Positions 1 to 64,000 of a stretch of 64,000 nt of DNA are shown here, piece by piece. This DNA comes from Candidatus Adlerbacteria bacterium (lineage in GTDB: Bacteria; Patescibacteriota; Minisyncoccia; Phycocordibacterales; SBAW01). Each line of letters begins with the position of its first letter. Positions within the stretch are counted from its first letter, which is position 1. The notes under the pieces are model-generated. The model searched no databases, was not told the origin of the DNA, and saw nothing but the letters and a program-made list of their open reading frames with translations. Made by a program: the position numbers and the translations under genes. The stretch covers positions 808 to 64,807 of the forward strand of contig CAIRHB010000002.1 of assembly GCA_903878285.1 (NCBI GenBank). The letters run 5' to 3'.

Positions 1-1
1 C

Positions 2-712
2 ATGCCAATTAGCGTCGAGGTAGTTGGCGCGTCGCCAGAAACCCTCGATGCGATTTTCGAATATTTTACATCCGTCGACACGCGCTTTAGTACGTTTAAA
101 TCGGATAGCGAAATCTCGCGCATCAATCGTGGCGAGATTTCACTCGACGCCTACAGCGACGACATGCGCGAAATCTTTTCGCTTGCAGAAAAAACAAGAG
201 ATGAGACGCGCGGCTATTTTTCGATACAACGACCCGACGGCTCGATCGACCCGTCAGGTTTGGTCAAAGGATGGGCAATCCGCAATGCTGCAAGACTCGC
301 CGAGCAGCTCGGGCACACGAACTATTTTATCGACGCGGGTGGCGATATTCAATCGCATGGCGTCGACGAGCAGGGGAGATGTTGGACCATCGGCATCCGC
401 AACCCGTTTAATCACGCAGAGATTGTCAAGGTAGTGCAACCAAACGGAAAGGGCGTGGCAACCTCGGGCACCTACCTGCGCGGGCAGCATATCTACAACC
501 CACACCAGCCGGGCGCGACACTCGACGATATCGTGAGCATCACGGTAATCGGCCCCGACATCTACGAGGCAGATCGCTTCGCGACGGCGGCGTTCGCGAT
601 GGGTCGCGAGGGCATCCTGTTTATCGAATCGCTCGGTGGGCACGAAGGGTACACCATCGACGCAAACAGTGTCGCAACTATGACCAGCGGGTTTGAGCAG
701 CACGTGCTATAA
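2..712 (+). CDS. apbE: FAD:protein FMN transferase ApbE (5'-truncated by window edge)
   Basis: Conserved ApbE blocks are present (DPSG..KGWA, IDAGGD, VATSGTY). The ORF runs to the window start, so the true N-terminus is upstream. Confidence 0.8.
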   Translation: MPISVEVVGASPETLDAIFEYFTSVDTRFSTFKSDSEISRINRGEISLDAYSDDMREIFSLAEKTRDETRGYFSIQRPDGSIDPSGLVKGWAIRNAARLAEQLGHTNYFIDAGGDIQSHGVDEQGRCWTIGIRNPFNHAEIVKVVQPNGKGVATSGTYLRGQHIYNPHQPGATLDDIVSITVIGPDIYEADRFATAAFAMGREGILFIESLGGHEGYTIDANSVATMTSGFEQHVL

Positions 713-723
713 AACATATTGCT

Positions 724-2250
724 ATGAAACTCATCGACACCGTACTCAACAAGATCACCATGTACCGCGTCGTGCTGTACTACCTCATCCTGCTCCTCGG
801 CGTCGCGTTTTTCTACGGCTTCATCGGCGTCCTCCCCTACGACCCGACCGCGCTCGCGTTCTCGACTGTGCTCATCCTGCTCACCTGTATGGCGACAAAC
901 TGGATCTTTGCACGCACATTCAAAGCGGCAGCAAATGTCGAGTCGACCTACATCACCGCGCTTATCCTCGCACTCATCATCACGCCAGTGACCGCGAGCA
1001 ACCATGTCGGCGTCGGATTCCTGATCATAGCGTCGGTGTGGGCGATGGCATCAAAGTATATCTTCGCCATTGGCAATAAACACCTCTTTAACCCAGCGGC
1101 GTTCGCGGTCGCGCTCACTGCGCTCACAATCGGCCAGACCGCGAGCTGGTGGGTTGCGGGCAATATCCCGATGCTCCCGTTTATCCTCGTCGGCGGGCTC
1201 TTGGTGGTGCGCAAGGTGCGGCGCTTCGACCTCGTCGGCAGCTTCGCGGTCGTGGCACTCGCGACCACACTACTCACCACGCCGTCGGTGTTCACCACTG
1301 GCGACTTCATGACGCCAATCACGCAAACACTCCTCTATTCATCATTTTTCTTTCTCGCGTTCGCGATGCTCTCCGAGCCGCTCACCACGCCGCCAACCAC
1401 CCCGCTGCGTGTCGCCGACGGAGCAGTGGTCGGCTTCCTCTTCGCACCAAACATCCACGTCGGCAGTTTCTACTTCACTCCCGAGATGGCGCTTTTAGTC
1501 GGCAATATCTTTTCCTATCTTGTGAGCCCTAAGGGTCGGCTCGTGCTCACCCTGGTCGGCGTCGAGCGAATGGCGAACGATGCGTACGACTTTGTTTTTT
1601 CATCCGACCGCACACTCGCCTTCCGCCCCGGGCAGTACTTGGAGTGGACGCTCGCGCACACCTACCCCGACAACCGTGGCAATCGCCGCTACTTTACCAT
1701 CGCGTCCGCGCCAACGGAGAAAAATATTATCCTTGGCGTCAAGTTCTACGACCCAGCGAGCACCTTTAAACATACGCTCGCGGCAATGAAGCCGGGCGAC
1801 ACGCTCACCGCCTCACATCTCTCGGGCGGGTTTGTGCTGCCAAAGAATAAGACAAAAAAACTCGTGTTCATCGCGGGCGGTATCGGCGTCACTCCGTTTC
1901 GCAGCATGATCCACTACCTGCTCGACCGCCACGAGCGGCGCGACATCATTGTGCTCTACTCTAACAAGACTGCCGCCGATATCGCCTACAAAGATGTCTT
2001 CGATCGCGCGCAAGCAGAGCTCGGTATCAAGACGGTGTATGCGCTCAGTGCTGAGAAACAGCCGCTGCTAGGGATGTTTAACGGCACCATCGACGCAAAG
2101 TTGATCGCGCAGCAAGTGCCCGACTTCCGCGAGCGCACCTTCTATATCTCGGGCCCGCGTGTGATGGTTGATGCGTTCACCACCACCCTCACCCAGATGG
2201 GCGTCTCGCGCTTTCACATCAAGAGCGACTTCTTCCCCGGGTTTGCGTAG
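724..2250 (+). CDS. Membrane oxidoreductase: N-terminal polytopic TM domain plus C-terminal ferredoxin-reductase-type FAD/NAD(P)-binding domain
   Basis: About 230 aa of hydrophobic helices come first. They are followed by an FNR-family FAD motif (RRYFTIASAP) and an NAD(P) motif (FIAGGIGVTPF). The gene lies immediately downstream of apbE. Confidence 0.7.
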   Translation: MKLIDTVLNKITMYRVVLYYLILLLGVAFFYGFIGVLPYDPTALAFSTVLILLTCMATNWIFARTFKAAANVESTYITALILALIITPVTASNHVGVGFLIIASVWAMASKYIFAIGNKHLFNPAAFAVALTALTIGQTASWWVAGNIPMLPFILVGGLLVVRKVRRFDLVGSFAVVALATTLLTTPSVFTTGDFMTPITQTLLYSSFFFLAFAMLSEPLTTPPTTPLRVADGAVVGFLFAPNIHVGSFYFTPEMALLVGNIFSYLVSPKGRLVLTLVGVERMANDAYDFVFSSDRTLAFRPGQYLEWTLAHTYPDNRGNRRYFTIASAPTEKNIILGVKFYDPASTFKHTLAAMKPGDTLTASHLSGGFVLPKNKTKKLVFIAGGIGVTPFRSMIHYLLDRHERRDIIVLYSNKTAADIAYKDVFDRAQAELGIKTVYALSAEKQPLLGMFNGTIDAKLIAQQVPDFRERTFYISGPRVMVDAFTTTLTQMGVSRFHIKSDFFPGFA

Positions 2251-2253
2251 AAA

Positions 2254-2523
2254 CTAAAAACGACGTTCGAGATACAACTTGATAAAATATTTACCTTTCT
2301 TTGTTAGCTGTACAATATTTCGCGTACCATTCACATACTCCACAAGCCCATCGGAGTGTGCATACGCCAAATTTGCAGGCGTTATATTCCTACCAACTGT
2401 CCGATCGAAATCATCAGATATTTCGATAACACCATTGTGCTCATACACAAGAGAATAGAGTTCCTTAAATCCCTCGTGCAGCTTTCGATTCTTCTTGAGT
2501 TCATTAAATTGTTGCTCCCACAA
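2254..2523 (-). CDS. Hypothetical small protein (AT-rich islet)
   Basis: 89-aa ORF in a low-GC segment, co-directional with the neighbouring genes. No recognisable motif. Confidence 0.3.
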   Translation of the reverse strand: MWEQQFNELKKNRKLHEGFKELYSLVYEHNGVIEISDDFDRTVGRNITPANLAYAHSDGLVEYVNGTRNIVQLTKKGKYFIKLYLERRF

Positions 2524-2546
2524 AATCTCTGGGCTTTCAACAGCCG

Positions 2547-3047
2547 CTATTTTTTCTTGTTTAGCTTTAGATTTTTTTCCTCTCGTTTCTCTTTCTGTGT
2601 CTCCTGCAACTCAATGATCTTCAACTCTATCTGATTTTTAATGCTCTTTCGATAAAAGATTCTCGTTCCATAAGGGAAAATCCAGAAGAAAAGTATGGTT
2701 AGCAAAAGAGGAAAGACCAACGAATGCGCAACAAACTCAACACTAAGCGGATTTGGAAACAGCGAGTTTAGATATTCACTGCGCAAAAGTCCTGTCTTTT
2801 TATATAAAATCTCCTGATCTACGAAGAAAGCATCGTACAGCAAACGCCAGTTAAACAGTAGCCATGCGACTACAAAATAACCATAGAAAGGAGAGGTTAT
2901 ACGCTCATTTAAAGCAATCTCAGCTGAGTCAAGAAATTCGTTGCTGGCCCCAAGAACGCTTTTGATATTCTCCCAAGTATCCTTGAGGATGCCAGGATTA
3001 TAGTCGGTCGTGTCTTTATATGCAAAATTGGTTCCACAGCGTTGCAA
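2547..3047 (-). CDS. Hypothetical membrane protein (AT-rich islet)
   Basis: 166 aa with two hydrophobic helices and a lysine-rich C-terminus. Low GC compared with its flanks. Confidence 0.4.
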   Translation of the reverse strand: MQRCGTNFAYKDTTDYNPGILKDTWENIKSVLGASNEFLDSAEIALNERITSPFYGYFVVAWLLFNWRLLYDAFFVDQEILYKKTGLLRSEYLNSLFPNPLSVEFVAHSLVFPLLLTILFFWIFPYGTRIFYRKSIKNQIELKIIELQETQKEKREEKNLKLNKKK

Positions 3048-3100
3048 GCATTCAGGTACCTATGCTATACTTTGGGTACAAATGGCCACGAGGCCCCCGA

Positions 3101-3124
3101 GAAACCCCGCTTCGGCGGGGTTTC
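3101..3124. terminator. Perfect 10-bp stem / TTCG tetraloop hairpin
   Basis: The hairpin is GAAACCCCGC-TTCG-GCGGGGTTTC, starting 8 nt downstream of the MazF-like gene stop. There is no clear U-tract, so it may be a structural RNA element or a bidirectional terminator. Confidence 0.35.
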
Positions 3125-3131
3125 GACCTTT

Positions 3132-3536
3132 CTACGAGACGCACGGGAAGAAACGTTGCACCGCAGAAACTATTTCTGCAAACTGACCTTTTGGCAACTT
3201 AAACATGAGACGCTGCAGACGTTTACTACTGATAAGCCGCAACTGCGACAAAATAACCACCGAACCTGTTTCTCCAGATGTTATCCGATAGTGATACATA
3301 TTGTCTTTGTCCGAACTCGTGAGCGGCAACACCCACAGCACATGCCGATTGAATTTCTTTATCACTAACACGGGGCGCTCAAAGAGCTCGTGCTTTCCAT
3401 CTTGCTCAAATCCTACATTTACTCCCAACGAACACCACCAGACCTCACGCTCGTGAAAGAACTTATCTCCTCCGTTTGCATGTATATGCTGTTTTACTCC
3501 ATTCCAAGTATCAAAATCTTTTTCCATTGCATACAT
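3132..3536 (-). CDS. MazF/PemK-family toxin-like protein (endoribonuclease fold)
   Basis: The motif layout FHEREVWWCSLGVNVGFEQDGK..RPVLVIKKFN...LWVLPLTSS parallels the PemK/MazF/EndoA core (GD-hydrophobic-D/S-L-G-x3-G-SEQ-GG-RP-VLVI...P-T). I trimmed the long ORF (3132..3785) to the internal ATG at 3536 because the upstream part overlaps a GC-rich convergent gene. Confidence 0.5.
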   Translation of the reverse strand: MYAMEKDFDTWNGVKQHIHANGGDKFFHEREVWWCSLGVNVGFEQDGKHELFERPVLVIKKFNRHVLWVLPLTSSDKDNMYHYRITSGETGSVVILSQLRLISSKRLQRLMFKLPKGQFAEIVSAVQRFFPCVS

Positions 3537-3571
3537 ACTACTCTTAGTTTGGAAACACTTGCACATGCGCC

Positions 3572-5137
3572 GTGTGTACAACTTGTAGTATGATAGAGAA
3601 CACCATGCTGCGCGGAGTTGATGGACAGTTTGATTGGAAGGGATGCTCTGCCGCACTGACGTATGTCGGCGTGGTCGCGCTGCTCGTGGTTGGTGCCAAG
3701 TTTGGCGTCGCGTATGCAACTGATACACTCTACCCCTCTGCCGACGCATCACTCGCCGCTGATGCTGCAGGCGGTGACGGATCATCTAGCGCAGGCACAC
3801 ATGCAGATGCTGCAAATAGCGCAAACACTATTGGAGGCAACGCGGGAACCACGACGCCAAACCCTGACACACTCTCGACCACGACGCCCGAGCGTGTGAT
3901 CAACGCGCTCACCATTGCGCAGGCGGTGCCCGCGACGGGCAAGTTTATCGCCGCCGACTTGGTCAACATGGAGCTGTATCTCTACCAAGACGGCACGACA
4001 ACCGCCGCGTATCCAATCCTCAGCAAAGGTCGCCCCGGCACTTCGTGGGAGACGCCGAGCGGCATGTATGCCGTGCAGAGCAAAGAGGCAACACACTTCT
4101 CGACCATCGGGCACGTCTACATGCCCTACAGTATGCAGTTTTATGGCAACTATTTTATCCACGGCTGGACCTACTACCCCGACGGCACGCCGGTCGCCGC
4201 GACCTTCTCGGGCGGATGCATCAAGCTCGCGACGACGGATGCCGAAAAGGTTTACGCGTTCGCCGACGTTGGCACCAAAGTCTTTGTCTATGACTCCAAG
4301 CAAGCGACGCCGCCACCCGCGCTGTCGCTCGCGAGCAACCCCGTGCCAGCAATCGACGCTGCGTCCTACCTCGTCGCCGACATCGACACCGGCGATGTGT
4401 ATACCTCGCAGTTCCCCGATATGCCTCTACCAATCGCCTCGGTGACCAAACTGATGACCGCGCTTGTCGCAAACGAAATCATCAGCCTCGATAAAAAAGT
4501 GACGATTGAAGATGGCATGCTCAAAACGCCGCGTGTCGCCTCGAGCACCGCGCCCGAGACCTTCCTCGTCGATGATCTCTTCTACCCACTCCTGATGCAG
4601 TCCAACAATGCGATCGCTGATGCGCTCGCCTCCTACTATGGCACACGCGGGTTCGTCGGCTGGATGAACACCACCGCCCGCGCACTCGACATGACCTCGA
4701 CCACCTTTGCCGATGCGAGCGGCGTCTCGGCGAGCAATGTCTCGACGTCCGAAGACCTCTTCCGCCTCGCGACGTATCTGGAAAATAAAAAATCGTTTGT
4801 ATTAAAAATCACCCACACCAAAAGTAAGACGATTACGGCGAGCGACGGCACGAGCTACACTGTCTATAACGTCAACGCGCCTGCGACCGATGCGGCGTTC
4901 GACGGCGGCAAGGTCGGGCACACCACCGCCGCGGAGGACACGATGCTCTCTGTCCTGTCGATCACCGTTGGTGGCACCGAGCGACACATCGCGATTATCG
5001 TCCTTGGCTCAACGAACCAGAAAGTTGATACCGACCATCTCGCCACCTGGATCACCGCAGCTGCCACCGCAGGCGCTACCTCCCAAACCGCCTGCGCCTC
5101 CTGCGCCCTCCCGCAGTATAGAAAGATCCAGCTGTAG
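3572..5137 (+). CDS. Bifunctional cell-wall enzyme: L,D-transpeptidase (YkuD) domain fused to D-alanyl-D-alanine carboxypeptidase (S11/PBP5-like) domain
   Basis: An N-terminal TM helix is followed by the Ldt catalytic motif HGW...SGGCIKL. The second half carries SVTKLM (SxxK), SNN (SxN) and KVGHT (KTG-like) serine-peptidase motifs. Confidence 0.75.
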   Translation: MCTTCSMIENTMLRGVDGQFDWKGCSAALTYVGVVALLVVGAKFGVAYATDTLYPSADASLAADAAGGDGSSSAGTHADAANSANTIGGNAGTTTPNPDTLSTTTPERVINALTIAQAVPATGKFIAADLVNMELYLYQDGTTTAAYPILSKGRPGTSWETPSGMYAVQSKEATHFSTIGHVYMPYSMQFYGNYFIHGWTYYPDGTPVAATFSGGCIKLATTDAEKVYAFADVGTKVFVYDSKQATPPPALSLASNPVPAIDAASYLVADIDTGDVYTSQFPDMPLPIASVTKLMTALVANEIISLDKKVTIEDGMLKTPRVASSTAPETFLVDDLFYPLLMQSNNAIADALASYYGTRGFVGWMNTTARALDMTSTTFADASGVSASNVSTSEDLFRLATYLENKKSFVLKITHTKSKTITASDGTSYTVYNVNAPATDAAFDGGKVGHTTAAEDTMLSVLSITVGGTERHIAIIVLGSTNQKVDTDHLATWITAAATAGATSQTACASCALPQYRKIQL

Positions 5138-5149
5138 TCGCCTACATTG

Positions 5150-5728
5150 TTACTGCAACCGTGTGCCCAGCAGGTAGACGCGGGCGAGAAATTGGGCTCG
5201 TTTCTCTGTCGTCGACGAGCGGATGGGGCCGAGGTACGTGACGCACGTCGGGGCAATGCCACAAAAGGCGAGTACGCGACTCTTAAGTTGATTAACGCTC
5301 GGCGCCCCGAAGAGAAATCGGTAGACAAACGGCGGCGTATCCAGCGTCGTGATGATGTGCGCTGTCCGCCCCTTCAACAACTTCAATGGGAAAGGGCTCT
5401 TGCCTGTGTAGCGGAAGGCAAACCCCGCAGAAAAGACCATATCAACAAAACACTTTAGCAGCGCTGGCATACCCGCCCACCACACCGGGTGCACAAACAC
5501 GATATGCTCTGCCCATGCGATATCCTCGCGCGCATGCAAAATATCCTCGCCGACGGGCTGCTTGGTAAAGTGCTCGTAGCGCAGGTAGCGCTCGATCGGC
5601 AGATCTGTGACGACGATCTCGCGCACCTCGGCACCCGCCTCGAGCGCACCTCGCTTGTACTCGCCCACCAACGCCGCAGTAAAACTATCCTTCTTGGGAT
5701 GTCCGTTAATGAGTACAATTTTCTTCAT
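5150..5728 (-). CDS. NAD(P)H-dependent oxidoreductase, flavodoxin-like fold (NAD(P)H dehydrogenase (quinone) family)
   Basis: MKKIVLINGHP... start, typical of Flavodoxin_2 / KefF / MdaB-like proteins. About 190 aa. Confidence 0.7.
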   Translation of the reverse strand: MKKIVLINGHPKKDSFTAALVGEYKRGALEAGAEVREIVVTDLPIERYLRYEHFTKQPVGEDILHAREDIAWAEHIVFVHPVWWAGMPALLKCFVDMVFSAGFAFRYTGKSPFPLKLLKGRTAHIITTLDTPPFVYRFLFGAPSVNQLKSRVLAFCGIAPTCVTYLGPIRSSTTEKRAQFLARVYLLGTRLQ

Positions 5729-5742
5729 AATTTAGTATACAA

Positions 5743-6321
5743 TTACTCCCAACCCAAATCCTTCAAGGATCTTACATTCCTATTATTTCTCTCATTTTCA
5801 GAAGTAAGACCAGTCAAAATAGTGTATCCGTGATTATCAGAACTACCTACGTCTTCAAATGTCTTTTTATCAACAAAGTAAACTTGGACACCGTTTTCGA
5901 TCATTGCATCGAGCGCAGAAGCATATCGAACTTCAGACAATGGTTTTACCGATTTTCGACTTGTCCATTCTTTATCACCCATTCCTTTGTGAGGGTCATA
6001 CTCAAAGGTGTCACTTGGGAAAGCGTACATTGAACCTCCTTTGTCGTTTTTTATAAATTCTTCCCTGTCTGAATTAATAACGACGACTGGTATATCTCCA
6101 TAAAATCCTATGTGCATCCAATGATCCCCATGCCCCTCGACAAGAAAAGCGGAAGCAAAAGCTTTGTTGGGGGTGGAAAAAATTACAGCACCTTCGCCCT
6201 CATCTCGATAATTTCCCTTATTCGGAACAAACTCTGCGATACCAGCAGTTCTAGAAGCATGGTACAAAAATTCTGGTTTTTTCTTTTTCTCTTTGCTCGT
6301 TAGTCTTTCGAAGTTTTCCAT
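5743..6321 (-). CDS. Hypothetical protein (first gene of the low-GC island)
   Basis: 192-aa ORF where the sequence becomes AT-rich. No motif I can name. Confidence 0.4.
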   Translation of the reverse strand: MENFERLTSKEKKKKPEFLYHASRTAGIAEFVPNKGNYRDEGEGAVIFSTPNKAFASAFLVEGHGDHWMHIGFYGDIPVVVINSDREEFIKNDKGGSMYAFPSDTFEYDPHKGMGDKEWTSRKSVKPLSEVRYASALDAMIENGVQVYFVDKKTFEDVGSSDNHGYTILTGLTSENERNNRNVRSLKDLGWE

Positions 6322-6849
6322 ACATCTTTTATTGTTTGAACGCTCTTCAAAACCATTGGCGGGCTACTCGGGATTCAACTGAATGGTGCAAGACCCCGTA
6401 AGGATATTCTAGCGCGAAAAGCACCACACCGCTAAGGCTCTCGGGTCGGGGCTCTAGTTTTTGAAATGAGACAAATGAGACACTTTTTCGCGTTTTTTTT
6501 GGAAGTGTCCCAAAACACCAAAATGTTCATATTTTACTTATCCACAGGTTTAGTCTCTTGCAAAAAAACCGCTTTCGTCTATGGTAGGTATAGGGTCATT
6601 GCAAACGTATTGGGCTTCAGCCACCCATTTGTTTATTTTGAACGTAAATGCTTAGAACTTAGGACTGTGTCGTCACCCAGACGATATTGAAGATTAGAGC
6701 AGCGAACCAAAATAATACCGAATCACTCCGCATGGCGGGATGGTTTTGTGTTATTTCGGCTCGCCCCAAAAACGAAAGAAGCACAACCACCCTACACATG
6801 GGTGGTTTGTTGCATAGCGACCCTGCCATTACAAGGTAGGAACTAGAGT

Positions 6850-8181
6850 ATGGAAACACAAAAAAGTTTGAAGATCGAGTATGTAGCAGTGGATGTTCTT
6901 CGTGCGGCAGACTACAACCCGCGCAAGTGGGACAAAGAGGCGGCGCAACACCTCCGTGAGAGTATCACTCGTTTTGGCGTGGTAGACCCACTACTGGTGA
7001 ATAGTGCGCTTGAGCGAAAAAACATTGTCATCGGTGGACACTTCCGTCTATGCGTACTTAAAGAGATGGGCGTGACTGAAGTGCCCGTGGTGTATGTGTC
7101 TGTTCCTGATATAGAACGAGAAAAAGAACTCAACATACGTCTCAATCGAAACGTCGGCGAATTCGACTGGGATTTGCTCGCCACCTTCGACGAGGCATTT
7201 CTGTCAGATGTCGGATTCTCCAGCGAGGAGCTTGACGGCATATTTGCCCCCGATGAGCAGGAGGAAGTATTTGACCTTAAGAAAGAATTGGACAAGCTCA
7301 AAATTGATTCGATCGATATACAAAAGGGAGACATGTATCAGCTTGGACAGCATCGCCTCATGTGCGGCGATAGCACCATCGAGTCGGATATGTTGACACT
7401 TATGGGCGACGAGAGAGCAGACATGTGCTTCACGGATCCGCCGTACATACTCGACTACTTACACGGCAAGACACGCCATGGCGAGGCAACCACTGGATTC
7501 GGCGCAAAGAAGAACCGTCGGTATCTTGAGACAGAATCCCTGCCTAATGATTTCAGTGACCTGTGGATGGCAAATATCGCCAAGGTACAAAAGGCAGACT
7601 TTTCCATCATTATATTCGAGCACCCAAAGAATCTGCGCACCATCTGGAACGCAGTGGAGAAACATTGGAAATACCGCAACACTATTGTCTGGCATGTGCC
7701 CAATCGCGTACAGGGATTCTCCTCAAAGTACAAGTTCTTCAACAAGCACGATATAGCCCTCGTGGGTACTACTCCAGAGTTTGAGCTGCCAAACACTGCA
7801 CCAGAAGATGACGCGCTCTTTCAAACAGAGTACGAGAACGCGCTATTTGCCACGGCAGGCAAACCGCAGTGGGAGGGCTATGAGAAAGGCAAGAAGTATC
7901 AACCGACCGATTTTATCGAGCACGTGGCCGCAGACGAGAAATCATCGGGTCAAGGCATTATCTTTGGCACGAAACCCCTTGAGCTCCTGATACCATACAT
8001 AAAAGTGCTTACCAAACGCGGCAATCTCATTGTTGAACCGTTTGGCGGTAGCGGCTCTACCCTGATTGCCGCGCACAAAATGGATCGGCGGTGCTTCTTG
8101 ATGGAGAAATCTCCTGTGTATGCAGAGGTTATTAAGAATCGCTGGGAGACACTCACTGGGCAAAAAGCACATAAGATATGA
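6850..8181 (+). CDS. ParB-like nuclease domain fused to DNA N6/N4 methyltransferase (phage-type ParB-MTase), copy A
   Basis: The N-terminus has ParB motifs (YNPRK, IVIGGHFRL). The C-terminus has an FTDPPY catalytic motif and an FGGSGST AdoMet-binding motif. Confidence 0.85.
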   Translation: METQKSLKIEYVAVDVLRAADYNPRKWDKEAAQHLRESITRFGVVDPLLVNSALERKNIVIGGHFRLCVLKEMGVTEVPVVYVSVPDIEREKELNIRLNRNVGEFDWDLLATFDEAFLSDVGFSSEELDGIFAPDEQEEVFDLKKELDKLKIDSIDIQKGDMYQLGQHRLMCGDSTIESDMLTLMGDERADMCFTDPPYILDYLHGKTRHGEATTGFGAKKNRRYLETESLPNDFSDLWMANIAKVQKADFSIIIFEHPKNLRTIWNAVEKHWKYRNTIVWHVPNRVQGFSSKYKFFNKHDIALVGTTPEFELPNTAPEDDALFQTEYENALFATAGKPQWEGYEKGKKYQPTDFIEHVAADEKSSGQGIIFGTKPLELLIPYIKVLTKRGNLIVEPFGGSGSTLIAAHKMDRRCFLMEKSPVYAEVIKNRWETLTGQKAHKI

Positions 8182-8182
8182 C

Positions 8183-8563
8183 ATGGCAGCAACACCCAAT
8201 ACACCAACCATACTCGATGAGCAACAACGGGAACAAAAGACTCTGATTATAGAGACGCTCAAAGTAAAACCAGTAGTCCAGACCGCATGCATAAAAGCGG
8301 GCATTGTTCGAGCTACCTACTACCGATGGATGAAAACGGATCGTGCGTTTGCAAAAGATGTTTGTGGTGCAATTAAAGAAGGTAATGACTTGATTAACGA
8401 TATGGCAGAATCAAAATTGTTCGATGGGATTAAGGAGGGCAAGATGAGCGCGATACGGTACCGGCTGGATCACAAGCATCCAAAGTACAAAAAGAAGCTC
8501 GTGCAAAAACGAAAGCGCAAAGACCCGCCGCAGAAAAAGATGGTGATATTGATTAAAGAGTAA
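8183..8563 (+). CDS. Terminase small subunit-like HTH protein, copy A
   Basis: HTH followed by a W/K-rich tail (VRATYYRWMKTDRAF...). It is a paralogue of the gene that directly precedes terminase large in module B. I took the start at the ATG that abuts the MTase stop. Confidence 0.55.
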   Translation: MAATPNTPTILDEQQREQKTLIIETLKVKPVVQTACIKAGIVRATYYRWMKTDRAFAKDVCGAIKEGNDLINDMAESKLFDGIKEGKMSAIRYRLDHKHPKYKKKLVQKRKRKDPPQKKMVILIKE

Positions 8564-8600
8564 AATACTATCCCCAAACGAATATATCTTCGAGCATGAT

Positions 8601-9011
8601 TCAATTGTTTGGAGTGAGTTCTTGAATGAAGAATCGTCCAAATTCTCTATTTAGATTCGTCATCCAGTCAGCGGCTTCTATGTTTTGATCCAATTCCCTA
8701 AACTTACGACTATCATAATCTTTTTGAAAGTGGAAGGCGCCGTTTCTGTACATTTTTAAGGAATGGATGTTTTCTTCTTCTAGAAGCAATGAGTCGATAT
8801 TCGCATCATTTAACTTTAATTCTTGCCATCCCTCTATAACTGTATACAAAAGCGCATACCATAAAGACATGTACATGAATGTCTCAATATCGTACTTTAC
8901 CTCATCAATATTATCCTTATTCGCTAAGAGGTCGAAAAAATGCTTGCGCATCTTATTCGCCCAGAAATAATATCGGTGCAAGGATACAAGTGATTCCCTA
9001 TTCTTCGACAT
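8601..9011 (-). CDS. Hypothetical protein with HEPN-like Rx4H motif
   Basis: 136 aa, predicted helical, with RNGAFH (R-x4-H) in the C-terminal half, which is the hallmark of HEPN RNase domains. Low GC. Confidence 0.4.
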   Translation of the reverse strand: MSKNRESLVSLHRYYFWANKMRKHFFDLLANKDNIDEVKYDIETFMYMSLWYALLYTVIEGWQELKLNDANIDSLLLEEENIHSLKMYRNGAFHFQKDYDSRKFRELDQNIEAADWMTNLNREFGRFFIQELTPNN

Positions 9012-9479
9012 CTAGAGATTGTTCCCTGAAGCGACACCGTACTGGGCTGTTATTAGCTTATGAAACTCGGAGAGAGTGCTGCATTTTGTGCTACTTACAT
9101 AGCACACACCCACACTGTCCCCAGCGTTATACATAGCATAGATGTCTGAAGTGTTTACATCCCAGACAGTTTCTTCATAGTTGTAACCCTCGTAGTTTGC
9201 TTTGTTTGGTACTTGTTGATACACATCTATGTAACATTTCTCTTTTTCAGGATTATAATAGTTTGCATAAAAGGAAATGGCAGATGGTTTTTCTATACTT
9301 TGAGGAAAGAACTTAGCCGCAGCGTCGGCGCATTTTTGTTGCAGGGCAAAATAGTTTACTTGTTCTTGTGTAACAGATGTTGCTACAACTAACTTAGAGA
9401 TTCTATATTGCTGATACAAAACAATACCAACAAGCAGGAAGGTAATTATCCCCAAAAACAGAACAGATTTATTTTTCAT
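9012..9479 (-). CDS. Membrane-anchored hypothetical protein (N-terminal TM helix, Cys-containing extracytoplasmic domain)
   Basis: The start was reset to the MKNKSVLFLGIITFLLVGIVLY signal-anchor. It is immediately upstream of the HEPN-like gene and co-oriented with it. Confidence 0.45.
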   Translation of the reverse strand: MKNKSVLFLGIITFLLVGIVLYQQYRISKLVVATSVTQEQVNYFALQQKCADAAAKFFPQSIEKPSAISFYANYYNPEKEKCYIDVYQQVPNKANYEGYNYEETVWDVNTSDIYAMYNAGDSVGVCYVSSTKCSTLSEFHKLITAQYGVASGNNL

Positions 9480-9858
9480 ACGCACTCTACTAGGATTTAG
9501 TGCGACGGAGTAAGCCTCTGGGCGACCAAAGAACTCCTGGCCATCGCGACCCGACCTTTCGGCCGAGCCCATACCCGTTTCCAGATATGACCTAGTAGAG
9601 TGACTCTGACCAGGAGTCCTTTAATCTCTACTAGGATTTGCAACCATACCTTGGGGATTTTAAGACCCAAGGGTTAGGCCGGCTTTTATTAAGTTGTACA
9701 CAACCATGATAGCGCTTTTAGGGCTATCGTCCAAGTACTTTAACTTACTTCTGGAGAATTGCGAAGAGGTAACCAACAGGTCTTTTTTGATCGCTTAAGT
9801 TACCAACATCTTGGGTGCTCGGGACGCTCTGGACTCCTGAGGCAGTCTGCGTCATTCC

Positions 9859-11193
9859 TTGTGGTGTATGACCAACACAACACAAGTGCCAGCGGGGACA
9901 CTGGCTCGGGCGGCGCAAGTCCCAATACCAGTAAAGTATTGTTTGTATGCTCGCAAGAGCACAGAGTCCGAGGAGCGGCAGGTGCTCTCCATCGACTCGC
10001 AAATCAAGGAGATGCTTCAGCTCGCCGAGCGTGAAGGACTCCAGATTGTCGCTATGAAACGCGAGTCGCACTCGGCGAAGGAGACGGGTCAGCGTCCCAT
10101 ATTCAACGAGATTGTCGAGGAGATAAAGGGCGGCAAATACAACGGCATCCTCACTTGGGCACCCGACCGCATCAGCCGCAATGCAGGCGACCTCGGCAAG
10201 ATAGTAGATCTCATGGACGCGGGTGGATTACAAGAGATACGCACCTACAGCCAAAGCTTCCGCAATAATCCGAACGAGAAGTTTTTACTGATGATACTCG
10301 GGAGCCAAGCAAAGCTCGAGAACGACAATCGCGGTATTAATGTAAAACGTGGTCTGCGCACCAGAGTGGAGATGGGGCTGTGGCCGACGACCCCACCGAC
10401 TGGCTACCTGACACAGAAGAATATGGAGAAAAAATGTCAGGTTATCATCGACCCAGAGCGTAGCCCCATCGTGCGTAAGATGTTCGAGAAAATGGCGTAT
10501 GAACATTGGTCGGGGCGCAAGATACATCACTGGCTCAAGTTCGAGCTGAACTTCAAGACGGTGGGTAACAAAAATCTCGCGCTCAGCAACATCTTCCGAA
10601 CGCTACAGAACCCCTTCTACTACGGAGTATTCGAGTACCCGAAAGCATCTGGAAACTGGTATACCGGCAAGCATGAACCACTGATAACCAAGGAGCTGTT
10701 CGAGCTTGTACAGACACAACTCAAGCGGGACAACATCACCCGACAAAGCCACGAGTTCGCTTTCACCAAACTCATTGTCTGCGGCAAGTGTGGATCATGC
10801 GTGAGTGCCGAGGAAAAGTACAAACCGCGCAAGGATGGGACCACGATACGATACGTCTACTACGGATGTGGCAGATCAAAAGACCATCACTGCAAAGGTA
10901 ACAAATACTTGCGCGAGGAAGATCTGGTCGAGCAACTGCTTGGCGTGCTTGATCAAATCGACCTCAACGTGCTCGGTGTACAGATAAAGTTCAAAGATGA
11001 GCTCAAGCGGCACAACAAATTCCAGCGCACGGTACTGGGACTATCAAACCCATCTGCCGAGCACGAAGATATCGACCTCAAGACCTATGCCAAATACATT
11101 CTCAAGGAGGGTACCATGGAGGAAAAGCGTGAACTGATGGGGTGCTTCAAGACAAAGCTCAAGATCACAGAGGGTGTTGTAACTATCGGCTAG
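9859..11193 (+). CDS. Large serine recombinase (phage-integrase type), copy A
   Basis: N-terminal resolvase catalytic domain (YARKST..SIDSQ), recombinase domain, and a Cys-rich zinc ribbon (CGKCGS...C..C). Length 444 aa. Confidence 0.9.
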   Translation: MWCMTNTTQVPAGTLARAAQVPIPVKYCLYARKSTESEERQVLSIDSQIKEMLQLAEREGLQIVAMKRESHSAKETGQRPIFNEIVEEIKGGKYNGILTWAPDRISRNAGDLGKIVDLMDAGGLQEIRTYSQSFRNNPNEKFLLMILGSQAKLENDNRGINVKRGLRTRVEMGLWPTTPPTGYLTQKNMEKKCQVIIDPERSPIVRKMFEKMAYEHWSGRKIHHWLKFELNFKTVGNKNLALSNIFRTLQNPFYYGVFEYPKASGNWYTGKHEPLITKELFELVQTQLKRDNITRQSHEFAFTKLIVCGKCGSCVSAEEKYKPRKDGTTIRYVYYGCGRSKDHHCKGNKYLREEDLVEQLLGVLDQIDLNVLGVQIKFKDELKRHNKFQRTVLGLSNPSAEHEDIDLKTYAKYILKEGTMEEKRELMGCFKTKLKITEGVVTIG

Positions 11194-11204
11194 GGTTGTG
11201 CGTA

Positions 11205-11897
11205 CTAAACCAATCCTAACTTCTCAAATGGATAATGTTTCTCGTCTGGCGTCGACATTACCTCAATCGTCGATTTACCAGATCTTTTCAGACGAAGCAC
11301 CCGCCGTTTTGGATGCCTCAGACACTCTTGCGCGAGATCAAAAGTTGCAACAAGATCAACGGTCGGATAGATTTGCGCCATTGAGTACATCTCTTTTGCA
11401 GGATCGGATTTGCCAATTATTATTATCGGAGCATGAGTTGCCAGATTTTTCTCAGCGAGCGCTTTCTGCAGTTCTGCATATGGCGGCACCAAAATCGGCC
11501 TATGCACGTGGCATAAAATAGTCGTTTGATCGTCATATGATTTCTTGCGAGCAAGCTTAGTATTCATCAGAAAGTCGATCAGATTGGTTTCAGAAGTATG
11601 TTCGTCGAATGTTACAACTTCGACATCTTGAACCGCAAAATCGTTGTCTCGAATCTTCTTCTCGTAGCAGCCGGTCCGCACATCAGGGCTTCCTTCATCG
11701 TCGCTGACGAGCTGCATCCAGAATTCTCTGTTGAGAGTTTTCATGATGCCCATAAGTGAAATAGCTACAATATAGCATTCAGCCGCTTTTCGGTAGATTT
11801 CGCTGCCGGGTACTATTTTGCGTTGTCGCTCCAACTCTCTGAAGTGATGGATGACGTTTAATGGCGGGAACCAAAGGTTGTCAGCGAGAAATATCAT
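11205..11897 (-). CDS. Hypothetical protein (island cargo)
   Basis: 230-aa low-GC ORF convergent with the recombinase stop. No recognisable motif. Confidence 0.4.
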   Translation of the reverse strand: MIFLADNLWFPPLNVIHHFRELERQRKIVPGSEIYRKAAECYIVAISLMGIMKTLNREFWMQLVSDDEGSPDVRTGCYEKKIRDNDFAVQDVEVVTFDEHTSETNLIDFLMNTKLARKKSYDDQTTILCHVHRPILVPPYAELQKALAEKNLATHAPIIIIGKSDPAKEMYSMAQIYPTVDLVATFDLAQECLRHPKRRVLRLKRSGKSTIEVMSTPDEKHYPFEKLGLV

Positions 11898-12036
11898 ACA
11901 CGCTAATAATAAGCTCTCGGGTCTGTCCGATACAAAAGTCTGCGGGCGGGCCGTCTTGAGCTAGAACCGTGGTCGGTCAAGCCCTGTTTGACGGAATAGC
12001 TACATTTTACACTATTGAAACGACGCATCTCGAGCG

Positions 12037-12252
12037 CTATGCCTTTCGCCACTGATCAGGTTTTCCTTTGTTTGTATGACGAACGCGCTCTACATCCGGG
12101 CGCACGTCCGGAAACATCTTTTGTGCTTTTGCAATTGCCTTCGCTTGCGTAGGCGCAGTCGCAGAAGCTCGTTTTGAATGCTCCTGGCGAACGGCATAAT
12201 CGCCCTCGGGCCGCTTCTCTATGTAGATATCTGGTCCTTTCTTCTTACCCAT
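12037..12252 (-). CDS. DUF2188-like small protein
   Basis: 71 aa. The pattern (YAVRQEHSKRASATAPTQAKAIAKAQ) resembles the DUF2188 / YjzC-like family. Recalled from memory. Confidence 0.5.
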   Translation of the reverse strand: MGKKKGPDIYIEKRPEGDYAVRQEHSKRASATAPTQAKAIAKAQKMFPDVRPDVERVRHTNKGKPDQWRKA

Positions 12253-12320
12253 ACCCTAAGTGTATCAAATAGTGACAAAAGTGACACGGGAATGAGAATG
12301 GGTTGTGTCACTTTGTCGAT

Positions 12321-13319
12321 TCAACTTAAAAATTCCTCTGGAACCGGATTTGTCATAAAGAATGTGTACGGCGCCCATTTCGCACGGGCAGGCTTGATCT
12401 CTTGGAACTGTTTATTACCAACCCGTTGGTATGAACTAAGAATCTTTTTCGACTTAAGATTCCCATATATATAATTATTTGAGAATCCCATGGTGTTGGA
12501 ATTGATGTAATCGATTTTCTTCTCCGATGTGATCTCAAATTTTGATTTCGAGAGCGGGAGGTCCCGCAACAATAGACCTATTCTGGGGCTGAGAGGAAGA
12601 AATATTGTGCCGTTTCCTAATCCGGCGTTATATATTGGAGGAATATAGGTCGGACGGTAAATCGATATCGGATTATCTGACGTAACGAACACTTTCCAAG
12701 TCGGGTTGATTACGAGGTGCCAGTGCTTACTCCTGTAATACCCGTCTGCAAGCTCCATCGAGAGCTCAATACCCTGAGCCAGAAAGAATGCTCGCGCCTC
12801 TTTAAATTCGACAGAATATTCTTTATTTAGGACGAATTGTCGATGCTCTTCCAACTCTTTTGCGTTCAAGATTATGCCAGCTTCTTCGCTTTGTTTCTTA
12901 AAAACACTTTTATCCATGGCATTCATGGCCATGAATTCTTTCATACCCTCGGCGCGAATAGCTTCCATTGCTTTCACAAAGCCCGGCGTTCTAACTGCAA
13001 GCAATGCAATGAACACGGCGATCATCTGCTTTTGATCATCGTCGCAATTTATTTCCTCGGTACGAATAATATCTTTAATCGCTGCGCCGACCTTTCCCTC
13101 AATCATGGTGTGAAATTCATCAATATCTCTACTCGTCGTTGAATCCTTTTTGTTCGTGAAAGTATAAAAATCTTTCTCGGCAGCAATATCTTTAATGGCT
13201 GCTGGCACAATACTTTCTTGTGAATACTGAAAGATGTGGGGAGTGTAAGGGTTTTTATCAGACGAGAATGCATCCAAGTAGAATTGTGGTACGTAGTGGT
13301 CCTTTGGTTTTCCTGCCAT
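12321..13319 (-). CDS. DUF4238-like protein
   Basis: The N-terminal HYVPQFYLDAF matches, as I recall it, the signature start of the DUF4238 family. 332 aa, low GC. Confidence 0.55.
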   Translation of the reverse strand: MAGKPKDHYVPQFYLDAFSSDKNPYTPHIFQYSQESIVPAAIKDIAAEKDFYTFTNKKDSTTSRDIDEFHTMIEGKVGAAIKDIIRTEEINCDDDQKQMIAVFIALLAVRTPGFVKAMEAIRAEGMKEFMAMNAMDKSVFKKQSEEAGIILNAKELEEHRQFVLNKEYSVEFKEARAFFLAQGIELSMELADGYYRSKHWHLVINPTWKVFVTSDNPISIYRPTYIPPIYNAGLGNGTIFLPLSPRIGLLLRDLPLSKSKFEITSEKKIDYINSNTMGFSNNYIYGNLKSKKILSSYQRVGNKQFQEIKPARAKWAPYTFFMTNPVPEEFLS

Positions 13320-13454
13320 AGCGCTTTTTATAATACCCCTATGTGCAAGAATGGCGAGTTGACTTAAGAACGTAGGTTAGATTCTGAGACTCGCCGACCG
13401 CCCCTGTACTGCCTTTTGACGCTATTTATTAAATAGCCCAGCGATCGGCAAGTC

Positions 13455-13640
13455 TCAAAACCCATTAATCGCCTCAACTCTCTGTCTATTTAGATACTTA
13501 ATAATGTCGTTTTTATCGAAACGGACACTACCCCCAACCTTAATGAATGGGAGCTGTCGCCCTTGCTGCAGGCGTCGCACTGATGTCGGAGATACCTTTA
13601 AAAACTCAGCGACCTCGTTTATGGTCAATAGTTCTAGCAT
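13455..13640 (-). CDS. Excisionase/AlpA-family helix-turn-helix DNA-binding protein
   Basis: 61 aa with a TINEVAEFLKVSPTSVRRL...GGSVRF pattern typical of the excisionase-family DNA-binding domain. Confidence 0.7.
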   Translation of the reverse strand: MLELLTINEVAEFLKVSPTSVRRLQQGRQLPFIKVGGSVRFDKNDIIKYLNRQRVEAINGF

Positions 13641-13651
13641 AAAAGATAGGG

Positions 13652-14260
13652 TTATTTAGCGTACACGCACAGCCCATCAATAATGGGCTTTATTACGGCG
13701 TAAATCTGCCACACAAAAAGACTAACGAGCAATCCATATGTCACGATGACAAGCCATGAATGCTTATTGCCGTTAATCTCCTTGAAAACGCCGACCATCC
13801 CTTTTTGTCTCCATTCTTCTTTTGCACGCTTATCACCGAACAGCTCTCGAAAAAGCGAATAGCCGAATTGCGAAACAACATAAATCAGCCCGAATCCAAC
13901 TAATGTCATAAGCGAAGCGTCGGCGGTTTGATGCTCTTTGGGGAGCGAGCAGTAAGCTTGGCCAATGAAAATTATGAGGCTCAAACCAACGCTTGCTGCC
14001 AGAAGAGAGCGAAACACGACGTACCCTGCAACGAACCACAAGATGCTAAAGAATACACCATAGACGATAATGAGTACGACCGGACCAACGGTTGCAAAAT
14101 ACGAAGAGTGAATGAGGAACCATGAAGTCAGTGACACACCACCTAAGAAAATAAGAAACGACTTCAGATCCTTCCTTTGTACCCCAAGTTTATCGAGCAA
14201 TTTGTGAAAGGTGTTCATAAATGAAATTGAAAGAGTAAGCTTGAGATTTTTATTTTCCAA
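13652..14260 (-). CDS. Hypothetical 4-TM membrane protein
   Basis: 202 aa with four hydrophobic helices. It is tightly packed, overlapping the upstream gene by 11 nt. Confidence 0.5.
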   Translation of the reverse strand: MENKNLKLTLSISFMNTFHKLLDKLGVQRKDLKSFLIFLGGVSLTSWFLIHSSYFATVGPVVLIIVYGVFFSILWFVAGYVVFRSLLAASVGLSLIIFIGQAYCSLPKEHQTADASLMTLVGFGLIYVVSQFGYSLFRELFGDKRAKEEWRQKGMVGVFKEINGNKHSWLVIVTYGLLVSLFVWQIYAVIKPIIDGLCVYAK

Positions 14261-15428
14261 TTTTAATTTGCGGCAGCAATTCCGCAGTAAGATCTGCCGC
14301 CTCTTCTATCGATATTTTGTCCCCGAGCGTAACAATCTCCACGCTAATGCGGAAAACGATTTTTGCGGTCCCGAGCGCGGCGAGTATTTTGTCCTTGTTT
14401 GTCATATACTCTGCATTTTGCTCATTCACACCCTTTTCGCGCCCCTTGATATTAGTGGCGAAGCCAAACTTACCGGGCAAAAACTCTTCCGCGTTTATAT
14501 ACCGTCCATCGGGGGCATTGATGCCGTCATGAAAGATATGCGATTGATAGCCCTCGGGCAGCTCAAGCGATAGCCGTATGTCGCGTACCAGTATTTTTCT
14601 GCTTGATAGATTTTTGATAATGACCGGGATCATGAGGGTAAAACTTTCGGCCAGTCCTTCACGCGTCGTCACGATTTTACTAAAGCCTACTTTCTCAATC
14701 TCAATCTTTGGTAGGTCTGAACGCACTTCCATAGCGCCACGGGTGGAAACGATTTTCTTCCCACCAGGCAGTGTTACTGTGGTTTCAATATGCGGTACGA
14801 TATCCGTTGGCTCCGATCTCCCATCTTCAAGTCTTAGGGAGCCATTTTCTTTATCAACGATGACATGAGCTTTATCACCGCTGCCGTCGCGCTTGCCGAT
14901 GAGTAGGTGTTCATCGTGTCCTTGCGAGCGGGACTCGATAAAAATATTTTCATTTTTGTACCTGCTTTTTACCGTCTTGCCGCGCGCCGGTGTTTCCGCT
15001 TGTGAGCGCATAAATGACTCAACGCGATCCCTGTGGCGCAATTCTAGTTCTTGCGACGCGCGGTTGTATAAGCTACCGGGCACGTTTGAATTATCATTTC
15101 GACGCACAATTTCTCGCAGCTCCTCGTCGGTTCTTTTTGTAAGATCGCTGTAATCTTGAACTTCAAACTGGGCAAAATACTTTGCCACTCGATCTGGGGT
15201 CGAAGAAAAACCTTCGTGATAAATATCCTGCCCCTCGTTTTCGATTAAAAGGAAACCTTCCGCTTTCAGATGATGCAAAAAACCCTTTATGTGTTCTATC
15301 TCCTCATTTTGGAGGTTGGGTCGTATAGGCGTAACCAAAAGTTCAGCGATGCGGTGAACCTTCATAAAGCCGCTTCGTGCTCTAAAAAACTCCATTATTT
15401 GCTTCTTATTCGGGTACACCAGTTCCAT
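14250..15428 (-). CDS. Hypothetical protein, 392 aa (possible N-terminal winged-helix)
   Basis: Long low-GC ORF. The N-terminal 70 aa look wHTH-like. The remainder is unassigned. Confidence 0.5.
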   Translation of the reverse strand: MELVYPNKKQIMEFFRARSGFMKVHRIAELLVTPIRPNLQNEEIEHIKGFLHHLKAEGFLLIENEGQDIYHEGFSSTPDRVAKYFAQFEVQDYSDLTKRTDEELREIVRRNDNSNVPGSLYNRASQELELRHRDRVESFMRSQAETPARGKTVKSRYKNENIFIESRSQGHDEHLLIGKRDGSGDKAHVIVDKENGSLRLEDGRSEPTDIVPHIETTVTLPGGKKIVSTRGAMEVRSDLPKIEIEKVGFSKIVTTREGLAESFTLMIPVIIKNLSSRKILVRDIRLSLELPEGYQSHIFHDGINAPDGRYINAEEFLPGKFGFATNIKGREKGVNEQNAEYMTNKDKILAALGTAKIVFRISVEIVTLGDKISIEEAADLTAELLPQIKIGK

Positions 15429-15455
15429 ACCCGCAATCCTAGCAAAAAAGCAGCT

Positions 15456-16379
15456 TTATTTCCTCTTTCGCTTTTTACTGTCTCGTAACCTCTTTATATG
15501 CTCCTGACGCGTGCGTCTTTCCTCCCACTTCTTCTTTTTCTCCTCTTCTCGCGCTTTCATCTCCTCGGGTGGCACCACGCGCATGTAGTCCATGATCTTA
15601 TAGCCCTTGAGGACTTTGAACGGATCTCGGTGCTGATACCACTTTCCTCCGCCCTTGGTCTCCAACAACTTTTTTGGAGGCAGGAATCCTTTGTTGTCCT
15701 CGACCAAGAATAGTTCGGTGTGCACACCTTTCCCATAGTGGCTCACGGTTCGCGCCTTGAGTATGCCCATACGCATCCATTTGCCGACCGTCGGCCCTTT
15801 AAGATTGAAATTAGAGTCGAGGTCATACCTGCTGTACCAAATGTTTTTATCCTTCGCTAGTATGGCGGGAATCTCGCCCTCATCAATCGCTTTCTGACAT
15901 ACAAGACACTTGACACCGTATTTGTCGTACCAATTGTCGCCGCTCTGCGTATGCTGGCCGCATATCGCGCACGTATAACTGCCATCAAGATGAAAACCTT
16001 TGGGATTTGCCTTGAGTTTCTCGTCCCGCGCCTTATCTTTCTCTTTGATTTCCTCCATGAGCTTTCCCATTCGTTCCATACCGCTCTTCATCTCATAGTA
16101 CTTTTGACCCTCTTCTTCGGTAAGGCAGAAGCGGTCGCGGTCCGCAGCAAAGTTTTGATCAATACCCTCATCTTTCTTATGCGTCCATTCATACTCCTCG
16201 GTGTTCGCATAGCCGCACTTAACGCACGTCGTAGTCGTAACCGATCGCTTGTCGTCGTCCTCTATCTTCTTCTCAACCGGGCTGCGGCAATTCGGGCATA
16301 GCTCTGGCTTTGGCCGCCACTCTTCGCCGTTCGAGAAGAATGCGCGGCGCGGCATACAGTTGTTCGTGCAGTCGTACAT
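15456..16379 (-). CDS. Hypothetical zinc-ribbon protein (four CxxC pairs, lysine-rich C-terminus)
   Basis: CPNCR, CVKCG, CAICG and CLVCQ motifs. A KKKKWEERR...KKRKRK tail. Confidence 0.5.
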   Translation of the reverse strand: MYDCTNNCMPRRAFFSNGEEWRPKPELCPNCRSPVEKKIEDDDKRSVTTTTCVKCGYANTEEYEWTHKKDEGIDQNFAADRDRFCLTEEEGQKYYEMKSGMERMGKLMEEIKEKDKARDEKLKANPKGFHLDGSYTCAICGQHTQSGDNWYDKYGVKCLVCQKAIDEGEIPAILAKDKNIWYSRYDLDSNFNLKGPTVGKWMRMGILKARTVSHYGKGVHTELFLVEDNKGFLPPKKLLETKGGGKWYQHRDPFKVLKGYKIMDYMRVVPPEEMKAREEEKKKKWEERRTRQEHIKRLRDSKKRKRK

Positions 16380-16834
16380 AACAAAAGGCGCTCGGGCATA
16401 TCTTTGCCGGATTCATACCAGAGCGTTTTGAATGTCGGCTTTACTAAGTTTCGGCACGCAAGACAGCGGATACCCTCGGGGGCCTGCGCGGATTCGATCA
16501 GGTCGTCGAGTTTCTGGTCCCGATCCATCCACTCGCGGATTGTATTTTCTTTCTTGAGATATCGCTCACCAGTCTCCATTCGCAGATACCATTCTTTAGC
16601 ACCATCGATGGCTCGTTTCGCTTCCTCTTTACTCAAACCTTTTGGCTTTTTGGGCAAATCATCTACTCCTTTCGCTTTAAAAGATTGTTCTGTCCTACGA
16701 CACATCTCCACCGTGCCTCGATCATACAGGTCGGAGTAATAGAGGTGCGGCTTGAGATGCGGCTCGCTCATACCATAAATAATATTCAGAAAATCAGTCT
16801 TCGTAAATATGTCAGAAACGGCTGTATACTTCAT
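16262..16834 (-). CDS. Hypothetical Cys-containing protein; 3' end overlaps the next ORF out of frame (possible frameshift/pseudogene junction)
   Basis: The first ~150 aa look protein-like and include CLACRN. The last ~35 aa are Arg-rich and lie in the 118-nt overlap with the 15456..16379 ORF. Confidence 0.35.
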   Translation of the reverse strand: MKYTAVSDIFTKTDFLNIIYGMSEPHLKPHLYYSDLYDRGTVEMCRRTEQSFKAKGVDDLPKKPKGLSKEEAKRAIDGAKEWYLRMETGERYLKKENTIREWMDRDQKLDDLIESAQAPEGIRCLACRNLVKPTFKTLWYESGKDMPERLLLCTTARTTVCRAAHSSRTAKSGGQSQSYARIAAARLRRR

Positions 16835-16836
16835 GT

Positions 16837-17187
16837 ATGGCAGAGATAGAACGCATATACATAAAAGACCTGACCCTCCATTCGAGGGAGTCTCGCCCGA
16901 CTACCAAATTCTCAAAGGTTGCCGAAAAAGGCCGTATGTATCGGCCTATCGGCATTAGCCAGACCAAGGAAGTCGCCCCGACAGGTTTTTTACACCTCTT
17001 CGATTTCGAATTACCACAAGACCTAAAAGAGAGGGTTGATCGGGGTGAAGTCGAAATCATGATGCCCGAGGACGGAGTGAATATATACCTTGGGGATGAT
17101 GCCCAAGAAAAGCTCACCCAATTGAACGCCCAAGCTCGTCGCGAACTTATCCACCGCAGCCGCGGCAAGGATTGGCACGCGGAGTAG
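16837..17187 (+). CDS. Hypothetical protein
   Basis: 116-aa ORF divergent from the minus-strand operon. Start codons of the two are 2 nt apart. Confidence 0.35.
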   Translation: MAEIERIYIKDLTLHSRESRPTTKFSKVAEKGRMYRPIGISQTKEVAPTGFLHLFDFELPQDLKERVDRGEVEIMMPEDGVNIYLGDDAQEKLTQLNAQARRELIHRSRGKDWHAE

Positions 17188-17349
17188 AACGGCGTACAAT
17201 GAACGCACAACTGAATATTACTGGTGGTGCCTCGCAACTTGTTGCCACGCCCACTTCGTAGAGAAAGCCTTTGAGAATCACCCGTTGATTCCCTGAGACT
17301 TCCCCGCGAAGTGGGCTTTCTCGTTATTTATCAAGTAACGAAGAAAATT

Positions 17350-18633
17350 ATGGACAAGGAAAATATTGCGATTGTGTACGTACCCATTACTAACCTCAAG
17401 CCAGCCACCTACAATCCACGCAAGATCTCCAAGGAGGCAATGGAGCAGCTGAAAGAGAGTATCAAGCGATACTCAATGGTTGATCCCATAATCGCGAATT
17501 CTGCGCCCAAGCGTAAGGACATTGTTATTGGCGGACACATGCGTCTGCGTGCCGCAAAAGCACTCGGGCATAAAATCATTCCTGTGGTGTATGTAGATAT
17601 TCCTAACCTCAAGAAAGAGCAGGAATTGAACCTGCGTCTTAATCGCTCAACGGGAGAATGGGATTTCGAGAAGTTGAAGTTTTTTGACTCTGACTTTCTC
17701 ACCGACATCGGCTTTAACGATTCTGACTTGGCCGACATATGGAAAGAAAATCTCGAAGCTGAAAATGACGATTTCGACACCGATGCCGAACTCGCCAAAA
17801 TCAAGAAGCCAAAAACAAAACTCGGTGACTTGATTGCCCTCGGTGACCACCGCCTCATCTGCGGTGATTCAACCAATCCCGCAGTACTCAAGAAACTGCT
17901 TGGCAAGGATCGCGCCTCGATGATATATAGCGACCCTGTCTACAATATCCAGATTGATTACAACGGCGGTATCGGGGGTAAGCAGAATTACGGTGGCAAT
18001 GTAAACGATCACCGCACCTACGACGAGTACAAGGAATTCCTCAAGAAAAGCCTCGTAGCCGCTCTTGCAGTATCAAAGCCCGATACGCACGTTTTCTATT
18101 GGAGCGATGAGACATACATCGGCCTTATACAAGAGCTGTACCGCGACCTCGGCATTCAGAATAAGCGCGTATGTCTGTGGCTAAAAAATTCGCAAAACCC
18201 TGTACCATCCGTCGCGTTCAACAAATGCTACGAGCCATGTACATATGGCGTACGCGGAAAGCCATATATCTCTAAACACATTCTCAATCTCAATGAGGTG
18301 CTGAACAAGGAACTCACAACTGGCAATAATCTCATTCAAGAAACCTTGTATCATCTCGACCTGTGGATGGTTAAACGACTCTCGGGCAAGGACTACGAAC
18401 ACGCAACATCGAAGCCACCAAAGCTCCATGAAAAAGCGATACGCCGTTGCACCAAACCTAACGATATTATCCTCGACAGCTTTTCTGGCAGTGCTTCAAC
18501 AATGATTGCTGCCGATCAACTCAAACGCCGCGCCTACTTGGTCGAACTGGAACCGCGCTTCTGCGACCTGGCTATTAAGCGATACGAGAAGCTCACGGGA
18601 AAGAAAGCTCGCGTAATCTCCAACGGCTTATGA
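17350..18633 (+). CDS. ParB-like nuclease domain fused to DNA methyltransferase, copy B
   Basis: About 45% identity to copy A by eye (YNPRK, IVIGGHMRL; SDPVY variant of DPPY; FSGSAST). An alternative upstream start lies at 17311. Confidence 0.85.
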   Translation: MDKENIAIVYVPITNLKPATYNPRKISKEAMEQLKESIKRYSMVDPIIANSAPKRKDIVIGGHMRLRAAKALGHKIIPVVYVDIPNLKKEQELNLRLNRSTGEWDFEKLKFFDSDFLTDIGFNDSDLADIWKENLEAENDDFDTDAELAKIKKPKTKLGDLIALGDHRLICGDSTNPAVLKKLLGKDRASMIYSDPVYNIQIDYNGGIGGKQNYGGNVNDHRTYDEYKEFLKKSLVAALAVSKPDTHVFYWSDETYIGLIQELYRDLGIQNKRVCLWLKNSQNPVPSVAFNKCYEPCTYGVRGKPYISKHILNLNEVLNKELTTGNNLIQETLYHLDLWMVKRLSGKDYEHATSKPPKLHEKAIRRCTKPNDIILDSFSGSASTMIAADQLKRRAYLVELEPRFCDLAIKRYEKLTGKKARVISNGL

Positions 18634-19040
18634 AGAAAAATAAAGTAAAAGATGCGTTCCTTATGGAACTGCGAAAAATTCCGATTGTCCAAGTTGCCTG
18701 TGAAAAGGTCGGCGTGTCCCGCAATAGTGTCTACCGTTGGCGCACGGAGGATGAGGAATTTCGTAAAGAAATGGAAACGGCGCTCACGGAGGGCGAAGCG
18801 TTAGTAAATGATATGAGCGAAAGCCAATTACTCAGTCTTATTCGTGAAAAAAATTGGTCGGCAATTAGTTTCTGGCTACGACATCGCAACCCAAAGTTTA
18901 AGGAACGCGTAGAGATTACCGCGAAAATCGAGAAATCAAACGAGCCACTCACTCCCCAACAAGAGGCCGATATCAAGTTGGCGATGCAACTTGGACTACC
19001 GCAACAAACATATGGAGAAACTAAAAGCACTGACCAGTGA
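18630..19040 (+). CDS. Terminase small subunit-like HTH protein, copy B
   Basis: HTH (VGVSRNSVYRWRTEDEEF). It overlaps the start of the terminase large gene. Confidence 0.6.
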   Translation: MKKNKVKDAFLMELRKIPIVQVACEKVGVSRNSVYRWRTEDEEFRKEMETALTEGEALVNDMSESQLLSLIREKNWSAISFWLRHRNPKFKERVEITAKIEKSNEPLTPQQEADIKLAMQLGLPQQTYGETKSTDQ

Positions 19041-20475
19041 TGAAGAGCGAATCATCGAGCAGATGATTCGTGACAGGAACTTCCGCATAGCAATGGTGAC
19101 CAAAAGCCATTTCTGGTTCTTTCACTATTACTTTGGCAAGGACTATGTGAAATACCGCACCGCCGACTTCCATAAGGAAATATTCCAACTCACTGAAAAT
19201 CCCGATCTACAGAACATCGTCATTACCGCTTTCCGAGGTAGTGGCAAAAGTACGATAGTAACCCTCTCGTATGTAATTTGGTCGATCCTCGGCGAACAGC
19301 AGAAAAAGTACCCCATTATCCTCGGGCAGACCCAACTCAAGGCACAGGCGCACCTACAGGCTATCAAGCGTGAACTGGAGCATAACGAGGCTCTGAGAGC
19401 CGACCTAGGGCCGTTTCGCGAGGAGAATAACCAGTGGGGTGCGCTTTCCCTCATCCTCCCTCAATACGGAGCCAAGATATCTACGGGGTCGGTGGAGCAG
19501 AGCATACGAGGTATGCGTCACTATCAGCACCGCCCCGACCTCATCATCTGTGACGACATCGAGGATCCCGATTCGGTGCGTACTCAAGAGAACCGCGACA
19601 AGCTGTTTGACTGGCTCACGGGCGATGTACTTCCTGCGGGAGACAAAGGTACGCGCATGATGTTCATTGGCACACCACTTCACGAGGACTCACTGCTTCG
19701 TCGCCTCGAAAAGCTGTTTACGAATGGCGATGCAAAAAGTGCGTTTCGGCGATATCCAATTGTTGATGAAAACGGCACACCACTGTGGATTGGTAAATTT
19801 GCAACTCAAAACGATATTGATGCAGAGAAAGCGAAGTGCCTCAACATCGTGGCATGGCAACGCGAGTACATGCTGAAGATAGTGCAGAGCGATACGCAGA
19901 TCGTAAAGCGTGAATGGATAAAAACGTACACAGAAGTACCGAGCGGACCAGATTGTAAATTCAGGTATGCCGCTACAGCCATTGATCCTGCACGCTCACA
20001 AAAGGCAACGGCGGATTGCACAGCAATGGTATCGGGCAAGATATACGGCACGAAAGCTGATAGAAAAATCTATATCATGCCGAATCCCATAAACGCTCGA
20101 CTGACCAGTGAGCAAACTATCCAGAGTGCCGTAAATATTTCACTCGCCCTCGGGAATGGAGCAGCTACAAAGGTATATGTTGAGGAAGTGGGGCTTCAGG
20201 GGTATCTCACTGACTTTCTAAAAGCGCGTGGCATACCCGCTATTCCGTACCCGATTCGTGGGCAAACCAAAGAGGGTCGATTACAGGCGGTTGCCGCGCT
20301 TATCGAACTAGGTACGATACTCTTTCCCGAGAAAGGTGCAGAGCAACTGGTAGAGCAGATCCTAGGATTTGGCACCGAGAAGCATGACGATTTAGTCGAT
20401 GCGTTTACGATTCTCGTTCTACAACTTTTAGAAAGCACAAAACTCTATCCACAAATACAGTGGATCCGCCTCTAA
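18991..20475 (+). CDS. Phage terminase large subunit
   Basis: Walker A (FRGSGKST), Walker B (LIICDD), and a C-terminal RNase-H-like nuclease region (AIDPA...KHDDLVDA). Confidence 0.85.
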   Translation: MDYRNKHMEKLKALTSDEERIIEQMIRDRNFRIAMVTKSHFWFFHYYFGKDYVKYRTADFHKEIFQLTENPDLQNIVITAFRGSGKSTIVTLSYVIWSILGEQQKKYPIILGQTQLKAQAHLQAIKRELEHNEALRADLGPFREENNQWGALSLILPQYGAKISTGSVEQSIRGMRHYQHRPDLIICDDIEDPDSVRTQENRDKLFDWLTGDVLPAGDKGTRMMFIGTPLHEDSLLRRLEKLFTNGDAKSAFRRYPIVDENGTPLWIGKFATQNDIDAEKAKCLNIVAWQREYMLKIVQSDTQIVKREWIKTYTEVPSGPDCKFRYAATAIDPARSQKATADCTAMVSGKIYGTKADRKIYIMPNPINARLTSEQTIQSAVNISLALGNGAATKVYVEEVGLQGYLTDFLKARGIPAIPYPIRGQTKEGRLQAVAALIELGTILFPEKGAEQLVEQILGFGTEKHDDLVDAFTILVLQLLESTKLYPQIQWIRL

Positions 20476-20554
20476 GAGGCTAAATACCATGCGACGAAAC
20501 GGCTAGTCTGCATAGCTATGCAGGGCTGGTGGTTCTGGCATCAATGGTGGTCGC

Positions 20555-21880
20555 ATGAATATACAAGCACCAACAGCCCTTATGGGCAAACCACAACTAT
20601 TACCAGCAGTAAAAATGAAGTACGTTCTTTATGCTCGAAAAAGCACCGAGACAGAAGAACGGCAGATATTGTCGATTGATTCGCAGGTAAAAGAGATGCT
20701 CCAAATTGCCGAGCGAGAGAATATAGAGGTTATAGATATTCGTCGCGAGTCGCATTCGGCAAAGGATTCGGGGCAGAGGCCAGTCTTTAAAGAAATCCTC
20801 GAAGATCTACGGCGACAACGATTTAATGGCATTCTGACATGGGCACCAGATCGTTTGAGTCGAAACGCAGGTGACCTCGGAAGCCTCGTAGATTTAATGG
20901 ATCAAAAGTTACTGCTCGAAATTCGGACTTACGGTCAACAGTTCAGAAACTCACCAAACGAAAAGTTCTTGCTGATGATTCTCTGTAGCCAAGCAAAGCT
21001 CGAAAACGACAACAAAAGTATTAACGTGAAGCGAGGGCTTCGGACGAGGTGCGAAATGGGACTGAGGCCAGGCTCACCACCGATCGGATATCTGAACGAG
21101 CGGCACATGGATAGAAAGTGCGAAGCGATAGTAGATCCCGAACGAGGCCCTGTAATTAAGAAAATCTTTGAGAAAGTAGCATACGAAAAGTGGAGTGGTC
21201 GAAAGATATATAACTGGCTGAAGTTCGACCTGAATTTCAAGAGTGCTACTGGCAAGAAAGGCCTCGCTCTCGGCAATATCTACCTCATTCTTCAAAATCC
21301 TTTTTACTACGGTGTTTTTGAGTATCCTGCAAAGAGCGGGAACTTTTATACAGGCAAACACACACCGCTCATTACGAAAGAGCTTTTTGATCAAGTGCAG
21401 TCGCAGGTGAAAAGTAACGTGCTTCGGGTTGAGAATAAGGAGTTTGCCTTCACTAAACTCATGACATGCGGAATGTGCGGTTCGGGCATATCTGCCGACG
21501 AGAAGTTCAAGAAGCAAAAGAATGGCGGCGTACACAGACATGTCTACTACGGCTGTACCAAGGCGAGAGACAAGAACTGCAAGGGCGGATACATAAATGA
21601 GGTGGAGCTGATCGAGCAACTCGAAGTACTCATGGAGGAAATGAACTTAGACGAGATTGGCATCAAAGAAAAGATTAAGAATGAAGTGACGAGATTCAAA
21701 AAGTTTCAGAAAGTGCTCTTGGGTAAAAAAGAAGAAGTAAACGTAGTCGATATTGATATCAGAAACTACATGCGTTTTATCCTCCGTGAGGGCGAAGATT
21801 CAGAGAAAAGAGAATTGCTCGGCTGCCTTACATCGAGAGTTTCGCTGAAGGAAAAGAAACTGACGCTAGCAAATGTTTAG
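20555..21880 (+). CDS. Large serine recombinase, copy B
   Basis: About 65-70% identity to copy A by eye, with the same YARKST / SIDSQ catalytic region and zinc ribbon. Confidence 0.9.
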   Translation: MNIQAPTALMGKPQLLPAVKMKYVLYARKSTETEERQILSIDSQVKEMLQIAERENIEVIDIRRESHSAKDSGQRPVFKEILEDLRRQRFNGILTWAPDRLSRNAGDLGSLVDLMDQKLLLEIRTYGQQFRNSPNEKFLLMILCSQAKLENDNKSINVKRGLRTRCEMGLRPGSPPIGYLNERHMDRKCEAIVDPERGPVIKKIFEKVAYEKWSGRKIYNWLKFDLNFKSATGKKGLALGNIYLILQNPFYYGVFEYPAKSGNFYTGKHTPLITKELFDQVQSQVKSNVLRVENKEFAFTKLMTCGMCGSGISADEKFKKQKNGGVHRHVYYGCTKARDKNCKGGYINEVELIEQLEVLMEEMNLDEIGIKEKIKNEVTRFKKFQKVLLGKKEEVNVVDIDIRNYMRFILREGEDSEKRELLGCLTSRVSLKEKKLTLANV

Positions 21881-21883
21881 TAA

Positions 21884-24181
21884 CTAGAGAGATTTTAGTC
21901 GCGTTAAAACCTCTTCCGTGTTGCCCGTGTGAACCAAGAAAAAGTGCAATTTGCCTTTACCAAGCTTTGCCCACACATTTGCAATTTCAACTTTGTATGC
22001 AGTATCGTCGTTACTGATACGATCTTCACCTTTCCACTCGAGAGCAACAATGCTGCCCTTCTTTGTGACAGCAACGAAATCGGGATAAAATTTTCCCTTG
22101 CGCCATCCTTGAATATAAAACGGATCGACTTTCTCACGGTTGCGGACCCAGAACTCGATGTTGTCCAAAATGCCGAGGTCGATACGCTCAACGAAGCCAC
22201 GTTCCTCGCCATTGATAGCGTCTATCCTTTCGTAGAGGTTCTTGTTAAATACCTTAGCCACTGGTGATTTAAGCGTGATAGTTGGTGGGTATGAATCGAA
22301 AGCATCTACTGAGAGTTTCTTTTTTGAAATGAGGCCCGTAAAAACCTTTTTGGTGTATGCCTCAAGTACTTCAGTAATAACTACAGAAAGTCGATCGGCC
22401 AATAAATATCTATTTACCGAGAGTTCAGGAAGTGAGCGTTTGTGTTTCTTAATTTGGGTCTGTACTGCTTTCTCAATAAATCCGACCTTGTCGTCAGGAC
22501 TGACCATTGGAAATCGCAGTTTCTTATCGAGCCATGATATCAACTCATCGGTGGAATGGTCGCCATCGAGATACTGGTACGGGAGTGAAAGTTGCTTACC
22601 TTGTAACCACTCGTCGTCTTCCGTGATGTCGATAGTGGCTTGTCCGTCTAGGTCGTAGTGAATCTTGAACCCAAAATCAGCGTCCTGTTTTGCGAGTTCA
22701 AAATCTTCACCCAAAAGATCTTCAAACGCGAGCTTATCTTTTCCGAACGTCATCATCGGGACTTTGAGATCTTTCTTGATTGCTTTCTTTGCCTCCATCG
22801 GATCGGCGTATTCTTTCTCATCAGTCGCACCTACAAAATCAGCCCTGCTGTAACCGTTGTCTTCAAGGCCTTTGATCACACGACTCGCTGCATCATTAAA
22901 ATTTGGGGCTGACGCAAATACATAGCTACGATTGAGTGCCTCGTCTGTTTTTCGTTTTGCATTAGGCATGCGGATAACACGGCCGATGATTTGTTCAACT
23001 GCAACTTTCGCACCTAAGTTGGCAACAGAAATAAGTACATAGGCATACGAACAATCCCAACCCTCGGAGAGAGCGTTCACGGTAAGTATGTACCGAACTT
23101 CACATTTCTTATCGAACAAATCGATCCCATCAAGCTCATCCACTTCAGAGGTTTTAATCTTAATCTGGCTTTCAGGAATTTTTCTATCCAAAAGCAGCTT
23201 CTTTAATTGTTCTACGGTGACAGTTGTACGCACCTTGCTCTTCGGTTGGGCCTGAAGTAGGGCGATTGGGCGAATGCGTTCGCCTTTTAGCTTTCCTGCT
23301 CGCTTCTCAAGTTCCTCACGCTTCATCAGACCATCTGCGACGACCTGCTCCCATTGTGATCGGCTCTCAAGCACGATTGGGATTTTGACCATGTCTTCGA
23401 GCTTGAGTTCAGCAGCGCCGATCTTCACGAGCACATTACTCCCGTCACGAGGAGTAGCGGTAAATTCAATGATGAAAGAAGGCTTGAGATCTGAGAGGAA
23501 TCGAATAGAGAGATCGGTCTGCGTGTGATGTCCCTCGTCGATGACGATAAGCGGATTATTCTTGCGGATCACATTGGCGAGCGAGTTCACGACCGTGCCA
23601 GCGTCGTCTTTTTCTAGCATCGACTCGTCTTTAAGATTTTGGAAGTGATCCATGAGAGACCCGTTCTCTTTGTAGACTTTGTACTTCTTTTGAATTGAGG
23701 AGTCTTTGCGGAACGCATCGAGGCTGGCCACAATGATGCAGAGATTATTGCGTACATCTTCCGGCGTAATGGTGAGCGCCTCTTCGTTCGAGAAAATCTT
23801 AAACTTGGTATCGAATGACTCGTTGAGCATCTCGTAGTGCCAGTCCTTTGCATCACGGAATTTCTTTAGGGTCTGTGTCTTGATCGAGTCTGACGGCACG
23901 AACCACATCACAATTCCGGTATCCATTTTATGCTGGAGCGAAATGCTCATGATGCGCTCAACTGCTTTGCAGCCGACAAGCGTCTTACCGCCACCAGTTG
24001 GAATACGGATACACACAAACGGCACATCCCCAAACCACTCGTGGTTGTACTTTGGCCAGTCGTGACCGTACTTCTCCTCGGTGATCTCAGTAAAGGCATA
24101 GCGCGGCTTCAGCTTCTTGGACAACTCCAAAAATTGGCTGAGAGTATCTATGGCACTTTCCTGATAGCGCTTTAGTTTCAT
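21884..24181 (-). CDS. Type III restriction enzyme Res subunit
   Basis: SF2 helicase motifs (PTGGGKT, VIDEGHH) and a C-terminal endonuclease region. It is located directly downstream of mod. Confidence 0.85.
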   Translation of the reverse strand: MKLKRYQESAIDTLSQFLELSKKLKPRYAFTEITEEKYGHDWPKYNHEWFGDVPFVCIRIPTGGGKTLVGCKAVERIMSISLQHKMDTGIVMWFVPSDSIKTQTLKKFRDAKDWHYEMLNESFDTKFKIFSNEEALTITPEDVRNNLCIIVASLDAFRKDSSIQKKYKVYKENGSLMDHFQNLKDESMLEKDDAGTVVNSLANVIRKNNPLIVIDEGHHTQTDLSIRFLSDLKPSFIIEFTATPRDGSNVLVKIGAAELKLEDMVKIPIVLESRSQWEQVVADGLMKREELEKRAGKLKGERIRPIALLQAQPKSKVRTTVTVEQLKKLLLDRKIPESQIKIKTSEVDELDGIDLFDKKCEVRYILTVNALSEGWDCSYAYVLISVANLGAKVAVEQIIGRVIRMPNAKRKTDEALNRSYVFASAPNFNDAASRVIKGLEDNGYSRADFVGATDEKEYADPMEAKKAIKKDLKVPMMTFGKDKLAFEDLLGEDFELAKQDADFGFKIHYDLDGQATIDITEDDEWLQGKQLSLPYQYLDGDHSTDELISWLDKKLRFPMVSPDDKVGFIEKAVQTQIKKHKRSLPELSVNRYLLADRLSVVITEVLEAYTKKVFTGLISKKKLSVDAFDSYPPTITLKSPVAKVFNKNLYERIDAINGEERGFVERIDLGILDNIEFWVRNREKVDPFYIQGWRKGKFYPDFVAVTKKGSIVALEWKGEDRISNDDTAYKVEIANVWAKLGKGKLHFFLVHTGNTEEVLTRLKSL

Positions 24182-24187
24182 AAATAT

Positions 24188-25879
24188 TTAGTAGACCTTA
24201 ATTTCGTACGGAATCTGCTTGAAGGTGATTCCTTTTTCTTTCAGCTCATCCTCGTCAATGAGACAGCGATCGGCGTAGATGACAGCCGTGCCACTTACCT
24301 TGAGCTTTGATAGCGCCGCGCGAGTGAGGTCGTTTTTGTTTTTGCCGGAATAGATGAGGTAGTACGAAGTGCCGTGATTTTCGCCGATCATCGGCGGCTT
24401 CACGGCTTTTTTGTCGATGTTGGTATGAGTCTCGGTGAAATAAATATAGCTGGCCAATTGATCGTAAGAGCAGGTCTCATCAATCTGTCCTTTTTCGTCG
24501 AAGAGAGGTTTTGCCAGCTCACAGAACTCAAAATCAGATTTGTAATCGTATTTACTTATCATGCTTTTCACTCGAGTAGCCGTAATTGGCATGGCCACAG
24601 AATCTTCCATTTCTACAAGGATAAATTTTCTGCTGCCACCGTCCTCTTTATTTAAATCCAAGACTGCGTGTGCTGTTGTGCCGGAACCTGCAAATGAATC
24701 AAGCACCATATCATTTTTACCTGTTCCGATTTTTACAATGTACTTGATAAGGTCTTTTGGTTTCGGGTACTGAAAACTTATTTTCATGCTCTCTAGTTCG
24801 GACCGCATCTTCTCAGTGGTACTGAAATTTCTAAGCACGGACACGATGTGACTCACATTATTGCCTCGATCTTTGCGGTAATAAATAACCCCATTTTCAC
24901 TTATGTAAAAACTTAACTTCATTCCGTCGCCATCGTTTATAGGTTCGCATTTATTCTCAATGAATGATCGCAGTTTGTTGGCATTAGCCCAGCCAGAAAA
25001 CACCTTACATGGTTTCTTAAGCTTGCCCATCTCGACGGTGAGAGGATTGATTCTTAGAGGAAATTGTACTTTTCCATATTTAGCCTTGAGTTGATTGCTG
25101 GTCAGATCACTTGCTTTCATTTGCTCGATCAGGCCACGCGGGATATCACTGGCAGGCAAAGATAATTTCTCGACAGTACAAGGAAATCCTGCTGGAAGCT
25201 CTATCTCGCTCGGAGGATTCCCCGGACCATTTTTGGTAATTGAATTTTCTGCAAAACCCGCCCAGAGATTGCTTTCTTCTCGAGTGTTTGGGTCTATTAC
25301 ATTTCCGAGAGCCATTTTTGGTCTTGCGGCAGAATACATAACGATGTACTCATGGTTAACTTTCACATGGAATTGATTGTCCGTATGGCCATCAGTATTC
25401 CAGACGAATTGTGCTACAAAATTATTCTTACCAAAAATCTCGTCCATTAAATACCTCAATGATTGGACTTCGTTATCATCAATACTTACGAATATCACAC
25501 CGTCTTCCGATAGAAGGCGTTTTAGTAAATTAAGTCTCGGATACATCATGCAGAGCCATTTGTCGTGACGAGTTAGATCCTCCGATTCAGGACCGACAAC
25601 GCTACCGATCCACTCTTTAATTTTGGGAGAATTAACCTTGTCGTTGTAGACCCACTTTTGTTTCCCTGTGTTGTATGGAGGATCGATATAAATGCACTTG
25701 ATTTTCCCTTGGTAGAAGGGCATCAGGGCCTTTAAGGCTTCGAGATTGTCACCGTGGATGATGAGATTTTCGGACGATTTGCCGACAGACGCACCCGAGA
25801 CTTTTTCAAGGAGCTTAAATGGCACCTCCTTGTCGTGGTTTACTACTGCGTCTTTGCCGATCCAATTTAGAGTTGCCAT
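24188..25879 (-). CDS. Type III restriction-modification Mod subunit (N6-adenine DNA methyltransferase)
   Basis: IDPPYN catalytic motif and FAGSGTT AdoMet motif. It forms an operon with res. Confidence 0.85.
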   Translation of the reverse strand: MATLNWIGKDAVVNHDKEVPFKLLEKVSGASVGKSSENLIIHGDNLEALKALMPFYQGKIKCIYIDPPYNTGKQKWVYNDKVNSPKIKEWIGSVVGPESEDLTRHDKWLCMMYPRLNLLKRLLSEDGVIFVSIDDNEVQSLRYLMDEIFGKNNFVAQFVWNTDGHTDNQFHVKVNHEYIVMYSAARPKMALGNVIDPNTREESNLWAGFAENSITKNGPGNPPSEIELPAGFPCTVEKLSLPASDIPRGLIEQMKASDLTSNQLKAKYGKVQFPLRINPLTVEMGKLKKPCKVFSGWANANKLRSFIENKCEPINDGDGMKLSFYISENGVIYYRKDRGNNVSHIVSVLRNFSTTEKMRSELESMKISFQYPKPKDLIKYIVKIGTGKNDMVLDSFAGSGTTAHAVLDLNKEDGGSRKFILVEMEDSVAMPITATRVKSMISKYDYKSDFEFCELAKPLFDEKGQIDETCSYDQLASYIYFTETHTNIDKKAVKPPMIGENHGTSYYLIYSGKNKNDLTRAALSKLKVSGTAVIYADRCLIDEDELKEKGITFKQIPYEIKVY

Positions 25880-25880
25880 A

Positions 25881-26126
25881 TTATTCGGTGCTCGTTTGCT
25901 TTAAAAAATTTTCAAATTCACTGCGGTCTATCCGAAACTCCTTACCAATTTTGTGTGCTTTAAGTCGTTTCGCCTTGATGTAGCGGTAAATGGTCATGAC
26001 GTTCAGACTCAACTTCTCGGCTAGATCGTGCGCCGTGTAGAACTCTTTTTCGTCTTTCTCCATACTTTTATGATACTTTACTTTTGTTGACATTACAACA
26101 CTCGAAGGAATACAATGTGGATGCAA
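25881..26126 (-). CDS. Excisionase-family HTH DNA-binding protein (possible R-M controller)
   Basis: The MTIYRYIKAKRLKAHKIGKEFRI motif matches the excisionase-family DNA-binding domain. The true start is probably an internal Met. It abuts the mod start. Confidence 0.6.
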   Translation of the reverse strand: MHPHCIPSSVVMSTKVKYHKSMEKDEKEFYTAHDLAEKLSLNVMTIYRYIKAKRLKAHKIGKEFRIDRSEFENFLKQTSTE

Positions 26127-26127
26127 T

Positions 26128-29100
26128 ATGACTGATCTTAAGAAACATTACGTCAAATTCAAAGAGTCACTCTCAGACGTTAGAATCATAACCGCGAACC
26201 TCTTGGTATTGATCAAGACAGCCTTTTTGAGTGTCCTGAGCGCCGAAATATGGCGTTTCTCAACCGCCCTCACGGGAAAAGTAAATATATGGATTGCAGC
26301 CAATGGCTATGAGTGGTGGGCAATATGGCTTTGCGTTGCGGCCACGATATTGGTCATCGCATATCTCATAATTCGAGGTGTCTTCACAGATATAAAAAAG
26401 ATATTCAAGAGTTACCGTGCCGACGTTCTTCTTGCTCTCTGCTTCGGCATATGGGTCAGCGTGGCATGGGGCGGTTTCTTGACGGGGTGGGATACAAAGG
26501 TCATTGCTTCGCTGAATTTGAAACAGATATGTACTCTCATAGTTGGACCATTTCTTTTGGGCGTCTTGGTGATGGCACGTCAATTGTTCCACACGACCGA
26601 TAAAACCGTTTCGTCGCTCGTCGTTGATAAGGAGCTAAGAGGAAAAGAGAACGATCTCCTAAACTTTGCATCAAAAGCAGATGCGTTCGCGGAGAGAGTA
26701 TTCAACGACGGTTCGCCAGAAAGTTTCGTATTCGGCGTAGATGCACCTTGGGGTATAGGCAAATCAACATTCATAAATTTCTGTACTGAATATTGGGAGA
26801 AAGAGCATGCGGAAAAAATTGTCGTCTACAAATTCAGCCCGCTTCAATACCTTGGCGCAGACAATCTGCTCGAGGTTTTCATCGATGGGTTAATCCATGC
26901 AATTCAGAAAGATTCGTTCATTCCGGAAATAAAACCTTTGATTTCTCGATACGCACGATTACTTAAGGAGATAAAGCACTTCTCAATATTTGGACTCACG
27001 CTTCCAACATTCATGACGGATTACAGTGCAGAGGAAGCCTGCGATGATTTGAGCGCAGTATTGAAACGTTTTCCTAAGAAGGTCATAGTCATTATTGATG
27101 ATCTCGACCGTATCAACTTTGCTGAGATAAAAGATATTCTGTTTGTGATACGAAAGAGTTTTGCGTTTCCAAACGTGTCCTACGTCATCTGCTATGACAC
27201 AGACAATATCGGGGTACTAGAAGCGGAAACGCCGGAAATAGATAAGGTTGGTGAGTTTTTGGAGAAATTTGTGAACATAAAAATCAGCCTCTATTTAGAG
27301 AGAGAAGACCTAGCGAAGTTTGTCTCCGAAAACCTTGAAAAGACGCTGCCAGCCAGCCTCCTCGTTGACCCATTGCCAATGCGCCAAGCTGTCGGAGGAC
27401 TACTCGATATATATAAATCGACTACATACCACCGCTATTTACCATTCATAGGAGATGTGAGGAAGTTAAAACGACTCATCAATACAGTCCTAATGTTCGA
27501 TTTGCAGAAGACGGACTTCAAGAACAGTGACTTCGATAAGCGAGATCTGGTGAATCTGTTGCTGATCTATATTCATTATCCGAATATCTTTAGGAAGATC
27601 TATGACACCGAGACAAAAGGCGGTCGTGGTTTCTTTTCACTTGTGTTGCCGCATGAAGATGGCTACCCCGAAGATGCGTCGGGACAAAGGCGTTCTTCTT
27701 TCAGCGATTCTACGTACAAGAACTCCACTTATTTTACGGAGTACATGAAGCAATTCCCTGAGGACAGTCATCAGCGCTTCCTTTTGAATCAGGTATTTAA
27801 TGTCGATGTAAGACTGAAAATGACTAGTACTGGTTTCCCGACGGCAAACGACTACGCCAAGATTGATAGCGTCCCAGAAGACGTACGTACATCACTCGCC
27901 TGTTTCAATGGTGGTTGGACCAATGGTAGAAACCTCGAGACATATTTGGATCTGATAGTAAATCTCTCGAAGCCCGTAGATATTGGCCAGCACAGGTTCT
28001 ATATGACATGGAGAGAAGCCATTATCAACAAGACAAAAACTCTTACTGAGGCTTTTGCCGATCCAAAATTTGCATACGTAGAGGGCGAATACCCAAGAGA
28101 GAGGTTGTGGCGAATATTGGTAAACAACGCCCGAGAACTGCAAAGCGATATTGCCGCTGATATTATTTCTCATCTTTTGGACACGATTCCGGACTATTCA
28201 CTGATTGAATTTCAAGAAGAAAATACGGGTAGCGGAATGAGACACAGCATGGACTATTTTTTGACCAGACTGCTGAATGATGCGGGGTGGACGGACAAAC
28301 AGGGTAAACATTCGGGCAATATGGAGCCATATATTAACGAGATTGCCGAATGGATTTTTGGAGATGGCCGACACGAAGGAAAGGGGGTGATATCGAGACT
28401 ATCCGACGCTACACGAGGTGTATTAGGAATCTACGACCTTATGGTGTTCCGGCTTACGTGTAGCAGTGATCGTGGTGGAGATATCTTCGACCTTTCCAGA
28501 GCACTGGCACAACATGCGAATAAAGATGCGCCGACACAGGGAGACACTCGTGTCATTGCCCGTGAGGAAATGCGTGAAATATCACAGAAGGTATTTGAAA
28601 TCTTCAATGCAAGATACATCGTCCCGAAGAAAAATATTTTTGCCGAAATTGATGCGTTGAAAACTGGAGATCTCGCTGGCAAATACAACGAATACATCAC
28701 TAAAAAGGTGGCGGACGGCGTATTTCAGGTAAGTGATATCGAAAAGAAAACTTCAGAACTTAAAACACGCATTGGTTCTTTTGTTCTGTACCAGTTAGCA
28801 AATGCCGAAATCAATCTTGGAGCAGGATGTGGGTTCTATGATCCGATGGGCAAAGAAGACAAACATCAAATTAGAGACCTCGTAAATGATTACATATTCT
28901 CTTGTTTCGATCCGTCTGACAAAAAGAATACTGAGTATTTCATTGATTATCTTTTTAGAAACTTTGCGAATGCCATTGCTTCAGCCAGAGAAGACGGAGA
29001 TCAATACATTCCGAGTATAAATGAGTTTACGAAGGTTTTGGATGCAAAGAAACTTGCAACGTTTTGGCAAAAGCATGGAGTAGCCTACAAAGCTCTTAAG

Positions 29101-29265
29101 CTCGAGGAGAGTAGCAAGGTCGTCATGATAGGTAAAGACGAGGCCTCATACAAGAAGTACGTGCCAATGGTATACAAAGTGTTAGATGAAAACGTGACGA
29201 CGGTTTCATCGGCTGACACATCAAAAGCGGAAACCCCGGTAGCCGATCCTGCATCCCAAGAATAA
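26128..29265 (+). CDS. KAP-family P-loop NTPase with N-terminal transmembrane domain (Tmn-like)
   Basis: Four N-terminal TM helices. KAP Walker A is GVDAPWGIGKSTF and Walker B is VIVIIDDLDR. 1045 aa, low GC. Confidence 0.85.
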   Translation: MTDLKKHYVKFKESLSDVRIITANLLVLIKTAFLSVLSAEIWRFSTALTGKVNIWIAANGYEWWAIWLCVAATILVIAYLIIRGVFTDIKKIFKSYRADVLLALCFGIWVSVAWGGFLTGWDTKVIASLNLKQICTLIVGPFLLGVLVMARQLFHTTDKTVSSLVVDKELRGKENDLLNFASKADAFAERVFNDGSPESFVFGVDAPWGIGKSTFINFCTEYWEKEHAEKIVVYKFSPLQYLGADNLLEVFIDGLIHAIQKDSFIPEIKPLISRYARLLKEIKHFSIFGLTLPTFMTDYSAEEACDDLSAVLKRFPKKVIVIIDDLDRINFAEIKDILFVIRKSFAFPNVSYVICYDTDNIGVLEAETPEIDKVGEFLEKFVNIKISLYLEREDLAKFVSENLEKTLPASLLVDPLPMRQAVGGLLDIYKSTTYHRYLPFIGDVRKLKRLINTVLMFDLQKTDFKNSDFDKRDLVNLLLIYIHYPNIFRKIYDTETKGGRGFFSLVLPHEDGYPEDASGQRRSSFSDSTYKNSTYFTEYMKQFPEDSHQRFLLNQVFNVDVRLKMTSTGFPTANDYAKIDSVPEDVRTSLACFNGGWTNGRNLETYLDLIVNLSKPVDIGQHRFYMTWREAIINKTKTLTEAFADPKFAYVEGEYPRERLWRILVNNARELQSDIAADIISHLLDTIPDYSLIEFQEENTGSGMRHSMDYFLTRLLNDAGWTDKQGKHSGNMEPYINEIAEWIFGDGRHEGKGVISRLSDATRGVLGIYDLMVFRLTCSSDRGGDIFDLSRALAQHANKDAPTQGDTRVIAREEMREISQKVFEIFNARYIVPKKNIFAEIDALKTGDLAGKYNEYITKKVADGVFQVSDIEKKTSELKTRIGSFVLYQLANAEINLGAGCGFYDPMGKEDKHQIRDLVNDYIFSCFDPSDKKNTEYFIDYLFRNFANAIASAREDGDQYIPSINEFTKVLDAKKLATFWQKHGVAYKALKLEESSKVVMIGKDEASYKKYVPMVYKVLDENVTTVSSADTSKAETPVADPASQE

Positions 29266-29353
29266 TCAAACCTAAGTTTCTGCGCCTCAGTGTCATCAGT
29301 TTTCTGATGTGAAAAATTCCTTGTAAACACTAGCCTCTTGAGCTAGCTCGACT

Positions 29354-29443
29354 TGGCGGAGACGGAGGGATTCGAACCCTCGAGGGCGGTAAAGCCCTGC
29401 CTCGTTAGCAGTGAGGTACTTTCGACCACTCAGCCACGTCTCC
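29354..29443 (-). tRNA. tRNA-Ser (anticodon GCU)
   Basis: I folded it by hand. Acceptor stem is GGAGACG/CGTCTCC, T-arm is GAGGG-TTCGAAT-CCCTC, and there is a long variable arm. The anticodon loop is CTGCTAA and CCA is encoded. Confidence 0.9.
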
Positions 29444-29527
29444 AGTATTCTCTTTTTCGAACGCACCCCTAACAGCCCTAGAGTACACCAAACGGCGGCT
29501 CTCTGCCACCTAGGCAACGAGGCAAAA

Positions 29528-30205
29528 TCACATCCCAATCGACTCCAGAAGTGTGCGGAGTTCGGTCGATTGGATCGGGCGGTACTCGCCGGGGCGGAGG
29601 TTGCCGAGGGTAATGTTCATCACGCGGACGCGCTTGAGGTCGGCGACGTTAGCACCGAGCACCTCGCACATCCGGCGGATTTGGTGCTTCTTCCCCTCGG
29701 TGAGAATAATAGCGAACGAGCGCGAGCCGCGAACCTCGACCTCGCAGGGCTTCGTGACATAGTCGCCAATGTCGACGCCGCAGGACATCCGCTCGGCAAA
29801 GTGCTGCGGGAGCGCGCGGCGCGTCGTCACCTCGTACTCTTTCTCGTGCGCGTACTTGGGGTTGAGCAGCGGGTCGGTGATGCGCCCATCGTCGGTGAGG
29901 AGAATCAGCCCGTAGGAATCTTTATCGAGCCGCCCCAGCGGGAAGACACCTTGTATCGGCAGGATGTCCTCGATAGACTCCTCATCGCCCTGCGGCGAGT
30001 GCGTGATGATGCCGCGCGGCTTGTGGTAGGCAAAGTAGCGATACTTCCGCGGGCGGAAGGTCACCTCGACGACATCCTGCTCGCCCACTTGGTCGCCGAG
30101 CTTTGCCACAGCGCCGTTGATGGTCACGCGCTGTTTGATGATCATCTCGTCTGCCTCGCGCCGCGTGCAGTACTTTTGCATCGCGAGATATTTGTTGATG
30201 CGCAT
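29528..30205 (-). CDS. Pseudouridine synthase, RsuA/RluB family (S4 domain plus catalytic domain)
   Basis: An N-terminal S4 RNA-binding region is followed by the HKPRGIITH and GRLDKDSYGLILLTDDG motifs. Confidence 0.85.
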   Translation of the reverse strand: MRINKYLAMQKYCTRREADEMIIKQRVTINGAVAKLGDQVGEQDVVEVTFRPRKYRYFAYHKPRGIITHSPQGDEESIEDILPIQGVFPLGRLDKDSYGLILLTDDGRITDPLLNPKYAHEKEYEVTTRRALPQHFAERMSCGVDIGDYVTKPCEVEVRGSRSFAIILTEGKKHQIRRMCEVLGANVADLKRVRVMNITLGNLRPGEYRPIQSTELRTLLESIGM

Positions 30206-30251
30206 GGCGTAGGTATACCACAGTTCTGCGATTTGCTGGAATGCCCGAACA

Positions 30252-30291
30252 TGGTGCTGTATAAAAAAATGAGGCGGCTTACATTACTTCG
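30252..30291 (-). terminator. Rho-independent terminator candidate
   Basis: A 10-bp stem (GGCGGCTTAC / GTAAGCCGTC) is followed on the minus strand by TCATTTTTTT. It sits downstream of the small 30333..30608 ORF. Confidence 0.4.
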
Positions 30292-30332
30292 TAAGCCGTC
30301 CCTCACGAACGTCTCTTCCCTGTTACGCACGA

Positions 30333-30608
30333 CTAATGCTTGAAAGGTCCTGCCGCCTCGTCGACGGCGTCATCGCCAGTGAGCGGGTTATCTTTCTCAT
30401 CCCCGCGCCCATCAGCGGTCAACTGCTGGGCTGCCTCCCTTCGGGCAGCAAGGTCAGGCAGATAGGTCGTAACCACTGTGTCTTGATTAAGAACAGTCAT
30501 ATTCCAGACTCCTCTTGCAACTTTGTTGACATCGACCCCCGACGCCGAGTGCATACTAGGATGGATAGTGCTCTGTGTCAACCTGCCGAGAAAAACAGAA
30601 ACGCCCAA
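30333..30608 (-). CDS. Hypothetical small protein
   Basis: 91-aa ORF followed by a terminator-like hairpin. No motif. Confidence 0.25.
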   Translation of the reverse strand: MGVSVFLGRLTQSTIHPSMHSASGVDVNKVARGVWNMTVLNQDTVVTTYLPDLAARREAAQQLTADGRGDEKDNPLTGDDAVDEAAGPFKH

Positions 30609-30901
30609 GACAGGACGAGACTGCTTGGACGTGCTTCATTTGCTCCCCGCTCCACACTGACACACATCACCAGAAGAAATTGGATAGCATGTACATGTGG
30701 GCAAGATTCTTATACGAATTGGATGCTCAACAAATAGAGCATCGGGCAGGTATGGCGTATATGGACATACTTGAGACCTCATCAACCCACTCCTTGTGCT
30801 GTTTCAACTTCTACCAATACCACATACGGGCAGATAGCACAAATAGGTGCAAATGCTATACTTGAGATATACACGCATTAGCAGCTTATATTTCTTATTG
30901 T

Positions 30902-31624
30902 ATGAATGAACAGACTTCTTCCCGCTCCCCAGTGATTATCGGCATCGCACTTATCGTAAGCGCGGCAGTGTTTGGCATCTTCTACTACAGCGCGCAGCAG
31001 ACAGGCAGCCGCGACACTCTGTCGGTCACTGGCTCTGCCAAAACGCATGTTACTTCCGACCAGGCAAAGCTCGTGATTGGGCTCATGCGCATCGTCTCGA
31101 CCGACAGTTTGTCTACTGGATATGCAGAAGTAGCCCATGACCTCGCGCTCACCCGCGCACTGCTCAAGGCCGCGGGCGTCGACGACGCCGACGTGGTCGA
31201 GAGCCCCGTGTCGATGAACCAGCAGTACGATCAAAACTCCGGCCCCACGCGCTATCAGCTGAGCCAAACCGTCACGGTGCAGTCGAGCGACGTCGCGAAG
31301 GTGACCGACATCTCAAAAAAGGTGCCGACGCTCGCAGCACAGGGCGCGATTGTCTCTGTCCAATCGCTCGAGTACTACTACTCCAAACTGCCCGACCTGC
31401 GCGTGTCACTCTTGACTGACGCAGTCAAAGACGCCAAAGCGCGCGCAGAGAAGATCGCCGAAGGCACCGGCGGACACGTCGGCAGCGTCTCGGCAGCATC
31501 AAGCGGCGTGGTGCAGGTCTTGCCACCCAACTCGGTCGACGTCTCCGACTATGGCAACTACGACACCTCAAGTATCGACAAAGACGTGATGGTCACCGTC
31601 AAAGCCTCGTTCCGACTGCAGTAA
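30902..31624 (+). CDS. SIMPL-domain (DUF541) protein, membrane-anchored
   Basis: An N-terminal TM helix is followed by the repeated beta-rich pattern typical of SIMPL-domain / 26 kDa periplasmic immunogenic protein-like families. Confidence 0.55.
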   Translation: MNEQTSSRSPVIIGIALIVSAAVFGIFYYSAQQTGSRDTLSVTGSAKTHVTSDQAKLVIGLMRIVSTDSLSTGYAEVAHDLALTRALLKAAGVDDADVVESPVSMNQQYDQNSGPTRYQLSQTVTVQSSDVAKVTDISKKVPTLAAQGAIVSVQSLEYYYSKLPDLRVSLLTDAVKDAKARAEKIAEGTGGHVGSVSAASSGVVQVLPPNSVDVSDYGNYDTSSIDKDVMVTVKASFRLQ

Positions 31625-31679
31625 AGACAACGCTACCTAATCACAACCATTCTGTCCGTACAGATACGCCTATCGCTAT

Positions 31680-32255
31680 ATGAAAAAACTGATACTCGCC
31701 TCCACCTCACCGCGCAGGAAGGAGATTTTGGAGAAGACGCGGCTTGCATTCGAGGTGCAGGAGAGCAACTACGAAGAGGATATGACGCTCGATATGCCGC
31801 CCGAGGAGCTAGTTGAGTTTCTCTCCCAAGGCAAGGCACGCGCGGTCGTTGCCGCAAACCCGAACGCGATCATCATCGCGGCGGATACCTTTGTCGTCCA
31901 CCAGCACCACCGGCTCGGCAAGCCAAAAACAGCCGAGCGCGCACGCGAGATGCTGCAGATGCTCAGCGGCACAGTGCATGAGCTGATTACGGGCGTGACG
32001 ATTATCGACACCGACAGTGGGCGCGAGCGCACCTTCCATGAGTCTACCCGCGTGCACATGGCAGATTTGTCGCCAGAAATTATCGACGCATACATAGCAA
32101 GTGGCGAGCCGCTCGACCGCGCTGGCGCGTATGCACTGCAAGAACTCGGCGCACTCCTTGTCGAAAAAATCGACGGCGACTTTTTTACCGCCATGGGTCT
32201 CCCCCTTCGCCGCCTTGCAGAGGAGCTGGAAGCGTTTGGCGTGCGGGTGTTGTAG
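31680..32255 (+). CDS. maf: Maf-like nucleoside triphosphate pyrophosphatase
   Basis: LILASTSPRRKEIL signature at the N-terminus. About 190 aa. Confidence 0.85.
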   Translation: MKKLILASTSPRRKEILEKTRLAFEVQESNYEEDMTLDMPPEELVEFLSQGKARAVVAANPNAIIIAADTFVVHQHHRLGKPKTAERAREMLQMLSGTVHELITGVTIIDTDSGRERTFHESTRVHMADLSPEIIDAYIASGEPLDRAGAYALQELGALLVEKIDGDFFTAMGLPLRRLAEELEAFGVRVL

Positions 32256-32320
32256 TATTTGTGCACAAAAGCGACCCACCGAAGTGGGCCGCCATCTTGT
32301 TTGCCTGAACATCGCCGCCG

Positions 32321-33115
32321 TTAGACGCTGTTGATTTGAAACGATGCGCCGAGCGGTTTCGTTCCCTCGTATTGCGCATTACCAGAGGCGACCAGTACTT
32401 GACCTTCCAAATGCGGAAATACGATGGAATAGCAGAGACGTTCAATGAAGAGGCGTATCCACTGCGAAGTCGTAACCCGCCACCTGCCATGGAAGCGCCC
32501 GAACTGATGAAAGAGTGTGTTCATGTCAGCACCTTCGTCCATCCGCTCCTTGAACAAGATACCTTGGAGGGATGAATCCTCGGAACGACCAGGAGACAGG
32601 AGCCATTGCGCTGTCGGCAGAATAATATCGCTGCCGAAAGCACCAACAGAAACACCGGCTCGCAACCGCGGGAATATCTCGCAATAAATCTCCGTCGTTG
32701 AGGTATGCAAATAGGGGTCGAGATGAACGACCAGGAACAGGTCGACATCGAACCCATATTCCACAGGAAATCCAGGAAGTTTTGCCTCGATCCATGCATG
32801 CACGAAGTCGATGAAGTATTGCGCTGCCGAGACGATAGGCGCACGCTCGATAGCATCCGCTGCGCCAGTGCCTCCAGGCATGCTGCGCATGATTGCCGCA
32901 TGTTCGGCAATGGAGTGTCGCACATGATATTGGAGCTGCTCCCAAGTGATACGCCACCATGGGTTAGAGCTGGCGAAAAACGGAAGCACCACCGGCTCCT
33001 TGGCGAGCAGACGAGACTTCTTGAAACCTCGCAGAGAAAACCTAGAATAGAACAAGTTGTTGAATTGTGCCACGGCACTCTCCCTTACATATTGCCCTTT
33101 TCCTATAAAGAGCAA
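32321..33115 (-). CDS. Hypothetical protein
   Basis: 264-aa GC-rich ORF with coding-like composition. No motif I can assign. Confidence 0.4.
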   Translation of the reverse strand: MLFIGKGQYVRESAVAQFNNLFYSRFSLRGFKKSRLLAKEPVVLPFFASSNPWWRITWEQLQYHVRHSIAEHAAIMRSMPGGTGAADAIERAPIVSAAQYFIDFVHAWIEAKLPGFPVEYGFDVDLFLVVHLDPYLHTSTTEIYCEIFPRLRAGVSVGAFGSDIILPTAQWLLSPGRSEDSSLQGILFKERMDEGADMNTLFHQFGRFHGRWRVTTSQWIRLFIERLCYSIVFPHLEGQVLVASGNAQYEGTKPLGASFQINSV

Positions 33116-33171
33116 TGGTTAAGCCTGAAAGCAGGTTACCATCAACAATAACTCTCGTCAAAGAAAAAGAG

Positions 33172-35982
33172 TCACAACCCGCCTTGTGCGAGTGTTGCGG
33201 GAGATTGGGCGGAGGAGGAGAGGCCGCTCGCGATCTCGGACTCGATGTCGGCGCGGGGGCGGCCGTAGCGCAGGTAGGACATCTGCCGCATCTGGTCGGC
33301 GAACTCTTGTGTCCCCGCAGGGAATGGGAGCGTCTCGATATTAAACGGCTGCGACGGCTTGCCATTGACCAACATCTTGAGGTAGGCATTGCGGTTGTCG
33401 ACGTTCATCAGGTCGCGCGCGCTAAAGGTTGGCGCAAACTGCTTCTCCAGCTGCTCGGCGTCGGCAGCGCCGATGCGGAACGCACAGATCGAGCCCACGT
33501 TGCCAAACACCGCGTCGCGGATCTCGTCGGTGAGCTGCGCGATAAACTGGTGCGCAACGGTGAGCGACAGCTTGTACTTGCGCGCCTCGGAGAGAATGGT
33601 CGCGATCGACGGCGTCGTGACGTTTTGGAACTCGTCGATGTGGAGATAAAACACGGGCAGCTCCTTCCCCACCGAGTCGGCACGCGACAACGCCGCGATG
33701 AGGAACTTGCCGACGATAATGAGCCCCAGCAGGTTGGCATTGATCTCGCCGATGCGACCCTTTGCCAAGTTGACGAGCAGAATCTTTTTCGTGTCCATAA
33801 TCTCGCGGAAGTTGAACGACGAGTGCTGCTGCGCGATGATGGGGCGCATGATCTCGTTGGTCGTAAAGATATCGAACTTGTTGGTCACATACGGGGCATA
33901 ATTTTCCAAGCCCTGCTCGCCAGTCGTCTTCATTGCGATATCCTCCCAAAAGCGTTTGACGATTGGGTTCTTACACGCCGCGAGTTTTTGCAAGCGGAAG
34001 GACTCGTCGCTAAAGACGCGCGTAATGTCGAGTAATGTGTTGCCCGACGCGGGATCCTCCATCACCAAGAGCGCCGAGTTGCGGAAGTATTGCTCGAACG
34101 CGGGGCCCATGCTCTCGGGCGAGTTGCCGAAGAGTTTCTTGAATATGCCAAAGAGCTCATCCACCACGAGCGTCTTTTGCTCGGGGCGCGAGGCATCGTA
34201 CTCGAGCATGTTGAGCGCCATCGGCCGCTCGGTCGCACCCGGGTCGAAGTAGATCACGTCTGCCATCCGCTCGGGCGGCACCGCTGAGAGCACGTCGAGC
34301 ACGTCGCTGCCGTGTGGGTCGATCATACACACGCCCGCGCCCGATTTAATGTCCTGGATAATCACATTTTTGAGCAAGGTCGATTTACCCGTGCCGGTCT
34401 GACCGATGACGTAGAGGTGGCGCAGACGATCCTCGGGCATGATGCGCACCTCGCGCGTCTCGCCGCGGAAGCGGCTTACGCCGAGTATTGCGCCCTCGCT
34501 TGGCAGGTCGCTCGGGGGCGCTGCGGCAGCACTCTTTTCCTGCCGGAGATCGGGCGCTGCAAACTTGCTACTCGTGCCTGGCAGATGTGCGATGGTCGCG
34601 AGCTCCTGTGTCGACAGCGGCATCGCGTGCTCGGGCTCAAAGAGCCGGTAGGAAAACTGATACGCAAAGGTCTTGACGCGGCGATGATGCACAGGGATGA
34701 ATGTAAGGCTGTTGCCCGCTGTGTCGGCAAACTGCTGAAAGGGTCCCTCGAGCTCCTGGAGGATATCCTCGGCGCGCTGGCGGGTCGCGGCGGATGCGAC
34801 CACACGCATCGTTGTATGGACAATTGGGCTTGCGATCTTGCTCTCGATATTTTTAAGCCGCGGGTCGTCGGGCTGGAGGCGCTTGTCCTGCTCGACCTTC
34901 TCGGGTGGCGAGAAGGATTCGACCACCTCACGCACAAAGCGCATGAAGCCGGTCTTAACGTTCGTCGCGTGATGCAGCTCGACGCCTGAGGGCACCTCTC
35001 CGAGCGCAGTGCGGTAGTGCTTGAGAAGCCCACGGTCATAGGGCGAGACAACAAACTGCACCGCCGCGCCCTCGCCTGCCCGCTCTAATTTTGAAAACGC
35101 GTTGAGCAGCACATCGAGCGGGTCGTTGGGAAACTGCTCGAAGAGCCGCAACGCATAGATCGGGCGCTCCGCTTGTGTCACATACGCGGCAGCAACCTCG
35201 CCGCCAGGTGCGAAGATGTTGTAATCATCACGGCGCTCGGTGAGCCGCGCAGTCGGATATAATCCCGACAGTAATTTTTCAAACAACACGCGCCGCCAAT
35301 ACGGCACCGCAACATAGAGCGCCGTGTGCGACTTGCCCGCAGGGTTGGCTATTTCGAACGAGAAATATTCGCCCTTCTTTGCATCCATCTGGAGCATGCC
35401 GCGGTAGAGCTGCTCCATCAGCTGGACAAAGTCGTGCACCGCCTTGGCTGCATCGGCGGGCTTGTCCTTGTCAGACTCGGTACCGGGGAAGGTAATTTCA
35501 TAGAGCACGAGCGAGAGCGGAGTACGACACTTTTTTTCCTGCGAACCTTTTGCAGGCAGCCCCTCGCGCACCCACTCGACCAAGACACGATGGAAGTCGT
35601 CGATCAGGTGCGGATTGCCCGTCTGCTCGGCGGCGGCGATCGCCCGCGACACGCCGCGCTCTTGCAGCACGCCGATGATGCCACCCATCAGATCATCGTG
35701 CGCCTCGGGAGCCAATTGCAGGGTGATTGCCTCTGGCTGTGCCACTGCCGCACGCGGATTCTCGGGGCTTGGTGCCGGCACCCCCGCGGCCTTTTGCCAG
35801 TGCTCGGCAACCGCCACGTGCGCAGCATCACGCTGACTTGGTGCTTTCTCCCCTGCTGCGCCAACTGTGCCGCGTGCATCTTCCATCTGCAGCTGCTTCT
35901 CTAGCTGTGCCGCACGCGCGCGCAGTTGCTCCAACTCCGCCCGCGCCTCCGGCCCCACCATCCGCCCTTCGATACTGTTCAT
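33172..35982 (-). CDS. AAA-like / type IV secretion-type ATPase (VirB4/VirD4/TraG-like, DUF87-like)
   Basis: Walker A (VIGQTGTGKST), Walker B (LHIDEFQN), and the downstream ARKYKLSLTVAHQ block typical of T4SS/FtsK-HerA-clade ATPases. 936 aa. Confidence 0.55.
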   Translation of the reverse strand: MNSIEGRMVGPEARAELEQLRARAAQLEKQLQMEDARGTVGAAGEKAPSQRDAAHVAVAEHWQKAAGVPAPSPENPRAAVAQPEAITLQLAPEAHDDLMGGIIGVLQERGVSRAIAAAEQTGNPHLIDDFHRVLVEWVREGLPAKGSQEKKCRTPLSLVLYEITFPGTESDKDKPADAAKAVHDFVQLMEQLYRGMLQMDAKKGEYFSFEIANPAGKSHTALYVAVPYWRRVLFEKLLSGLYPTARLTERRDDYNIFAPGGEVAAAYVTQAERPIYALRLFEQFPNDPLDVLLNAFSKLERAGEGAAVQFVVSPYDRGLLKHYRTALGEVPSGVELHHATNVKTGFMRFVREVVESFSPPEKVEQDKRLQPDDPRLKNIESKIASPIVHTTMRVVASAATRQRAEDILQELEGPFQQFADTAGNSLTFIPVHHRRVKTFAYQFSYRLFEPEHAMPLSTQELATIAHLPGTSSKFAAPDLRQEKSAAAAPPSDLPSEGAILGVSRFRGETREVRIMPEDRLRHLYVIGQTGTGKSTLLKNVIIQDIKSGAGVCMIDPHGSDVLDVLSAVPPERMADVIYFDPGATERPMALNMLEYDASRPEQKTLVVDELFGIFKKLFGNSPESMGPAFEQYFRNSALLVMEDPASGNTLLDITRVFSDESFRLQKLAACKNPIVKRFWEDIAMKTTGEQGLENYAPYVTNKFDIFTTNEIMRPIIAQQHSSFNFREIMDTKKILLVNLAKGRIGEINANLLGLIIVGKFLIAALSRADSVGKELPVFYLHIDEFQNVTTPSIATILSEARKYKLSLTVAHQFIAQLTDEIRDAVFGNVGSICAFRIGAADAEQLEKQFAPTFSARDLMNVDNRNAYLKMLVNGKPSQPFNIETLPFPAGTQEFADQMRQMSYLRYGRPRADIESEIASGLSSSAQSPATLAQGGL

Positions 35983-36018
35983 ACTCTACAGTATAGCGCA
36001 TCTTTTCCGCCCCAACTT

Positions 36019-36966
36019 CTAATTTGATTGCCCCACTACCTTATCATAGAGATATACATTATGACGATCTTTTGCTGTTGGTGGGCAGCGAGGATATGCT
36101 TCACACGTACTGTTGTAAATCAACACACGGAACGAAGCAGGATCTGCTCCAGAAATAATGTTTGATCCTGACCACACGTGGTTTTTGTCTTTTTCATAAA
36201 CATCAGAAAGAAGGGTGTACGATTCTGGGTCAGCGTCAGGAATCACGCTACCTTGAAAATATACAGCTTGAGTATCTGTTGCATACAGAGTCGACCAAGC
36301 TGTGGATACATTCTTGTTCTGCGGCATAACTGCAAACGAAGGCGCATCTGCGCCAACAATCTCGTTACACGAAAACCACACATGACGCGCATCCTTCGCA
36401 TACTGATTTTGATTTGGAAGTAGCATAAACGTGGTTGGATCAGCGCCTTGCAGTACATCACCGCCCTGTAGCATAATGCCTCCACAATAGACACGATCTG
36501 TATCAATCGAATACAAACCGATACTGTTAGTGTCGTTTATCAGTTTTTTGTAGCTTGACGCATCAACCCCAGTACCAAACAAGACAGGTGAAGATATGCC
36601 GCGAGTAAAGACGTACATCTCTGCTCGCACAAAGGGTACGGCGACCAAGAACAACGCAAGCGCCACAATACTGGAAGACCAGTAGCGTTTACTCTGATAC
36701 AAGAAGTACGTCGCGAGAAAATTCAGTACAAAAACAATGAACAACTCAAGCAGCGGTGCACTGTATGTCCAGAGTATGTACCCAAAGGCGGGAAAAATAA
36801 AAAGAAAAGATAATAGAGGAGAGGCATTAGGAGCCCCAGCGCCATCTGCCACACCAAATAAAGCTCCCAGGAACACGAGCAGCGCTGTTGGTATAAGCGC
36901 TATGGTCGTAACAACCACACACGCCATTGTGAGATAATACAAACTACGTGCTAGTGTTTCTTTCAT
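36019..36966 (-). CDS. Membrane protein with DKNxY-type repeats
   Basis: N-terminal TM helices are followed by repeated DARHVWF / DKNHVW / DRHNVYLYDKV motifs. Confidence 0.45.
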   Translation of the reverse strand: MKETLARSLYYLTMACVVVTTIALIPTALLVFLGALFGVADGAGAPNASPLLSFLFIFPAFGYILWTYSAPLLELFIVFVLNFLATYFLYQSKRYWSSSIVALALFLVAVPFVRAEMYVFTRGISSPVLFGTGVDASSYKKLINDTNSIGLYSIDTDRVYCGGIMLQGGDVLQGADPTTFMLLPNQNQYAKDARHVWFSCNEIVGADAPSFAVMPQNKNVSTAWSTLYATDTQAVYFQGSVIPDADPESYTLLSDVYEKDKNHVWSGSNIISGADPASFRVLIYNSTCEAYPRCPPTAKDRHNVYLYDKVVGQSN

Positions 36967-37059
36967 ATACCGACTAGAGATAGGTAACCGAAATTATTGT
37001 ACCAGAACCCCACCGCTCGCCCTTCGATGTTGTTCATATTAGTAGTATACTATAACACT

Positions 37060-37596
37060 ATGAGCACACAGGAGCGAGCAAGTCGTGCGAATACTGGCTT
37101 TACACTCATCGAGTTGTTGGTCGTCATTTCGATTATCGGACTCCTCGCGAGTATCATCCTCGCGTCGCTTACCTCGGCAAGAGGTAAGGCGAGAGACGCC
37201 GCTATAAAATCAGAGACTGGACAGATGCAAACACTGGAGGAGGAGAATGCGAATGATTATGGCAATTATACAAACCTACAGCCTGCCATAGCAGCGGGTG
37301 GTTGGTGGATGATGACCAACACACCAACCTGTGCAGCATACATCACTGCAGGAAACTATGCAACACAAGCACAGCAAGTGTGTAACAATATTATAAGTCT
37401 GGAAGGCAACCCAAGTAGTGGTAATTACTTCTTTCTAGGGAATCTAGGGCTCAGCAGTTGCACTGCGTATAATCCTCAAAAGTATTCGATGATTATCTGG
37501 CTCCCAAACCAAGCCACTTGGTGGTGCGCAGGGAGTGATGGCGTAGGAACCGACTCAGGGTCTGGTAATACACCAGGGTGTTACTGTAATCCTTAA
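37060..37596 (+). CDS. Type IV pilin / pseudopilin (prepilin-type N-terminal cleavage-methylation domain)
   Basis: The class III signal G|FTLIELLVVISIIGLL is present. The start was reset to the Met 7 aa upstream of the cleavage site. A TATAAT-like box lies upstream. Confidence 0.8.
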   Translation: MSTQERASRANTGFTLIELLVVISIIGLLASIILASLTSARGKARDAAIKSETGQMQTLEEENANDYGNYTNLQPAIAAGGWWMMTNTPTCAAYITAGNYATQAQQVCNNIISLEGNPSSGNYFFLGNLGLSSCTAYNPQKYSMIIWLPNQATWWCAGSDGVGTDSGSGNTPGCYCNP

Positions 37597-37613
37597 AAAT
37601 CACAGCTCAACGA

Positions 37614-38444
37614 TTACTCTTTCGGTAGTGAGTACGTGAGTTTGCCATCCATGTCGATACCAAAGGTGATGCCGAGCGGGTCGGCGGGGGTTTCGGTGAG
37701 GATGCCCGCAGTGACAAGACTGTCGAGCGTTTTTGGATACACACCGTAGTGCTTTTTATAGAGCGCGATTGCTTGGTCGAGCACATCCATGATGTCGATA
37801 TGCTCAACGGCATTCTTTGCCTGTTGTCGCACCACATCGTCTTTGGAGTTGTCGTAAATCGCTGTCCAAATTGCTTTTGTCTTCTCGCGCAGGTCGGTGC
37901 GCGCGCCATAGTTGAGCGCCGAGATACGCACACCGTCGGGCACGCCGGGCGTAGTGGCGGTTGTGGTCATGTACAGCTGCGCATCTTGCTCATCCTTCAG
38001 CGACAAGTGGTAGGTCATCGCGAGATAAAACGGGATATGCCAATCAGCAAGACGCTGCGCCACACCCGCCTTCCCTATCGCGAGAGCATTTTGAAGCTCG
38101 TCTTGGTCCATCATTGGGATCATCAAAACACCGAACGCGTAGGGGTAGCTCCACTTGGGGTCGAGCGCGTTAATCGTCTGGATATTATTTGCCAGCCCAA
38201 GGAACGAGCCTTGCGTGCCGATGTTTTGTATCACCCCGAGCCACAAGAGCGACGCAGTCGCGGTGTGGAGCCCCAAGTCTGCTATCTGCAGCATCGTTGG
38301 CGAGTAGTAGGTAAAGATCTGCGCCGACTTTTTTGGCTGATGCGCATCACTCTGCAGCTGTGCGCCGATAATCCCCGCAAGCAGCGCTACTGCGAGTATC
38401 CACCAAACCAGTATTGTATACGGCCGTCGCATAGCATGCTGCAT
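37614..38444 (-). CDS. Hypothetical membrane-anchored protein
   Basis: The start was reset to MQHAMRRPYTILVWWILAV, giving a 4-nt overlap with the upstream permease stop. Confidence 0.45.
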   Translation of the reverse strand: MQHAMRRPYTILVWWILAVALLAGIIGAQLQSDAHQPKKSAQIFTYYSPTMLQIADLGLHTATASLLWLGVIQNIGTQGSFLGLANNIQTINALDPKWSYPYAFGVLMIPMMDQDELQNALAIGKAGVAQRLADWHIPFYLAMTYHLSLKDEQDAQLYMTTTATTPGVPDGVRISALNYGARTDLREKTKAIWTAIYDNSKDDVVRQQAKNAVEHIDIMDVLDQAIALYKKHYGVYPKTLDSLVTAGILTETPADPLGITFGIDMDGKLTYSLPKE

Positions 38445-38446
38445 GA

Positions 38447-39220
38447 TTAGAGTTCGCGCTTCGCCAACAGTCTCGAAGAAAGCCACAACAAAAGCCCCGT
38501 GTACAAGAGCGCATACACCATCACCCACACGACCCCAAACAGTGTTGGTGCGCTGCTGTAGATTATCGTGTCGCGGATAGCAAACTTATCGAGGTTGGGT
38601 AGGACGTAGTACAGCGCTTTTGATACATACACGAGGAAGCCGCCACTGCGTGCCGCATACGAGACGAGCAACCCGAGCGAGTGCCCCACATAGAGAAAAA
38701 TGATGGCATAGATAATCGATGCGAGCGGGCGCGAAAAGGTGGAGAAGAATATCGTCAACGCGGTCAAGAGCGCCAGCTCGAGCAACTCATACCACACCGC
38801 AAGTATCGCAAGCGCATCAAACCCGCCACCCTCATACCACACCACCCCGAGATACACCGCCAGCATACCCGCCAAAGACACCCCGATGCTCGCAAGAAGC
38901 CCCGCAAATTTGCCGACGACCAGCTCGCCACGCGCAATAGGCTTGGAGAGGATAAAGTATAGCGTCCGGCGCTCGAGCTCTTTGTATATGAGCGACACCC
39001 CGAGGAAGATGGTGCTGAGCAAGCCAAAGAGGTAGATGCAGGCAAGCCCGATGCTGCGGATGATGTGTATGTTCTCGCCCAGCGAGATGGAACCCAGAAA
39101 GATAGTAAACGTGATAAACACAAACGCGAACGCCACGATACCGTAGAATATCTTGTCGCGCACGCCTTCTTTAAACGTATTCTTCGCGATCGCGTAGCTG
39201 TGTTTTAGAAACGTGGTCAT
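38447..39220 (-). CDS. ABC-2 family transporter permease
   Basis: Six hydrophobic helices. It is immediately downstream of an ABC ATPase. Confidence 0.6.
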   Translation of the reverse strand: MTTFLKHSYAIAKNTFKEGVRDKIFYGIVAFAFVFITFTIFLGSISLGENIHIIRSIGLACIYLFGLLSTIFLGVSLIYKELERRTLYFILSKPIARGELVVGKFAGLLASIGVSLAGMLAVYLGVVWYEGGGFDALAILAVWYELLELALLTALTIFFSTFSRPLASIIYAIIFLYVGHSLGLLVSYAARSGGFLVYVSKALYYVLPNLDKFAIRDTIIYSSAPTLFGVVWVMVYALLYTGLLLWLSSRLLAKREL

Positions 39221-39232
39221 AGTGTGTATGTA

Positions 39233-39976
39233 TTACTGAGTATCGTCTTGCGCATCTTCTGCGTCAGTGAGCGACTCGATCGCCGCGACGAACTGCTCCT
39301 CCAGCGACTTGCCACGCGTAAACTCGTTGATAGGACCGCTAAAGAGTAGCGACCCTTGGTGCAGAATGCCAATCTCATCGCACAACTCTTCGGTATCAAA
39401 CAAAATGTGCGAGTTAAAGAAAATAGTCTTGCCGGCGCGCTTCAGCTCGCCGATGATGACCTTGAGTGCGCGACGACCGATAGGGTCGAGACCGTCCAGC
39501 GGCTCGTCGAGGAATATGTATTCGGGATCATTAACGAGCGCCTGCGCAAAACCCAAGCGCTGCTTCATCCCCTTGGAGTAGGTCGTTATCTTTTGGTTGC
39601 GTGCCTCAAAGATGCCCACTTTTTTGAGCAACTCGTCGATTTCATCCTGACTCGCACGATGTTTGGTAAATAACTCGCTGCAAAAGGTGAGAAACTCAAG
39701 CCCCGTGAGATGCTCGTAGAAGTACGGCGCCTCGGGCATAAAGCCAATCTGCTCGCGGGCGCTCGCCTCGCTCGGCGCCTTGCCATCGATCGTAACCGCA
39801 CCCGCATCCGGCTTGTTGAGCCCGACCAGCATCTTGATGGTTGTTGTCTTGCCAGCGCCGTTGGGGCCCAAAAAACCAAACACCGTACCCTTTTTGATAC
39901 GCAGGTTGAGCCCGTCGACCACCACACGCCCGTTGATTTCTTTTGTGACATCAGCAACCGAAATCATATATACCAA
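39233..39976 (-). CDS. ABC transporter ATP-binding protein
   Basis: Walker A (GPNGAGKTT), an ABC signature-like YSKGMKQRL, and Walker B (IFLDEP). Confidence 0.9.
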   Translation of the reverse strand: MVYMISVADVTKEINGRVVVDGLNLRIKKGTVFGFLGPNGAGKTTTIKMLVGLNKPDAGAVTIDGKAPSEASAREQIGFMPEAPYFYEHLTGLEFLTFCSELFTKHRASQDEIDELLKKVGIFEARNQKITTYSKGMKQRLGFAQALVNDPEYIFLDEPLDGLDPIGRRALKVIIGELKRAGKTIFFNSHILFDTEELCDEIGILHQGSLLFSGPINEFTRGKSLEEQFVAAIESLTDAEDAQDDTQ

Positions 39977-40222
39977 TTAGTATAGCCGCGTCGCGTCGCT
40001 TGCCAAGTCTGTACAATCCACACAACAGTGTAGTGGTGTTATAGAGCGCCGTCGGGATAGGTAATCCCCCTCTGCGCGCACCCTGATAAGGCAGTAGCCC
40101 CTTTCGCGCCACACGAGGGATGGACGTTGCGGCCGCGGCGTCGAGGTAGACATGATATCTCCTTGTGTTTGAACTCCAAAACACATATTGACGACAGAGT
40201 ACCGCGTACCGCGCTCCTGTAC

Positions 40223-42925
40223 CTACCGCACTTCCACTGTTTGCACACGTGCGACCCAGTGCCATAAATCGGTATTGGGCGGAGCAATCGAAATATTTAG
40301 ACACTGATTCGAGGTGTCAGCAGAAATGTTTGGTAACAACACCGCCCCAGTACCGACACCCTGCGCAACCCCATTATTACCGGAAACCCACGTCGCATTG
40401 CCCACACCTCGGTACAATACTCCACGTATACCAACGACGGAAGCGATGTTGCCAGCAGAAGCGGTATCTGTACCCACAAGCGAGGCTTCGACTGTATATG
40501 TTCTTGAGGTTGGTATATTGATGCAGTTCGTCGCGCTCGGCGCATTCCCGTCCGCAGTAAGCGTAGTAGGCGATGCACTTGTAGTTATTGCATGGAGTAT
40601 GAGCGTGCAGTATTGTGCGTCCCCCTGTCCAACACCCAAGTTCCCCGACGCGGAACAGTTACTACCAACACGACCACGATCCGTCGCATAACTTCCCGTC
40701 ACCATGGAGTAGTTCCCTGTCGCACTGTTCGCGATTCCCATTGCGACTGCTTGAGACGCATTCGCGGTGTTCGAAAGACCCATGGCGATTGTGCCAATCC
40801 CGTTACTTACGTTTCCACTCCCAATAGCGGTTGAGCTTGCTGCGTTGCTTGTATTATCGTTGCCAATAGCAATAGCCCCAGCACCGCTCGCGACATGCGA
40901 GTTTGATGTCCGCATTGGTTGTATCTCGACTGAGTTCGCCCCACGCGCACTGCCACCAAAACCCACGGACGTGTAAATTCCACTCATACTATTTTCTACC
41001 CATATGTTCGACGTCCCATTATCTGCCGCAGGCGAAGTTGTGTTTATGATGTTATTTTGAGACACGATATTGTTTGTCGCACCCGCATCAAGCGTGATAC
41101 CATTACCATCACCGCTGCCGCCCATAAATCCTGAGAAAACATTATTCGAAATGACACCATGACCCGCACCGTTACCAAAATAAAGTGCCGTACCACCTTG
41201 CGTGGGACTACCGAAGAACATATTGTTCGTAACCTGCGGTTCTAGGACACCTACGATATTCAGTTCATTCGCTGGCGACACTTCGCCATCAAAGAAATTG
41301 TTGTTAATCTGCACGCCAGTCAAAGTCCCTGCGCCCGACGTATCCAGATATACACCACGCATCACATACGAGTTTGACAAAACGAACTGCTCACCTGCAC
41401 CCGCGCTCGCATCCCAGAAGATTGACTGGGACGCCGCAGCAACATTCAATCCTCGCGCGATAACACCTTGTACGTAGGGACCGATGTAGAGAAAACGATA
41501 CCCGTTCCATGACACAATGTTGTCAAGCATGAGTCCAATGCTGTAAATGCCCGCTCCCACATCACCCTTGAAGGAGATCGCGGTTGAATTTGAGGAGAGA
41601 AAGAATGTTGAGTTGCTCACATACGCCTGCGTAGGTAGTTTTGTTATATCGATACCGAAGTTCCATGCACCCACAAAAGAACAATTCTCAACATAGAATG
41701 GATTCCCCTGCTGCCCACCAACCGCATTGGTTGTCACTTTGATAGCGCTTGAACCAGGCGTCGTGTTGGTATACGAGAGTGTCAGGTTCCGAAACCCGAC
41801 GTACTGTCCGTTTCTGGTAGTATAGTGTGCAATCTGTATATCGAACGCGTCCGCTTGCCCCGTCTGAGTAATGGTTGTGATGCCTGGACCTTGACCCTCA
41901 ATCATGAAGCCTTGTTGTGCGGACATGGCGACTGTTTGCGCGGCCGACAATTTGAAATTACCTGCTGGCAAAACAATCTTTGCACCAAAAGGTCTCGACA
42001 AAGCAGCAGTAATTGCGGCAGTAAATGCTGTATCACTGTTAGTCACTCCCGTAGGATCCGCCCCAGCGTATGACATGATCGATATTGTGTCTCCTGTCCA
42101 CGCTGCCAACGTCCTCGCCGTCGTCGCACCTGTTGCCAAGACAGTCGATGAACTGACATCACCACCAACACTGCTGCAGTCCGTCCCTGTGCCAGCCACA
42201 TTCCCACTCGCGTCAGTATGCAGACACTGAGCCGTGCCAACCGCATTAGAGAGACTGAGTGCCGGAATCGTTGTAGTTCCTGTAAGCGTCCCGCCCGAGA
42301 GGGGAAGATAGTTGCTTGCGGTAATGTTTGTTGGAATATCAGATGCGGTTAATCCCGAAACACCGTTCACCTGTGCACCGGAGATAGTGACGTTGTTGAG
42401 ACTGTTGATACGTTGCGAAGCAGCAATCGCGCCCCACACACCGCCACCTGCCATTGTGGACGTAGCACCGTAGAGTGCTTGGTGCAATTGCTCTTGAGTC
42501 ACAAGGTCAGTTTGCGTGGCATCGGGGGTACTGGTGGCGGTGGTCGTCGCCGTTGTTGTGGTAGTGCTTGTAGCAACAGAGGTTGTGCTGGTCAGCTTTT
42601 GCAGCAACGCGAGTGTCTTGGGACCTACTGAGCCCGTTGGTGTGAGTTTGTGTGTCTTCTGAAATGTGGTTACTGCTTTGGTAGTAGCCGGACCGTAGGT
42701 GCCATTAGGAGTTGCGGCAAGGAAACCTTGTGCTGCAAGAAACTGCTGCAGTGCAAGGACGTCAGCGCCATTGTCATTTTTGGTGAGGGTATGGGTGATA
42801 GACACTGTAGGTATTGCAGTAGTTACAACAGATGGAGAGGTTGTTGCGGTGGTGGTGGCAAAAACGAGCGCAGGGACAGACAGCAAAAAGATGGCAGTAG
42901 CTGCCACAGACGCGTTGTATTGCAT
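40223..42925 (-). CDS. Large secreted surface protein: signal peptide, peptidoglycan-binding domain, Thr/Ser-rich linkers, right-handed parallel beta-helix repeats
   Basis: PG_binding_1-like LALQQFLAAQGFL...GPKTLALL segment. The beta-helix region is very Gly/Asn/Ser/Thr-rich. The start was set at MQYNASVAATAIFLL, the signal peptide. The alternative upstream ATG at 42979 would read through the poly-C tract. Confidence 0.65.
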   Translation of the reverse strand: MQYNASVAATAIFLLSVPALVFATTTATTSPSVVTTAIPTVSITHTLTKNDNGADVLALQQFLAAQGFLAATPNGTYGPATTKAVTTFQKTHKLTPTGSVGPKTLALLQKLTSTTSVATSTTTTTATTTATSTPDATQTDLVTQEQLHQALYGATSTMAGGGVWGAIAASQRINSLNNVTISGAQVNGVSGLTASDIPTNITASNYLPLSGGTLTGTTTIPALSLSNAVGTAQCLHTDASGNVAGTGTDCSSVGGDVSSSTVLATGATTARTLAAWTGDTISIMSYAGADPTGVTNSDTAFTAAITAALSRPFGAKIVLPAGNFKLSAAQTVAMSAQQGFMIEGQGPGITTITQTGQADAFDIQIAHYTTRNGQYVGFRNLTLSYTNTTPGSSAIKVTTNAVGGQQGNPFYVENCSFVGAWNFGIDITKLPTQAYVSNSTFFLSSNSTAISFKGDVGAGIYSIGLMLDNIVSWNGYRFLYIGPYVQGVIARGLNVAAASQSIFWDASAGAGEQFVLSNSYVMRGVYLDTSGAGTLTGVQINNNFFDGEVSPANELNIVGVLEPQVTNNMFFGSPTQGGTALYFGNGAGHGVISNNVFSGFMGGSGDGNGITLDAGATNNIVSQNNIINTTSPAADNGTSNIWVENSMSGIYTSVGFGGSARGANSVEIQPMRTSNSHVASGAGAIAIGNDNTSNAASSTAIGSGNVSNGIGTIAMGLSNTANASQAVAMGIANSATGNYSMVTGSYATDRGRVGSNCSASGNLGVGQGDAQYCTLILHAITTSASPTTLTADGNAPSATNCINIPTSRTYTVEASLVGTDTASAGNIASVVGIRGVLYRGVGNATWVSGNNGVAQGVGTGAVLLPNISADTSNQCLNISIAPPNTDLWHWVARVQTVEVR

Positions 42926-42940
42926 GCTACCAGTGTGCCA

Positions 42941-42951
42941 CCCCCCCCCCC
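42941..42951. repeat. Homopolymeric C11 tract (G11 on the coding strand of the surface-protein gene)
   Basis: Eleven consecutive C read directly from the sequence, 16-26 nt upstream of the chosen start codon. Confidence 0.9.
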
Positions 42952-43004
42952 GCGATTGTGCAAGGTGGGTTGTACACAATACTAGGAAGGTAGATGCGCC
43001 ACTG

Positions 43005-44246
43005 TTATCGCACCGCTTTGGACACTGCTTCGACTACTCCATTGTCGAAGGGTCCGGGGATGATTTTGTTGGCAGTGGGGCGCTTGACTAACGCGGCGAG
43101 ATTCTTTGCAGCAGTGAGTTTCATCTTGTCGGTAATCTTGGATACGCGGCGATCGAGTGCACCGCGAAAGATGCCCGGAAAGACGAGCGAATTGTTAATT
43201 TGGTTGGGATAGTCGGAGCGACCAGTAGCGACGACTGCAGCACCACCTTTTTTTGCTTCGTCGGGTAGGATCTCGGGCACTGGGTTAGCAAGCGCAAAGA
43301 CAATTGGCTGCGCCGCCATCAGCTGCACCTCCTTCGCAGTCATGAGCCCTGGGCCGGAGACACCGACAACTACGTCTGCGCCCGTGAGCGCCTCCGCCAA
43401 ACCGCCCACGATACCGCGCGGATTCGTCTGCGACGCCAGCTCTTTTTTGTATCCCGACAGCTCTGGCCGTGCAGTACTCAAAATGCCTTTGCTGTCGAGC
43501 ACGATGATGTCTCTGACACCCGCAAGCAGCAGCAACTGAGTAATCGCTGTTCCCGCGGCACCAGCGCCCGAGACGACCACTTTCAACTTTTTAAAATTCT
43601 TTTTGACTATGACTGCTGCGTTGCTAAGCGCTGCAAGCACGACAATCGCCGTGCCATGTTGGTCGTCGTGCATCACGGGGATGTCGAGCGCCGCTTTGAC
43701 GCGCTCCTCTATCTCGAAGCAGTCGGGCGCGGCAAAATCCTCTAGGTTAATGCCACCAAACGCGGGTGCTATGGCGAGAATTGTCTCGACCACCACGTCG
43801 ATGCGCCGCTCGGCCGGCGTGTTGGCAGGGATGTCGAGCACGATCGGGAACGCGTCGACGTTCGCGAATGTTTTAAAGAGTGCGACTTTGCCCTCCATCA
43901 CTGGCAGCGCGCCGTAGGGGCCGATGTTGCCGAGCCCTAAGACGGCAGTGCCATCGGAGATAACCGCGACCATACGGCTTTTAATCGTATATTGTTTGGC
44001 AAGCGCAGATTGTTTGGAAACGGCATGCAGCGCACCCTTCTTGCCCGCAATGAGCGTCGACACCGCACCAACGCCCGGCGTGTACACGAGCGATAAATCT
44101 GCCCGCGTCTTAATCGGCGCCGCTGGCACCACACGAATCTTCCCCTGCAACTTCTTGTGTAACACAATCGCTTGCTGCGCAGTAGTTTCTTTCGTACCAC
44201 CCTTTGCCCCACTCTTCTTTGTACCCTTCGTGTGTTTGATAGCCAT
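43005..44246 (-). CDS. NAD(P)-dependent malic enzyme (short form)
   Basis: Motifs DLSLVYTPGV and VISDGTAVLGLGNIGP, plus the Rossmann motif VVSGAGAAG. Confidence 0.85.
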   Translation of the reverse strand: MAIKHTKGTKKSGAKGGTKETTAQQAIVLHKKLQGKIRVVPAAPIKTRADLSLVYTPGVGAVSTLIAGKKGALHAVSKQSALAKQYTIKSRMVAVISDGTAVLGLGNIGPYGALPVMEGKVALFKTFANVDAFPIVLDIPANTPAERRIDVVVETILAIAPAFGGINLEDFAAPDCFEIEERVKAALDIPVMHDDQHGTAIVVLAALSNAAVIVKKNFKKLKVVVSGAGAAGTAITQLLLLAGVRDIIVLDSKGILSTARPELSGYKKELASQTNPRGIVGGLAEALTGADVVVGVSGPGLMTAKEVQLMAAQPIVFALANPVPEILPDEAKKGGAAVVATGRSDYPNQINNSLVFPGIFRGALDRRVSKITDKMKLTAAKNLAALVKRPTANKIIPGPFDNGVVEAVSKAVR

Positions 44247-44285
44247 AGAGAGAGTATAGCAGAGTAAAACACCCTCCGACGAGAT

Positions 44286-44308
44286 CCGCCGAGGTTAAAC
44301 CTCGGCGG
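44286..44308. repeat. REP-like palindromic hairpin, copy 1 (CCGCCGAGGTT-A-AACCTCGGCGG)
   Basis: Palindrome with an 11-bp stem. It is identical to copy 3 over about 28 nt. Confidence 0.8.
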
Positions 44309-44329
44309 AAATAATAGCGAGACTCTGTA

Positions 44330-44815
44330 CTACAGATGACGCGGAGAAAGAACCGCAACAGCATTACCAGAAAATACCTGTTGCATTCTTCGTTCCAAGA
44401 CACGAACACCAACCTGTGTACCGATACTGGCAAAGCCTGCAGAGTTCTGGACAAGAAAGCGCACCTCTCCATCTGCCGTTGTTTCGAAGCCATAGACAAG
44501 CACAAAGTGACCACCCTTTCTCGGCGGCGAATTTTCCGTATGCAGTCGTATCTCTGGGTGCACCGAAGCCATAACATACCAACCCATGAGCAACCTGACA
44601 CGGATACACAACGTACTCATTCTACGCTCGGGTCGCGCAATAAGACCATGTCGCATCCACAGGGTCTCGGCGAGCTCTTGATGATAGGCGCCACGCCATC
44701 CTTTTTCTACACTTTCTATGCGGTACGCAGAACAATCGACCGCGCCGTAGAAAAGTCTTTCAAGAGGAGGCGCGACCATCCCTTCGGCCTTCAATATCAT
44801 TTGGAGGCAGCACAT
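44330..44815 (-). CDS. Hypothetical protein, possibly papain/C39-like peptidase fold
   Basis: There is a Cys near the N-terminus and a GGHFVLVYG block reminiscent of the C39-like His region. This is weak. The overlapping plus-strand ORF looks non-coding. Confidence 0.3.
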   Translation of the reverse strand: MCCLQMILKAEGMVAPPLERLFYGAVDCSAYRIESVEKGWRGAYHQELAETLWMRHGLIARPERRMSTLCIRVRLLMGWYVMASVHPEIRLHTENSPPRKGGHFVLVYGFETTADGEVRFLVQNSAGFASIGTQVGVRVLERRMQQVFSGNAVAVLSPRHL

Positions 44816-45064
44816 GGCACACCAATGAGCATTTGGCCGAGGAGATGCTTCGCATTAGAACTCTCAACCCAGCGCTCGACAGCTGACCGGTCGTCAATCT
44901 GGCAGGTATAGAAATCTGCCGGGTTGCGACCACGAAACAAGTCTGTCGATGTAGGAAAGTCTGCAAGACCCTCTAAACACATATGCTTTCTCCTTGTTTA
45001 CCGTTCCGAGGGCTAGAACTTGTATTTTTCAAGAAAAGTCACGGGGAAAAAACTTCCACACTAT

Positions 45065-45094
45065 CCGCCGAGGTTAAACCTCTAAACCTCGGCG
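45065..45094. repeat. REP-like hairpin, copy 2 (variant with enlarged loop)
   Basis: CCGCCGAGG-TTAAACCTCTAAA-CCTCGGCG. It lies 16 nt upstream of the RAYT start. Confidence 0.7.
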
Positions 45095-45109
45095 AAACAT
45101 GCTAGTATA

Positions 45110-45805
45110 TTGGGTATGGCAAACCGACCACCTCTTGCTATTGGGGAATGGTATCACTGCTACAATCGCGGCGTAGACAAGCGGCGTGTTTTTCATAATA
45201 AAGAATACTACGAACGATTTCTTTTTCTCCTTTATATCGCAAACAGAACCGAGCGCGTGCACACCTCGCACCTTAAAAGCACTCGGCTTGCTGAGGTGCT
45301 TGCCGATACCACACTGGACAACTACGAACCACTGGTTGAGATTGGTGCGTACACACTCATGCCAAACCATTTGCATATTGCAGTGCGAGAAATACGTGAT
45401 GGTGGGATAGCAACATTTATGCAAAAAGTTTTTACTGGGTATACGATGTATTTCAATAAGAGACATGAACGCACTGGCTCGCTATTTGCAAGCACGTACA
45501 AATCAAAACACGTTGACGACGATCGCTACATGAAACAACTCATCCACTATATACATCTCAATCCCGTAGAAATTATTGAACCTCGATGGAAAGAAGGAAA
45601 GGGTAATATTAAGAAAATAGAAAAATGGTTGCTCACCTATCCATATTCTAGCTTGCCCGATTTTAGTACCGACCGACCAGAGAAAAAAATACTCGGAACA
45701 ACGGTATTTGAGCTATTTGATAAAATCCCATCAGTACAAGAAATGCTTGAAGAAGCGCAAGAGTACTACCAATCCGCCGAGGTTAAACCTCGGCGGAAAG
45801 AATAA
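45110..45805 (+). CDS. REP-associated tyrosine transposase (RAYT; IS200/IS605-like HUH Y1 transposase)
   Basis: HUH motif NHLHIAV, a downstream Tyr in the YTMYFNKRH region, and REP hairpins on both sides. The 3' end of the ORF reads through REP copy 3 (SAEVKPRR). Confidence 0.75.
   Translation: MGMANRPPLAIGEWYHCYNRGVDKRRVFHNKEYYERFLFLLYIANRTERVHTSHLKSTRLAEVLADTTLDNYEPLVEIGAYTLMPNHLHIAVREIRDGGIATFMQKVFTGYTMYFNKRHERTGSLFASTYKSKHVDDDRYMKQLIHYIHLNPVEIIEPRWKEGKGNIKKIEKWLLTYPYSSLPDFSTDRPEKKILGTTVFELFDKIPSVQEMLEEAQEYYQSAEVKPRRKE
45774..45796. repeat. REP-like palindromic hairpin, copy 3
   Basis: Same 23-nt palindrome as copy 1. It overlaps the last codons of the RAYT gene and lies 12 nt upstream of the recG start. 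Confidence 0.8.
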
Positions 45806-45807
45806 CT

Positions 45808-48120
45808 ATGCAGCTTACCGATCAACTGACGGCGCATTTTCGGCTTGTAGAGGGGCAGCGGCAGGCGCTCACGAAATTGGGACTCAAGACCGTGCGTGAT
45901 CTGCTCTTCTACTTCCCTACTCGCTACGAGCAGGCAGGTGGCGAGGCGAGTGTCTCGGGGCTCGTGCTCGGGCAGGAGGCGACGCTCGTCGGCACGCTGG
46001 AGAAGTTGGAGACAAAGAAGTCGTGGAAGCGAAAGATCCCCGTGTCGGAGGGCTACCTGCGCGACCAGTCGGGGCGGATTAAGCTGATGTGGTTTAACCA
46101 GCCGTACATCGCGAAGATGTATTTGAATGGCACGTGGGTCAAGGCGGTCGGTAAGGTCGCGGGCAAAGAAGGGTCGCTCTACCTCGCCAACCCGCAGCTT
46201 GAGCGCGCCGCAATTAGCGAAGAAGGATTGTTTGAGCAGCCGGAAGCAACCATCGACCTCGACTCCCAAAAGAAAACACTGAGCACTGACACGAGCAGTA
46301 CCACAAAAACACCTGTGCAAGGGGTGGAGAAACATAAACTGTTTGCTGTCTATCCCGAAAGCCGCGGAATCACATCGCTCTGGTTTCGGCATGCGGTAGA
46401 GAAGATTCTTGCGGCACCATACGGAGGACCGACCTCCGGAGCGTTGTGGCATTTGATCGATACCATTGAGGATTATCTGCCAGCAGAGATGCTAAAAAGA
46501 TATAACTTGCCGACGCTCAAGACGGCGCTCGTGTGGATGCACACACCACAAAAAACAAGAGATGCTGACGCGGCACGCAAGCGGTTTGCGTTCGAAGAAG
46601 TATTTTTGATCCAACTGGCGAGGCGTCGCGAGCGAGCACGAGAGCTACGTGAGCAGAGCTACACTATCGATGCGCCCGCGAGTGACGTCAACGCGTTTAT
46701 GGCCGCATTCCCCTTCGCACCAACCAAGGCACAGCATCGCGCGATTGAAATTATTTTGGACGACATGAAAAGCGGCAAACCGATGTCGCGACTCTTGGAG
46801 GGCGACGTCGGATCGGGCAAGACGGCGGTCGCCGCAACTGCCGCTTTTTCTACGGTACATACACGCCCAACTGACAAGAAGACAGGACTCGCCGCACATG
46901 CTGGAACGCTACAAGTTGCATACATGGCACCAACGGAGATCTTGGCGAAGCAGCACTTTGAGTCGTTTATCAAATACTTTGAACATTTCCCCATTACCAT
47001 CGGACTCATCACCGGCAGCGGCTGTTACAAATTTCCCTCGAAAATATCTCGCGAAAAAGCAACACCAATTTCTCGCACACAACTGCTCAAACGGGTCGCG
47101 TCGGGCGAGATCGCGGCGCTCATCGGCACGCATGCACTGGTTGAAAAGTCGGTGCAGTTCAAACATCTTGCACTCGTGATTATCGACGAGCAGCATCGCT
47201 TCGGCACCAACCAGCGCAGAAAATTAGCAAAGAAAAAAATTGGTGAGGAGACATCCCTGCCGCATCTGCTGTCGATGACGGCGACACCGATCCCCCGCAC
47301 GCTCGCGCTCACCGCCTACGGCGACCTCGACCTCACACTACTCGACGAGATGCCGGCCGGCCGCAAGCGAATCATCACCGAGATTATCAAGCCGGAGAAA
47401 CGAGGTGCTGCCTACACACTGATGCACGAGCAGTTGCAAGAAGGCAGGCAAGCATATGTGATTTGCCCACGCATCGACGAGCCCGACCCAGAGAAGGCGT
47501 TTGCCCTGATGGCAAAGTCGGTGACCGCCGAGGCGAGGCGACTCAAAAAAGAAGTCTTCCCTGAGTACGAGCTGGCGATCCTCCACAGCAAGATGACCTC
47601 GAAGGAGAAAGACGACGTGATGGCGCGATTTGCAAGACATGAAATCGATATCTTGGTCGCAACCTCGGTGGTCGAGGTCGGTGTTAATGTCCCCAACGCA
47701 ACAATGATACTCATCGAGGGCGCCGAGCGTTTTGGTTTGGCACAGCTGCACCAACTGCGCGGACGTGTTGTTCGCTCGAATCATCAGGCATATTGCTTCG
47801 TCTGCCCCGAAAGTAAAGGCGAGCATACGTTGGCGCGACTCAAAGCGCTCGCCACAGCAAAAAACGGTTTCGAACTCGCCGAGCAGGACCTCTTGCAGCG
47901 CGGCCCGGGCGAGTTGGTCGGCCGCAGCACCTCGGGCGGCACGAGCGCGCGTCAGTGGGGCATCTCGGACATAGGCATGGAGGCGCTGAAAAATATAAAA
48001 CTGGTCGAAGCCGCACGCGCCGAGGCAATCACCCTTGTTGCACAGGATGAAACGCTAGCAACACATCCCCTACTCGCGCACGCACTCCACCTGCGAGCGC
48101 AGATGATGCACTTTGAGTAA
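45808..48120 (+). CDS. recG: ATP-dependent DNA helicase RecG
   Basis: Wedge domain, helicase motifs GDVGSGKT and DEQHRFG, and a C-terminal TRG motif region. 770 aa. Confidence 0.9.
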   Translation: MQLTDQLTAHFRLVEGQRQALTKLGLKTVRDLLFYFPTRYEQAGGEASVSGLVLGQEATLVGTLEKLETKKSWKRKIPVSEGYLRDQSGRIKLMWFNQPYIAKMYLNGTWVKAVGKVAGKEGSLYLANPQLERAAISEEGLFEQPEATIDLDSQKKTLSTDTSSTTKTPVQGVEKHKLFAVYPESRGITSLWFRHAVEKILAAPYGGPTSGALWHLIDTIEDYLPAEMLKRYNLPTLKTALVWMHTPQKTRDADAARKRFAFEEVFLIQLARRRERARELREQSYTIDAPASDVNAFMAAFPFAPTKAQHRAIEIILDDMKSGKPMSRLLEGDVGSGKTAVAATAAFSTVHTRPTDKKTGLAAHAGTLQVAYMAPTEILAKQHFESFIKYFEHFPITIGLITGSGCYKFPSKISREKATPISRTQLLKRVASGEIAALIGTHALVEKSVQFKHLALVIIDEQHRFGTNQRRKLAKKKIGEETSLPHLLSMTATPIPRTLALTAYGDLDLTLLDEMPAGRKRIITEIIKPEKRGAAYTLMHEQLQEGRQAYVICPRIDEPDPEKAFALMAKSVTAEARRLKKEVFPEYELAILHSKMTSKEKDDVMARFARHEIDILVATSVVEVGVNVPNATMILIEGAERFGLAQLHQLRGRVVRSNHQAYCFVCPESKGEHTLARLKALATAKNGFELAEQDLLQRGPGELVGRSTSGGTSARQWGISDIGMEALKNIKLVEAARAEAITLVAQDETLATHPLLAHALHLRAQMMHFE

Positions 48121-48164
48121 AAAGGCACTCGCGTATCAAAAATTGTGCAATAAAAAAGTACGAC

Positions 48165-48491
48165 CTACTCTGCAGCCGCCTCGGGCGCCACTTTTTCCAA
48201 CTCGGCAAGAAACTCTTTCTCCATCTCTGCCATATCGGCCTCATACTGCGCCAGCGCAGCATCGGTCTCTTTGGCAAACTCTTCGAGTGCCGCCGCGGCG
48301 TCATCCATCGCATCTGCTTCGATGGTAGCCGCCTCGTTCTCTAGGTCAACCAACTCCAAGAGCTGTGCCTGTTCCTCAGCAGTAATACTCCCACGCGCAA
48401 TCGCCACATCCATGATGCCGTTCATCTTATCCAGCACCTCGGGCGAAAACGCCCCCATGCTGATGAATCCTTTTACTTGTTCGAGTGTCAT
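48165..48491 (-). CDS. Hypothetical small acidic protein
   Basis: 108 aa, Ala/Glu-rich and helical. Confidence 0.35.
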   Translation of the reverse strand: MTLEQVKGFISMGAFSPEVLDKMNGIMDVAIARGSITAEEQAQLLELVDLENEAATIEADAMDDAAAALEEFAKETDAALAQYEADMAEMEKEFLAELEKVAPEAAAE

Positions 48492-48505
48492 GGTAGTAAT
48501 ATCGC

Positions 48506-49243
48506 CTACGCCGCAACTTGCAACTGACGCAACATATTCGCATACGGAGAATTTTGTTCTATTGCAGTTCGCTTAGCACGAGCAGCAATATTAAGATTTG
48601 TTGCCTCCTGTTTTGCCTGCCTAGATTGATCTAGTGCTGTGTTTTCTCTTTCAGCTCTTTCTCGTTGAGAGTCCATCAGTTGCGCGCGAAGCTCAGCGAG
48701 TTTTCTTTCCATCTCGGCTATATTGTTCGTCAATCTTTCTTCTCGTCCCCGCTCCGCGCCAGTAGTATCATCTTCAAATACAGCATGTTGCCGAGCAGAT
48801 TCTGCTATCTTTCTTCCATACTCTTTTTGCAATGCCAATACTTCGCGCATTGTAGCAGCATTTCTTTTGCGTTCTGTGCGAGCGTTCCACCGTATCCCCA
48901 ATCGCAAAAATCGAGCACCGAGACCCTGTTCCCGTGCTGCCTTCAGCATATCAGCATCATTGATACGCGTATCTGCTTTATCAGCAGCAACAGCAATCGT
49001 ACTCTCGACTCTTGCAGCAGCACCTTCCTTTTTTTTCTCAAATTGCTCTAGGTGACCAGCAAGAGCTCTTCTTTGCTCTGGCGACATAGCCTCCAGATGA
49101 AGTCTACCTAGGACCACCTCAAGCTGGTCTCTTCCTGCTCGTCGGTGCTCAGGCGTTTGAAATACCGTGTCATTCGCAGGTGTTGGTATATTAAAATCTT
49201 CTTTCTTTTGTACCGTTGCGCGACTGGTGTTTTCCATTCCCAT
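48506..49243 (-). CDS. Hypothetical coiled-coil protein
   Basis: Arg/Glu/Ala-rich coiled-coil-like sequence. I trimmed the start to an internal Met so that it does not overlap tRNA-Ile. Confidence 0.4.
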   Translation of the reverse strand: MGMENTSRATVQKKEDFNIPTPANDTVFQTPEHRRAGRDQLEVVLGRLHLEAMSPEQRRALAGHLEQFEKKKEGAAARVESTIAVAADKADTRINDADMLKAAREQGLGARFLRLGIRWNARTERKRNAATMREVLALQKEYGRKIAESARQHAVFEDDTTGAERGREERLTNNIAEMERKLAELRAQLMDSQRERAERENTALDQSRQAKQEATNLNIAARAKRTAIEQNSPYANMLRQLQVAA

Positions 49244-49295
49244 ATGACAACAGAATACCACCACTGCCGCCCGCGTGCCAAGTGTTTTGCAGATG

Positions 49296-50030
49296 CTATC
49301 TTTTTGTACGCCCGGAGGGATTCGAACCCCCAACCAATCGCGTATAAGGCGACTGCTCTACCATTGAGCTACGGGCGTGTATTTCGCGCAGATGCTTAAG
49401 CGCCATTGTAATGTACTCCCAAACGCCGATATTTTCAAAGAATACGTTGCATGTCCCATGTCCGTATCCGTTCTTATACGTAATAGCACTCAATGTCGAC
49501 TCCTTTATATACGGTTTTCTAAAGGATGCCTGTGGAAGCCCGGTTTCTTTTGACCAGAAATCCGTCTCCATTTTTTGATCCATATCTTTGTATAGATGCA
49601 ATCGTGCTCGTAATGATTCCCTTGGGATACCGACCGCACCGAGCCAGTGCAAAAACGCTCGTATCACTGCAGGGTCGGTATTCGCTATCGCGACAGTTCC
49701 ACGCGAGGATTTTGTCCCCTCGCCCCAGTACAAATACAAACCCGCGATAAACAACTCTCGTTGTGTTAGATGCCCAATGTCCGCGACCGCACAAGCATAC
49801 GCAGCAGCATATCGTGCATCTCTTTTCTTTCGCATTGTCTCGCGGAAGTGTTCTATGCGTTTTGGACTCACATCGCGCAGTAGTCGTATCTGCTCTGCAG
49901 AGAGTGGCATATCAGCAAGCCACACACTTAGCGTGCCTTTTGCCACACCGATACACTCCCGTATCTCGGAGTAACTCTTGCCTTGGGCACGCAACGTCCG
50001 CGCTTTTTCTCTATCAGCCACTCGAGTCAT
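49296..50030 (-). CDS. HTH plus LAGLIDADG-like homing-endonuclease-like protein; the 3' end of the ORF runs through the tRNA-Ile gene
   Basis: N-terminal resolvase-type HTH (GKSYSEIRECIGVAKGTLSVWL), then a LAGLIDADG-like core (FIAGLYLYWGEGTK...IANTDPAVIRAFLHWLGAVGI). The last ~25 codons overlap the tRNA on the same strand. Confidence 0.35.
   Translation of the reverse strand: MTRVADREKARTLRAQGKSYSEIRECIGVAKGTLSVWLADMPLSAEQIRLLRDVSPKRIEHFRETMRKKRDARYAAAYACAVADIGHLTQRELFIAGLYLYWGEGTKSSRGTVAIANTDPAVIRAFLHWLGAVGIPRESLRARLHLYKDMDQKMETDFWSKETGLPQASFRKPYIKESTLSAITYKNGYGHGTCNVFFENIGVWEYITMALKHLREIHARSSMVEQSPYTRLVGGSNPSGRTKR
49307..49378 (-). tRNA. tRNA-Ile (anticodon UAU)
   Basis: I folded it by hand. 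Acceptor stem is ACGCCCG/CGGGCGT, D-arm is GCTC-AATGGTA-GAGC, anticodon arm is GTCGC-CTTATAC-GCGAT, and T-arm is GGGGG-TTCGAAT-CCCTC. The discriminator is A and CCA is not encoded. Confidence 0.8.
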
Positions 50031-50242
50031 ATAATTGAACCTCTGACATGGTTATTATACACCTAGACTCAAAGAATCACCTGCAATCTCATGCTGCTAG
50101 GCGCAGCACGAGGACTCCGTATGGCGGTGGGGTGACAGCTCGCGTTAGAGCGCGGGCAGTTTTGCCACCAGTGCTTCCGTCCCTGTTTGGCACTCAAGTC
50201 GCGTCGTTTTATGTAATTCTAAAGAGGTATATAATTAAAGGC

Positions 50243-51310
50243 ATGTTCAGTAAGACGTGTCAGAAATGCGGAAAGACATTCTATAAAAAGATGAGTACTT
50301 CTATGCGTAATTGGCAAGAAGTGTCTCGGTACTGCTCTAGGAGATGTACAAATGACGCCAAGATAGGAAAACCATCTTGGAATAAGAATACCACTGGTGT
50401 GATGAAAGCAAATGTGACTTCATTCAAAAAAGGCCATGTCACTGTAGTACGACCTGAGAGTATACGTTGTGGCTCTGAAAACAATAGGTGGAAAGGTGGG
50501 AAAGTCTCAAAAGACTGCGCTGTCTGCAAAAAGACATTCGTGGTGGATAGATATAGAACGAAATCAGCAAAAACATGTTCACGGAAGTGTGCTGAAACAT
50601 TTTGCAAAGATCCTGAACAAAGAGAACGAATGAGCAAAATACATCGAGAGAAAATTGCACAAGGAGTTCACAATTCTTTTTGGGGTTATACGAAACTAGT
50701 TGATACATTGCGCCACTGTTCTCTATATAGACAGTGGAGGGAGACAGTCTTTAAAAGAGATGACTATTCTTGCCAAGAATGTGGCAACCGTGGCGGCACT
50801 TTAAACGCAGACCACATCACACCATTTGCATCTATACTTTTTGCTCATGATATAAAATCATTTGACGACGCTAGAAAATGTAAGGAATTATGGAACTTAG
50901 ACAATGGAAGGACGCTCTGTAGGAAATGCCACAAAAAGACTCCAACTTTCGCAAAGAGGTTGGATATAAATAGTTATTGGAATCGTAAAATAAATTATAT
51001 GAAGAAAAATATTACCACGTATCTATCGAAAGAATTTCCTGGTTTCGAAATAAAAGATATTGACAAGCCAATTACGGGAGACAAATTGCAATTGCAGGTG
51101 TTCAGCATAGATTTTAAAAGTGCCCAAACAGATATTCTAACTACTTATGCCGCTGTCACGTCTATAAATAGTCTTTCCCTATTTGATGTGGCACGTGATA
51201 TGAGGGTTGAAATATATCAAGCTCTTGGTCGTGAGCTAGATGACAACAGGGAAACTGATTTCTGGAGTAAAGAGAATCTGGAGCTTGCCCAAAAAAGAGT
51301 GGTTCTTTAA
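50243..51310 (+). CDS. HNH endonuclease with N-terminal zinc-ribbon repeats (AT-rich, probably recently acquired)
   Basis: Repeated CxxC...CxxC modules, then the HNH core (CQECGNRGG...ADHI...NGRTLCRKCH). The start was reset to MFSKTCQKCG. GC is far below its flanks. Confidence 0.7.
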   Translation: MFSKTCQKCGKTFYKKMSTSMRNWQEVSRYCSRRCTNDAKIGKPSWNKNTTGVMKANVTSFKKGHVTVVRPESIRCGSENNRWKGGKVSKDCAVCKKTFVVDRYRTKSAKTCSRKCAETFCKDPEQRERMSKIHREKIAQGVHNSFWGYTKLVDTLRHCSLYRQWRETVFKRDDYSCQECGNRGGTLNADHITPFASILFAHDIKSFDDARKCKELWNLDNGRTLCRKCHKKTPTFAKRLDINSYWNRKINYMKKNITTYLSKEFPGFEIKDIDKPITGDKLQLQVFSIDFKSAQTDILTTYAAVTSINSLSLFDVARDMRVEIYQALGRELDDNRETDFWSKENLELAQKRVVL

Positions 51311-51364
51311 TTATAAGCGCTCTGACTTCGTCCCCACGGACCACAAAAATAAGGAACGGAGCGA

Positions 51365-53344
51365 CTAAAAATCCACCACCGCTGCTTTCACATCAATCTC
51401 TTGCTTCTTTTTTGGCTGGACGCCGTGGACGAGGAGAATCTGCTCGAACTCCTCGCGCTCGATTGTTTCAACTTCAACAAGGCGATGCGCGATCGCGTCC
51501 AGGAGCTTGCGGCGCTTGGTGATAATATCAAGCGCTTTTTTGTACGCGCCGTCGACAATATGCTTTACTTCCGCATCGATATCAGCAGATACTTTCTCGC
51601 TGTACTCTTTACCTTCGACACCAGCGCCAAACAGTGCGCGACCGCCCTCGCCCTCCAGCGCCACGGTGCCCATTTTGTCCGACATGCCCCAGCGAGTCAC
51701 CATGTTTCGCGCGAGCGAGGTCAATACCTGTAGGTCGTTACTGGGGCCAGTGGTGATGTCGCCAAACACCTCCTTTTCTGCAATATACCCACCAAGCGAC
51801 ATAGCAATGTCATCCAAAAACTCGTTCTTAGACTGCATGCGGCGATCCTCAAACGGGAGCTTGAGCGTATAGCCCGCAGCACGGCCGCGGCTAATGATAG
51901 AAATTTTGTGCACCGGGTCGGCGTACGGCAAGAGCGACGCGACCACCGCGTGCCCCGCCTCGTGGTAGGCGGTAATCTCTTTCTCTTTCGCATTAAGCAC
52001 ATGCGATTTGCGCTCGGGGCCGAGCATCACCTTTTCTATCGAGCGGATGAGGTCAAACTGTGCGACCGTTTTGCGATTTTCTCGCGCAGCGAGGATTGCT
52101 CCCTCGTTCATCAGGTTTGCCAAATCGGCGCCCGAGAAGCCTGGTGTGCGCTCGGCGATGACCTCGAGGTTGACATCTTCGGCGAGCGGCTTTTTGCGCG
52201 CGTGGATGTTGAGTATCTCAACGCGGTCGCCACGGTCGGGCAGCTCGATCGTGACACGGCGGTCGAAGCGCCCGGGGCGCACGAGCGCTGGGTCGAGCAC
52301 GTCGGGGCGGTTGGTTGCGGCCATGACAATCACTTTTTCGTTTGGCTCAAAGCCGTCCATCTCGACCAAAATTTGGTTGAGCGTCTGCTCGCGCTCGTCG
52401 TTGCCGCCGCCCACCCCCGTGCCGCGCACGCGGCCAACGGCGTCGATTTCATCCACAAAGATAATCGCTGGCGCTGCGCGCTTGGCGGTCAAGAAGAGGT
52501 CGCGCACGCGGCTGGCACCAACGCCGACAAACATCTCGACGAACTCCGAGCCAGAAATTGAAAAGAATGGCACGCCCGCCTCGCCTGCCACCGCGCGCGC
52601 GAGCAAGGTCTTCCCTGTCCCCGCCGCACCCATAAGCAGTATGCCCTTCGGGATGCGCGCGCCGATGTCGAGAAACTTCTTTGGATTCTTTAAAAAGTCG
52701 ACAATCTCCAAGAGCTCGACCTTTGCCTCCTTGGCACCCGCAACGTCCTTAAACGTGACACGCTGTGCCGCATCGTCAGGGTCGGTGATGCGTGGCTTGC
52801 TCTGTCCAAACGAGAACGCCTGCATCCCCGCGCCGCGCACCTGTCGCGAAAGGTACCAGATAAAAAAGCCGATCAGCAGGAGTGGCGCAAAGAATGGTGC
52901 GAGCAACGTGAGCCAATACTGCCAGCTGCTTTCGCGCTTGATGTCGATCGAGACTTTGTCGAGCGCATCCTTGGACACTCCGTAGTTAAAGAGCGTCTGC
53001 GAGAGCGCGGTGTCGGGCTCCTTCTTTGCTGTCTTCTCAACTGGGGTGGAACTCGCCTGTGTCGAGGTGGAGACTCCGGCAACATAGGTGATATCGAGGT
53101 CGTCGCCCGAGACGACAATCGTCGAGACTTTTCCTGCTTGGACGTCGGTGGCAAGCTGCGAGATGGGGATATCAACCGGCTTTTGCTGATCGGTCGCGAG
53201 ATAGGTGTACGCACCCGCGAGTAGCAAGAGAATGACAACACTGCTCGCGAGGTTAATCCAAAAGGAGTCGCCGCGCGGCACCTTGGGCGCGGGGGTGGGC
53301 TGGTTCGACCCTTTTTTGTGACGTTTGTTGGTCGGCTCTGGCAC
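51365..53344 (-). CDS. ftsH: ATP-dependent zinc metalloprotease FtsH
   Basis: Two N-terminal TM helices, an AAA module ([16 protein letters not shown]), an SRH, and the zinc motif HEAGHA. Confidence 0.95.
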
Positions 53345-53383
53345 AGTGAGAATAGTGTACCATACAATGGTATAGTAATCACC

Positions 53384-53854
53384 GTGAACCTAGTTGAACA
53401 CAAAAAGGCACGGCTCAACTACGAAACACTCGACGAGTTCGAGGCGGGGCTCGAGCTCATAGGCCACGAGGTCAAAGCCCTGCGCGCCAGACATGGGCGG
53501 CTAGAGGGTGCACATATTATTGTCCGCCCGACCTCGGCACGCGCTGCCACCAGCGGCAACGAGGCGTATATTGTGGGGATGTCGATCCCGCCCTACCAAG
53601 CGGCAAATACGCCTGCGAGCTACGACCCCGAGCGCACGCGCCGACTCTTGCTCACCAAAAAAGAGCTTGCTACACTTGCCGAAGTGGAGGGACAGAAAGG
53701 GTTGACAATCGTCCCACTTGCAGTGTATAGTAAAGGCAGCACATTAAAGCTCCGCATGGCAATCGCCCGCGGTCGAAAGCAGTTCGACAAGCGCGCCGTC
53801 CTCAAAGAGCGGGACACCAAGCGCGACATGCGCCGCACCTTGAAAAATCAATAG
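53384..53854 (+). CDS. smpB: SsrA-binding protein SmpB
   Basis: VNLVEHKKARLNYE... and the C-terminal GRKQFDKRAVLKERDTKRDMRR tail. A GTG start was chosen. The longer ORF beginning at 53318 overlaps ftsH. Confidence 0.8.
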   Translation: MNLVEHKKARLNYETLDEFEAGLELIGHEVKALRARHGRLEGAHIIVRPTSARAATSGNEAYIVGMSIPPYQAANTPASYDPERTRRLLLTKKELATLAEVEGQKGLTIVPLAVYSKGSTLKLRMAIARGRKQFDKRAVLKERDTKRDMRRTLKNQ

Positions 53855-53908
53855 TGTCTGCTGGCATTCATTTTGAGGCGATGATTCGTTGAGAATCGTA
53901 TATTCAGA

Positions 53909-54294
53909 GGGGATGCCAGGCATAGACAATAGAAACAGTTGTGTGACGCGCGCAGTAGAAGCCCAGACCTTCTTAAAAAATCTGGAAACCCTAACTGCAA
54001 AATCGTCAGTTACATCGCCGTACTTTTCGGCGAACGAGTTCGCCTTCGCGTAATCCGCCAACGCCAACTCGCATCCGCTCTGCCACCGCCCGAGGGTAGA
54101 GGTCGGGTGTTATACATCGGGCTTGTGTGGCAGGAGACCGCTTCCCTCTTGTCGCAGACACCGACGAAGCCGCATGGCGTACGTATTTTGAATCTTCTCG
54201 AACGTACGCAGCAAGAAAATTAGAAGATTCTACACTACGTAGAAGCGCACTCGACTCTCTGTTGCACGCGGGTTCGACTCCCGCCATCTCCACC
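53909..54294 (+). ncRNA. ssrA: tmRNA (ssrA)
   Basis: The 5' GGGGATG pairs with the 3' CATCTCC, including a G3-U70 wobble. A T-arm GCGGG-TTCGACT-CCCGC precedes ACC. There is an internal ORF ending ...ANEFAFA-stop. It sits directly downstream of smpB. Confidence 0.7.
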
Positions 54295-54307
54295 TGTAAA
54301 AACATTC

Positions 54308-54337
54308 GCACCCTGACAAGGGTGCGTTTTGTTTTTT
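54308..54337 (+). terminator. Rho-independent terminator of ssrA
   Basis: GCACCCT-GACA-AGGGTGC hairpin followed by GTTTTGTTTTTT. Confidence 0.65.
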
Positions 54338-54522
54338 AGGTGGAGATGAGAAACGCGCCTACGCGCGTTTCGTGCAGGAGGAGAAACCTGCCCGACGGCA
54401 AGGCGGGGCCGGAGCGTTGCTGCGCACTAGCGCAGCCGCGAGGCGGGGTCGCGACCAAGGCGAGCGACGACGACGCCTTGAGTTGTGACCGACTCCCTAT
54501 TTCCTCTGCTACAATACACAGC

Positions 54523-54858
54523 ATGAAACAAGGGATGCATCATCTGCATGTGCGAAAGCGGTTGTATAGAAACCTCGAGGAGTTTCCGCATCCAAGGCGC
54601 TGGGTGCGCGTGTTTGACTACTTGATGTATGGCGTCTCGATTATCGGCCCCGCCGTGCTGCTGCCGCAGGCGTACCAGCTGTTTGCCTATCGGGATGCAG
54701 AAGGGCTGTCACTCGCTACATGGCTCCTCCTCGGCACCATCAACCTGCTGTGGAGCATCTATGGGCTCATCCACCGCGAGCGACTCATCTTCCTCTCCAG
54801 CTTCCTGATCGCTGTCCTCGACGCGGTGATTGTCTGCGGAATTTTGCTGTATCGGTAA
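54523..54858 (+). CDS. PQ-loop / SemiSWEET-like small membrane protein
   Basis: About 110 aa with three TM helices and an LLPQAYQLF PQ motif. The start was reset to the internal Met preceded by a TACAAT box. The upstream part of the long ORF overlaps the ssrA terminator. Confidence 0.5.
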   Translation: MKQGMHHLHVRKRLYRNLEEFPHPRRWVRVFDYLMYGVSIIGPAVLLPQAYQLFAYRDAEGLSLATWLLLGTINLLWSIYGLIHRERLIFLSSFLIAVLDAVIVCGILLYR

Positions 54859-54880
54859 AGAAAAGGTACCTGACACCTTT

Positions 54881-55099
54881 TTAGCGAACCAGCAGGAGCT
54901 TCGACGGCGCGTGGTGGCCGCTTACGATGCGCACCTGGGCAGGAGTGACGGACAGTTCGGCCGCAACCAGCTCGACCACACGGTGGTTGGCGCGATTTTG
55001 CTCGGCTGGCTCTTTGACCGAGACAGCAAAGTGCGTGTCGGACAGCTTTTTGACCGATTCGCGCTTAGCATCGGTCGTGACGCGGACATGGATATACAT
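54881..55099 (-). CDS. DUF167 (YggU-like, UPF0235) protein
   Basis: 72 aa with the MYIHVRVTTDAK...ANHRVVELVAAEL...VRIVSG pattern of the family. Confidence 0.7.
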   Translation of the reverse strand: MYIHVRVTTDAKRESVKKLSDTHFAVSVKEPAEQNRANHRVVELVAAELSVTPAQVRIVSGHHAPSKLLLVR

Positions 55100-55168
55100 A
55101 GACCTCTCTACTATACGCGCGCCTAGCGTTTTTGGGCACTATGGTATACTATAGAACACACAATCGCT

Positions 55169-55687
55169 TTGGACACTACTCGCATCAATCAGCAGATCCG
55201 CGCGGCGGAAGTTCGTGTTGTCGGCCCCGAGGGGGAGAATTTTGGCGTGCTGTCCTTGGCGGAGGCGCTTGCGCGAGCGGAGGCAGCGGGGCTCGACCTG
55301 ATCGAGATATCCCCTAACGCTGTCCCCCCGGTTGCAAAAATCATGGAGTATGGTAAATTCCAATACGAACAGGAGAAAAAGCGGCGGGATATCAAGTCGA
55401 AATCCCACGCGACCGAGACAAAGAGCGTCCAGGTCAAGATCGGCACCGGCGAAAACGACCTAAACCTCAAGGCAAAACGGGCAGCCGAGTGGCTGCGCGA
55501 GGGGCATCGGGTCAAGGTGGATCTCTTCCTGTGGGGGCGGTACAAGTATATGGAGTTCGAGTTCCTCAAAGAGCGGCTGGAGCGATTTCTCAAGCTGATC
55601 CCCGAGGAGTACCGCATGGGCGACAGCATCCAAAAGAGCCCCAAAGGACTCACCACCGTTATCGAAAGAGCCGCAAAAAAGAGCTAA
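55169..55687 (+). CDS. infC: Translation initiation factor IF-3
   Basis: INQQIRAAEVRVVGPEGE..GVLSLAEALARAEAAGLDLIEIS. It is first in an infC-rpmI-rplT operon. Confidence 0.9.
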   Translation: MDTTRINQQIRAAEVRVVGPEGENFGVLSLAEALARAEAAGLDLIEISPNAVPPVAKIMEYGKFQYEQEKKRRDIKSKSHATETKSVQVKIGTGENDLNLKAKRAAEWLREGHRVKVDLFLWGRYKYMEFEFLKERLERFLKLIPEEYRMGDSIQKSPKGLTTVIERAAKKS

Positions 55688-55731
55688 AAGAAATAATCCT
55701 TCGACTTCGCTCAGGATAAATTAGGAAATGT

Positions 55732-55932
55732 ATGAAAACAAACAAATCATTTACCAAGCGCCTCAAGCTCACCAGCACGGGCAAGATTGTCGCGCGCAAG
55801 CCGGGCAAAAACCACTTTAACGCAAAGGAGAGCCGCTCGACACAGCTGGACAACAACCGCACGCAGGATTGGGCTGTCACTGCAAAAGTGTCGCAGCGCT
55901 ATATCAAGACCGCATCGCCGTCGAAGCGTTAA
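55732..55932 (+). CDS. rpmI: 50S ribosomal protein L35
   Basis: 66 aa, basic, with a KLTSTGKIVARKPGKNH pattern. Confidence 0.85.
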   Translation: MKTNKSFTKRLKLTSTGKIVARKPGKNHFNAKESRSTQLDNNRTQDWAVTAKVSQRYIKTASPSKR

Positions 55933-55956
55933 TTTATTTATTTTTAATTCACCTGT

Positions 55957-56328
55957 ATGGCACGTGTAAAAGGAGGAGTCAGTGCGATGAAGCGCCGCAA
56001 GAATATTCTTGCGATGACCAAGGGCTACCGGTTTGGCCGCTCGACCAAAACCCGTATGGCGAAGGAGGCGATCTTCCACGCCGGCAAGTACGCCTTCGCA
56101 CACCGCCGCGATAAAAAGAACGACTTCCGCAAGCTGTGGAACGTCCGTATCAACGCAGGGCTCGACACCGCCGGCACCGTCGCCAGCGCCAACCAAAAGC
56201 CGCTTTCCTACTCTCGCCTGATCAACAACCTCAAAAAGGCAAACATCACCCTCAACCGCAAGATGCTCGCCCTCTTGGCAGAGACTCGTCCAGAAACATT
56301 CGTGCGTGTTGTCGAGAAGGTGAAGTAA
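55957..56328 (+). CDS. rplT: 50S ribosomal protein L20
   Basis: MARVKGGVSAMKRRKNILAMTKGYRFGRS... matches the L20 family. Confidence 0.9.
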   Translation: MARVKGGVSAMKRRKNILAMTKGYRFGRSTKTRMAKEAIFHAGKYAFAHRRDKKNDFRKLWNVRINAGLDTAGTVASANQKPLSYSRLINNLKKANITLNRKMLALLAETRPETFVRVVEKVK

Positions 56329-56468
56329 AACTGTCCATGTTACACTGTGCAGTATGATTGCTGCAATAAAATTTGCGCCCGCAAAAGAGCAGGCAGATAT
56401 CGAGAAGTTGTACGGCAAACCATCTCATAAAAGCGTGCGTTCGGTACGCGCTCATGTATAAGCTATCC

Positions 56469-57317
56469 TTAGCTAAGCAGAATCACTCCGGCCGTTACAA
56501 GCACTGCTGCTGCAAGCTTTCTGCCAAGATCTCCCCTCTCTTTTAAGAATATAACCGCCAACAAGACGGTAACAATGACCGACGCTTGCCGTATCGTGCC
56601 AACTTGAGCAGTGTTGCCTCCATAGGTAAGCGCCAAAAGATACAGGACGCCCTGCGTAGCACTACAAACAACCAGCGGCAACATTTTTGTAAGGAAATTT
56701 GGCCGAACAAATTGTCTCCATTGCAACAACGCCTTTGGATAAAAAGCCAATATGAAAAATCCACTCAGAAAGTTGGAGAAAGTGCTATACGCAAGGACAT
56801 CATAGTGCTGCACATTCGCCGAGTCCACCACTATCGCCAAACCTCCAAACACAGTCATTGCCAACGTATATAAAAGCCCCATATCAAACCTAAAGCTCTT
56901 CCCCAGTTTCACTACCAGAAAAGTTGCAGCTAGGATTAGAGCAGCGCCGAGCGCATTCCAGCCAGTAAATATTTGATTGAGAAACACAATCGAAGCCACG
57001 ATAGTGATTACCACCCTTAGACCAGACACGATGATTAACTCTGAAGCCTCAACCAGCTGTAATGCTTTAAACAGAAATACTTGGCACAACCCCCACAACA
57101 CTGCCGCAAGAAAGAGCAGGTAGATGTTTCCACTAAAAAAAGAAAAATTGGAACCCTTCAGTAATCCAAAGATAAGAACTAAGAATCCCAACAGGAAATG
57201 AAAGATGACCGTATAGGAATACGGATTACTCGTATCGTCTCGCATCAATACTCTTTGGAGAATTGTAGCCGCTGAGGAGATAAAAACGCTTAACAGTGTG
57301 AGCACAAGCCAACTCAT
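56469..57317 (-). CDS. EamA/DMT-family transporter
   Basis: Ten hydrophobic helices in two EamA-like halves. Confidence 0.7.
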   Translation of the reverse strand: MSWLVLTLLSVFISSAATILQRVLMRDDTSNPYSYTVIFHFLLGFLVLIFGLLKGSNFSFFSGNIYLLFLAAVLWGLCQVFLFKALQLVEASELIIVSGLRVVITIVASIVFLNQIFTGWNALGAALILAATFLVVKLGKSFRFDMGLLYTLAMTVFGGLAIVVDSANVQHYDVLAYSTFSNFLSGFFILAFYPKALLQWRQFVRPNFLTKMLPLVVCSATQGVLYLLALTYGGNTAQVGTIRQASVIVTVLLAVIFLKERGDLGRKLAAAVLVTAGVILLS

Positions 57318-57338
57318 AAAGTAATTATACTAGTAAGT

Positions 57339-57938
57339 TTAACCCTCCATCGGCTCGAAGTGGAAGGAGGCGCGGTTGATGCGGTCTTTTTTGACCAGCT
57401 CGATAACCTGCTCGACGAGCGCCTTGGGGTCGCTGTCGAAAACGATATGGTCGTTAGGACGATGGCCGTTTTTCAAAATATCTTTAATTACCTCCGCTGT
57501 TTCCCACGAGCCCTCGAGCACGCCGATCGGTTTTTTGTCTTCAAATGCGATAGTGAACTCGTGTATCGTGCCGATCCGCCCACAGCCAAAGAGCATGCCG
57601 TCGACCGAGCGCGTAAAGATGAGGTCGCGCCCGGGGTAGCCAAAGCCGGTGTAGACAATTAAATCCATGTACTCGACCGGCAGGTTGTACAGCTCGATAT
57701 GCTCCTTTTCGGAGTTCGCAGGTGAGAAGCCGATCGACAGCCCACCACGCTCCTTGACCCCCATCGCTCCCCACAGCGGGAAGCCGGTCGTCGCGCCCGT
57801 CACGAGCGCAGCACCCTGCTCGGCGATTTGATGTCCAAGCTCAACACCTTGCTCGTACGCATTCGGCCCGCAGTGCCCCGTCTCTGCCGCGCCCGATATG
57901 CCGAGTTTAATCTGCAAGTGTAAATTTTTTGGATTCAT
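57339..57938 (-). CDS. LOG-family / TIGR00725-type Rossmann-fold protein
   Basis: GISGAAETG...GAALVTGATTG...GGLSIGFSPA pattern of LOG/SLOG nucleotide-binding proteins. Confidence 0.55.
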   Translation of the reverse strand: MNPKNLHLQIKLGISGAAETGHCGPNAYEQGVELGHQIAEQGAALVTGATTGFPLWGAMGVKERGGLSIGFSPANSEKEHIELYNLPVEYMDLIVYTGFGYPGRDLIFTRSVDGMLFGCGRIGTIHEFTIAFEDKKPIGVLEGSWETAEVIKDILKNGHRPNDHIVFDSDPKALVEQVIELVKKDRINRASFHFEPMEG

Positions 57939-57956
57939 GCACTTCGTATTGTAGCA

Positions 57957-59384
57957 CTAGAACTCAATCACTGCCGACTCGTGTTGCTCGGGGGCGGTGG
58001 CGCGGATGGCGAGATAGTCGCGGATGCGCTGGACGAGGAAGCCGGAGGCAACGGGCTCACCCATCACGACGAACACCTCCCTCAGTGGCGAGGCCTCGGT
58101 CGAAGCACCTGCCACTTGGTTGACAAAGTCAAGCAGTTGCTCGCCATCCATATGTGCCGAGTAGCTGTACATGGTCTCAATGCGGCAGCGCACCGCCACC
58201 GTCTCGCCTTTGATATCCACCTTTTTTGCACCGTCGACCAACTTGCGCCCAAGACTCCCCGCCGCTTGGTAGCCAACAATCAGCAAGGTTGACTGCTCGT
58301 CGGAGAGGATCTCGCGTTCGTGCGCGACCACGCGCCCACCGTTGCTCATGCCAGAGCCCGCGATCAAAATCTTCGCGCCCCTCTCCTGCCGCACCTTCTG
58401 CGACTCACGGACATCGTGCACGAAGTGCAGATTGGGGAACGAGAAGATATGTTCGCCACCTTTGATGCGCGCTTGGATCTCCTCGCTAAAGTACTGCGGG
58501 TGTGCCAAGTAGGCGGCGGTAATCTTCTCTGCGAGCGGCGAGTCGATGTAGACTGGCATCGTGGGAATCTTTTTCTCCAAGACCAGCGAGCGGATCTCAA
58601 ACAAAATATCCTGCGTGCGCTCGGTCGAAAAGGCAGGGATTAGTACAGTGCCGCCCTTGGAGGCTGTTTCGTTGATGATTTTTTCCAATTGATCGCGGCG
58701 ATGTGAGTCATCCTCGCGCGTGCGATCGCCGTAGACGCTCTCCATCACGACATAGTTCGCCCCCGCAGGGATCTCGACCGGCGGCAAGAGCGGCGAGTTG
58801 CCCCCGCCGAGGTCGCCGGTAAACGCCACGGTGCGCACCTGGCCAGCGTCCTCGCGACGAAAAACGGCAATCGCCGAGCCCAAGATATGCCCCGCGTCGT
58901 AGAGCTCGACCGACACACCGTCGCCGAGGTCGACCTTTTGATGATACGGTACCGCCTCCCATTGGCTCATCGCCTGTGCGATATCCGCTTCGCTGTAGAG
59001 CGGGTCTTTGCCGACATGCTCGGCGGTGCGAGCAGACAAATCCATCGCATCAAACAGCAGCGGCTCGGCAAGCGCCTTCGTTGCCTCAGTTGAGATAATC
59101 TTGCCGCGAAAGCCATCGTGCACAAGCTTGGGGATCCGGCCGATGTGGTCAATGTGCGCGTGCGTGTTAATCAACACAGAAATATCGGCAGGGTTGAATT
59201 GAAATGCGTCCCAGTTGCTATCCTCGAACGAGTGCTTGCCTTGAAACAAACCGCAATCGATGAGAATCTTTTTTTCGCCCGTATCTAACAAAAAGTTCGA
59301 ACCCGTCACCGACCCTGCGCCGCCGTAAAAGATGATTTTTGATTGCATGTACCTAGTATAGCTCCTCGACTCCACTCGGAGCAA
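57957..59384 (-). CDS. MBL-fold metallo-hydrolase with beta-CASP region (RNase J / CPSF-like)
   Basis: HAHIDH metal motif and a beta-CASP-type middle region. The more likely start is the Met at 59348 (MQSKIIFYGG). Confidence 0.75.
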   Translation of the reverse strand: MLRVESRSYTRYMQSKIIFYGGAGSVTGSNFLLDTGEKKILIDCGLFQGKHSFEDSNWDAFQFNPADISVLINTHAHIDHIGRIPKLVHDGFRGKIISTEATKALAEPLLFDAMDLSARTAEHVGKDPLYSEADIAQAMSQWEAVPYHQKVDLGDGVSVELYDAGHILGSAIAVFRREDAGQVRTVAFTGDLGGGNSPLLPPVEIPAGANYVVMESVYGDRTREDDSHRRDQLEKIINETASKGGTVLIPAFSTERTQDILFEIRSLVLEKKIPTMPVYIDSPLAEKITAAYLAHPQYFSEEIQARIKGGEHIFSFPNLHFVHDVRESQKVRQERGAKILIAGSGMSNGGRVVAHEREILSDEQSTLLIVGYQAAGSLGRKLVDGAKKVDIKGETVAVRCRIETMYSYSAHMDGEQLLDFVNQVAGASTEASPLREVFVVMGEPVASGFLVQRIRDYLAIRATAPEQHESAVIEF

Positions 59385-59581
59385 TCAAAAATCCCTCCGA
59401 AGAGGGATTTTTGATTGGACCACGAAAGCAAGCGTCTTGCTGTATCATAAGTGGGTGTTCTGTGAGCCACACCAAGGTGCTGCCCAACTTCCAAACTCCC
59501 TGCAAAACACTACAGACATTTGCCTTCGTAGTCCTGCCCCTAGTATACCAAACCAGCAAAAATGGCAAACTCTTGGCGAGT

Positions 59582-60196
59582 TTATTCATCAATCCCAAAA
59601 CGCTTGTAGGTGTAGATGGTTTTTTTATCGCCAAACCAATACTCGATCTCGTGTGTTGCCTCCTCGGTCGTCTCGGACGCATGCGCGAGGTTAAAGACCG
59701 CGCGCTTGTCGACATTGGCACTAATCGCCGAGTCAGCAGAGTAGTCGCCGCGGATGGTGCCAATCTCTGCCAAGTACGGCATCGTGGGGCCGACGATTTT
59801 GCGTACCATGTCGACCGCATGCACGCCCTGTACCACCATCCGTACCATCGGCGCCGAGGTGAGATAGCTGACGAGCCAGCCGCGCACTACCTTTCCTACC
59901 TCAAGCAGGTCGGAGCTGCCGAAATCTTTTTGTAGGTCAGTCACATCGCGCCCGTACTTTTCGTATGTCGAGAGCGTCTTCTCGCCGAGGCGGCGAATCC
60001 ACTTCTCTTCCTTTGGATAATGATTGTCGATCTCTTCGCGCGTCGCGAGAAACATATCGAGTGCCACAATCTTCAAATCACGCTGCTCAAACCGCTTGAT
60101 AATCTCGCCGACGAGCCCCTTCTGCACGCCGTCGGGCTTCACCATCACGAATGTCTTCTCCTCTTTTGGCTGTATCATGCTGGCACTGTACAACAA
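59582..60196 (-). CDS. ndk: Nucleoside diphosphate kinase (with internal insertion)
   Basis: EKTFVMVKPDGVQKGLVGEIIKRFE and the downstream NxxHxS block. It is about 60 aa longer than typical Ndk. Confidence 0.8.
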   Translation of the reverse strand: MLYSASMIQPKEEKTFVMVKPDGVQKGLVGEIIKRFEQRDLKIVALDMFLATREEIDNHYPKEEKWIRRLGEKTLSTYEKYGRDVTDLQKDFGSSDLLEVGKVVRGWLVSYLTSAPMVRMVVQGVHAVDMVRKIVGPTMPYLAEIGTIRGDYSADSAISANVDKRAVFNLAHASETTEEATHEIEYWFGDKKTIYTYKRFGIDE

Positions 60197-60244
60197 AAGA
60201 GATGCGGATGCAAAAAATAAGAGAAAAGGTACCTGACACCTTTT

Positions 60245-61009
60245 TTAAAACGTGGTCAAAATCTCGCAACCGTCGCGGGTGACGATGATAGTCTGCTCAA
60301 ACTCGGCACTGCGCAGCCCGTCGCGGGTGGTGTATGTCCACAGGTCGGCACCCAAGACCACCTGCGGCTTGCCTTCGCAAAAAATCGGCTCGATAGCGAG
60401 CACCAGCCCCTCGACGAGCATCTCGCCCTCGCCAGCCTTCCCCTCGTTGGGGATAAATGGCTTTTCGTGCACGGTCTTGCCGAGCGAGTGCCCGCCTAAA
60501 TCCTCGGCAATGGTGAACTTGTATTTGCGTGCAACGCGCTCAATCGCCGCACCAATGTCGCCCACGTGCGCACCGTGTCGCACTACCTTCAAAGCCTCGG
60601 CGAGCGCTTCGCGCGAGGCGGCAACCAACTCGCGGCCACGCGCATCACCCTTGCCCGCGATCACCGTGTATGCCGCATCAGAGAAAAAGCCGTTGTAAGA
60701 AACGCCGAGGTCGAGCATCACGATGTCGCCGTCCATAACCACCTTATCCTCGGTCGGGATACCATGCACCACCTCGTCGTTGATCGACACGCACAGCGCC
60801 GCGGGGAATGGATACGCAGCACCAGCGGGCTTGTAGTTGAGAAACGCGGGCAATCCGCCACGCTCACGTATCATCTTTTCTGCCGCCAAATCGAGCTCGG
60901 CAGCGTTCACTCCCAGCTTCACCAACTTCGCGGTCGCGAGGAGCACATCAGCAAGGATATGTCCCGCCTCGCGTAAGTTCTCTCTGTCACTATCATTCTT
61001 AACAATCAT
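60245..61009 (-). CDS. map: Methionine aminopeptidase type I
   Basis: MIVKNDSDRENLREAG..., metal-binding D/D/H/E/E pattern, 254 aa. Confidence 0.9.
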   Translation of the reverse strand: MIVKNDSDRENLREAGHILADVLLATAKLVKLGVNAAELDLAAEKMIRERGGLPAFLNYKPAGAAYPFPAALCVSINDEVVHGIPTEDKVVMDGDIVMLDLGVSYNGFFSDAAYTVIAGKGDARGRELVAASREALAEALKVVRHGAHVGDIGAAIERVARKYKFTIAEDLGGHSLGKTVHEKPFIPNEGKAGEGEMLVEGLVLAIEPIFCEGKPQVVLGADLWTYTTRDGLRSAEFEQTIIVTRDGCEILTTF

Positions 61010-61030
61010 ACTATTACGCCGCTTGTACCA

Positions 61031-61642
61031 TTATGCTAGGACACCAGCAGCAGCGAGCCCGAGCCGCGCGCGGATATCCGCCTGTACCTCCTCGGCCGAG
61101 CGCTCGCCGTCGACGTCGATTACTTCATACAACGGCTGCGTGCGAAACCACGCGATGTTGGGGATCGTCTCCTCGCGCGACCAGCGGAGACGATGGCGGA
61201 TGCTCTCCTCGGTGTCGTCGTGCCGACCACGCTTGAGCAAGCGCGCCACCGCCTCGTCGTCGGAGATGTTGATACACAGAACGAAAATCTTCTCACGGTT
61301 GTAAAACTCCATCGCAGAGTGGAGCGCGGGCACTTGGTCGGCCTGCCGTGGGAAGCCGTCGACGATCAGGTGCTCGTTACCGTGCATGTGGTCGATCAAA
61401 TAATTTGAAAACTGTGCCGAGCTGATAAAGTAGGAGATCAGTTCGCCGTCGGCGAGCACTTGGCGCACCTTCTGGGGTGTGTAGCCGTCGCGCGACGCGA
61501 GCTCGCGCAACTGCTTGCCCATCTCGAAGTGGACAACGGGGCGTGCCGCGTCGTTGGTCGACAAAAACTCCTTCAGCAAGGCGATTTGCGTCCCCTTGCC
61601 GCACCCCTGCGGCCCCAAAAAGACGGCGGTGAGTTGGTTCAC
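61031..61642 (-). CDS. adk: Adenylate kinase
   Basis: P-loop GPQGCGKGTQ and a VDGFPR NMP-binding motif. Confidence 0.9.
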   Translation of the reverse strand: MNQLTAVFLGPQGCGKGTQIALLKEFLSTNDAARPVVHFEMGKQLRELASRDGYTPQKVRQVLADGELISYFISSAQFSNYLIDHMHGNEHLIVDGFPRQADQVPALHSAMEFYNREKIFVLCINISDDEAVARLLKRGRHDDTEESIRHRLRWSREETIPNIAWFRTQPLYEVIDVDGERSAEEVQADIRARLGLAAAGVLA

Positions 61643-61677
61643 GCTCCCTATAGTACCGAATTATCGTCAAAACACAA

Positions 61678-62274
61678 TCACTCGCTCTGCATAACACTGG
61701 CAAGCACGCGAGCAAACTCCTTCTTTGCAGCATCCAGCTCGCCGTAGGCGTTGGGCACTATAAAGTCCGCCTCCTGCTCGAACGAGAGTTCGCGATTGTA
61801 CCGCTCCTCCCGCTTTGCCAGCTCCTCCTCGCTCATCGGCGATCGGTCGAGGATGCGACGCTTGACGTCCTCCCACGAACCAGCGGTGATAAAAATGGTG
61901 ACCACCGACCTCTCCGGCAGCAGCGTCTTGATATTGCGCGCACCGATTGGCTCGACATCTTTGAGTACAAACTTCCCCGCCGCGAGCGCGTCGGTAATCG
62001 CTTGCTTGTCGGTGCCGTAGCAGTGCCCGCCGTCAATCATCACCCACTCGAGAAACCGATTGTCGCGCAGCGCCTGCTCGAACTCCTCGTTGGTCGCGAA
62101 GTGATACGACACCCCTTCGACCTCACCCTCGCGTATCGGGCGCGTCGTCCATGACCGAGGAAATACAATCTCGGGAAACTGCTCGCGCGCGTACTGCAGC
62201 AGCGTACTCTTCCCTGCCCCCGGCACGCCGACAATCAAAACAAGTTTCCCTTGCATGCCAACACTATAGCACAC
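61678..62274 (-). CDS. gmk: Guanylate kinase
   Basis: P-loop GVPGAGKST and the TTRPIREGEVEGVSYHF motif. Confidence 0.85.
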   Translation of the reverse strand: MCYSVGMQGKLVLIVGVPGAGKSTLLQYAREQFPEIVFPRSWTTRPIREGEVEGVSYHFATNEEFEQALRDNRFLEWVMIDGGHCYGTDKQAITDALAAGKFVLKDVEPIGARNIKTLLPERSVVTIFITAGSWEDVKRRILDRSPMSEEELAKREERYNRELSFEQEADFIVPNAYGELDAAKKEFARVLASVMQSE

Positions 62275-62304
62275 TGCGCCCGAGTTTCTAACAAAAAGGT
62301 GCGA

Positions 62305-63576
62305 TTAGTACTCGCGCAGGGAAATCTGCGCGTCGATGCGGCGCGAGAGGTCGAGGACGACCGAGACGACAATGAGGAGCGCGGTGCCGCCGAGGGTGAG
62401 CGTCTGGATGTTGGTGATGGACTGCATGATGGTCGGGAGGACGGCGATCACACCGAGGAAGAGCGCGCCGACGAAGGTGATACGGGTGATCACTTTGCTG
62501 AGGTAGTCGACCGTCGAGGCGCCAGGGCGCACGCCGGGTATAAACGCGCCGTTCTTCTGCAGGTTCTCGGCGATTTGGTGCGGGTCGAAGGTGACGGCGG
62601 TGTAGAAGTAGGTAAAGAGGAATACGAGGATAAAGTACAGCGTGCCGTAAATCCCTAGGTTTTGTAGCCAGTGGAGCACCATGCTTGCTGCGCCCGCGAG
62701 CCACGCCGTGTGCGACGTCGCGAAGAAGGTCGCCACCATCTGTGGGATGAGCAAGAGCGACAGCGCGAAGATGATGGGGATCACGCCTGCTTGGTTAAGC
62801 CGTAGCGGGAGGTAGGTCGACGAGCCACCGAAGAACTTCATCCCGCGGATGCGCTTGGCGTAAGTCACCGGCACTGGGCGCTCTGCCTCGGTCACCACCA
62901 CAACAGCTGCCACTATGGCGATTGCTGCAACCAAGAACGCGAGGTACGTCGGGATCTGTGCTGCGCTAAACGTAAAGAGCGCCTGGCTGGCGTCCCTTGG
63001 CAAGCGCGCGACAATACCCGCGAAGATGAGCACCGAGACACCATTACCAAGCCCAAACTCGGAGATCAGCTCGCCGAGCCACATCAGGAGCATCGAGCCG
63101 GCTGTCACCACGAGCAAGTTTGCTGCGAATTGAAATGGCGAGAGGCTGGAGAGAATCCCCTCGCGCTCGAGGATAAGCAAAAAACTGATACCCTGCACAA
63201 GCGCGATGGGCAGCGTGAGCAGCCGCGTGTACTGGCTAAAACGCTGGCGACCCGCCTCGCCCTCCTCTTGGTAGAGCTGCTTGAGACGCGGAATCATCAT
63301 CGTGAGCAGCTGAAGAATGATGGACGCGGTGATGTACGGGCCGACGCCGAGCAGGACGATCGAGAGGTTCGACAGCCCGCCACCCGAGAAGAGGTTGAGC
63401 AGACCAAAAAACTGATTGTTATTTAAAAAGTTTGCCAGCTGTGCCGCGTTGATGCCAGGGATCGGGATCGCCGCGAGGACGCGAAACATCGCGAGTGCGC
63501 CGAGTACGAAGAAGAGGCGGTTGCGGAGCAGCCTGTCCGAGAACAGAAGTGTTATTTTTTCGGCGAAGCCGGTCAT
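62305..63576 (-). CDS. secY: Preprotein translocase subunit SecY
   Basis: 423 aa, ten TM helices, SecY family patterns throughout. Confidence 0.95.
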   Translation of the reverse strand: MTGFAEKITLLFSDRLLRNRLFFVLGALAMFRVLAAIPIPGINAAQLANFLNNNQFFGLLNLFSGGGLSNLSIVLLGVGPYITASIILQLLTMMIPRLKQLYQEEGEAGRQRFSQYTRLLTLPIALVQGISFLLILEREGILSSLSPFQFAANLLVVTAGSMLLMWLGELISEFGLGNGVSVLIFAGIVARLPRDASQALFTFSAAQIPTYLAFLVAAIAIVAAVVVVTEAERPVPVTYAKRIRGMKFFGGSSTYLPLRLNQAGVIPIIFALSLLLIPQMVATFFATSHTAWLAGAASMVLHWLQNLGIYGTLYFILVFLFTYFYTAVTFDPHQIAENLQKNGAFIPGVRPGASTVDYLSKVITRITFVGALFLGVIAVLPTIMQSITNIQTLTLGGTALLIVVSVVLDLSRRIDAQISLREY

Positions 63577-63582
63577 AGTGTG

Positions 63583-64000
63583 TTACGCGAGAACCTGTCC
63601 CCCTGCCTTCTCAATCTTTATCTTAGCACTTGCGGAGACAACACAATCAGAAACAGTGAGCTTTTTGGTGATCTCGCCCGTGCCGAGGATTTTGACAATC
63701 GGCGTCGTGTCGCGGCGAACCGAGAGCACCCCGCGCTCGACCAAGATAATCGGCGAAACGGTGTCACCTGCAGCGAAGATGCGCTCGAGTGCCGCAACAT
63801 TGACCACCATCGGCTTGTCCTGGATGCTGTAGAGCCCCTGCACGCCACGACCGCGCAGCTTGGGGAGCTTCTTCAACTTCTCGCGGACGTCGGGGCGGAT
63901 GCTGTGCCCTGCGCGCGCCTTCTGACCCTTGGTGCCGCGGCCAGAGGTCTTGCCGCGCTTGCCGCCACGACCGACGCGCTTTGGCGTCTTGTTGGGAGTT
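63583..64000 (-). CDS. rplO: 50S ribosomal protein L15 (5' end beyond window)
   Basis: C-terminal L15 region (KLPKLRGRGV...). The upstream frame continues with the Gly/Arg/Lys-rich L15 N-terminal region to the window edge. Confidence 0.8.
   Translation of the reverse strand, partial: TPNKTPKRVGRGGKRGKTSGRGTKGQKARAGHSIRPDVREKLKKLPKLRGRGVQGLYSIQDKPMVVNVAALERIFAAGDTVSPIILVERGVLSVRRDTTPIVKILGTGEITKKLTVSDCVVSASAKIKIEKAGGQVLA

Follow-up and report, generated by a model that had tools for sequence, protein, structure and literature searches.

Are tightly packed genes of no nameable family, lying between two recombinase modules, a system in their own right or part of the element that carries them? 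This question is raised by positions 13455-16834 of a 64,000-nucleotide stretch of DNA from Candidatus Adlerbacteria bacterium (the window, by which we mean the whole stretch analysed), where five minus-strand open reading frames (ORFs) had been proposed to form an undescribed abortive-infection or defence system. An ORF scan recovered all five, with the tight spacing reported for them: ORF1 and ORF2 overlap by 118 nt out of frame, ORF2 and ORF3 are separated by 27 nt, ORF3 and ORF4 overlap by 11 nt, and 11 nt lie between ORF4 and ORF5.

16262-16834, minus strand: ORF1, 190 aa
15456-16379, minus strand: ORF2, 307 aa
14250-15428, minus strand: ORF3, 392 aa
13652-14260, minus strand: ORF4, 202 aa, TTG start
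13455-13640, minus strand: ORF5, 61 aa

Although the five ORFs are present, the number of genes is four, because ORF1 and ORF2 are a single gene (ZRP) broken by a 1-nt deletion in cTTTTGTT/ATG (16379-16386), as the original prediction had suspected. Homologues of ZRP are single proteins of 415-470 aa which run across the junction and cover 87-95% of the conceptual fusion at 55-75% identity; the family alignment across this point reads PERVLFMYDCPN, and the insertion of one T restores an ORF of 438 aa. The sequence at the lesion, GAGCGCCTTTTGTTATGTACGAC, is identical in two independent assemblies, L065 (Logan ERR4193367) and L066 (ENA ERZ27229620), so that the deletion is real and not an error of one record; the same 307-aa gene call occurs in ERZ1426850, and ZRP is frameshifted in all assemblies seen. 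Programmed -1 ribosomal frameshifting at CUUUUGUU might instead join the two ORFs and leave ZRP functionally intact, given that the downstream ORF lies in the -1 frame and that a slip after CUU would yield ERLFVMYDC, equal in length to ERVLFMYDC of the homologues. However, the site does not conform to the canonical heptamer (X XXY YYZ), nor is the shift shared across the family, since all of the 120 homologues among the matches listed are single ORFs, and a plain 1-nt deletion accounts for the data, which makes this explanation highly improbable. As judged from where the homologues begin, the true start of ZRP is probably the ATG at 16771 (M22 of ORF1). The 307-aa ORF retains a module that is found elsewhere as a natural short-form ZRP (such genes encode 217-241 aa), so that this frameshifted copy may possibly keep some residual function.

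The start of the membrane protein gene has also been revised: it is most likely the ATG at 14218 (188 aa) and not the TTG, because homologues are 186-189 aa long and independent gene calls give 188 aa, and with this start the overlap with the 392-aa gene gives way to a 31-nt gap. The description of the block as a co-directional run holds, but the run extends past the end originally assigned to it, as DUF4238, DUF2188 and a 230-aa ORF (11205-13319) follow in the same direction after a 135-nt gap that contains a very stable hairpin. The four genes of the block presumably form an operon. The features as we now read them, together with their neighbours, are the following.

13386-13454, minus strand: hairpin with a 21-bp stem (about -42 kcal/mol when folded as RNA), directly after the HTH_17 stop codon
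13455-13640, minus strand: 61-aa HTH_17 protein of the excisionase family (PF12728, TIGR01764, PHROG excisionase families)
13652-14218, minus strand: membrane protein, 188 aa, 4-5 hydrophobic helices (homologue lengths, hydropathy)
14250-15428, minus strand: 392-aa modular protein, a sporadic accessory gene
15456-16771, minus strand: ZRP, about 438 aa, a multi-zinc-ribbon and winged-helix protein (homologue alignment, restored ORF)
16379-16386, minus strand: frameshift site, run TTTTGTT then ATG, one T short relative to homologues (ERLL-F-MYDC)
16772-17310, no strand: divergent control region between ZRP and the ParB-methylase operon
16837-17187, plus strand: 116-aa ORF in the control region
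17311-21880, plus strand: backbone operon of the inner element (Pfam, PHROGs), made up of the next four genes
17311-18633, plus strand: ParB-N/N6_N4 DNA methylase (Pfam; phrog_498, 5.8e-96)
18630-19040, plus strand: TerS-like HTH protein (TerS phrogs, around 2e-11)
18991-20475, plus strand: TerL (phrog_38, 7.2e-84)
20555-21880, plus strand: large serine recombinase (phrog_95 integrase, 9.4e-59)

Tight packing of unknown island genes is insufficient to call a system, and a survey of gene neighbourhoods was used to sort backbone from cargo. ZRP is an abundant protein family without annotation, comprising more than 228 clusters at 55-75% identity, nearly all of them in Patescibacteria. The backbone (ParB-methylase, TerS, TerL and large serine recombinase) was found near ZRP homologues in 25 of 45 reference-genome loci, a count to be read with the fact that at least eight of the 20 remaining loci offer less than 3.5 kb of upstream sequence. 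The ParB-methylase itself is present in 22 of the 45, mostly on the opposite strand and 0.3-6.5 kb upstream, while three further loci have a close serine recombinase alone; the arrangement of ZRP with the backbone is repeated in L003-L007. Downstream of ZRP the picture is one of variability: among 49 non-redundant loci the largest gene family accounts for three, the 392-aa gene occurs in one, an HTH_17 gene nearby in two and the membrane gene in three to four, and core genes (NUDIX, cold-shock, Mur ligases) follow directly after ZRP in L003-L006. The conserved partner of ZRP is thus the divergently transcribed backbone and not the genes downstream, and ZRP is a conserved left-arm gene of the element backbone rather than cargo.

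It is therefore probable, in our view, that the block represents the left-hand arm, accessory and regulatory in content, of a small phage-derived integrative element (about 8.5 kb, about 13386-21880) which lies inside a larger island. The latter, of low GC content and extending over approximately 6.4-29.35 kb, is located next to a tRNA-Ser gene. The placement of the genes on mobile DNA between two serine-recombinase modules, already part of the original prediction, was borne out by Pfam and PHROGs, and Resolvase, Recombinase and Zn_ribbon_recom domains were detected in both 20555-21880 and 9859-11193. The compact layout of the inner element, in which the recombinase gene immediately follows that of TerL or TerS and portal and capsid genes are missing, is repeated across many unrelated genomes whose proteins share 55-75% identity; the relatives L008, L009, L012, L034, L003-6, L022 and L037 have a truncated TerL or none. 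No replication gene (primase, helicase or initiator) was recognised among the genes of the inner element with Pfam and PHROGs, helicases being variable cargo in some relatives only, so that an autonomous or a satellite mode of life is no more than putative.

The arm would be transcribed divergently from the backbone operon and would close in the strong hairpin after the HTH_17 gene. In the control region, promoter-like sites are seen at 16807-16779 (minus strand), just upstream of the ATG at 16771, and at 17172-17200 (plus strand), and an inverted repeat, GCCCACTTCG, at 17249-17258 / 17307-17316 is common to L013; a search for operators in the intergenic regions between ZRP and ParB-methylase of nine loci gave no shared motif apart from this one repeat. 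The 116-aa ORF had no tblastn match in 52 loci. With regard to the limits of the element, a search for att-type direct repeats across the island revealed nothing convincing, so that its boundaries are placed by GC content, synteny and the points where homology ends. A comparison of junctions between the window and the most similar element (L027) showed only the hairpin in common, and a search for an unoccupied site, at which DUF4238 would be free of the inner element, yielded only contigs identical to the window. The right junction would have to fall in the roughly 3 nt that separate the stop codons of the recombinase and res genes, which is unusually tight. On the left, L027 has a homologous hairpin after its HTH_17 gene, beyond which the similarity is lost, and contigs break at 13404-13406 in two independent assemblies. 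The transcription unit probably terminates in the hairpin at 13386-13454, which would also coincide with the left limit of the inner element or lie close to it.

The last gene of the arm encodes the excisionase-type HTH protein that had been predicted, matching PF12728 with 53.6 bits (cut-off 27; residues 4-54 on profile positions 1-51), TIGR01764 with 40.1 bits (cut-off 28.8) and PHROG excisionase families. A match to MAD1 (NF047737) stays at 41.3 bits, below its cut-off of 80 (PADLOC mad1, 29.5 bits), and a PADLOC scan of nine neighbouring proteins showed no other MADS components. Because the gene is the last of the arm and lies opposite the recombinase, its product is likely a candidate excision (recombination directionality) factor or a regulator, and in a circular element the HTH_17 and recombinase genes would flank the attachment site. 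In L027, the backbone of which is closest to that of the window (ParB-MT 74%, TerS 67%, TerL 63%, recombinase 71% identity), the HTH_17 copy is 72% identical and is likewise the terminal gene opposite the recombinase, and the GC profile brackets the element between these two genes. The protein thus passes both curated thresholds for Xis/AlpA-like excisionases, and its position resembles that of xis genes, which often lie at the end opposite the integrase. Unlike these, it is absent from most related elements, and a role with a serine recombinase is only putative; if it is an excision factor, it would serve only a subset of the elements, as it accompanies ZRP in two of 49 loci. To our knowledge, the directionality factors of serine integrases vary widely and offer no sequence signature by which to identify them.

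The predicted four-helix membrane protein, in which hydropathy gives 4-5 hydrophobic segments, has homologues in 36 clusters (50-79% identity, all 180-194 aa). Its gene adjoins ZRP or short-form ZRP in L011, L041, L058, L076 and L078, is directly divergent from ParB-methylase in L062 and L077, and ends an arm with ThsB-TIR/8xMP in L060/L061, and either the backbone or ZRP is present in eight of 11 independent contexts centred on it. Within the element family, it recurs as an edge gene. The idea that it might be a host gene serving as integration target was rejected on account of its narrow distribution (36 clusters) and its linkage to the elements.

The 392-aa gene, on the other hand, is a rare, domain-shuffled and sporadic accessory gene which is unlinked to ZRP. 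Its product consists of a winged helix (about 1-90), a helical linker, a conserved central beta module (about 150-235) with the motif FIESRSQG.D.HLLIGKRDG...KAHVIID, and a C-terminal beta-sandwich (about 240-392). In loci centred on its homologues, the ZRP, membrane and HTH_17 genes are not neighbours and the contexts are unrelated to one another; a tblastn search of a phage collection gave no match. Proteins of about 340 aa encoded next to the homologues were considered as paralogues and rejected, as tblastn did not detect them.

These distributions bear directly on the defence reading, according to which the block, or at least the 392-aa, membrane and HTH genes, constitutes a self-contained and undescribed abortive-infection or defence system carried as cargo, with a nucleic-acid-binding sensor, a membrane effector and a small regulator. 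The genes are packed tightly and co-directionally up to the hairpin, and the surroundings are suggestive: the island holds type III R-M, a KAP NTPase, DUF4238 (a weak PADLOC match to DUF4238-Pers) and DUF2188 (PADLOC PDC-S16), ThsB-TIR/8xMP, CBASS-like genes and an SNF2 helicase are found in the same arm of relatives, TIR or PLD-like domains replace other modules in a few relatives of the 392-aa family, and the membrane gene closes the ThsB-TIR arm of L060/L061. Nevertheless, the genes do not travel together. The original prediction had itself named the absence of conserved co-occurrence as evidence against such a system, and no downstream family exceeds three of the 49 ZRP loci; the 392-aa gene stands beside ZRP in one of them, loci centred on the membrane gene contain neither the 392-aa nor the HTH_17 gene, and the membrane gene is absent, conversely, from the contexts of the 392-aa gene. 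Moreover, PADLOC-DB v2 gave no match for the 392-aa, membrane and 307-aa proteins and only a chance-level GajA match (E 0.026) for the 190-aa ORF, the fold of the 392-aa protein is neither enzymatic nor pore-forming, and ZRP is frameshifted in every assembly. The 392-aa family is also small (19 close homologues), which does not resemble a widespread system but would be compatible with a rare one. Taken together, a defence system made of these genes is improbable.

It is also unlikely that the locus is a decayed remnant of an ordinary prophage, in which ParB-methylase, TerS, TerL and integrase remain, structural genes have been lost, and the leftward genes, among them a repressor-like ZRP, are former early or lysogeny genes that no longer function. 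In favour of this view, TerS and TerL are genuine packaging genes of phages, several relatives have a truncated TerL or lack it, ZRP carries its frameshift, and its divergence from the "late" operon recalls that of a lysogeny-control gene. However, the same compact layout in many unrelated genomes argues for a maintained architecture rather than independent decay, and no locus with attached structural genes was found: there are none beside the element among the ORFs of the island in the window, or in L064, the single IMG/VR contig with the module. The latter contig looks chromosomal.

The reading as an arm of an integrative element invites comparison with phage satellites (PICI, PLE, VEIME), which are likewise small integrative elements with an integrase, devoid of virion structural genes, and whose variable cargo extends to defence genes. 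Large serine recombinases are employed by PLE and by some VEIMEs, and a gene for the small terminase is present in several satellites (PMC9618062). The inner element has an integrase together with TerS-like and TerL genes and has no capsid, portal or tail genes, in common with these elements. It differs from them in its ParB-methylase, in the full TerL of many copies, in having no recognised primase or replication initiator, and in its occurrence in Patescibacteria, where it is known from genes alone and not from a helper, induction or encapsidation. As far as the cited account of them extends, the SCC composite islands of staphylococci share with this locus large serine recombinases (Ccr), tandem or nested elements at one site and anti-phage cargo (PMC11470126). 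In contrast, SCC elements are not known to carry a terminase or ParB-methylase gene and insert into rlmH, whereas the outer island here abuts tRNA-Ser and the inner element has seemingly been inserted within the cargo of the outer one.

A literature search found no description of the element family or of ZRP, and we know of no counterpart of ZRP in described satellites; the wider family, often with defence cargo, appears to be undescribed. ZRP and the recurrent membrane protein flag recombinase-borne, terminase-carrying elements in CPR bacteria, largely uncultured organisms whose mobile elements, phage relations and defence are poorly known. More tentatively, ZRP might mark a widespread Patescibacteria family of compact satellite-like elements (ParB-methylase, TerS, optional TerL and large serine recombinase) which shuttle defence cargo between CPR lineages, such as type III R-M, ThsB-TIR, CBASS-like genes, DUF4238 and the 392-aa family; ZRP would then act as the main DNA-binding switch or as a cofactor of excision, the membrane protein would be an exclusion factor at the edge of the element, and the window would show a nested pair with one switch disabled. 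If these elements are indeed satellites or defence shuttles, they would offer a handle on gene flow in the phylum and a new set of serine integrases with candidate cofactors.

The domain guesses of the original prediction (zinc ribbons, winged helix, membrane protein, excisionase HTH) proved right, as did its statement that no family could be named, which is true of ZRP, the 392-aa protein and the membrane protein in Pfam, PHROGs, PADLOC, NCBIfam and PDB sequence searches; PDB sequence profiles gave only chance-level matches for the ZRP and 392-aa families. Along its length, ZRP comprises a helical hairpin, tandem zinc ribbons, a coiled coil, a zinc ribbon with an HTH_17-like winged helix, and a basic tail (AF2 model of the homologue P0001, pLDDT 86). 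The zinc ribbons are likely, with Cys pairs that are invariant in the family alignment, and they would fall outside the Pfam DZR family, as PF12773 matches the 307-aa ORF with 22.0 bits, below the gathering threshold of 27.3. The C-terminal domain may distantly resemble HTH_17, to judge from sub-threshold Pfam matches in 10 of 14 and recurrent weak HTH_17/MerR hits, and an hhalign comparison of this domain with the neighbouring HTH_17 protein was negative. Its domains, together with a location that faces the promoter of the backbone, suggest that ZRP may bind element DNA and either control the backbone operon or aid recombination or packaging. PDB profiles and structure searches revealed no solved equivalent or annotated relative of the overall architecture, and the helical hairpin, coiled coil, winged helix and basic tail set ZRP apart from solved tandem zinc-ribbon proteins. 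The best local structural matches to its central part are ribbons of the Rpb9/A12.2/TFIIS type and the N-terminal ribbon of NrdR, at non-significant values (Foldseek E 0.03-1, above any threshold, with TM-scores below 0.1 relative to the query). One source had automatically annotated a ZRP homologue as "RNA polymerase subunit M/TFIIS".

The original prediction placed five closely spaced open reading frames (ORFs) on the minus strand, and their positions, gaps and overlaps proved accurate:

16262-16834, minus strand, ORF1 (190 aa)
15456-16379, minus strand, ORF2 (307 aa)
14250-15428, minus strand, gene for the 392-aa protein
from an ATG at 14218, minus strand, membrane protein (188 aa)
13455-13640, minus strand, HTH_17 gene (61-aa protein)

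It had further been suggested that the first two ORFs represent a single frameshifted gene, and this is borne out by their homologues. A conceptual fusion of ORF1 and ORF2, used as the query, matched more than 228 protein clusters, of which the best 120 are 351-511 aa long (most of them 410-460 aa) and share 52-75% identity over 69-95%, usually 87-95%, of the query. Every aligned homologue runs unbroken across the junction, reading P(E/D)RVLFMYDC(P)N between Cys pairs that are invariant in the alignment (CLxC ... C-x3-C ... CPxC ... CxKC). The window carries GAG CGC CTT TTG TTA TGT at this junction, and the addition of one T yields ERLLFMYDC and restores a 438-aa ORF from the ATG at 16771, referred to here as ZRP (zinc-ribbon protein). 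Re-inspection of the frameshift site revealed the same sequence in the Logan assembly of ERR4193367 and in the ENA assembly ERZ27229620, with the 307-aa gene call shared by a third assembly, and the occurrence of an identical frameshift in independent assemblies indicates that the 1-nt deletion is genuinely present in this population. A conserved programmed frameshift joining the two ORFs is unlikely, since the ZRP homologues among the matches listed are all single ORFs. The frameshifted ZRP may retain some function, given that the 307-aa ORF keeps the C-terminal module, which exists elsewhere as a natural short form of ZRP (217-241 aa).

ZRP has no counterpart among the curated families of Pfam, PHROGs, PADLOC and NCBIfam, and a sequence search of the PDB returned chance-level matches only. 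Its architecture was read from the AlphaFold model of a 75% identical homologue (P0001, pLDDT 86), in which the following parts are predicted:

P0001 13-96, long helical hairpin
P0001 114-197, β-rich zinc-ribbon region
P0001 221-257, coiled coil
P0001 282-358, further zinc ribbon, then a small helix/β domain
P0001 C-terminus, long basic helix

The block lies, as predicted, inside an island between two recombinase modules, and it is directly divergent from the second of these (module B). G+C content is 0.41-0.51 over 6-29 kb of the window, compared with mostly 0.51-0.61 in most of the flanking sequence, and the main features of this low-GC island are:

6850-8181, module A ParB-N/N6_N4 methylase
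8120-8563, module A TerS-like HTH protein
9859-11193, module A large serine recombinase
17311-18633, module B methylase (ParB-N/N6_N4)
18630-19040, module B TerS-like HTH protein
18991-20475, module B TerL (phrog_38, E 7e-84)
20555-21880, module B large serine recombinase
29354-29443, tRNA-Ser, where the low-GC island ends

Past module B lie a type III restriction-modification (R-M) system and a KAP NTPase. The island (6400-29350) seems to be composite, with module B and the block nested in the cargo of module A (DUF4238 ... type III res/mod ... KAP NTPase). The recombinases of the two modules are about 57-60% alike.

In order to establish what accompanies ZRP, 45 loci were taken from one-per-species reference genomes, metagenome contexts were added and every island protein of the window was used in tblastn searches (L numbers below denote compared loci or contigs from other genomes or metagenomes). 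Nearly all of the 45 are labelled Patescibacteria (Paceibacteria, Saccharibacteria, Parcubacteria, Gracilibacteria, Peribacteria and others); the few with other labels may reflect binning errors. Of the 45 loci, 22 have a ParB-methylase homologue, in most cases on the strand opposite to ZRP and 0.3-6.5 kb upstream of it, with a TerS-like gene next and often TerL and the recombinase. Three further loci possess a close recombinase without the ParB-methylase; among the other 20, no fewer than eight offer less than 3.5 kb of upstream sequence. Clustering of the ORFs up to 3.5 kb downstream of ZRP showed no family common to more than three of 49 non-redundant loci: ZRP is followed by the membrane gene in L011, L041 and L032 and by the 392-aa gene in L029 only, HTH_17 lies nearby in L027 and L042 only, and ordinary core genes come directly after ZRP in L003-L006. 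Because the ParB-methylase and recombinase recur near ZRP and no downstream family does, ZRP belongs to the backbone and marks the edge of an element, with variable genes after it; the view of the block as one co-occurring system is not supported.

Some loci depart from the usual divergent arrangement. ZRP is on the same strand as, and directly after, ParB-methylase, TerS and a truncated TerL in L009 (5458-9760) and L034 (7050-11259), and these layouts are rearranged variants of it. In L010, L011 and L017 a serine recombinase of another, distantly related type (31-36% identity to that of the window) converges on ZRP from the opposite strand, 25-2000 nt after it, which suggests either minimal elements of ZRP and a recombinase or the use of the same partner by a second lineage of recombinases.

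The membrane protein (4-5 hydrophobic helices; 36 homologues at 50-79% identity) is encoded by a gene that is itself linked to the element, with backbone or ZRP present in 8 of 11 independent contexts centred on its homologues. This gene can be directly divergent from the methylase, in the usual slot of ZRP (L062, L077), close an arm encoding ThsB-TIR and 8xMP (L060/L061), follow ZRP or its short form (L011/L078, L041, L058, L076) or lie just past the recombinase (L072); the 392-aa and HTH_17 genes were found in none of the 11 contexts. The 392-aa family has few members (19 close homologues; an exhaustive profile search gave 137 cluster representatives), and its three modules are combined differently among relatives. 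PLD-like or TIR domains occur in a few relatives, which hints weakly at a conflict-system role for the family and says nothing direct on this protein. Homologues occur after an XRE-type HTH gene with a distant recombinase beside (L054/55) and amid metabolic genes with no recombinase (L056/57); the only genome with this gene, ZRP and the membrane gene (JBAZUA010000002) has the 392-aa homologue beyond the recombinase, in the same element and a different gene cluster. Contexts as varied as these point to exchangeable cargo rather than to a fixed system. The terminal 61-aa protein, predicted to be of excisionase type, is a bona fide excisionase-family HTH protein; it falls below the MAD1 cut-off.

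Taken together, the block probably constitutes one arm, accessory and regulatory in nature, of a phage-derived integrative element, in which ZRP would bind DNA as a control protein or cofactor (in the window it is disabled or shortened) and HTH_17 would act as the excision factor, while the membrane protein would be an edge gene typical of the element family and the 392-aa protein sporadic cargo. The original prediction favoured an undescribed abortive-infection or defence system. Recognisable defence genes do occupy the same arm in related elements, namely a CBASS-like set (SMODS, bacterial HORMA, AAA) with DUF6602 in L002 (121-4646), ThsB-TIR with 8xMP in L060/L061 (8787-10564) and a 1236-aa SNF2 helicase in L053 (18034-21098), suggesting that this arm is a cargo hotspot. 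The genes of the block show no conserved co-occurrence across ZRP-, membrane- and 392-aa-centred loci, which renders a defence operon improbable and leaves a weaker form of the idea, with the 392-aa protein and the membrane protein each perhaps a separate piece of defence-related cargo. The element could also be regarded as a defective prophage remnant rather than an active satellite-like element, as no replication gene was seen in it and TerL is often truncated in relatives; however, the compact layout recurs in many genomes and structural genes were attached to it in no locus examined, so that the evidence leans to a maintained compact element.

Recombinase-borne islands and satellites with packaging genes and defence cargo, such as PLE, PICI, VEIME and SCC-type composites, are already known (PMC9618062, PMC11470126). 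The present element combines ParB-methylase, TerS, optional TerL and ZRP in Patescibacteria. No description of such a backbone in this group was found in the literature searched, and one may exist elsewhere. The ZRP-marked element family is worth recording, and the claim of a new defence system is unsupported.

With regard to boundaries, the closest backbone to module B is that of L027, whose HTH_17 gene is 72% identical to that of the window. Its G+C content delimits an element of roughly 12 kb that opens with the recombinase gene and closes with HTH_17. Once such an element is circular, excisionase and integrase genes commonly lie on either side of the attachment site, and by analogy the recombinase and HTH_17 genes would do so here. 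A homologous hairpin follows the HTH_17 stop codon in the window (13386-13454; 21-bp stem, predicted -41.7 kcal/mol) and in L027 (14641-14693), and similarity stops past it; the loop has opposite orientations relative to HTH_17 in the two. Promoter-like sites point outward from the ZRP/methylase intergenic region, and one of them, at 16807-16779, stops shortly before the ATG at 16771. From the L027 layout, the conserved hairpin and these sites we infer a transcription unit of the ZRP, 392-aa, membrane and HTH_17 genes ending at 13386-13454, and an inner element of about 13386-21880 inserted into the cargo of the outer island between DUF4238 and res. Searches of the island found no att repeats for the inner element, and the assemblies searched held no contig with an empty site. 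Within the hairpin, at 13404-13406, contigs are interrupted in two independent assemblies, ERZ27229620 (on both sides) and SRR8496331, and a further two contigs begin at 13489 and 13491. The interruption at 13404-13406 may reflect either failed assembly across the hairpin or a structural polymorphism where the element ends.

An inverted repeat (GCCCACTTCG ... CGAAGTGGGC) overlaps the annotated ParB-methylase start in the window (17249-17258 / 17307-17316) and in L013 (9391-9403 / 9445-9457), and is absent from the other compared loci; it may serve as an operator or form a structure in the 5' RNA. Just past the block, 12037-13319 (minus strand) encodes DUF4238 (weak match to PADLOC 'DUF4238-Pers', E 5e-5) and DUF2188 (PADLOC candidate PDC-S16, E 8e-7), which are stronger candidates for defence cargo than the genes of the block. 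Immediately upstream of the type III mod gene, a small ORF (25884-26147, minus strand) encodes an HTH protein containing FYTAHDLAEKLSLNVMTIYRYIKAKRLKAHKIGKEFRI, with weak similarity (E 3.4e-4) to the winged helix in the ZRP profile; it probably controls the R-M system as a regulator of HTH_17 type. Elsewhere, the window carries a tRNA-Ile with anticodon TAT (49306-49378), unusual in bacteria, and a tmRNA with the tag AKSSVTSPYFSANEFAFA (53909-54294).

What the first reader, a model, noticed from the sequence alone, without database searches (positions are those of the whole stretch)
21884..29265. Defense sub-cluster: type III R-M (mod-res) with an upstream HTH gene, divergent from a 1045-aa KAP NTPase with an N-terminal 4-TM domain
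Mod and Res are clear from the DPPY and helicase motifs. A small excisionase-family HTH gene abuts mod and may act as a C-protein-like controller.

Divergently transcribed from it is a KAP-family P-loop NTPase (GVDAPWGIGKST; VIVIIDDLDR). Its transmembrane helices are N-terminal rather than inserted in the NTPase domain. This matches the single-gene Tmn-type defense genes that I recall from defense-island surveys.

The start codons of the HTH and KAP genes are 2 nt apart, which suggests shared regulation.
Basis: partly seen in the sequence, partly recalled or inferred. Interest (0 to 1): 0.55.

Follow-up and report, generated by a model that had tools for sequence, protein, structure and literature searches.

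The report
Type III R-M beside membrane KAP NTPase
A mobile element inserted next to a tRNA gene carries an intact type III restriction-modification operon led by a small DNA-binding protein, back-to-back with a large, uncharacterised membrane ATPase that in related bacteria sits beside many different restriction systems.

Summary
The four genes are real and intact: Res (21884-24181, -), Mod (24188-25879, -), an HTH_17 protein and a 1045-aa KAP P-loop NTPase (26128-29265, +) with four N-terminal hydrophobic helices.

- The HTH gene starts at ATG 26063 (60 aa), not at TTG 26126. The two genes are therefore 64 nt apart, not 2 nt. This gap holds overlapping back-to-back promoter-like sites and a conserved 10-nt-period repeat.
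- The KAP protein is not Tmn-like. [quoted passage not shown]

The protein belongs to a small family built as 4TM, KAP NTPase and an alpha-solenoid C-terminal domain, found mostly in Patescibacteria.

Among its closest relatives, 9 of 12 lineages have a restriction system of a different kind directly beside KAP (types I, II, IIS, III), usually headed by the same HTH. In contrast, 0 of 40 fully flanked loci with close relatives of this Res carry a KAP gene.

The R-M therefore looks autonomous, with HTH and KAP forming a constant frame around a swappable R-M slot in serine-recombinase elements. KAP is probably a second, membrane-acting defence layer, but this is inferred. Moderately interesting.

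The parts
21884..24181 (-). res: type III restriction subunit, 765 aa, with an SF2 helicase-like ATPase and a C-terminal PD-(D/E)xK nuclease
   Evidence: Pfam ResIII 1.4e-16 and PADLOC REase_III 6.8e-93. Motifs are conserved against L011, L021 and L027 Res. It lies 6 nt after the mod stop codon.
24188..25879 (-). mod: type III N6-adenine methyltransferase, 563 aa, beta-class (DPPY, then the target recognition region, then FAGSGTT)
   Evidence: N6_N4_Mtase 6.9e-36 and PADLOC MTase_III 4.3e-146 over the full length.
25881..26063 (-). HTH_17 (excisionase/MerR-like) gene, 60 aa, first gene of the operon. The true start is ATG 26063.
   Evidence: HTH_17 1e-11 and TIGR01764 1.2e-11. The start is fixed by stop codons in the upstream frame of L006 and L010 and by 60-aa gene calls. 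MAD1 similarity is below the family cut-off, 28 bits against 80.
26064..26127 (.). 64-nt divergent control region. Plus strand: TTGACA-18-TACAAT at 26087-26116, before the KAP ATG. Minus strand: TTGTAA-17-TATCAT at 26098-26070, ending 6 nt before the HTH ATG. Direct repeat TGTCAAC-N3-AGTAAAG on the minus strand at 26092-26076.
   Evidence: Promoter scan. The repeat TGTAAAG-N3-(T/A)GTAAAG followed by TAT(A/C)AT, and an ATCCAC box, are conserved upstream of the homologous HTH in L006, L010 and L080. Function is inferred.
26128..29265 (+). 1045-aa membrane KAP NTPase. Four TM helices (about aa 18-152, nt 26179-26583), KAP P-loop domain (aa 184-455, nt 26677-27492), alpha-solenoid C-terminal domain (aa about 461-1034, nt 27508-29229).
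20555..21880 (+). Large serine recombinase, convergent with res across a 3-nt gap. This is the mobility gene of the element carrying the cassette (context).
   Evidence: Resolvase, Recombinase and Zn_ribbon_recom domains. A recombinase of this family lies near KAP in 15 loci.
29354..29443 (-). tRNA-Ser(gct), 89 nt after the KAP stop codon. Right border of the low-GC island (context).
   Evidence: ARAGORN and Rfam. GC profile.

Best explanation
This is a two-layer defence cassette at the tRNA-proximal end of a serine-recombinase mobile element.

Layer 1 is an autonomous type III R-M.
- Mod methylates one strand of a short asymmetric site.
- The Res-Mod complex uses ATP and cuts unmodified DNA. 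This mechanism follows from established knowledge of EcoP15I-type enzymes.
- The operon runs HTH, then mod, then res, with gaps of 1 nt and 6 nt.
- It is transcribed from a promoter that ends 6 nt before the HTH ATG, so the mRNA is leaderless or nearly so.

Layer 2 is the divergent 4TM, KAP NTPase and alpha-solenoid protein.
- It has the tripartite logic of Avs/STAND defence proteins: the solenoid as sensor, the P-loop as NTP switch or oligomeriser, and the N-terminal four-helix membrane domain as effector or anchor.
- By analogy with PifA, Tmn and the experimentally validated KAP fusion proteins, it probably senses a phage component and acts at the membrane to stop infection.

The 60-aa HTH_17 protein probably binds the 10-nt-period repeat. 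That repeat overlaps the -35 element of the KAP promoter and abuts the -10 element of its own promoter, so binding would set expression of both transcription units.

Shown here: gene identities, intact motifs, architecture, fold class, comparative context.
Inferred: defence role of KAP, operator function, membrane mechanism.
For: R-M identity and integrity.

Autonomy of the R-M: of 80 loci with Res 58-84% identical, 40 have enough flank on both sides, and none of these carries a KAP homologue.

Autonomy of KAP: over 57 dereplicated loci no upstream neighbour family recurs in more than a few loci, and most neighbours are housekeeping genes.

KAP architecture:
- four N-terminal hydrophobic peaks in most of the 49 family members examined (three in the rest);
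- invariant Walker A and Walker B residues;
- confident models;

Defence and mobile context:
- a large serine recombinase is the most recurrent neighbour, in 15 loci;
- the element borders a tRNA-Ser gene;
- R-M genes flank KAP in 9 of 12 close lineages.

Precedent: KAP NTPases fused to C-terminal regions of unknown function, found next to serine recombinases, protect against phage and need both Walker B and the C-terminal region (PMC13552941). PifA is reported to cause membrane leakage, and Tmn Mg2+ export and plasmolysis (PMC13001434).

Control region: an 11-of-12 promoter match falls exactly in the gap. The repeat and -10 element are conserved in four loci that carry four different R-M systems.
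Against: - No experiment exists for any member of this KAP family.
- There is no hit to any full-length PADLOC defence model. PifA and QatA matches cover the NTPase core only.
- The whole protein is unusually conserved for a defence gene, 43-84% identity across labelled Patescibacteria lineages.
- Promoter-like sites are not enriched in the region as a whole: 6 found against 12.4 expected.
- The first copy of the repeat is degenerate in the window (TGTCAAC).
- The strong one-sided link of KAP to R-M systems could mean functional dependence and not two independent layers.
Confidence: 0.5

Rival explanations
1. KAP is an R-M companion, either a guard or a back-up. It works only together with an adjacent restriction system of any type. 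For example, it could sense restriction failure, anti-restriction proteins or cleavage products, then trigger a membrane response, much as PrrC is coupled to a type I system.
For: In 9 of 12 close KAP lineages an R-M of a different kind lies directly beside KAP. The kinds are type III, ApaLI, an Eco57I-like methylase with a nuclease, an EcoRI-like methylase with DUF262-HNH, MvaI/BcnI, AlwI, DpnII and type I. In the co-directional cases the gap to KAP is 4-50 nt, which fits one operon. Adjacency survived at least eight cassette replacements and one inversion.
Against: - The partners share no common protein, so direct contact is unlikely.
- More distant family members (68% identity or less, including Paenibacillus and Pseudomonas) mostly have no R-M nearby.
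- The closest relative, L003 at 84% identity, has none.
- The pattern can also arise from homologous recombination between two conserved flanks.
Confidence: 0.2
2. KAP and HTH are core genes of the mobile element and are not a defence system. They are the conserved flanks of a cargo hotspot where R-M cassettes are exchanged. KAP serves the element itself, for example in entry exclusion, DNA uptake control or maintenance.
For: KAP sits at the very edge of serine-recombinase elements: beside tRNA-Ser here, beside host aminoacyl-tRNA synthetase genes in L077, and convergent with the recombinase in L012, L014, L024 and L025. It is highly conserved while the neighbouring cargo varies.
Against: Many family members show no recombinase or element hallmark within 6 kb upstream or 3.5 kb downstream. 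The tripartite TM, NTPase and solenoid architecture is typical of immune sensors. KAP fusion proteins have demonstrated antiphage activity (PMC13552941).
Confidence: 0.15
3. The HTH_17 protein is the excisionase, or another directionality or regulatory factor, of the recombinase element. It is not a transcriptional controller of the R-M and KAP genes.
For: It matches the excisionase-family model TIGR01764 at 1.2e-11 and lies inside a recombinase element.
Against: In the loci that carry it (8 of the 9 R-M-adjacent lineages) it is always the first gene of an R-M operon, tightly coupled to the next gene, with its own conserved promoter and repeat. As far as I know, the directionality factors described for large serine recombinases are not of this fold. 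Most elements carrying a related recombinase lack this HTH.
Confidence: 0.1
4. One reading: the KAP protein is a Tmn-type single-gene defence system.
For: Both are single-gene, membrane-bound P-loop NTPases with C-terminal ARM/HEAT-like solenoids (PMC13001434). Tmn was originally labelled a KAP NTPase (10.1101/2022.08.21.504612).
Against: Tmn has two TM helices inserted after Walker A and belongs to the YobI family. Here there are four helices, all N-terminal, and the KAP_NTPase match is continuous over residues 184-455. No Tmn or YobI model appears in the Pfam or PADLOC results.
Confidence: 0.03

Closest known systems
EcoP15I/EcoP1I-type type III restriction-modification systems
   Same: mod precedes res in one operon. 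Mod is a beta-class N6-adenine methylase. Res has SF2 helicase motifs and a C-terminal PD-(D/E)xK nuclease. PADLOC type III models match strongly.
   Different: Res is shorter, 765 aa against profile lengths of about 870-990 aa. A 60-aa HTH_17 gene leads the operon. The recognition site is unknown.
KAP P-loop NTPase fusion antiphage proteins (EF_KAP and three metagenomic examples, PMC13552941)
   Same: A KAP NTPase domain plus membrane helices plus a long C-terminal region with no known domain. Single gene, found next to a serine recombinase.
   Different: EF_KAP has two TM helices, one N-terminal and one inside the NTPase domain, and a 322-aa tail. This protein has four N-terminal helices and a tail of about 590 aa that folds as an alpha-solenoid. 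The recombinase here is a large one. No sequence comparison was possible because the paper's sequences are not held.
PifA of the F plasmid (T7 exclusion)
   Same: KAP-family NTPase core. It is the best PADLOC hit at 7.9e-28. It is membrane-associated and acts at the membrane (PMC13001434).
   Different: PifA lacks TM helices. The match covers only part of the NTPase core (profile positions 165-254 of 720 in the best stretch). There is no similarity in the C-terminal domain.
Tmn (YobI-family transmembrane NTPase)
   Same: Single-gene membrane P-loop NTPase with a C-terminal ARM/HEAT-like solenoid thought to set specificity.
   Different: It belongs to a different NTPase family. Its two TM helices are inserted inside the P-loop domain. 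No profile match was found.
Avs / STAND antiviral NTPases and RADAR RdrA
   Different: This protein is in the KAP clade, not STAND. Its N-terminal module is a four-helix membrane domain. It has no RdrB-like partner.
C-protein-controlled R-M systems and variable defence hotspots such as the E. coli immigration control region (from my own knowledge)
   Same: A small HTH gene heads a restriction operon and has repeats in its own promoter. Conserved flanks surround interchangeable R-M systems.
   Different: The fold is HTH_17, whereas C proteins are XRE-type. The HTH is shared between unrelated R-M cassettes and does not co-vary with one of them.

Membership tests
Type III R-M | Mod is a beta-class N6-adenine methyltransferase with motif IV (DPPY) before motif I (FxGxG) | tested here: met
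   DPPY near residue 66 and FAGSGTT near residue 395. PADLOC MTase_III 4.3e-146 over 1-562 of a 542-position profile.
Type III R-M | Res has SF2 helicase motifs and a C-terminal PD-(D/E)xK nuclease | tested here: met
   TGGGKT, DEGH, TATP, QxxGRxxR and PDF...ExK are conserved in four homologues. REase_III 6.8e-93.
Type III R-M | mod and res are adjacent, co-directional and intact | tested here: met
   6-nt gap, no internal stops, lengths equal to homologues.
Type III R-M | ATP-dependent cleavage that needs two inversely oriented unmethylated sites, with hemimethylation of the site | not testable with these tools
   Needs biochemistry or methylome data.
KAP P-loop NTPase (PF07693) | Profile match above the curated threshold with Walker A and Walker B intact | tested here: met
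   133 bits against a cut-off of 20. K212, D324/D325 and R328 are invariant in 49 sequences.
KAP P-loop NTPase (PF07693) | Two or four TM helices inserted within the NTPase domain (classical description, from my own knowledge of Aravind et al. 2004; that paper is not held) | tested here: not met
   All four hydrophobic segments lie before residue 155. None lies between Walker A and Walker B. PMC13001434 describes KAP helices as lying outside the P-loop domain, so the literature differs on this point.
Tmn (YobI family) | Two TM helices inserted in the P-loop domain after Walker A | tested here: not met
   compared with PMC13001434 and 10.1101/2022.08.21.504612.
Tmn (YobI family) | Profile match to a Tmn or YobI model | tested here: not met
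   Pfam at E up to 0.01 lists only KAP_NTPase and ATPase_2. PADLOC lists PifA, QatA and PDC-S20 only. I could not verify that the PADLOC copy contains a Tmn model.
PifA | Full-length similarity to PifA | tested here: not met
   The match is restricted to the NTPase core. The best stretch is residues 300-389 against profile positions 165-254 of 720.
KAP-fusion antiphage proteins (PMC13552941) | KAP NTPase, membrane helices and a long C-terminal region with no known domain, in a single gene near a serine recombinase | tested here: met
   no PDB sequence relative; the C-terminal domain occurs only in this architecture.
KAP-fusion antiphage proteins (PMC13552941) | Phage protection that depends on Walker B and on the C-terminal region | not testable with these tools
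   Needs plaque assays.
C-protein R-M controller | XRE-type HTH that co-varies with its own R-M and binds C-boxes in its own promoter | tested here: not met
   The fold is HTH_17, not XRE. The same HTH heads unrelated R-M systems. Among 48 close type III relatives with readable sequence upstream of mod, only 3 have a detectable homologue of this HTH. Repeats do exist in its promoter, so the way it works may be similar.
MADS MAD1 | NCBIfam equivalog score | tested here: not met
   28.2 bits against a cut-off of 80.

The most novel reading that the evidence does not exclude
The 4TM, KAP NTPase and solenoid protein, together with its HTH_17 partner, is a general restriction companion. It would be a membrane-bound sensor and effector selected to sit in one transcription unit with whatever R-M system occupies the slot. 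It would act with R-M systems of types I, II, IIS and III alike, for example as a back-up that fires when restriction is overcome or when foreign DNA is being cut. That would define a new class of R-M-linked second-line immunity, concentrated in Patescibacteria.
Probability: 0.2. Interest if true: 0.75.

Novelty: new variant of a known kind. Interest (0 to 1): 0.5.

Why it matters
- Patescibacteria are reported to rely mainly on restriction systems, and their other defences are poorly known (from my own knowledge).
- The window points to a compact family of about 260 clusters at 50% identity among 1.84 billion representative proteins. Its members have a clean effector, switch and sensor layout, and none has been studied.
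- In its core clade the protein sits beside at least eight different restriction systems, usually behind one shared regulator.
- If KAP is an antiphage protein, it extends the newly validated KAP-fusion class to a new topology and a new phylum.
- If it cooperates with restriction, it gives a testable case of layered immunity.
- The conserved HTH and KAP frame could also serve as bait for finding new restriction or defence cassettes in uncultured bacteria.
- The type III R-M itself is ordinary.

Tried and rejected
- Attachment-site repeats. I searched for direct repeats linking the tRNA-Ser border to the left border and to the junction between the two tandem modules. Only a generic tRNA T-arm match appeared. 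Serine recombinases need no long repeats, so this is uninformative.
- Phase-variable repeats in mod or res: none.
- Structured RNAs inside 21884-29265: none at Rfam gathering thresholds.
- PDB sequence search with the 120-sequence KAP profile: no hit at E up to 1.
- Fold search of the full-length model: only NTPase-level hits in PDB and in viral models. The AlphaFold database library was not available.
- Organism name. Exact-sequence cluster look-up returned no names. 'Patescibacteria' rests only on the labels of homologous MAGs.
- Aravind et al. 2004 (the KAP family paper) and the supplements of PMC13552941 are not held. I could not compare sequences with the validated KAP proteins.
- MAD1/MADS reading of the HTH: rejected because the score is below the cut-off.
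- Viral contig scan for KAP: one full-length relative at 37% identity (L071) and four partial NTPase matches. Not followed further.
- Model coordinates cannot be read, so I could not check whether the invariant cysteines cluster in space.
Full report
**1. What is in the sequence**

The window carries four tightly packed genes at the stated coordinates.

res (21884-24181, minus strand, 765 aa)
- It matches Pfam ResIII (1.4e-16) and PADLOC REase_III (6.8e-93).
- Aligned with three homologues, it keeps the helicase motifs TGxGKT, DExH, TATP and QxxGRxxR.
- It also keeps a C-terminal PD...ExK nuclease motif.

mod (24188-25879, minus strand, 563 aa)
- It matches N6_N4_Mtase (6.9e-36) and a PADLOC type III methylase profile end to end (4.3e-146).
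- DPPY comes before FAGSGTT, which is the beta-class order typical of type III Mod.

Both genes are intact, have no simple repeats and are as long as their relatives.

The small gene upstream of mod is an HTH_17, excisionase-family protein (1e-11; TIGR01764 1.2e-11).

The 1045-aa protein on the plus strand (26128-29265)
- It matches KAP_NTPase (1.8e-38) continuously over residues 184-455.
- A Kyte-Doolittle scan shows four hydrophobic segments, all before residue 155.

**2. Corrections to the observation**

The 81-aa HTH reading from TTG 26126 is a longest-ORF artefact.
- The domain match starts at residue 29.
- In homologous loci L006 and L010 the upstream frame contains stop codons.
- Other gene calls on identical sequence give 60 aa or 70 aa.
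- The start is therefore ATG 26063, and the HTH and KAP start codons are 64 nt apart, not 2 nt.

This gap holds the best sigma-70-like match of the region: TTGACA-18-TACAAT at 26087-26116, which ends 11 nt before the KAP ATG. It also holds a minus-strand site, TTGTAA-17-TATCAT at 26098-26070, which ends 6 nt before the HTH ATG. The two -35 elements lie back to back. Promoter-like sites are not enriched in the region as a whole, so the support comes from position and from conservation.

Upstream of the homologous HTH in L006, L010 and L080 the same elements recur: a 10-nt-period direct repeat TGTAAAG-N3-(T/A)GTAAAG, directly followed by TAT(A/C)AT, and an ATCCAC box. In the window the first repeat copy (TGTCAAC) coincides with the KAP -35 element. 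A protein bound there could affect both promoters. This is inference.

**3. Setting**

The genes lie at the right end of a low-GC island (about 6.4-29.35 kb). The island ends at a tRNA-Ser gene 89 nt after the KAP stop codon.

The island consists of two tandem, related modules.
- Each has a ParB-methylase fusion, a small-terminase-like HTH gene and a large serine recombinase, followed by cargo. The second module also has a large terminase (PHROG 38, 7e-84).
- The two recombinases are 58% identical.
- The R-M and KAP genes are the cargo of the second module.

**4. The KAP protein and its family**

A database search found 346 relatives with E-value up to 1e-5; the 120 best listed are 43-84% identical, nearly all over 94-100% of the query. 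The source labels that are given are mostly Patescibacteria. A scan of species-representative genomes adds Paenibacillus, Pseudomonas, Burkholderiales and others at 28-40% identity.

- Most of the 49 full-length members examined show four N-terminal hydrophobic peaks; about a quarter show three.
- K212, D324/D325 and R328 are invariant.
- Cysteines C355, C592, C778, C901 and C926 are conserved in 46-49 of the 49 members.
- The C-terminal 585 residues find only 261 clusters among 1.84 billion representative proteins. Almost all full-length hits place the domain at about residues 450-1000 of a protein of about 1000 aa. The domain therefore seems to exist only in this architecture.
- There is no sequence relative in the PDB.

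AlphaFold2 models are confident: full length pLDDT 83 and pTM 0.71, C-terminal domain pLDDT 85 and pTM 0.81.
- The layout is therefore membrane domain, NTP switch, then repeat scaffold.

**5. Is it Tmn?**

No. [quoted passage not shown] It is now placed in the YobI family, distinct from KAP (PMC13001434).

Here the helices are N-terminal and the KAP match is unbroken. Neither Pfam nor PADLOC lists a Tmn or YobI model. The best PADLOC hit is PifA (7.9e-28), restricted to the NTPase core, followed by QatA.

The nearest published analogue is the class of KAP NTPases fused to uncharacterised C-terminal regions. These were found next to small serine recombinases and shown to protect Enterococcus faecalis from phage, in a way that depends on Walker B and on the C-terminal region (PMC13552941). 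That class has a different helix topology and a shorter tail.

**6. Relationship between KAP, the HTH and the R-M**

From the KAP side, 13 loci have KAP at least 69% identical to the window protein. They make 12 lineages, because only L011 and L021 are near-identical. In nine lineages a restriction system lies directly at the 5' side of KAP:

| Locus | R-M beside KAP | Orientation relative to KAP |
|---|---|---|
| window | type III | divergent |
| L006 | ApaLI-like type II | divergent |
| L010 | HTH-fused Eco57I-like methylase plus a PD-ExK-like protein | divergent |
| L011 / L021 | type III (Res 62% identical to the window's; KAP start codon about 10-20 nt after the res stop codon) | co-directional |
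| L018 | EcoRI-like methylase plus DUF262-HNH | co-directional |
| L078 | N6_N4 methylase plus MvaI/BcnI | co-directional |
| L079 | two Dam-like methylases plus AlwI | co-directional |
| L080 | DpnII with two methylases | co-directional |
| L081 | type I HsdR, HsdM and HsdS | co-directional |

- L003, L076 and L077 have no R-M at that position.
- In the co-directional cases the gap before KAP is 4-50 nt.
- Two HTH_17 subtypes head these operons. Subtype A is in the window, L006, L010, L018 and L080 and is 63-73% identical to the window copy. Subtype B is in L011, L078 and L079, where the L011 copy is 87-90% identical to the other two.
- Each subtype is therefore combined with several unrelated R-M systems.
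- In more distant KAP loci the link fades. A DNA methylase lies within 5 kb in only 12 of 64 loci (11 by motif scan plus L018's EcoRI-like methylase, which the motif pattern missed), and most neighbours are housekeeping genes.
- The most recurrent neighbour overall is a large serine recombinase, in 15 loci.

From the R-M side, 80 metagenome loci encode Res proteins 58-84% identical to the window's.
- None contains a KAP homologue.
- 62 loci have at least 700 nt after res, 48 have at least 1 kb before mod, and 40 have both.
- Only three have either HTH subtype, and 21 contain a homologue of the window's recombinase.

Three conclusions follow.
- The type III system is autonomous.
- The HTH is not an intrinsic controller of this R-M family.
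- HTH and KAP form a constant frame around a slot in which restriction cassettes are exchanged.

Whether that frame persists because KAP needs a restriction partner, or because two conserved flanks promote cassette exchange by recombination, cannot be decided from sequence.

**7. Most likely mechanism**

- The R-M works as a standard type III system. This follows from established knowledge.
- The HTH probably regulates the bidirectional promoter region. This is inferred.
- KAP most likely acts as a membrane-anchored NTP switch whose solenoid senses a phage component and whose four-helix domain perturbs the membrane. This is inferred by analogy with PifA, Tmn, Avs and the validated KAP fusion proteins.
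- I put about 0.5 on 'two co-regulated but separately acting defence layers'. I put 0.2 on KAP being a true restriction companion, 0.15 on KAP being an element core gene without a defence role, and 0.1 on the HTH being an excision factor.

**8. Verdict**

The Tmn assignment and the 2-nt spacing are wrong. The R-M is an ordinary new member of a known kind. The KAP protein is a new variant of a recently validated kind. The swappable-R-M frame seen in relatives is the part worth following up.

Noticed in passing
window 29354-29443 (-): tRNA-Ser(gct) lies 89 nt after the KAP stop codon. It marks the right border of the low-GC island (about 6.4-29.35 kb) and is probably the integration site of the recombinase elements.
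   Followed up: partly
window 9548-9680 (-): Rfam LOOT RNA (RF03000, 78.8 bits against a gathering score of 46.4) lies just upstream of the first large serine recombinase gene (9859-11193). No counterpart exists before the second recombinase.
   Followed up: no
window 6850-17237: A first tandem module (ParB-methylase 6850-8181, small-terminase-like HTH 8120-8563, serine recombinase 9859-11193) is followed by minus-strand cargo at 11205-17237. The cargo holds a DUF4238 protein (12321-13319; PADLOC DUF4238-Pers 5e-5) and six ORFs with no match above the curated threshold (one has a sub-threshold zinc-ribbon hit), which may be further uncharacterised defence genes.
   Followed up: partly
window 17311-21880: The second module has ParB-methylase, small terminase, large terminase (PHROG 38, 7e-84) and a large serine recombinase, but no capsid or tail genes nearby. 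It looks like a satellite or a prophage remnant. The same terminase, recombinase and KAP synteny occurs in L014 and L025.
   Followed up: partly
L076 10211-10684; L078 10150-10623; L015 about 5050-5520: A 157-aa two-TM protein with a weak PycTM (Pycsar effector) match follows KAP in three relatives (3-nt and 15-nt gaps in L078 and L076; about 30 nt in L015). It is absent from the window.
   Followed up: no
window 26128-29265 (KAP residues C355, C592, C778, C901, C926): Five cysteines are conserved in 46-49 of 49 family members across phyla, which may indicate a metal or redox site. Model coordinates could not be inspected.
   Followed up: partly
L021 about 4430-5330: In this relative the gene before type III mod is a 298-aa protein whose sequence looks Fic-like, with a C-terminal HTH-like segment (both judged by eye; not scanned), in place of the 60-aa HTH.
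   Followed up: no
L080 2202-4021: The same conserved bidirectional promoter region and HTH are present, but the divergent partner is a UvrD-like helicase. KAP lies at the far end of the DpnII operon.
   Followed up: no
window 33172-37596: The host flank encodes a DUF8128/T4SS-DNA_transf-like ATPase (936 aa), a DKNYY protein and a pilin-like N_methyl protein. This annotation is precomputed for the identical contig.
   Followed up: no
window 53909-54294 and 49306-49378: tmRNA (tag AKSSVTSPYFSANEFAFA) and tRNA-Ile(tat).
   Followed up: no

Follow-up and report, generated by a model that had tools for sequence, protein, structure and literature searches.

The window analysed in this work is a stretch of 64 kb of DNA. 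A homopolymer of eleven guanines on the coding (-) strand (G11), which corresponds to C11 on the + strand, was found at 42941-42951 by direct sequence inspection. The tract lies upstream of a gene (40223..42925, - strand) that encodes a 900-aa protein and that was characterised by its ORF, domain searches, a structural model and homologue alignments. The G-run spans positions -16 to -26 relative to the start codon ATG at 42925-42923, which agrees with the initial annotation that had placed a C11 run 16-26 nt upstream of the start codon. The upstream neighbour is the malic enzyme gene (43005..44246, - strand), which has its own putative leaderless promoter (TGc-TATACT-N6-ATG). The tract lies in the 79-nt gap that begins after the TAA stop codon (43005-43007) of the malic enzyme gene. 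The order of elements on the coding strand is …CCTTGCACAATCGC-GGGGGGGGGGG-TGGCACACTGGTAGC-ATG…. The + strand ORFs that overlap the tract (42650-42985 and 42699-43091) are antisense only and appear in no assembly's gene calls. No Rfam family was found at the tract locus and no compositional anomaly marks it.

Residues 1-212 of the 900-aa protein, which share 62% identity with the Adlerbacteria paralogue P0004, consist of a hydrophobic signal-like N-terminus and a PG_binding_1 domain (residues 52-108, E=9e-17), followed by a linker rich in Thr and a stalk motif that is conserved. A match to the pectate-lyase-like beta-helix was also obtained (E=7e-6), and its score of 26.4 bits is just under the 27-bit cutoff. 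The initial annotation of a secreted peptidoglycan-binding beta-helix protein of about 900 residues is borne out by the PG_binding_1 domain, the signal-like N-terminus and this weak beta-helix match. The AF2 model was built from a five-sequence alignment and is poor overall (pLDDT 41), and its sole confident part is a beta-solenoid formed by residues ~280-540 (pLDDT 50-89). Foldseek returned weak matches to beta-helix alginate epimerases and lyases, polygalacturonase, the Sf6 tailspike and the adhesin PfbA, and these fold matches give weak support for a beta-helix because the AF2 model is poor.

Residues 251-900 (window 40223-42175) are 62% identical to the protein P0002, which is encoded on a JGI contig of 59% GC (L011 3451-6012). 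The gene of P0002 lies directly downstream of podophage GP4 homologues (gp77 fibre-tail adaptor, E=9e-21, and gp80 fibre protein). The paralogues of the 900-aa protein share a common anchor and have unrelated C-terminal modules. These sequence relationships suggest that a CPR bacterium and a phage have exchanged a receptor-binding module. No relatives were found among the viral contigs that were searched with the C-terminal module, and the sequence searches of PHROGs and PDB gave matches that were limited to the PG-binding domain. The 900-aa protein is probably exposed on the surface, and it would fit the class of products that contingency genes encode. At another locus (L047 3275-3530) the homologue P0005 is apparently frameshifted, with a signal-peptide ORF (ATG 3275, stop 3470) that is separated from the PG-binding domain (from ~3478). 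P0005 is either a pseudogene or the result of an indel error in what is apparently a long-read assembly.

The best named matches of FtsH from the window belong to Candidatus Paceibacterota, Parcubacteria, Adlerbacteria and Patescibacteria. A search of reference genomes with a four-sequence alignment found the two homologues nearest to the 900-aa protein in 'Candidatus Adlerbacteria bacterium' MAGs. On these matches the host is an uncultivated lake CPR bacterium (Paceibacteria, Adlerbacteria-like). The proposal of a putative episymbiont is reasonable at the level of the lineage, given the CPR affiliation indicated by FtsH and by the homologue matches.

In a sister species whose FtsH is 93% identical, the corresponding interval consists of RecG, malic enzyme, an 80-aa ORF and an ABC transporter. 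The 900-aa gene, the Y1 transposase-like gene, the pilin gene and the DKNYY genes are absent from this syntenic interval. The 900-aa gene is therefore accessory and is probably a horizontally acquired insertion that includes the tract-bearing promoter. The nearest relative lacks the gene and so offers no orthologous locus for the comparison that the initial annotation had proposed. The flexible region covers ~36000-45800 of the window when it is compared with the sister-species contig (ERZ1426851). On that contig RecG, malic enzyme, the ABC transporter and a T4SS-like ATPase are retained. A PIN-domain gene is present there instead of the 900-aa gene, the pilin-like (N_methyl) gene, DKNYY and the Y1 transposase together with its 61-aa and 156-aa ORFs.

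A 17-nt palindrome, CCGAGGTTTAACCTCGG, occurs three times in the window (44289-44305, 45068-45084 and 45777-45793; 0.02 expected by chance). Two of its copies flank the gene of an IS200-like Y1 transposase of 229-231 aa (45110-45805, + strand; PF01797, E=6e-7). The palindromes and the Y1 transposase are arranged in a way that resembles the REP/RAYT type, here in a CPR genome, and this element is absent from the sister species. Three RNA features were also observed elsewhere in the window. A tRNA-Ile with anticodon TAT (UAU) is located at 49306-49378 (- strand). This tRNA is uncommon in bacteria, most of which decode AUA with a lysidine-modified CAU tRNA. A LOOT RNA (RF03000, 78.8 bits) is located at 9548-9680 (- strand) and overlaps the annotated 5' end of ORF 9012-9572 by 25 nt. 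A tmRNA is located at 53909-54295 and its tag peptide is AKSSVTSPYFSANEFAFA.

The tract has no counterpart in the surrounding sequence. All other C or G runs in the 64-kb window are 6 nt long or shorter, and the expected number there of C/G runs of at least 11 nt ranges from 0.001 (first-order Markov) to 0.02 (independent bases). G/C runs of at least 6 nt are about five-fold depleted in the window (2 observed, 10.8 expected), unlike A/T runs, which are enriched. No C/G run of at least 8 nt was found among 30 related loci (~450 kb), and no other tandem repeat of the contingency type was found within the window. With a single tract in 64 kb and none in the relatives, nothing points to a larger repertoire of phase-variable genes. 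Slippage is frequent in G/C homopolymers of about 8 nt or more, as in the tracts of Campylobacter and Neisseria. The tract exceeds this length both in the window (G11) and in other assemblies (G10).

The locus was recovered on the contigs of other assemblies through exact-protein look-ups. The window and eight other contigs exhibit no substitutions over ~59 kb aligned, and the sole indels among the eight contigs are a 1-nt difference in the tract, which is either G10 or G11. The G11 allele is present in the window, ERZ27313262, ERR4193669 and ERZ18637425. The G10 allele is present in ERZ27313165, ERZ27229620, ERR4195115 and ERZ18629531, and G10 was also deduced for ERZ1426630 from an intergenic gap of 78 nt rather than 79 nt. 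These two lengths are the only ones seen across all assemblies. The locus is split in ERR4193367, where one contig terminates in …AATCGC-G10 and the adjoining contig opens with G10-TGGCAC…. These contig ends are the two de Bruijn branch nodes that would be expected if G10 coexisted with G11 or a longer allele. The flanks of the tract, with a variable gap between them, gave no matches when JGI metagenome contigs were scanned. The assemblies therefore exhibit tract-length polymorphism in an isogenic background, which is the pattern known from contingency loci, as judged from assembly-level evidence. The tract is probably prone to slippage because it is the sole difference between otherwise identical public assemblies, and it is likely to be hypermutable.

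Two other apparent sources of variation were examined and rejected. A second variable site upstream of the malic enzyme gene proved to be a difference in gene calling (61+156 aa against 161 aa), as the DNA is identical. Additional differences in L043 and L010 are not polymorphisms of the locus, as they belong to divergent or chimeric contig ends. L010 contains a chimeric join to unrelated sequence within the beta-helix gene (3881-4148), and L043 has a divergent contig end within the DKNYY gene (10427-10498). These divergent ends are assembly artefacts or strain variants.

The length of the tract could instead be fixed in vivo, with G10 and G11 produced by PCR slippage, sequencing phasing or the assembler and with no phase variation taking place. 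StratFreshDB, which comprises lake and pond metagenomes and is the indicated source of the data, was generated from ThruPLEX PCR libraries with NovaSeq 2x150 reads (PMC8121793). Its reads were assembled with MEGAHIT, both as single samples and as co-assemblies (PMC8121793). The public reads of PRJEB38681 include a lake series of 22 time points. The libraries were PCR-amplified, so some of the G10/G11 heterogeneity could arise in vitro, and both the ThruPLEX amplification and the NovaSeq chemistry are compatible with an artefact. The differences seen are also limited to +/-1 nt, and slippage products are known to arise in PCR and sequencing reactions at the homopolymeric tracts of Bordetella (PMC1891110). 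At least three samples are independent, and their exact number is uncertain because the same reads have probably been assembled more than once among the ENA records. ERZ27313165 and ERZ1426630, for example, have a common contig end. However, assemblers report the majority k-mer path, so that a consensus changed in about half of the assemblies would not be expected from slippage products that form a minority. Three separate runs that were processed by one pipeline (Logan) gave three outcomes, namely G11, G10 and an unresolved branch, which also speaks against an artefact. The same is true of the lack of any other difference in ~59 kb, where the window provides no control tract of equal length. 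We consider an artefact unlikely on these grounds, and the G10/G11 polymorphism probably arises in vivo.

The position of the tract was interpreted with the promoter and translation grammar of the lineage, which was sampled in the whole window and in three further loci (L013, L014 and L047). A -10-like box, defined as at least 5/6 matches to TATAAT or TATACT, is located 4-12 nt upstream of the start in 25/74 genes, about one third; among 1,031 internal control ATGs the share is 2.3%. The distance from this box to the start has its mode at 6 nt, a value found at 8/74 starts and at 0.1% of the controls. A Shine-Dalgarno-like motif (GGAG, GAGG or AGGA) is present in 6/74 genes. These statistics are the signature of a lineage that would mostly use leaderless mRNAs. 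The start-proximal promoters also exhibit an extended -10 TGn more often than expected (9/24, with 1.5 expected), and the same applies to a TTG-type -35 at 15-19 nt (8/24, with 1.8 expected). The spacers of the TTG-type -35 elements are 16, 17, 18 (five cases) and 19 nt, with a mode of 18 nt.

The promoter of the 900-aa gene can be read with the same grammar. It consists of a candidate -35 element TTGCAC (42958..42963, - strand; 42963-42958 in the direction of transcription), a spacer of AATCGC, the G-run and TGG, the hexamer CACACT (42937-42932), GGTAGC and the ATG. The TGG that follows the G-run supplies the TG of a candidate extended -10 element, TGg-CACACT (42932..42940, - strand), which is located 6 nt before the ATG and implies a leaderless mRNA. 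A near-identical promoter, TGG-TACACT-N6-ATG, is carried by L014. The promoters of the paralogues also follow this layout, with TTGCTG-N18-TATAAT-N6-ATG in L013, TTGCCC-N17-GATACT-N7-ATG in L012/L014 and TTGCCG-N15-TACAAT-N6-ATG in L047. No homopolymer is present in these three paralogue promoters, whose spacers are 15-18 nt. The layout at the locus matches both the lineage grammar and the paralogue promoters, and the tract would therefore form most of the promoter spacer. The largely leaderless character of the lineage would likewise place the tract in the promoter spacer, and the term promoter-spacer element suits it better than 5'-UTR element or coding element.

The distance between the candidate -35 element and the -10 hexamer depends on the allele. 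It is 20 nt in G11, which is outside the observed range, and 19 nt in G10, which is at the edge of that range. A G9 allele would give the modal 18-nt spacer, and no allele with that spacer was found among the assemblies compared. The hexamer CACACT is weak as a -10 element, with 3/6 matches to TATAAT and 4/6 to the local TATACT, and a generic sigma-70 promoter scan of 42500-43400 reported nothing. The promoter model rests on the lineage-specific statistics rather than on a generic scan, and TTGCAC with CACACT is presumably the promoter that is actually used. An inverted repeat, ATTGTG-N14-CACAAT (42955..42980, - strand), lies directly upstream of the tract and overlaps the candidate -35 element. 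It could be the operator of a dimeric regulator, and would then be comparable to the activator site beside the fim C-stretch of Bordetella, or merely the core of an intergenic RNA hairpin.

The tract might mutate in vivo and still be incidental, for instance as a by-product of the insertion, with little effect on expression and no selection. The lineage-specific insertion of the 900-aa gene is in line with this reading, as are the lack of a tract in any relative and its occurrence as the sole tract in the window. Both alleles seen give long spacers, and with an extended -10 element the activity of the promoter could be unaffected by the length of the spacer. The tract, however, lies exactly between the -35-like and the extended -10-like elements, which is a typical position for contingency tracts. 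Moreover, the retention of a run of 10-11 G needs explaining because G/C runs of at least 6 nt are strongly avoided in the window. An incidental tract has in our view a small chance of being correct, similar to that of an artefact.

The initial annotation had considered a second start codon, an ATG at 42979, from which the tract would be translated in frame as RGGGW. The codon at 42977..42979 (- strand) reads TTG and was rejected as a start from the sequence and from the alignment with P0004. Translation from TTG 42979 would turn the tract into a frameshift switch, in which the G11 allele is read in frame (ON) and the G10 allele out of frame (OFF). TTG 42979 is indeed in frame with the ORF through G11 (…AQSRGGGWHTGSMQYN…, SRGGGWHTGSM), and it is so solely in that allele. 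The extension would also add a positively charged Arg to the n-region of the signal peptide, which otherwise has no Lys or Arg. Against these two points, P0004 aligns Met1 to Met1 with ATG 42925 and its start is equivalent to that codon. Every gene call starts at ATG 42925, on the G10 and G11 contigs alike. The leaderless architecture would set the start of transcription at or near ATG 42925, and TTG 42979 would lie outside the transcript because the leaderless -10 box is ~6 nt before the start. ATG 42925 also stays usable in G10 cells. The P0004 alignment and the gene calls speak against the TTG start and hence against the coding frameshift mechanism, to which we assign almost no probability. 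The tract lies upstream of the supported start ATG 42925 and not inside the gene, where an intragenic frameshift switch would have to be.

The G-run could also act in RNA, either in a 3' hairpin of the malic enzyme transcript (as a stabiliser or terminator) or as a 5' leader or G-quadruplex of a longer mRNA. The intergenic RNA of 121 nt folds at -46.4 kcal/mol (z=-2.4), and 1/200 shuffles folded equally well. The G-run in this fold pairs with CUACCUUCCU, a pyrimidine stretch just past the malic enzyme stop codon, and ATTGTG/CACAAT forms the inner stem. No U-tailed or canonical terminator is present between the malic enzyme gene and the 900-aa gene, which fits a role of the hairpin in the malic enzyme transcript, and read-through from the malic enzyme gene into the 900-aa gene is possible. 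The hairpin itself has no U-tail, however, although U-tailed terminators are present elsewhere in the window (upstream of 57957). G-runs pair easily with any pyrimidine stretch, and many of the pairs are G-U. The hairpin is without covariation support because a single sequence exists, and G11 alone is insufficient for a stable three-tetrad quadruplex. A function of the G-run in RNA is improbable in our assessment, and the role of the tract as a promoter-spacer element is preferred.

We propose, with moderate confidence, that the 900-aa gene undergoes graded transcriptional phase variation through slipped-strand mispairing at the G-tract, which would lie in the spacer of a leaderless sigma-70-type promoter that belongs to this gene. 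Mispairing at the G-run during replication would lead to the gain or loss of one G. The gain or loss would alter the distance between the -35 and -10 elements of the leaderless promoter of the 900-aa gene. The change of the spacer would then raise or lower transcription in a heritable and reversible manner. The effect would be a graded volume control rather than a strict on/off switch, and activity is predicted to follow the order G9 >= G10 > G11. The extended -10 promoter may be independent of the -35 spacing. The effect of tract length on expression of the 900-aa gene is deduced from the promoter layout, and we infer that the variation of the tract is selected and adaptive.

The proposal of a slipped-strand phase-variation switch in the initial annotation is therefore retained in part. 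The behaviour of the tract resembles that of a hypermutable sequence, as G10/G11 is the sole difference between the assemblies and the contigs of ERR4193367 break at the tract. Its probable location is the promoter spacer, and 'toggle' is too strong a term, as a graded change of transcription is more likely.

Phase variation that is driven by homopolymers is textbook knowledge for host-adapted pathogens. No relevant report came up when the full-text literature was searched for phase variation together with CPR, Patescibacteria or Saccharibacteria. The mechanism is classical, and the lineage is new for slipped-strand phase variation in the literature searched. We tentatively suggest that the locus may be the first documented contingency locus in CPR, in which a promoter-spacer poly-G provides volume control of a leaderless gene for a wall-anchored protein that was acquired horizontally and stems from a phage tail fibre, and in which an ultra-small episymbiont hedges its bets. 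This wider suggestion is less probable than the promoter mechanism itself. If it is true, the amount of the protein would vary by chance, which would be a form of bet-hedging on attachment to the bacterial host or of evasion from phage or host defence. A phage directed at the same host surface may carry this receptor-binding module as well. A specific candidate gene for CPR host interaction would also be pinpointed, and bet-hedging would extend to episymbionts of free water. On the practical side, the tract interrupts assemblies of this genome or is miscalled in them, and leaderless promoters are to be expected when the lineage is annotated.

The findings in this work can be compared with four known systems. 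In Neisseria meningitidis, promoter-spacer phase variation was reportedly described by Sarkari et al. in 1994 (cited in PMC5084427) for opc (poly-C) and porA (poly-G). The homopolymer of opc and porA lies between the -35 and -10 elements and sets the spacer and hence the strength of the promoter, and the targets are outer-surface proteins. The locus in the window is similar in that its homopolymer lies between a candidate -35 and a candidate -10 element and its target is a probable surface protein. However, Neisseria possesses dozens of such loci whereas one is visible here, and the alleles of Neisseria span optimal and non-optimal spacers whereas spacers of 19 and 20 nt were seen here. The poly-G contingency loci of Campylobacter jejuni are mostly intragenic frameshift switches, and their tracts slip often and give populations of mixed length. 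The tract shares with them the composition of G/C and the length of ~8 nt or more. Unlike most Campylobacter tracts, it is intergenic and located in a candidate promoter.

The promoters of fim2, fim3 and fimX in Bordetella carry C-stretches, and the fimX transcript differs ~4-fold between C7 and C8 (PMC1891110). The locus resembles the fim system of Bordetella pertussis and Bordetella bronchiseptica, as both have a long C/G homopolymer in the promoter, here a candidate one, of a gene for a surface structure and both exhibit tract-length polymorphism, which in Bordetella occurs among otherwise near-clonal isolates (PMC1891110). Single-nucleotide changes at the fim tracts alter the transcript gradedly by measurement (PMC1891110), whereas the graded effect here is predicted. 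The fim tract separates the site of an activator (BvgA) from the -10 element of a leadered gene (PMC1891110). In contrast, the locus described here has a putative operator inverted repeat, a probably leaderless mRNA and an uncultivated CPR host.

The nearest precedent within CPR is a gene of a Gracilibacterium with a hypervariable in-frame 9-mer coding repeat (PMC6851277). The Gracilibacterium repeat varies the sequence of the protein and not its expression (PMC6851277), whereas the repeat found in this work is a homopolymer in a candidate promoter.

Follow-up and report, generated by a model that had tools for sequence, protein, structure and literature searches.

A hairpin-bounded cassette with a RAYT-like Y1 nuclease gene in the malic enzyme/recG gap of a Patescibacteria genome

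Characterised RAYT/REP systems come almost entirely from Proteobacteria plus a small number of other phyla. In canonical REPs the 5' foot of the hairpin reads GT[AG]G, and the term REPtron reportedly covers an E. coli-type TnpA-REP/RAYT gene with its cognate REPs on either side (Nunvar 2010; Ton-Hoang 2012). RAYTs have been described in phyla other than Patescibacteria, and REPtrons reportedly do not move as whole units (PMC6006769). Class 2 of the TnpAY1 enzymes is told apart by a Y---NP motif from the IS200 transposases, which have Y---Q; IS200 TnpA (subclass 1.1) carries DH[VI]H and Y[IV]ENQ and is ~150 aa long (PMC6006769, Table 1). The TIRYT/TIRtron group (Di Nocera 2013, PMC3733652) corresponds to TnpAY1 subclass 2.1 (Quentin 2018, PMC6006769); this subclass is reported to be without REP-like secondary structures (PMC6006769), and the TIRYT repeats share GGGGWSAS (PMC3733652). 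The published surveys consulted are silent on CPR lineages (a term search of PMC6006769 found none), and no description of the nuclease family reported here was found in the literature on RAYT or IS200 in Patescibacteria/CPR.

The stretch of DNA that we analysed (the window, 64 kb) comes from a Candidatus Adlerbacteria genome (Patescibacteria/CPR), in which two housekeeping genes, malic enzyme and recG, are divergent neighbours around ~1.5 kb of inserted DNA. We regard the locus as an IS-like cassette that resembles a REPtron or TIRtron and belongs to a RAYT-related family. It is fairly probable, in our judgement, that ~44284-45800 is a hairpin-bounded RAYT-like Y1 cassette in the malic enzyme/recG gap, with palindromes that are candidate cognate single-stranded DNA sites. 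A preliminary description of this DNA had called the genomic background unusual for a RAYT, and the host, a member of Patescibacteria, indeed falls outside the phyla with described RAYTs. The locus is one case of a large uncharacterised Patescibacteria family, which comprises more than 900 sequence clusters and is CPR-specific.

The nuclease gene occupies 45116-45805 on the + strand and codes for an intact 229-aa Y1 HUH endonuclease of class 2 (RAYT-like), in which the motif residues are H85-L-H87, Y145 and N149-P150. A 231-aa HUH/Y1 protein had been proposed; the HUH motif (NHLHIAV) and the Y1 assignment stand, but translation begins at the ATG at 45116 (MANRPP..., in line with the homologues) and not at the TTG at 45110. 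The tyrosine motif YIHLNP lies at residues 145-150, which gives the protein the Y---NP signature of class 2, and H85, H87, Y145, N149 and Y-x3-NP are invariant in 25 homologues. Profile searches, suggested at the outset as a check, gave a divided answer: Pfam Y1_Tnp (PF01797) was passed with 30 bits against a cut-off of 23, but the curated RAYT model of NCBIfam, REP_Tyr_transpos (NF047646), scored 39.1 bits, below its 80-bit equivalog cut-off. In 25/25 family members Y1_Tnp was the Pfam match and REP_Tyr_transpos the sole NCBIfam match, and no IS200 model was matched in the NCBIfam search. The E-value of the window protein for the RAYT model (6.2e-10) was the best of 25 relatives, so no relative is likely to reach 80 bits.

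The AF2 model (pLDDT 85) predicts the order beta1-alphaA-beta2-beta3(HUH)-alphaC-beta4-alphaD(Tyr). Its top fold match in the PDB was 4ER8_A, the E. coli RAYT with a REP hairpin (E 4.6e-5, TM 0.66 on the target), and the IS608 and ISDra2 TnpA proteins ranked behind it with E ~1e-2; a family-profile search against PDB sequences gave no match. Motifs and predicted fold together support the assignment made in the preliminary description, in that the protein is a RAYT-like Y1 HUH enzyme and not one of the IS200 class. The nuclease had no match in PHROGs or PADLOC and no close relatives in the phage and plasmid collections, and a phage or defence-system reading was dropped on these grounds.

Three copies of one hairpin were found in the inserted DNA. 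The 23-nt palindrome noted earlier at 44286 and 45774, with a variant near 45065, was confirmed: CCGCCGAGGTTAAACCTCGGCGG has exact matches at 44286-44308 and 45774-45796 (expected in shuffled sequence, 0), and the full perfect palindrome is 25 nt long, TCCGCCGAGGTT-A-AACCTCGGCGGA, with starts at 44285 and 45773. It sits in a 33-nt repeat unit, ATCCGCCGAGGTTAAACCTCGGCGGAAAnAATA, over which copies 1 and 3 share 97% identity. Copy 1 (44284-44316, + strand) forms the left boundary and holds the palindrome at 44285-44309 with loop base A (-14.6 kcal/mol, z -7.4). Copy 3, the right boundary (45772-45804, + strand; palindrome 45773-45797), codes for the final codons of the nuclease gene (...SAEVKPRRKE*). 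Copy 2 (45063-45095, + strand) is a variant with a duplicated 8-nt TAAACCTC, a 10-bp stem and a 9-nt loop; its centre lies ~35 nt 5' of the ATG, at the position of the upstream hairpin in 57/75 related loci. Folding as single-stranded DNA gave -14.6 kcal/mol for copies 1 and 3 and -12.2 for copy 2 (z-scores -7 to -9), with loop base A on the same strand in all three. The gene lies between the hairpins at 45063 and 45772, the arrangement of a REPtron, with the third hairpin at 44284. The hairpin feet (GAGATCCGCC..., ACTATCCGCC... and CCAATCCGCC...) have no GT[AG]G tetranucleotide on the 5' side, and an Rfam search of 43900-46100 gave no match.

The inserted unit as a whole (44284-45800, not assigned to a strand) consists of hairpin 1, a passenger pseudogene, hairpin 2, a putative promoter, the Y1 gene and hairpin 3. 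A sister species, represented by loci L211 and L212 and with a malic enzyme 88% identical, has only ~58 nt between the start of that gene and the start of recG; the segment ~44284-45800 is therefore read as inserted DNA with hairpins 1 and 3 as its edges. Comparison of the flanks showed that window-to-sister homology ends at hairpin 1 and restarts past hairpin 3. The boundaries were read directly from the flanks, as a cheap-gap global alignment across the insertion scattered spuriously, and are accurate to a few nt because the intergenic DNA has diverged at 88% protein identity. Alternatively, the empty site could be a deletion in the sister lineage. The GC content is 0.47 in the unit and 0.56 in the flanking genes. 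Positions 44201-45900 are 100% identical across eight independent assemblies of the same species, so the palindromes and the gene are not an assembly artefact.

A unit that is present or absent as one block and delimited by subterminal hairpins behaves like an IS and not like a REPtron. The locus shares with IS200/IS605 elements (IS608, ISDra2) the Y1 HUH core, whole-unit insertion with hairpins at both ends and room for a passenger, and a probable dependence on single-stranded DNA. An ordinary IS200/IS605 insertion sequence, with TnpA and left and right subterminal hairpins and single-copy by chance, would fit the block insertion with its passenger segment, the same-strand hairpins that bracket the gene, and a Y1 gene GC below that of the flanks in 46/46 loci. 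We nevertheless hold this to be very unlikely. The protein combines Y---NP with NH[LF]H, as against Y---Q and DH[VI]H in IS200 TnpA (PMC6006769, Table 1), it is matched by no IS200 model, its fold match to that class is weaker (E ~1e-2 vs. 5e-5 for RAYT), and it has 229 aa with a conserved C-terminal domain vs. ~150 aa. Both ends are one perfect palindrome instead of distinct, imperfect left and right ends. IS200/IS605 elements occur in several near-identical copies per genome; in the 64 kb there is one copy, the relatives share 40-64% identity and mostly number one per contig, and the phage and plasmid collections gave no close relatives.

A palindrome on either side of the gene is conserved throughout the family. 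A perfect palindrome with an identical 7-nt apex arm before the ATG and at the stop was found in 43/80 metagenomic loci. The apex NN-AGG-N5-CCT-NN was present upstream in 57 of 75 loci, downstream in 53 and on both sides in 49 (upstream hairpin 15-80 nt before the ATG, downstream hairpin at the stop codon), compared with 3 of 1124 control windows. These counts support a non-random, family-wide feature, and the earlier claim of a REP on each side of the gene holds as far as the bracketing palindromes are concerned; their description as REPs is not supported, as they have no GT[AG]G foot and no other copies in the 64 kb. Hairpin stems vary by lineage, and the apex class tracks protein similarity: GGTT-type apex arms are confined to relatives that share at least 51% identity with the window protein, and the GGCG, GGTG and GGTC types to those with at most 48%. 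Within a locus, the upstream and downstream copies show compensatory differences and the stem stays perfect. Gene conversion could keep the flanking palindromes alike without any action of the enzyme. When upstream and downstream copies of the 43 loci were compared, no guide or target motif conserved outside the palindrome was evident; GTAG...CTAC hairpin feet occur in a few relatives (L006, L124). The family-conserved hairpin apex offers a directly testable protein-DNA recognition code.

Among described systems, TIRYT/subclass 2.1 comes close in several respects. Judged by motifs only, the family consensus (NHFHF and Y[IV]HLNP) resembles the NH[YF]H (or NHVH) and Y[IV]HLNP of subclass 2.1 (Table 1, PMC6006769); both are ~230-240 aa long (~238 in subclass 2.1) with a C-terminal tail, and both have a low copy number with repeats that may overlap the gene ends and are rarely amplified. 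They differ in the W motif, FA here vs. W[EQ] or FQ, and the unit in the window ends in self-complementary hairpins with a different conserved apex, not in GGGGWSAS terminal inverted repeats. With the REPtron the locus shares the Y1 HUH fold with Y---NP (the closest structural match), a single-copy gene enclosed by copies of the same palindrome, lineage-specific palindromes whose variation follows that of the protein, and, in some relatives, in-frame hairpin copies within the gene as in subclass 2.4 (PMC6006769). Unlike the REPtron, it has perfect palindromes with a family-wide AGG-N5-CCT apex and hairpin feet that lack the GT[AG]G guide; its 229-aa protein carries an additional conserved C-terminal domain and scores below the NCBIfam RAYT cut-off, and the unit is present or absent as a block.

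The lack of dispersed copies in the 64 kb sets the locus further apart from REPtrons. The core GAGGTTNAACCTC occurs at 44291, 45070 and 45779 with no further site in 64 kb even with 1 mismatch, and neither palindrome nor core was found outside the insertion in ~62 kb of flanking genome. Such a length probably covers several percent of a CPR genome of typical size. Apex-type hairpins occur in the window at the background rate. Around the related genes, 4 further palindrome copies were found in 325 kb surrounding 43 genes, all within 3.3 kb of the gene. The palindrome is thus exclusive to this locus within 64 kb, all three copies being part of the one insertion. For that stretch this is the outcome which the preliminary description had named as refuting it, and calling the palindrome a REP, if that means a dispersed repeat, is not supported there. 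The picture is different in some other CPR genomes, which have multi-copy intergenic hairpin arrays. Paceibacterota LejiaA_44_14 has at least 15 copies of GAGGTTNAACCTC in three 8-kb stretches, in intergenic clusters away from Y1 genes; among the matches listed, at least 7 copies lie on 5 contigs of Kaiserbacteria UBA10103, also away from Y1 genes, and at least 1 copy lies in CP066682, ~350 kb from its Y1 gene. The contig scan for CCGAGGTTNAACCTCGG, which lists no match from the source genome, gives lower bounds, and its CPR matches are mixed with chance terminator-like hairpins from Firmicutes and other phyla.

These distant hairpins, together with the RAYT-like class and fold and the in-gene, in-frame hairpins reminiscent of RAYT subclass 2.4 (PMC6006769), would be expected of a genuine REP/RAYT system, in which the palindrome is dispersed at high copy elsewhere in the genome, the gene is a single-copy domesticated RAYT and the window shows its REPtron. 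We think this unlikely for the present locus, given the empty flanks, the background rate of apex-type hairpins, the few copies near related genes, the missing GT[AG]G foot, and the presence or absence of the block as against REPtrons reported immobile as units (PMC6006769).

The hairpins might also serve expression of the gene. A putative extended -10 promoter, TGCTAGTAT, lies at 45100-45108 (+ strand), its last base 7 nt from the ATG; if the box is correctly identified, the mRNA would be leaderless. Most related loci have a -10-like box (TATAAT, TATACT or TAGTAT, often after TGn) between hairpin and ATG, and in most loci with a shared hairpin the upstream copy abuts this box and is held 19-44 nt from the ATG. 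With the gene's own -10 just past the hairpin and a probably leaderless transcript, binding of the nuclease at the upstream hairpin could autoregulate its gene. A stronger version would make the palindromes mainly insulating terminators or a promoter operator that travels with the gene, the nuclease having its substrate elsewhere. The constrained upstream position fits this, as do the downstream hairpin at the mRNA end and the matches listed for CCGAGGTTNAACCTCGG, which followed by a T-run is an ordinary terminator stem in many unrelated bacteria. The window palindromes themselves have no T-run and were not called by the promoter/terminator scan. The recG gene starts 2 nt past the nuclease stop and 11 nt past hairpin 3, and its promoter, present in the sister species, appears to be lost here, so an efficient terminator at hairpin 3 would silence recG. 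Furthermore, terminators or operators need not match each other, co-vary with a conserved apex or enter a coding region, and the edges of the insertion coincide with the hairpins. A mainly regulatory role is therefore improbable. The insertion appears to have replaced the recG promoter, and recG is probably transcribed by read-through of hairpin 3.

Returning to the palindromes as candidate nuclease sites, a mechanism can be sketched on the model of IS608 TnpA and E. coli TnpA-REP. Two hairpins bracket the nuclease gene and the third would close off the passenger ORF, now frameshifted. Once the DNA is single-stranded, as may happen on the lagging-strand template, hairpins would extrude from the palindromes, and the conserved apex RAGG-N5-CCTY may be bound by a dimeric enzyme. 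Tyr145 and a HUH-bound metal would then cut beside the hairpin and the strands would be rejoined, thereby moving, copying or flipping hairpins and occasionally the entire hairpin-to-hairpin unit. Several observations touch on such dynamics. Comparison of Kaiserbacteria CP066682 with a JGI contig placed the unit at different junctions of a shared smc-rnc-nusB-rnhB-dnaE backbone, partial-arm duplications adjoin the hairpins in some loci, and in 4 loci in-frame copies of the locus's own hairpin lie within the Y1 gene. Only one Y1 copy is present in the 64 kb and no second gene copy or recent duplicate of the unit was seen, so any present-day mobility is conjectural. What the data show are the repeat, the protein class, the arrangement across the family and the presence or absence of the insertion; binding, cleavage, regulation and present-day activity are inferred.

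A more far-reaching proposal, which we offer tentatively and consider rather doubtful, is that the Patescibacteria family is a RAYT that mobilises itself and stands, as a living intermediate, between IS200-type transposons and domesticated REPtrons. Its enzyme would make and homogenise the AGG-N5-CCT palindromes, perhaps by fold-back copying. Palindromes made by the enzyme would explain the perfect stems with compensatory differences, the flipped loop bases, the partial-arm duplications and the in-frame hairpin copies in its own gene. The hairpin-to-hairpin cassette would trap passengers and, in some genomes, seed REP/BIME-like intergenic arrays. Nuclease gene, putative promoter and two hairpin sites form a compact unit that can be recognised from sequence and that occurs as a block insertion and, in some genomes, also beside amplified hairpin arrays; together with the conserved apex, this makes the family a good system for studying the origin of REP-like repeats from transposons.

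The small gene placed beside hairpin 1 in the preliminary description turned out to be a frameshifted ORF pair on the - strand. This passenger ORF (44330-44982) is split into 44797-44982 (61 aa) and 44330-44815 (161 aa), and its homologues are intact at ~220 aa (P0242-P0245, 41-53% identity). It had no match in Pfam, PHROG or PADLOC. Intact homologues elsewhere lie in unrelated contexts, linked neither to a Y1 gene nor to hairpins, and the upstream ORFs of other Y1 loci are not homologous to it, which rules it out as regular cargo.

Hairpins at the 3' end of the gene also enter its reading frame in the relatives, where they encode C-terminal tails such as ...EV*, ...KVKP* and RRGLTSA. The loop base decides whether the hairpin supplies or removes a stop codon: in relatives with loop base T, the loop itself provides it (GAG GTT TAA). 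Such hairpin stop codons, like the replacement of the recG promoter, are relevant to the annotation of reduced CPR genomes.

A compact locus, delineated from a read of positions 43800-46300 and an ORF listing, lies between the gene for malic enzyme (43005-44246, minus strand) and recG (start at 45808). A palindrome at 44285-44309 (hairpin 1) is followed by a frameshift-broken gene on the minus strand, read as two ORFs that overlap (44330-44815 and 44797-44982), and by a variant palindrome at 45063-45095 (hairpin 2). The 229-aa nuclease ORF runs on the plus strand from the ATG at 45116 to the stop at 45805, with a third palindrome (hairpin 3, 45773-45797) within its last codons. The exact palindromic 23-mer was found twice (none expected from shuffles), and its 13-nt core GAGGTTNAACCTC three times, all at the nuclease locus, when the 64 kb were searched with one mismatch allowed. 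The palindromes sit in a 33-nt repeat unit, with 97% identity between copies 1 and 3 and, in copy 2, TAAACCTC repeated in tandem. Single-stranded DNA folding gave -14.6, -12.2, and -14.6 kcal/mol for copies 1, 2, and 3, respectively (z-scores between -9 and -7). The sequence of 44201-45900 is the same in eight independent assemblies of this species, so neither the frameshift nor the variant hairpin is an artefact. The counts, the folding and these assemblies confirm the palindrome copies around the nuclease gene noted in the preliminary description. A partial hairpin-arm duplication lies inside copy 2 (45083-45090). Positions 45576-45595, codons of the conserved nuclease motif IEPRWKEG, share 85% identity over 20 nt with 45783-45802, the 3' half and flank of hairpin 3, which encode EVKPRRKE; this likeness may be due to chance.

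The nuclease passed the Pfam Y1_Tnp model (30 bits vs. a cut-off of 23). Its sole NCBIfam match was REP_Tyr_transpos at 39 bits, under the cut-off of 80; all 25 relatives tested also matched this model, none with a better E-value than the window protein. Residues H85, H87, Y145, and N149 are invariant in an alignment of 25 homologues, with the motifs PNH(L/F)H and Y(I/V)HLNP. Y---NP is the mark of class 2, the RAYT-like class, and IS200 transposases carry Y---Q and DH[VI]H (Quentin et al., 2018, PMC6006769). By length and motifs, the features compared, the nuclease resembles the TIRYTs of Di Nocera (2013), subclass 2.1. The closest fold to its AlphaFold model (pLDDT 85, pTM 0.84) was 4ER8_A, in which E. 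coli RAYT is complexed with a REP hairpin (E 4.6e-5, TM 0.66 on the target). The Y1_Tnp match, the class 2 motif and this fold bear out the earlier assignment of the protein as RAYT-like. The IS608 and ISDra2 transposases came next (E ∼1e-2); given the Y---NP motif, we regard a classical IS200 as very unlikely. PHROG and PADLOC searches with the nuclease gave no match, and phage and plasmid collections yielded no close relatives.

In the closest other species (88% identity in malic enzyme), recG and malic enzyme are divergent with true starts ∼58 nt apart, vs. 1561 nt in the window. Flank homology to this sister, including the malic enzyme -10 box TGCTATACT, reaches hairpin 1 and restarts just past hairpin 3. 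Judging from this spacing and the break in homology at the two hairpins, the unit they bound (∼44284-45800) is an insertion, or else was precisely lost in the sister. The window lacks the promoter-like TATGAT box of the sister recG, and its recG ATG follows the nuclease stop by 2 nt. As independent evidence, an smc-rnc-nusB-rnhB-dnaE backbone common to two other CPR genomes carries the nuclease unit at a different junction in each. The GC content of the nuclease gene was lower than that of its flanks in 46/46 loci (mean 7.9 points), yet tracks host GC, which suggests long residence and not recent transfer. The frameshifted passenger gene (44330-44982, minus strand; 61 + 156/161 aa) has intact homologues of ∼220 aa in other CPR assemblies (P0242-P0245, 41-53% identity); these lie in unrelated contexts without hairpins, e.g., between uvrC and ddl in locus L213. 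The passenger ORF and its homologues had no Pfam, PHROG or PADLOC match. Adjoining the malic enzyme gene is a gene for a 918-aa protein with PG_binding_1 and pectate-lyase-like repeats (40223-42979, minus strand). The sister species lacks it and has an 80-aa ORF there, plus a ParE-like ORF in sister locus L211, so the two species differ by a second indel.

A protein search with the nuclease returned 918 clusters, with 54-64% identity among the best 120. Named sources were Patescibacteria (Paceibacterota, Kaiserbacteria, "Patescibacteria group"); our literature search found no paper describing the family in this group. A homologue in Kaiserbacteria CP066682 has ACCGAGGTTTAACCTCGGT hairpins upstream, one partly duplicated, and ends with the same hairpin, the stop codon (GAG GTT TAA) being provided by its loop. 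A JGI contig has the same layout with another flanking hairpin sequence, TAGCAAGG-CGAAA-CCTTGCTA. A script scan of 80 fetched metagenomic loci for paired hairpins found that 43 carry one perfect palindrome twice, ahead of the ATG and again at or close to the stop; the upstream hairpin is centered 19-44 nt from the ATG in 42 of these and 93 nt in L166. Defined family-wide as two pairs, AGG-N5-CCT and two pairs, the hairpin was present upstream in 57/75 loci, downstream in 53/75 and on both sides in 49/75, vs. 3/1124 control windows. The flanking arrangement proposed earlier is right. Lower stems vary by lineage, and apex class goes with protein similarity: arms of the GGTT type are confined to relatives with ≥51% identity to the window protein, and the other types to those with ≤48%. 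Between the upstream and downstream copies of one locus, compensatory changes sometimes occur that leave the stem perfect; loop bases have the same orientation in 28 loci and are flipped in 15. Many members have C-terminal tails (...EV*, ...KVKP*, ...RRGLTSA) that are translated hairpin; the window copy has A as its loop base and therefore no stop there, and translation continues for six further codons (KPRRKE). In many loci (L001 9920-9936; L123, L130, L185, L188, L011, L026, L092), partial arm duplications directly adjoin palindromes or lie inside them; repeated cleavage and rejoining could have left them, as could slippage at hairpins.

Across most family loci, a -10-like box after the upstream hairpin ends 6-9 nt before the ATG (TGCTAGTAT, 45100-45108, in the window), a position which suggests that the nuclease mRNA is leaderless. 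The malic enzyme gene start (44247-44270) likewise has TGCTATACT, 6 nt and ATG, and recG at the L211 empty site has TATGAT, AGAGAC and ATG; with -10 boxes directly before both starts, leaderless mRNAs may be common in the source organism. The promoter-like box would suit purely regulatory hairpins, a reading we consider improbable. The best reading is a hairpin-bounded cassette with a RAYT-like Y1 nuclease, its palindromes being putative ssDNA substrates; in protein and layout it is like REPtrons/TIRtrons, and in moving as a block it is like IS200. By analogy with solved relatives, the nuclease would bind and cleave the hairpins and may be active at present.

No palindrome copies were found outside the nuclease locus in the 64-kb window, and apex-type hairpins occurred there at background rate. 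One match within the recG coding sequence (46423-46439, CGGAGG-ACCGA-CCTCCG, of the family apex type) is in line with that rate, 0.27% per 66-nt window. On the data available, the label "REP" given in the preliminary description fails that description's own test, the palindrome being confined to this locus. The flanks of 43 relatives (325 kb) held just four extra copies, 0.4-3.3 kb from the gene. A palindrome scan of public genomes was noisy because the 17-mer is common to many Firmicutes terminators by chance; it gave at least seven copies on five contigs in Kaiserbacteria UBA10103. Paceibacterota LejiaA_44_14 has 15 GAGGTTNAACCTC hairpins with varied lower stems, in intergenic clusters on three 8-kb stretches (L031, L087, L097) from which the nuclease gene is absent; these arrays look REP/BIME-like. 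In four loci (L170 777, L161 10177, L183 10175, L108 1747) the nuclease gene itself contains a further in-frame copy of the flanking palindrome, at residues 55-62 (e.g., SRQGPTLPE), and all three copies within each locus keep one sequence; these recall the REP insertions of subclass 2.4 genes. The multi-copy CPR genomes and in-frame copies indicate that hairpin amplification happens in the family; it is not the rule, and none was seen in the window. A true dispersed REP system with further copies beyond the window is improbable next to the hairpin-bounded cassette. A terminator-like element with a conserved flank, GTTGATAAAAACC-CCGAGGTTNAACCTCGG-GGTTTTT, is dispersed over contig CAWDSG010000002.1 (606 kb; L007, L066, L078, L102, L103) in at least six copies. 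In L004, a ∼36-nt duplicate of the gyrB 3' end with synonymous differences only (9886-9925, 10867-10900) flanks the nuclease unit, and a second, outer GAGGTTAAACCTC hairpin pair (9427, 10826) surrounds the inner pair and a 99-aa ORF.
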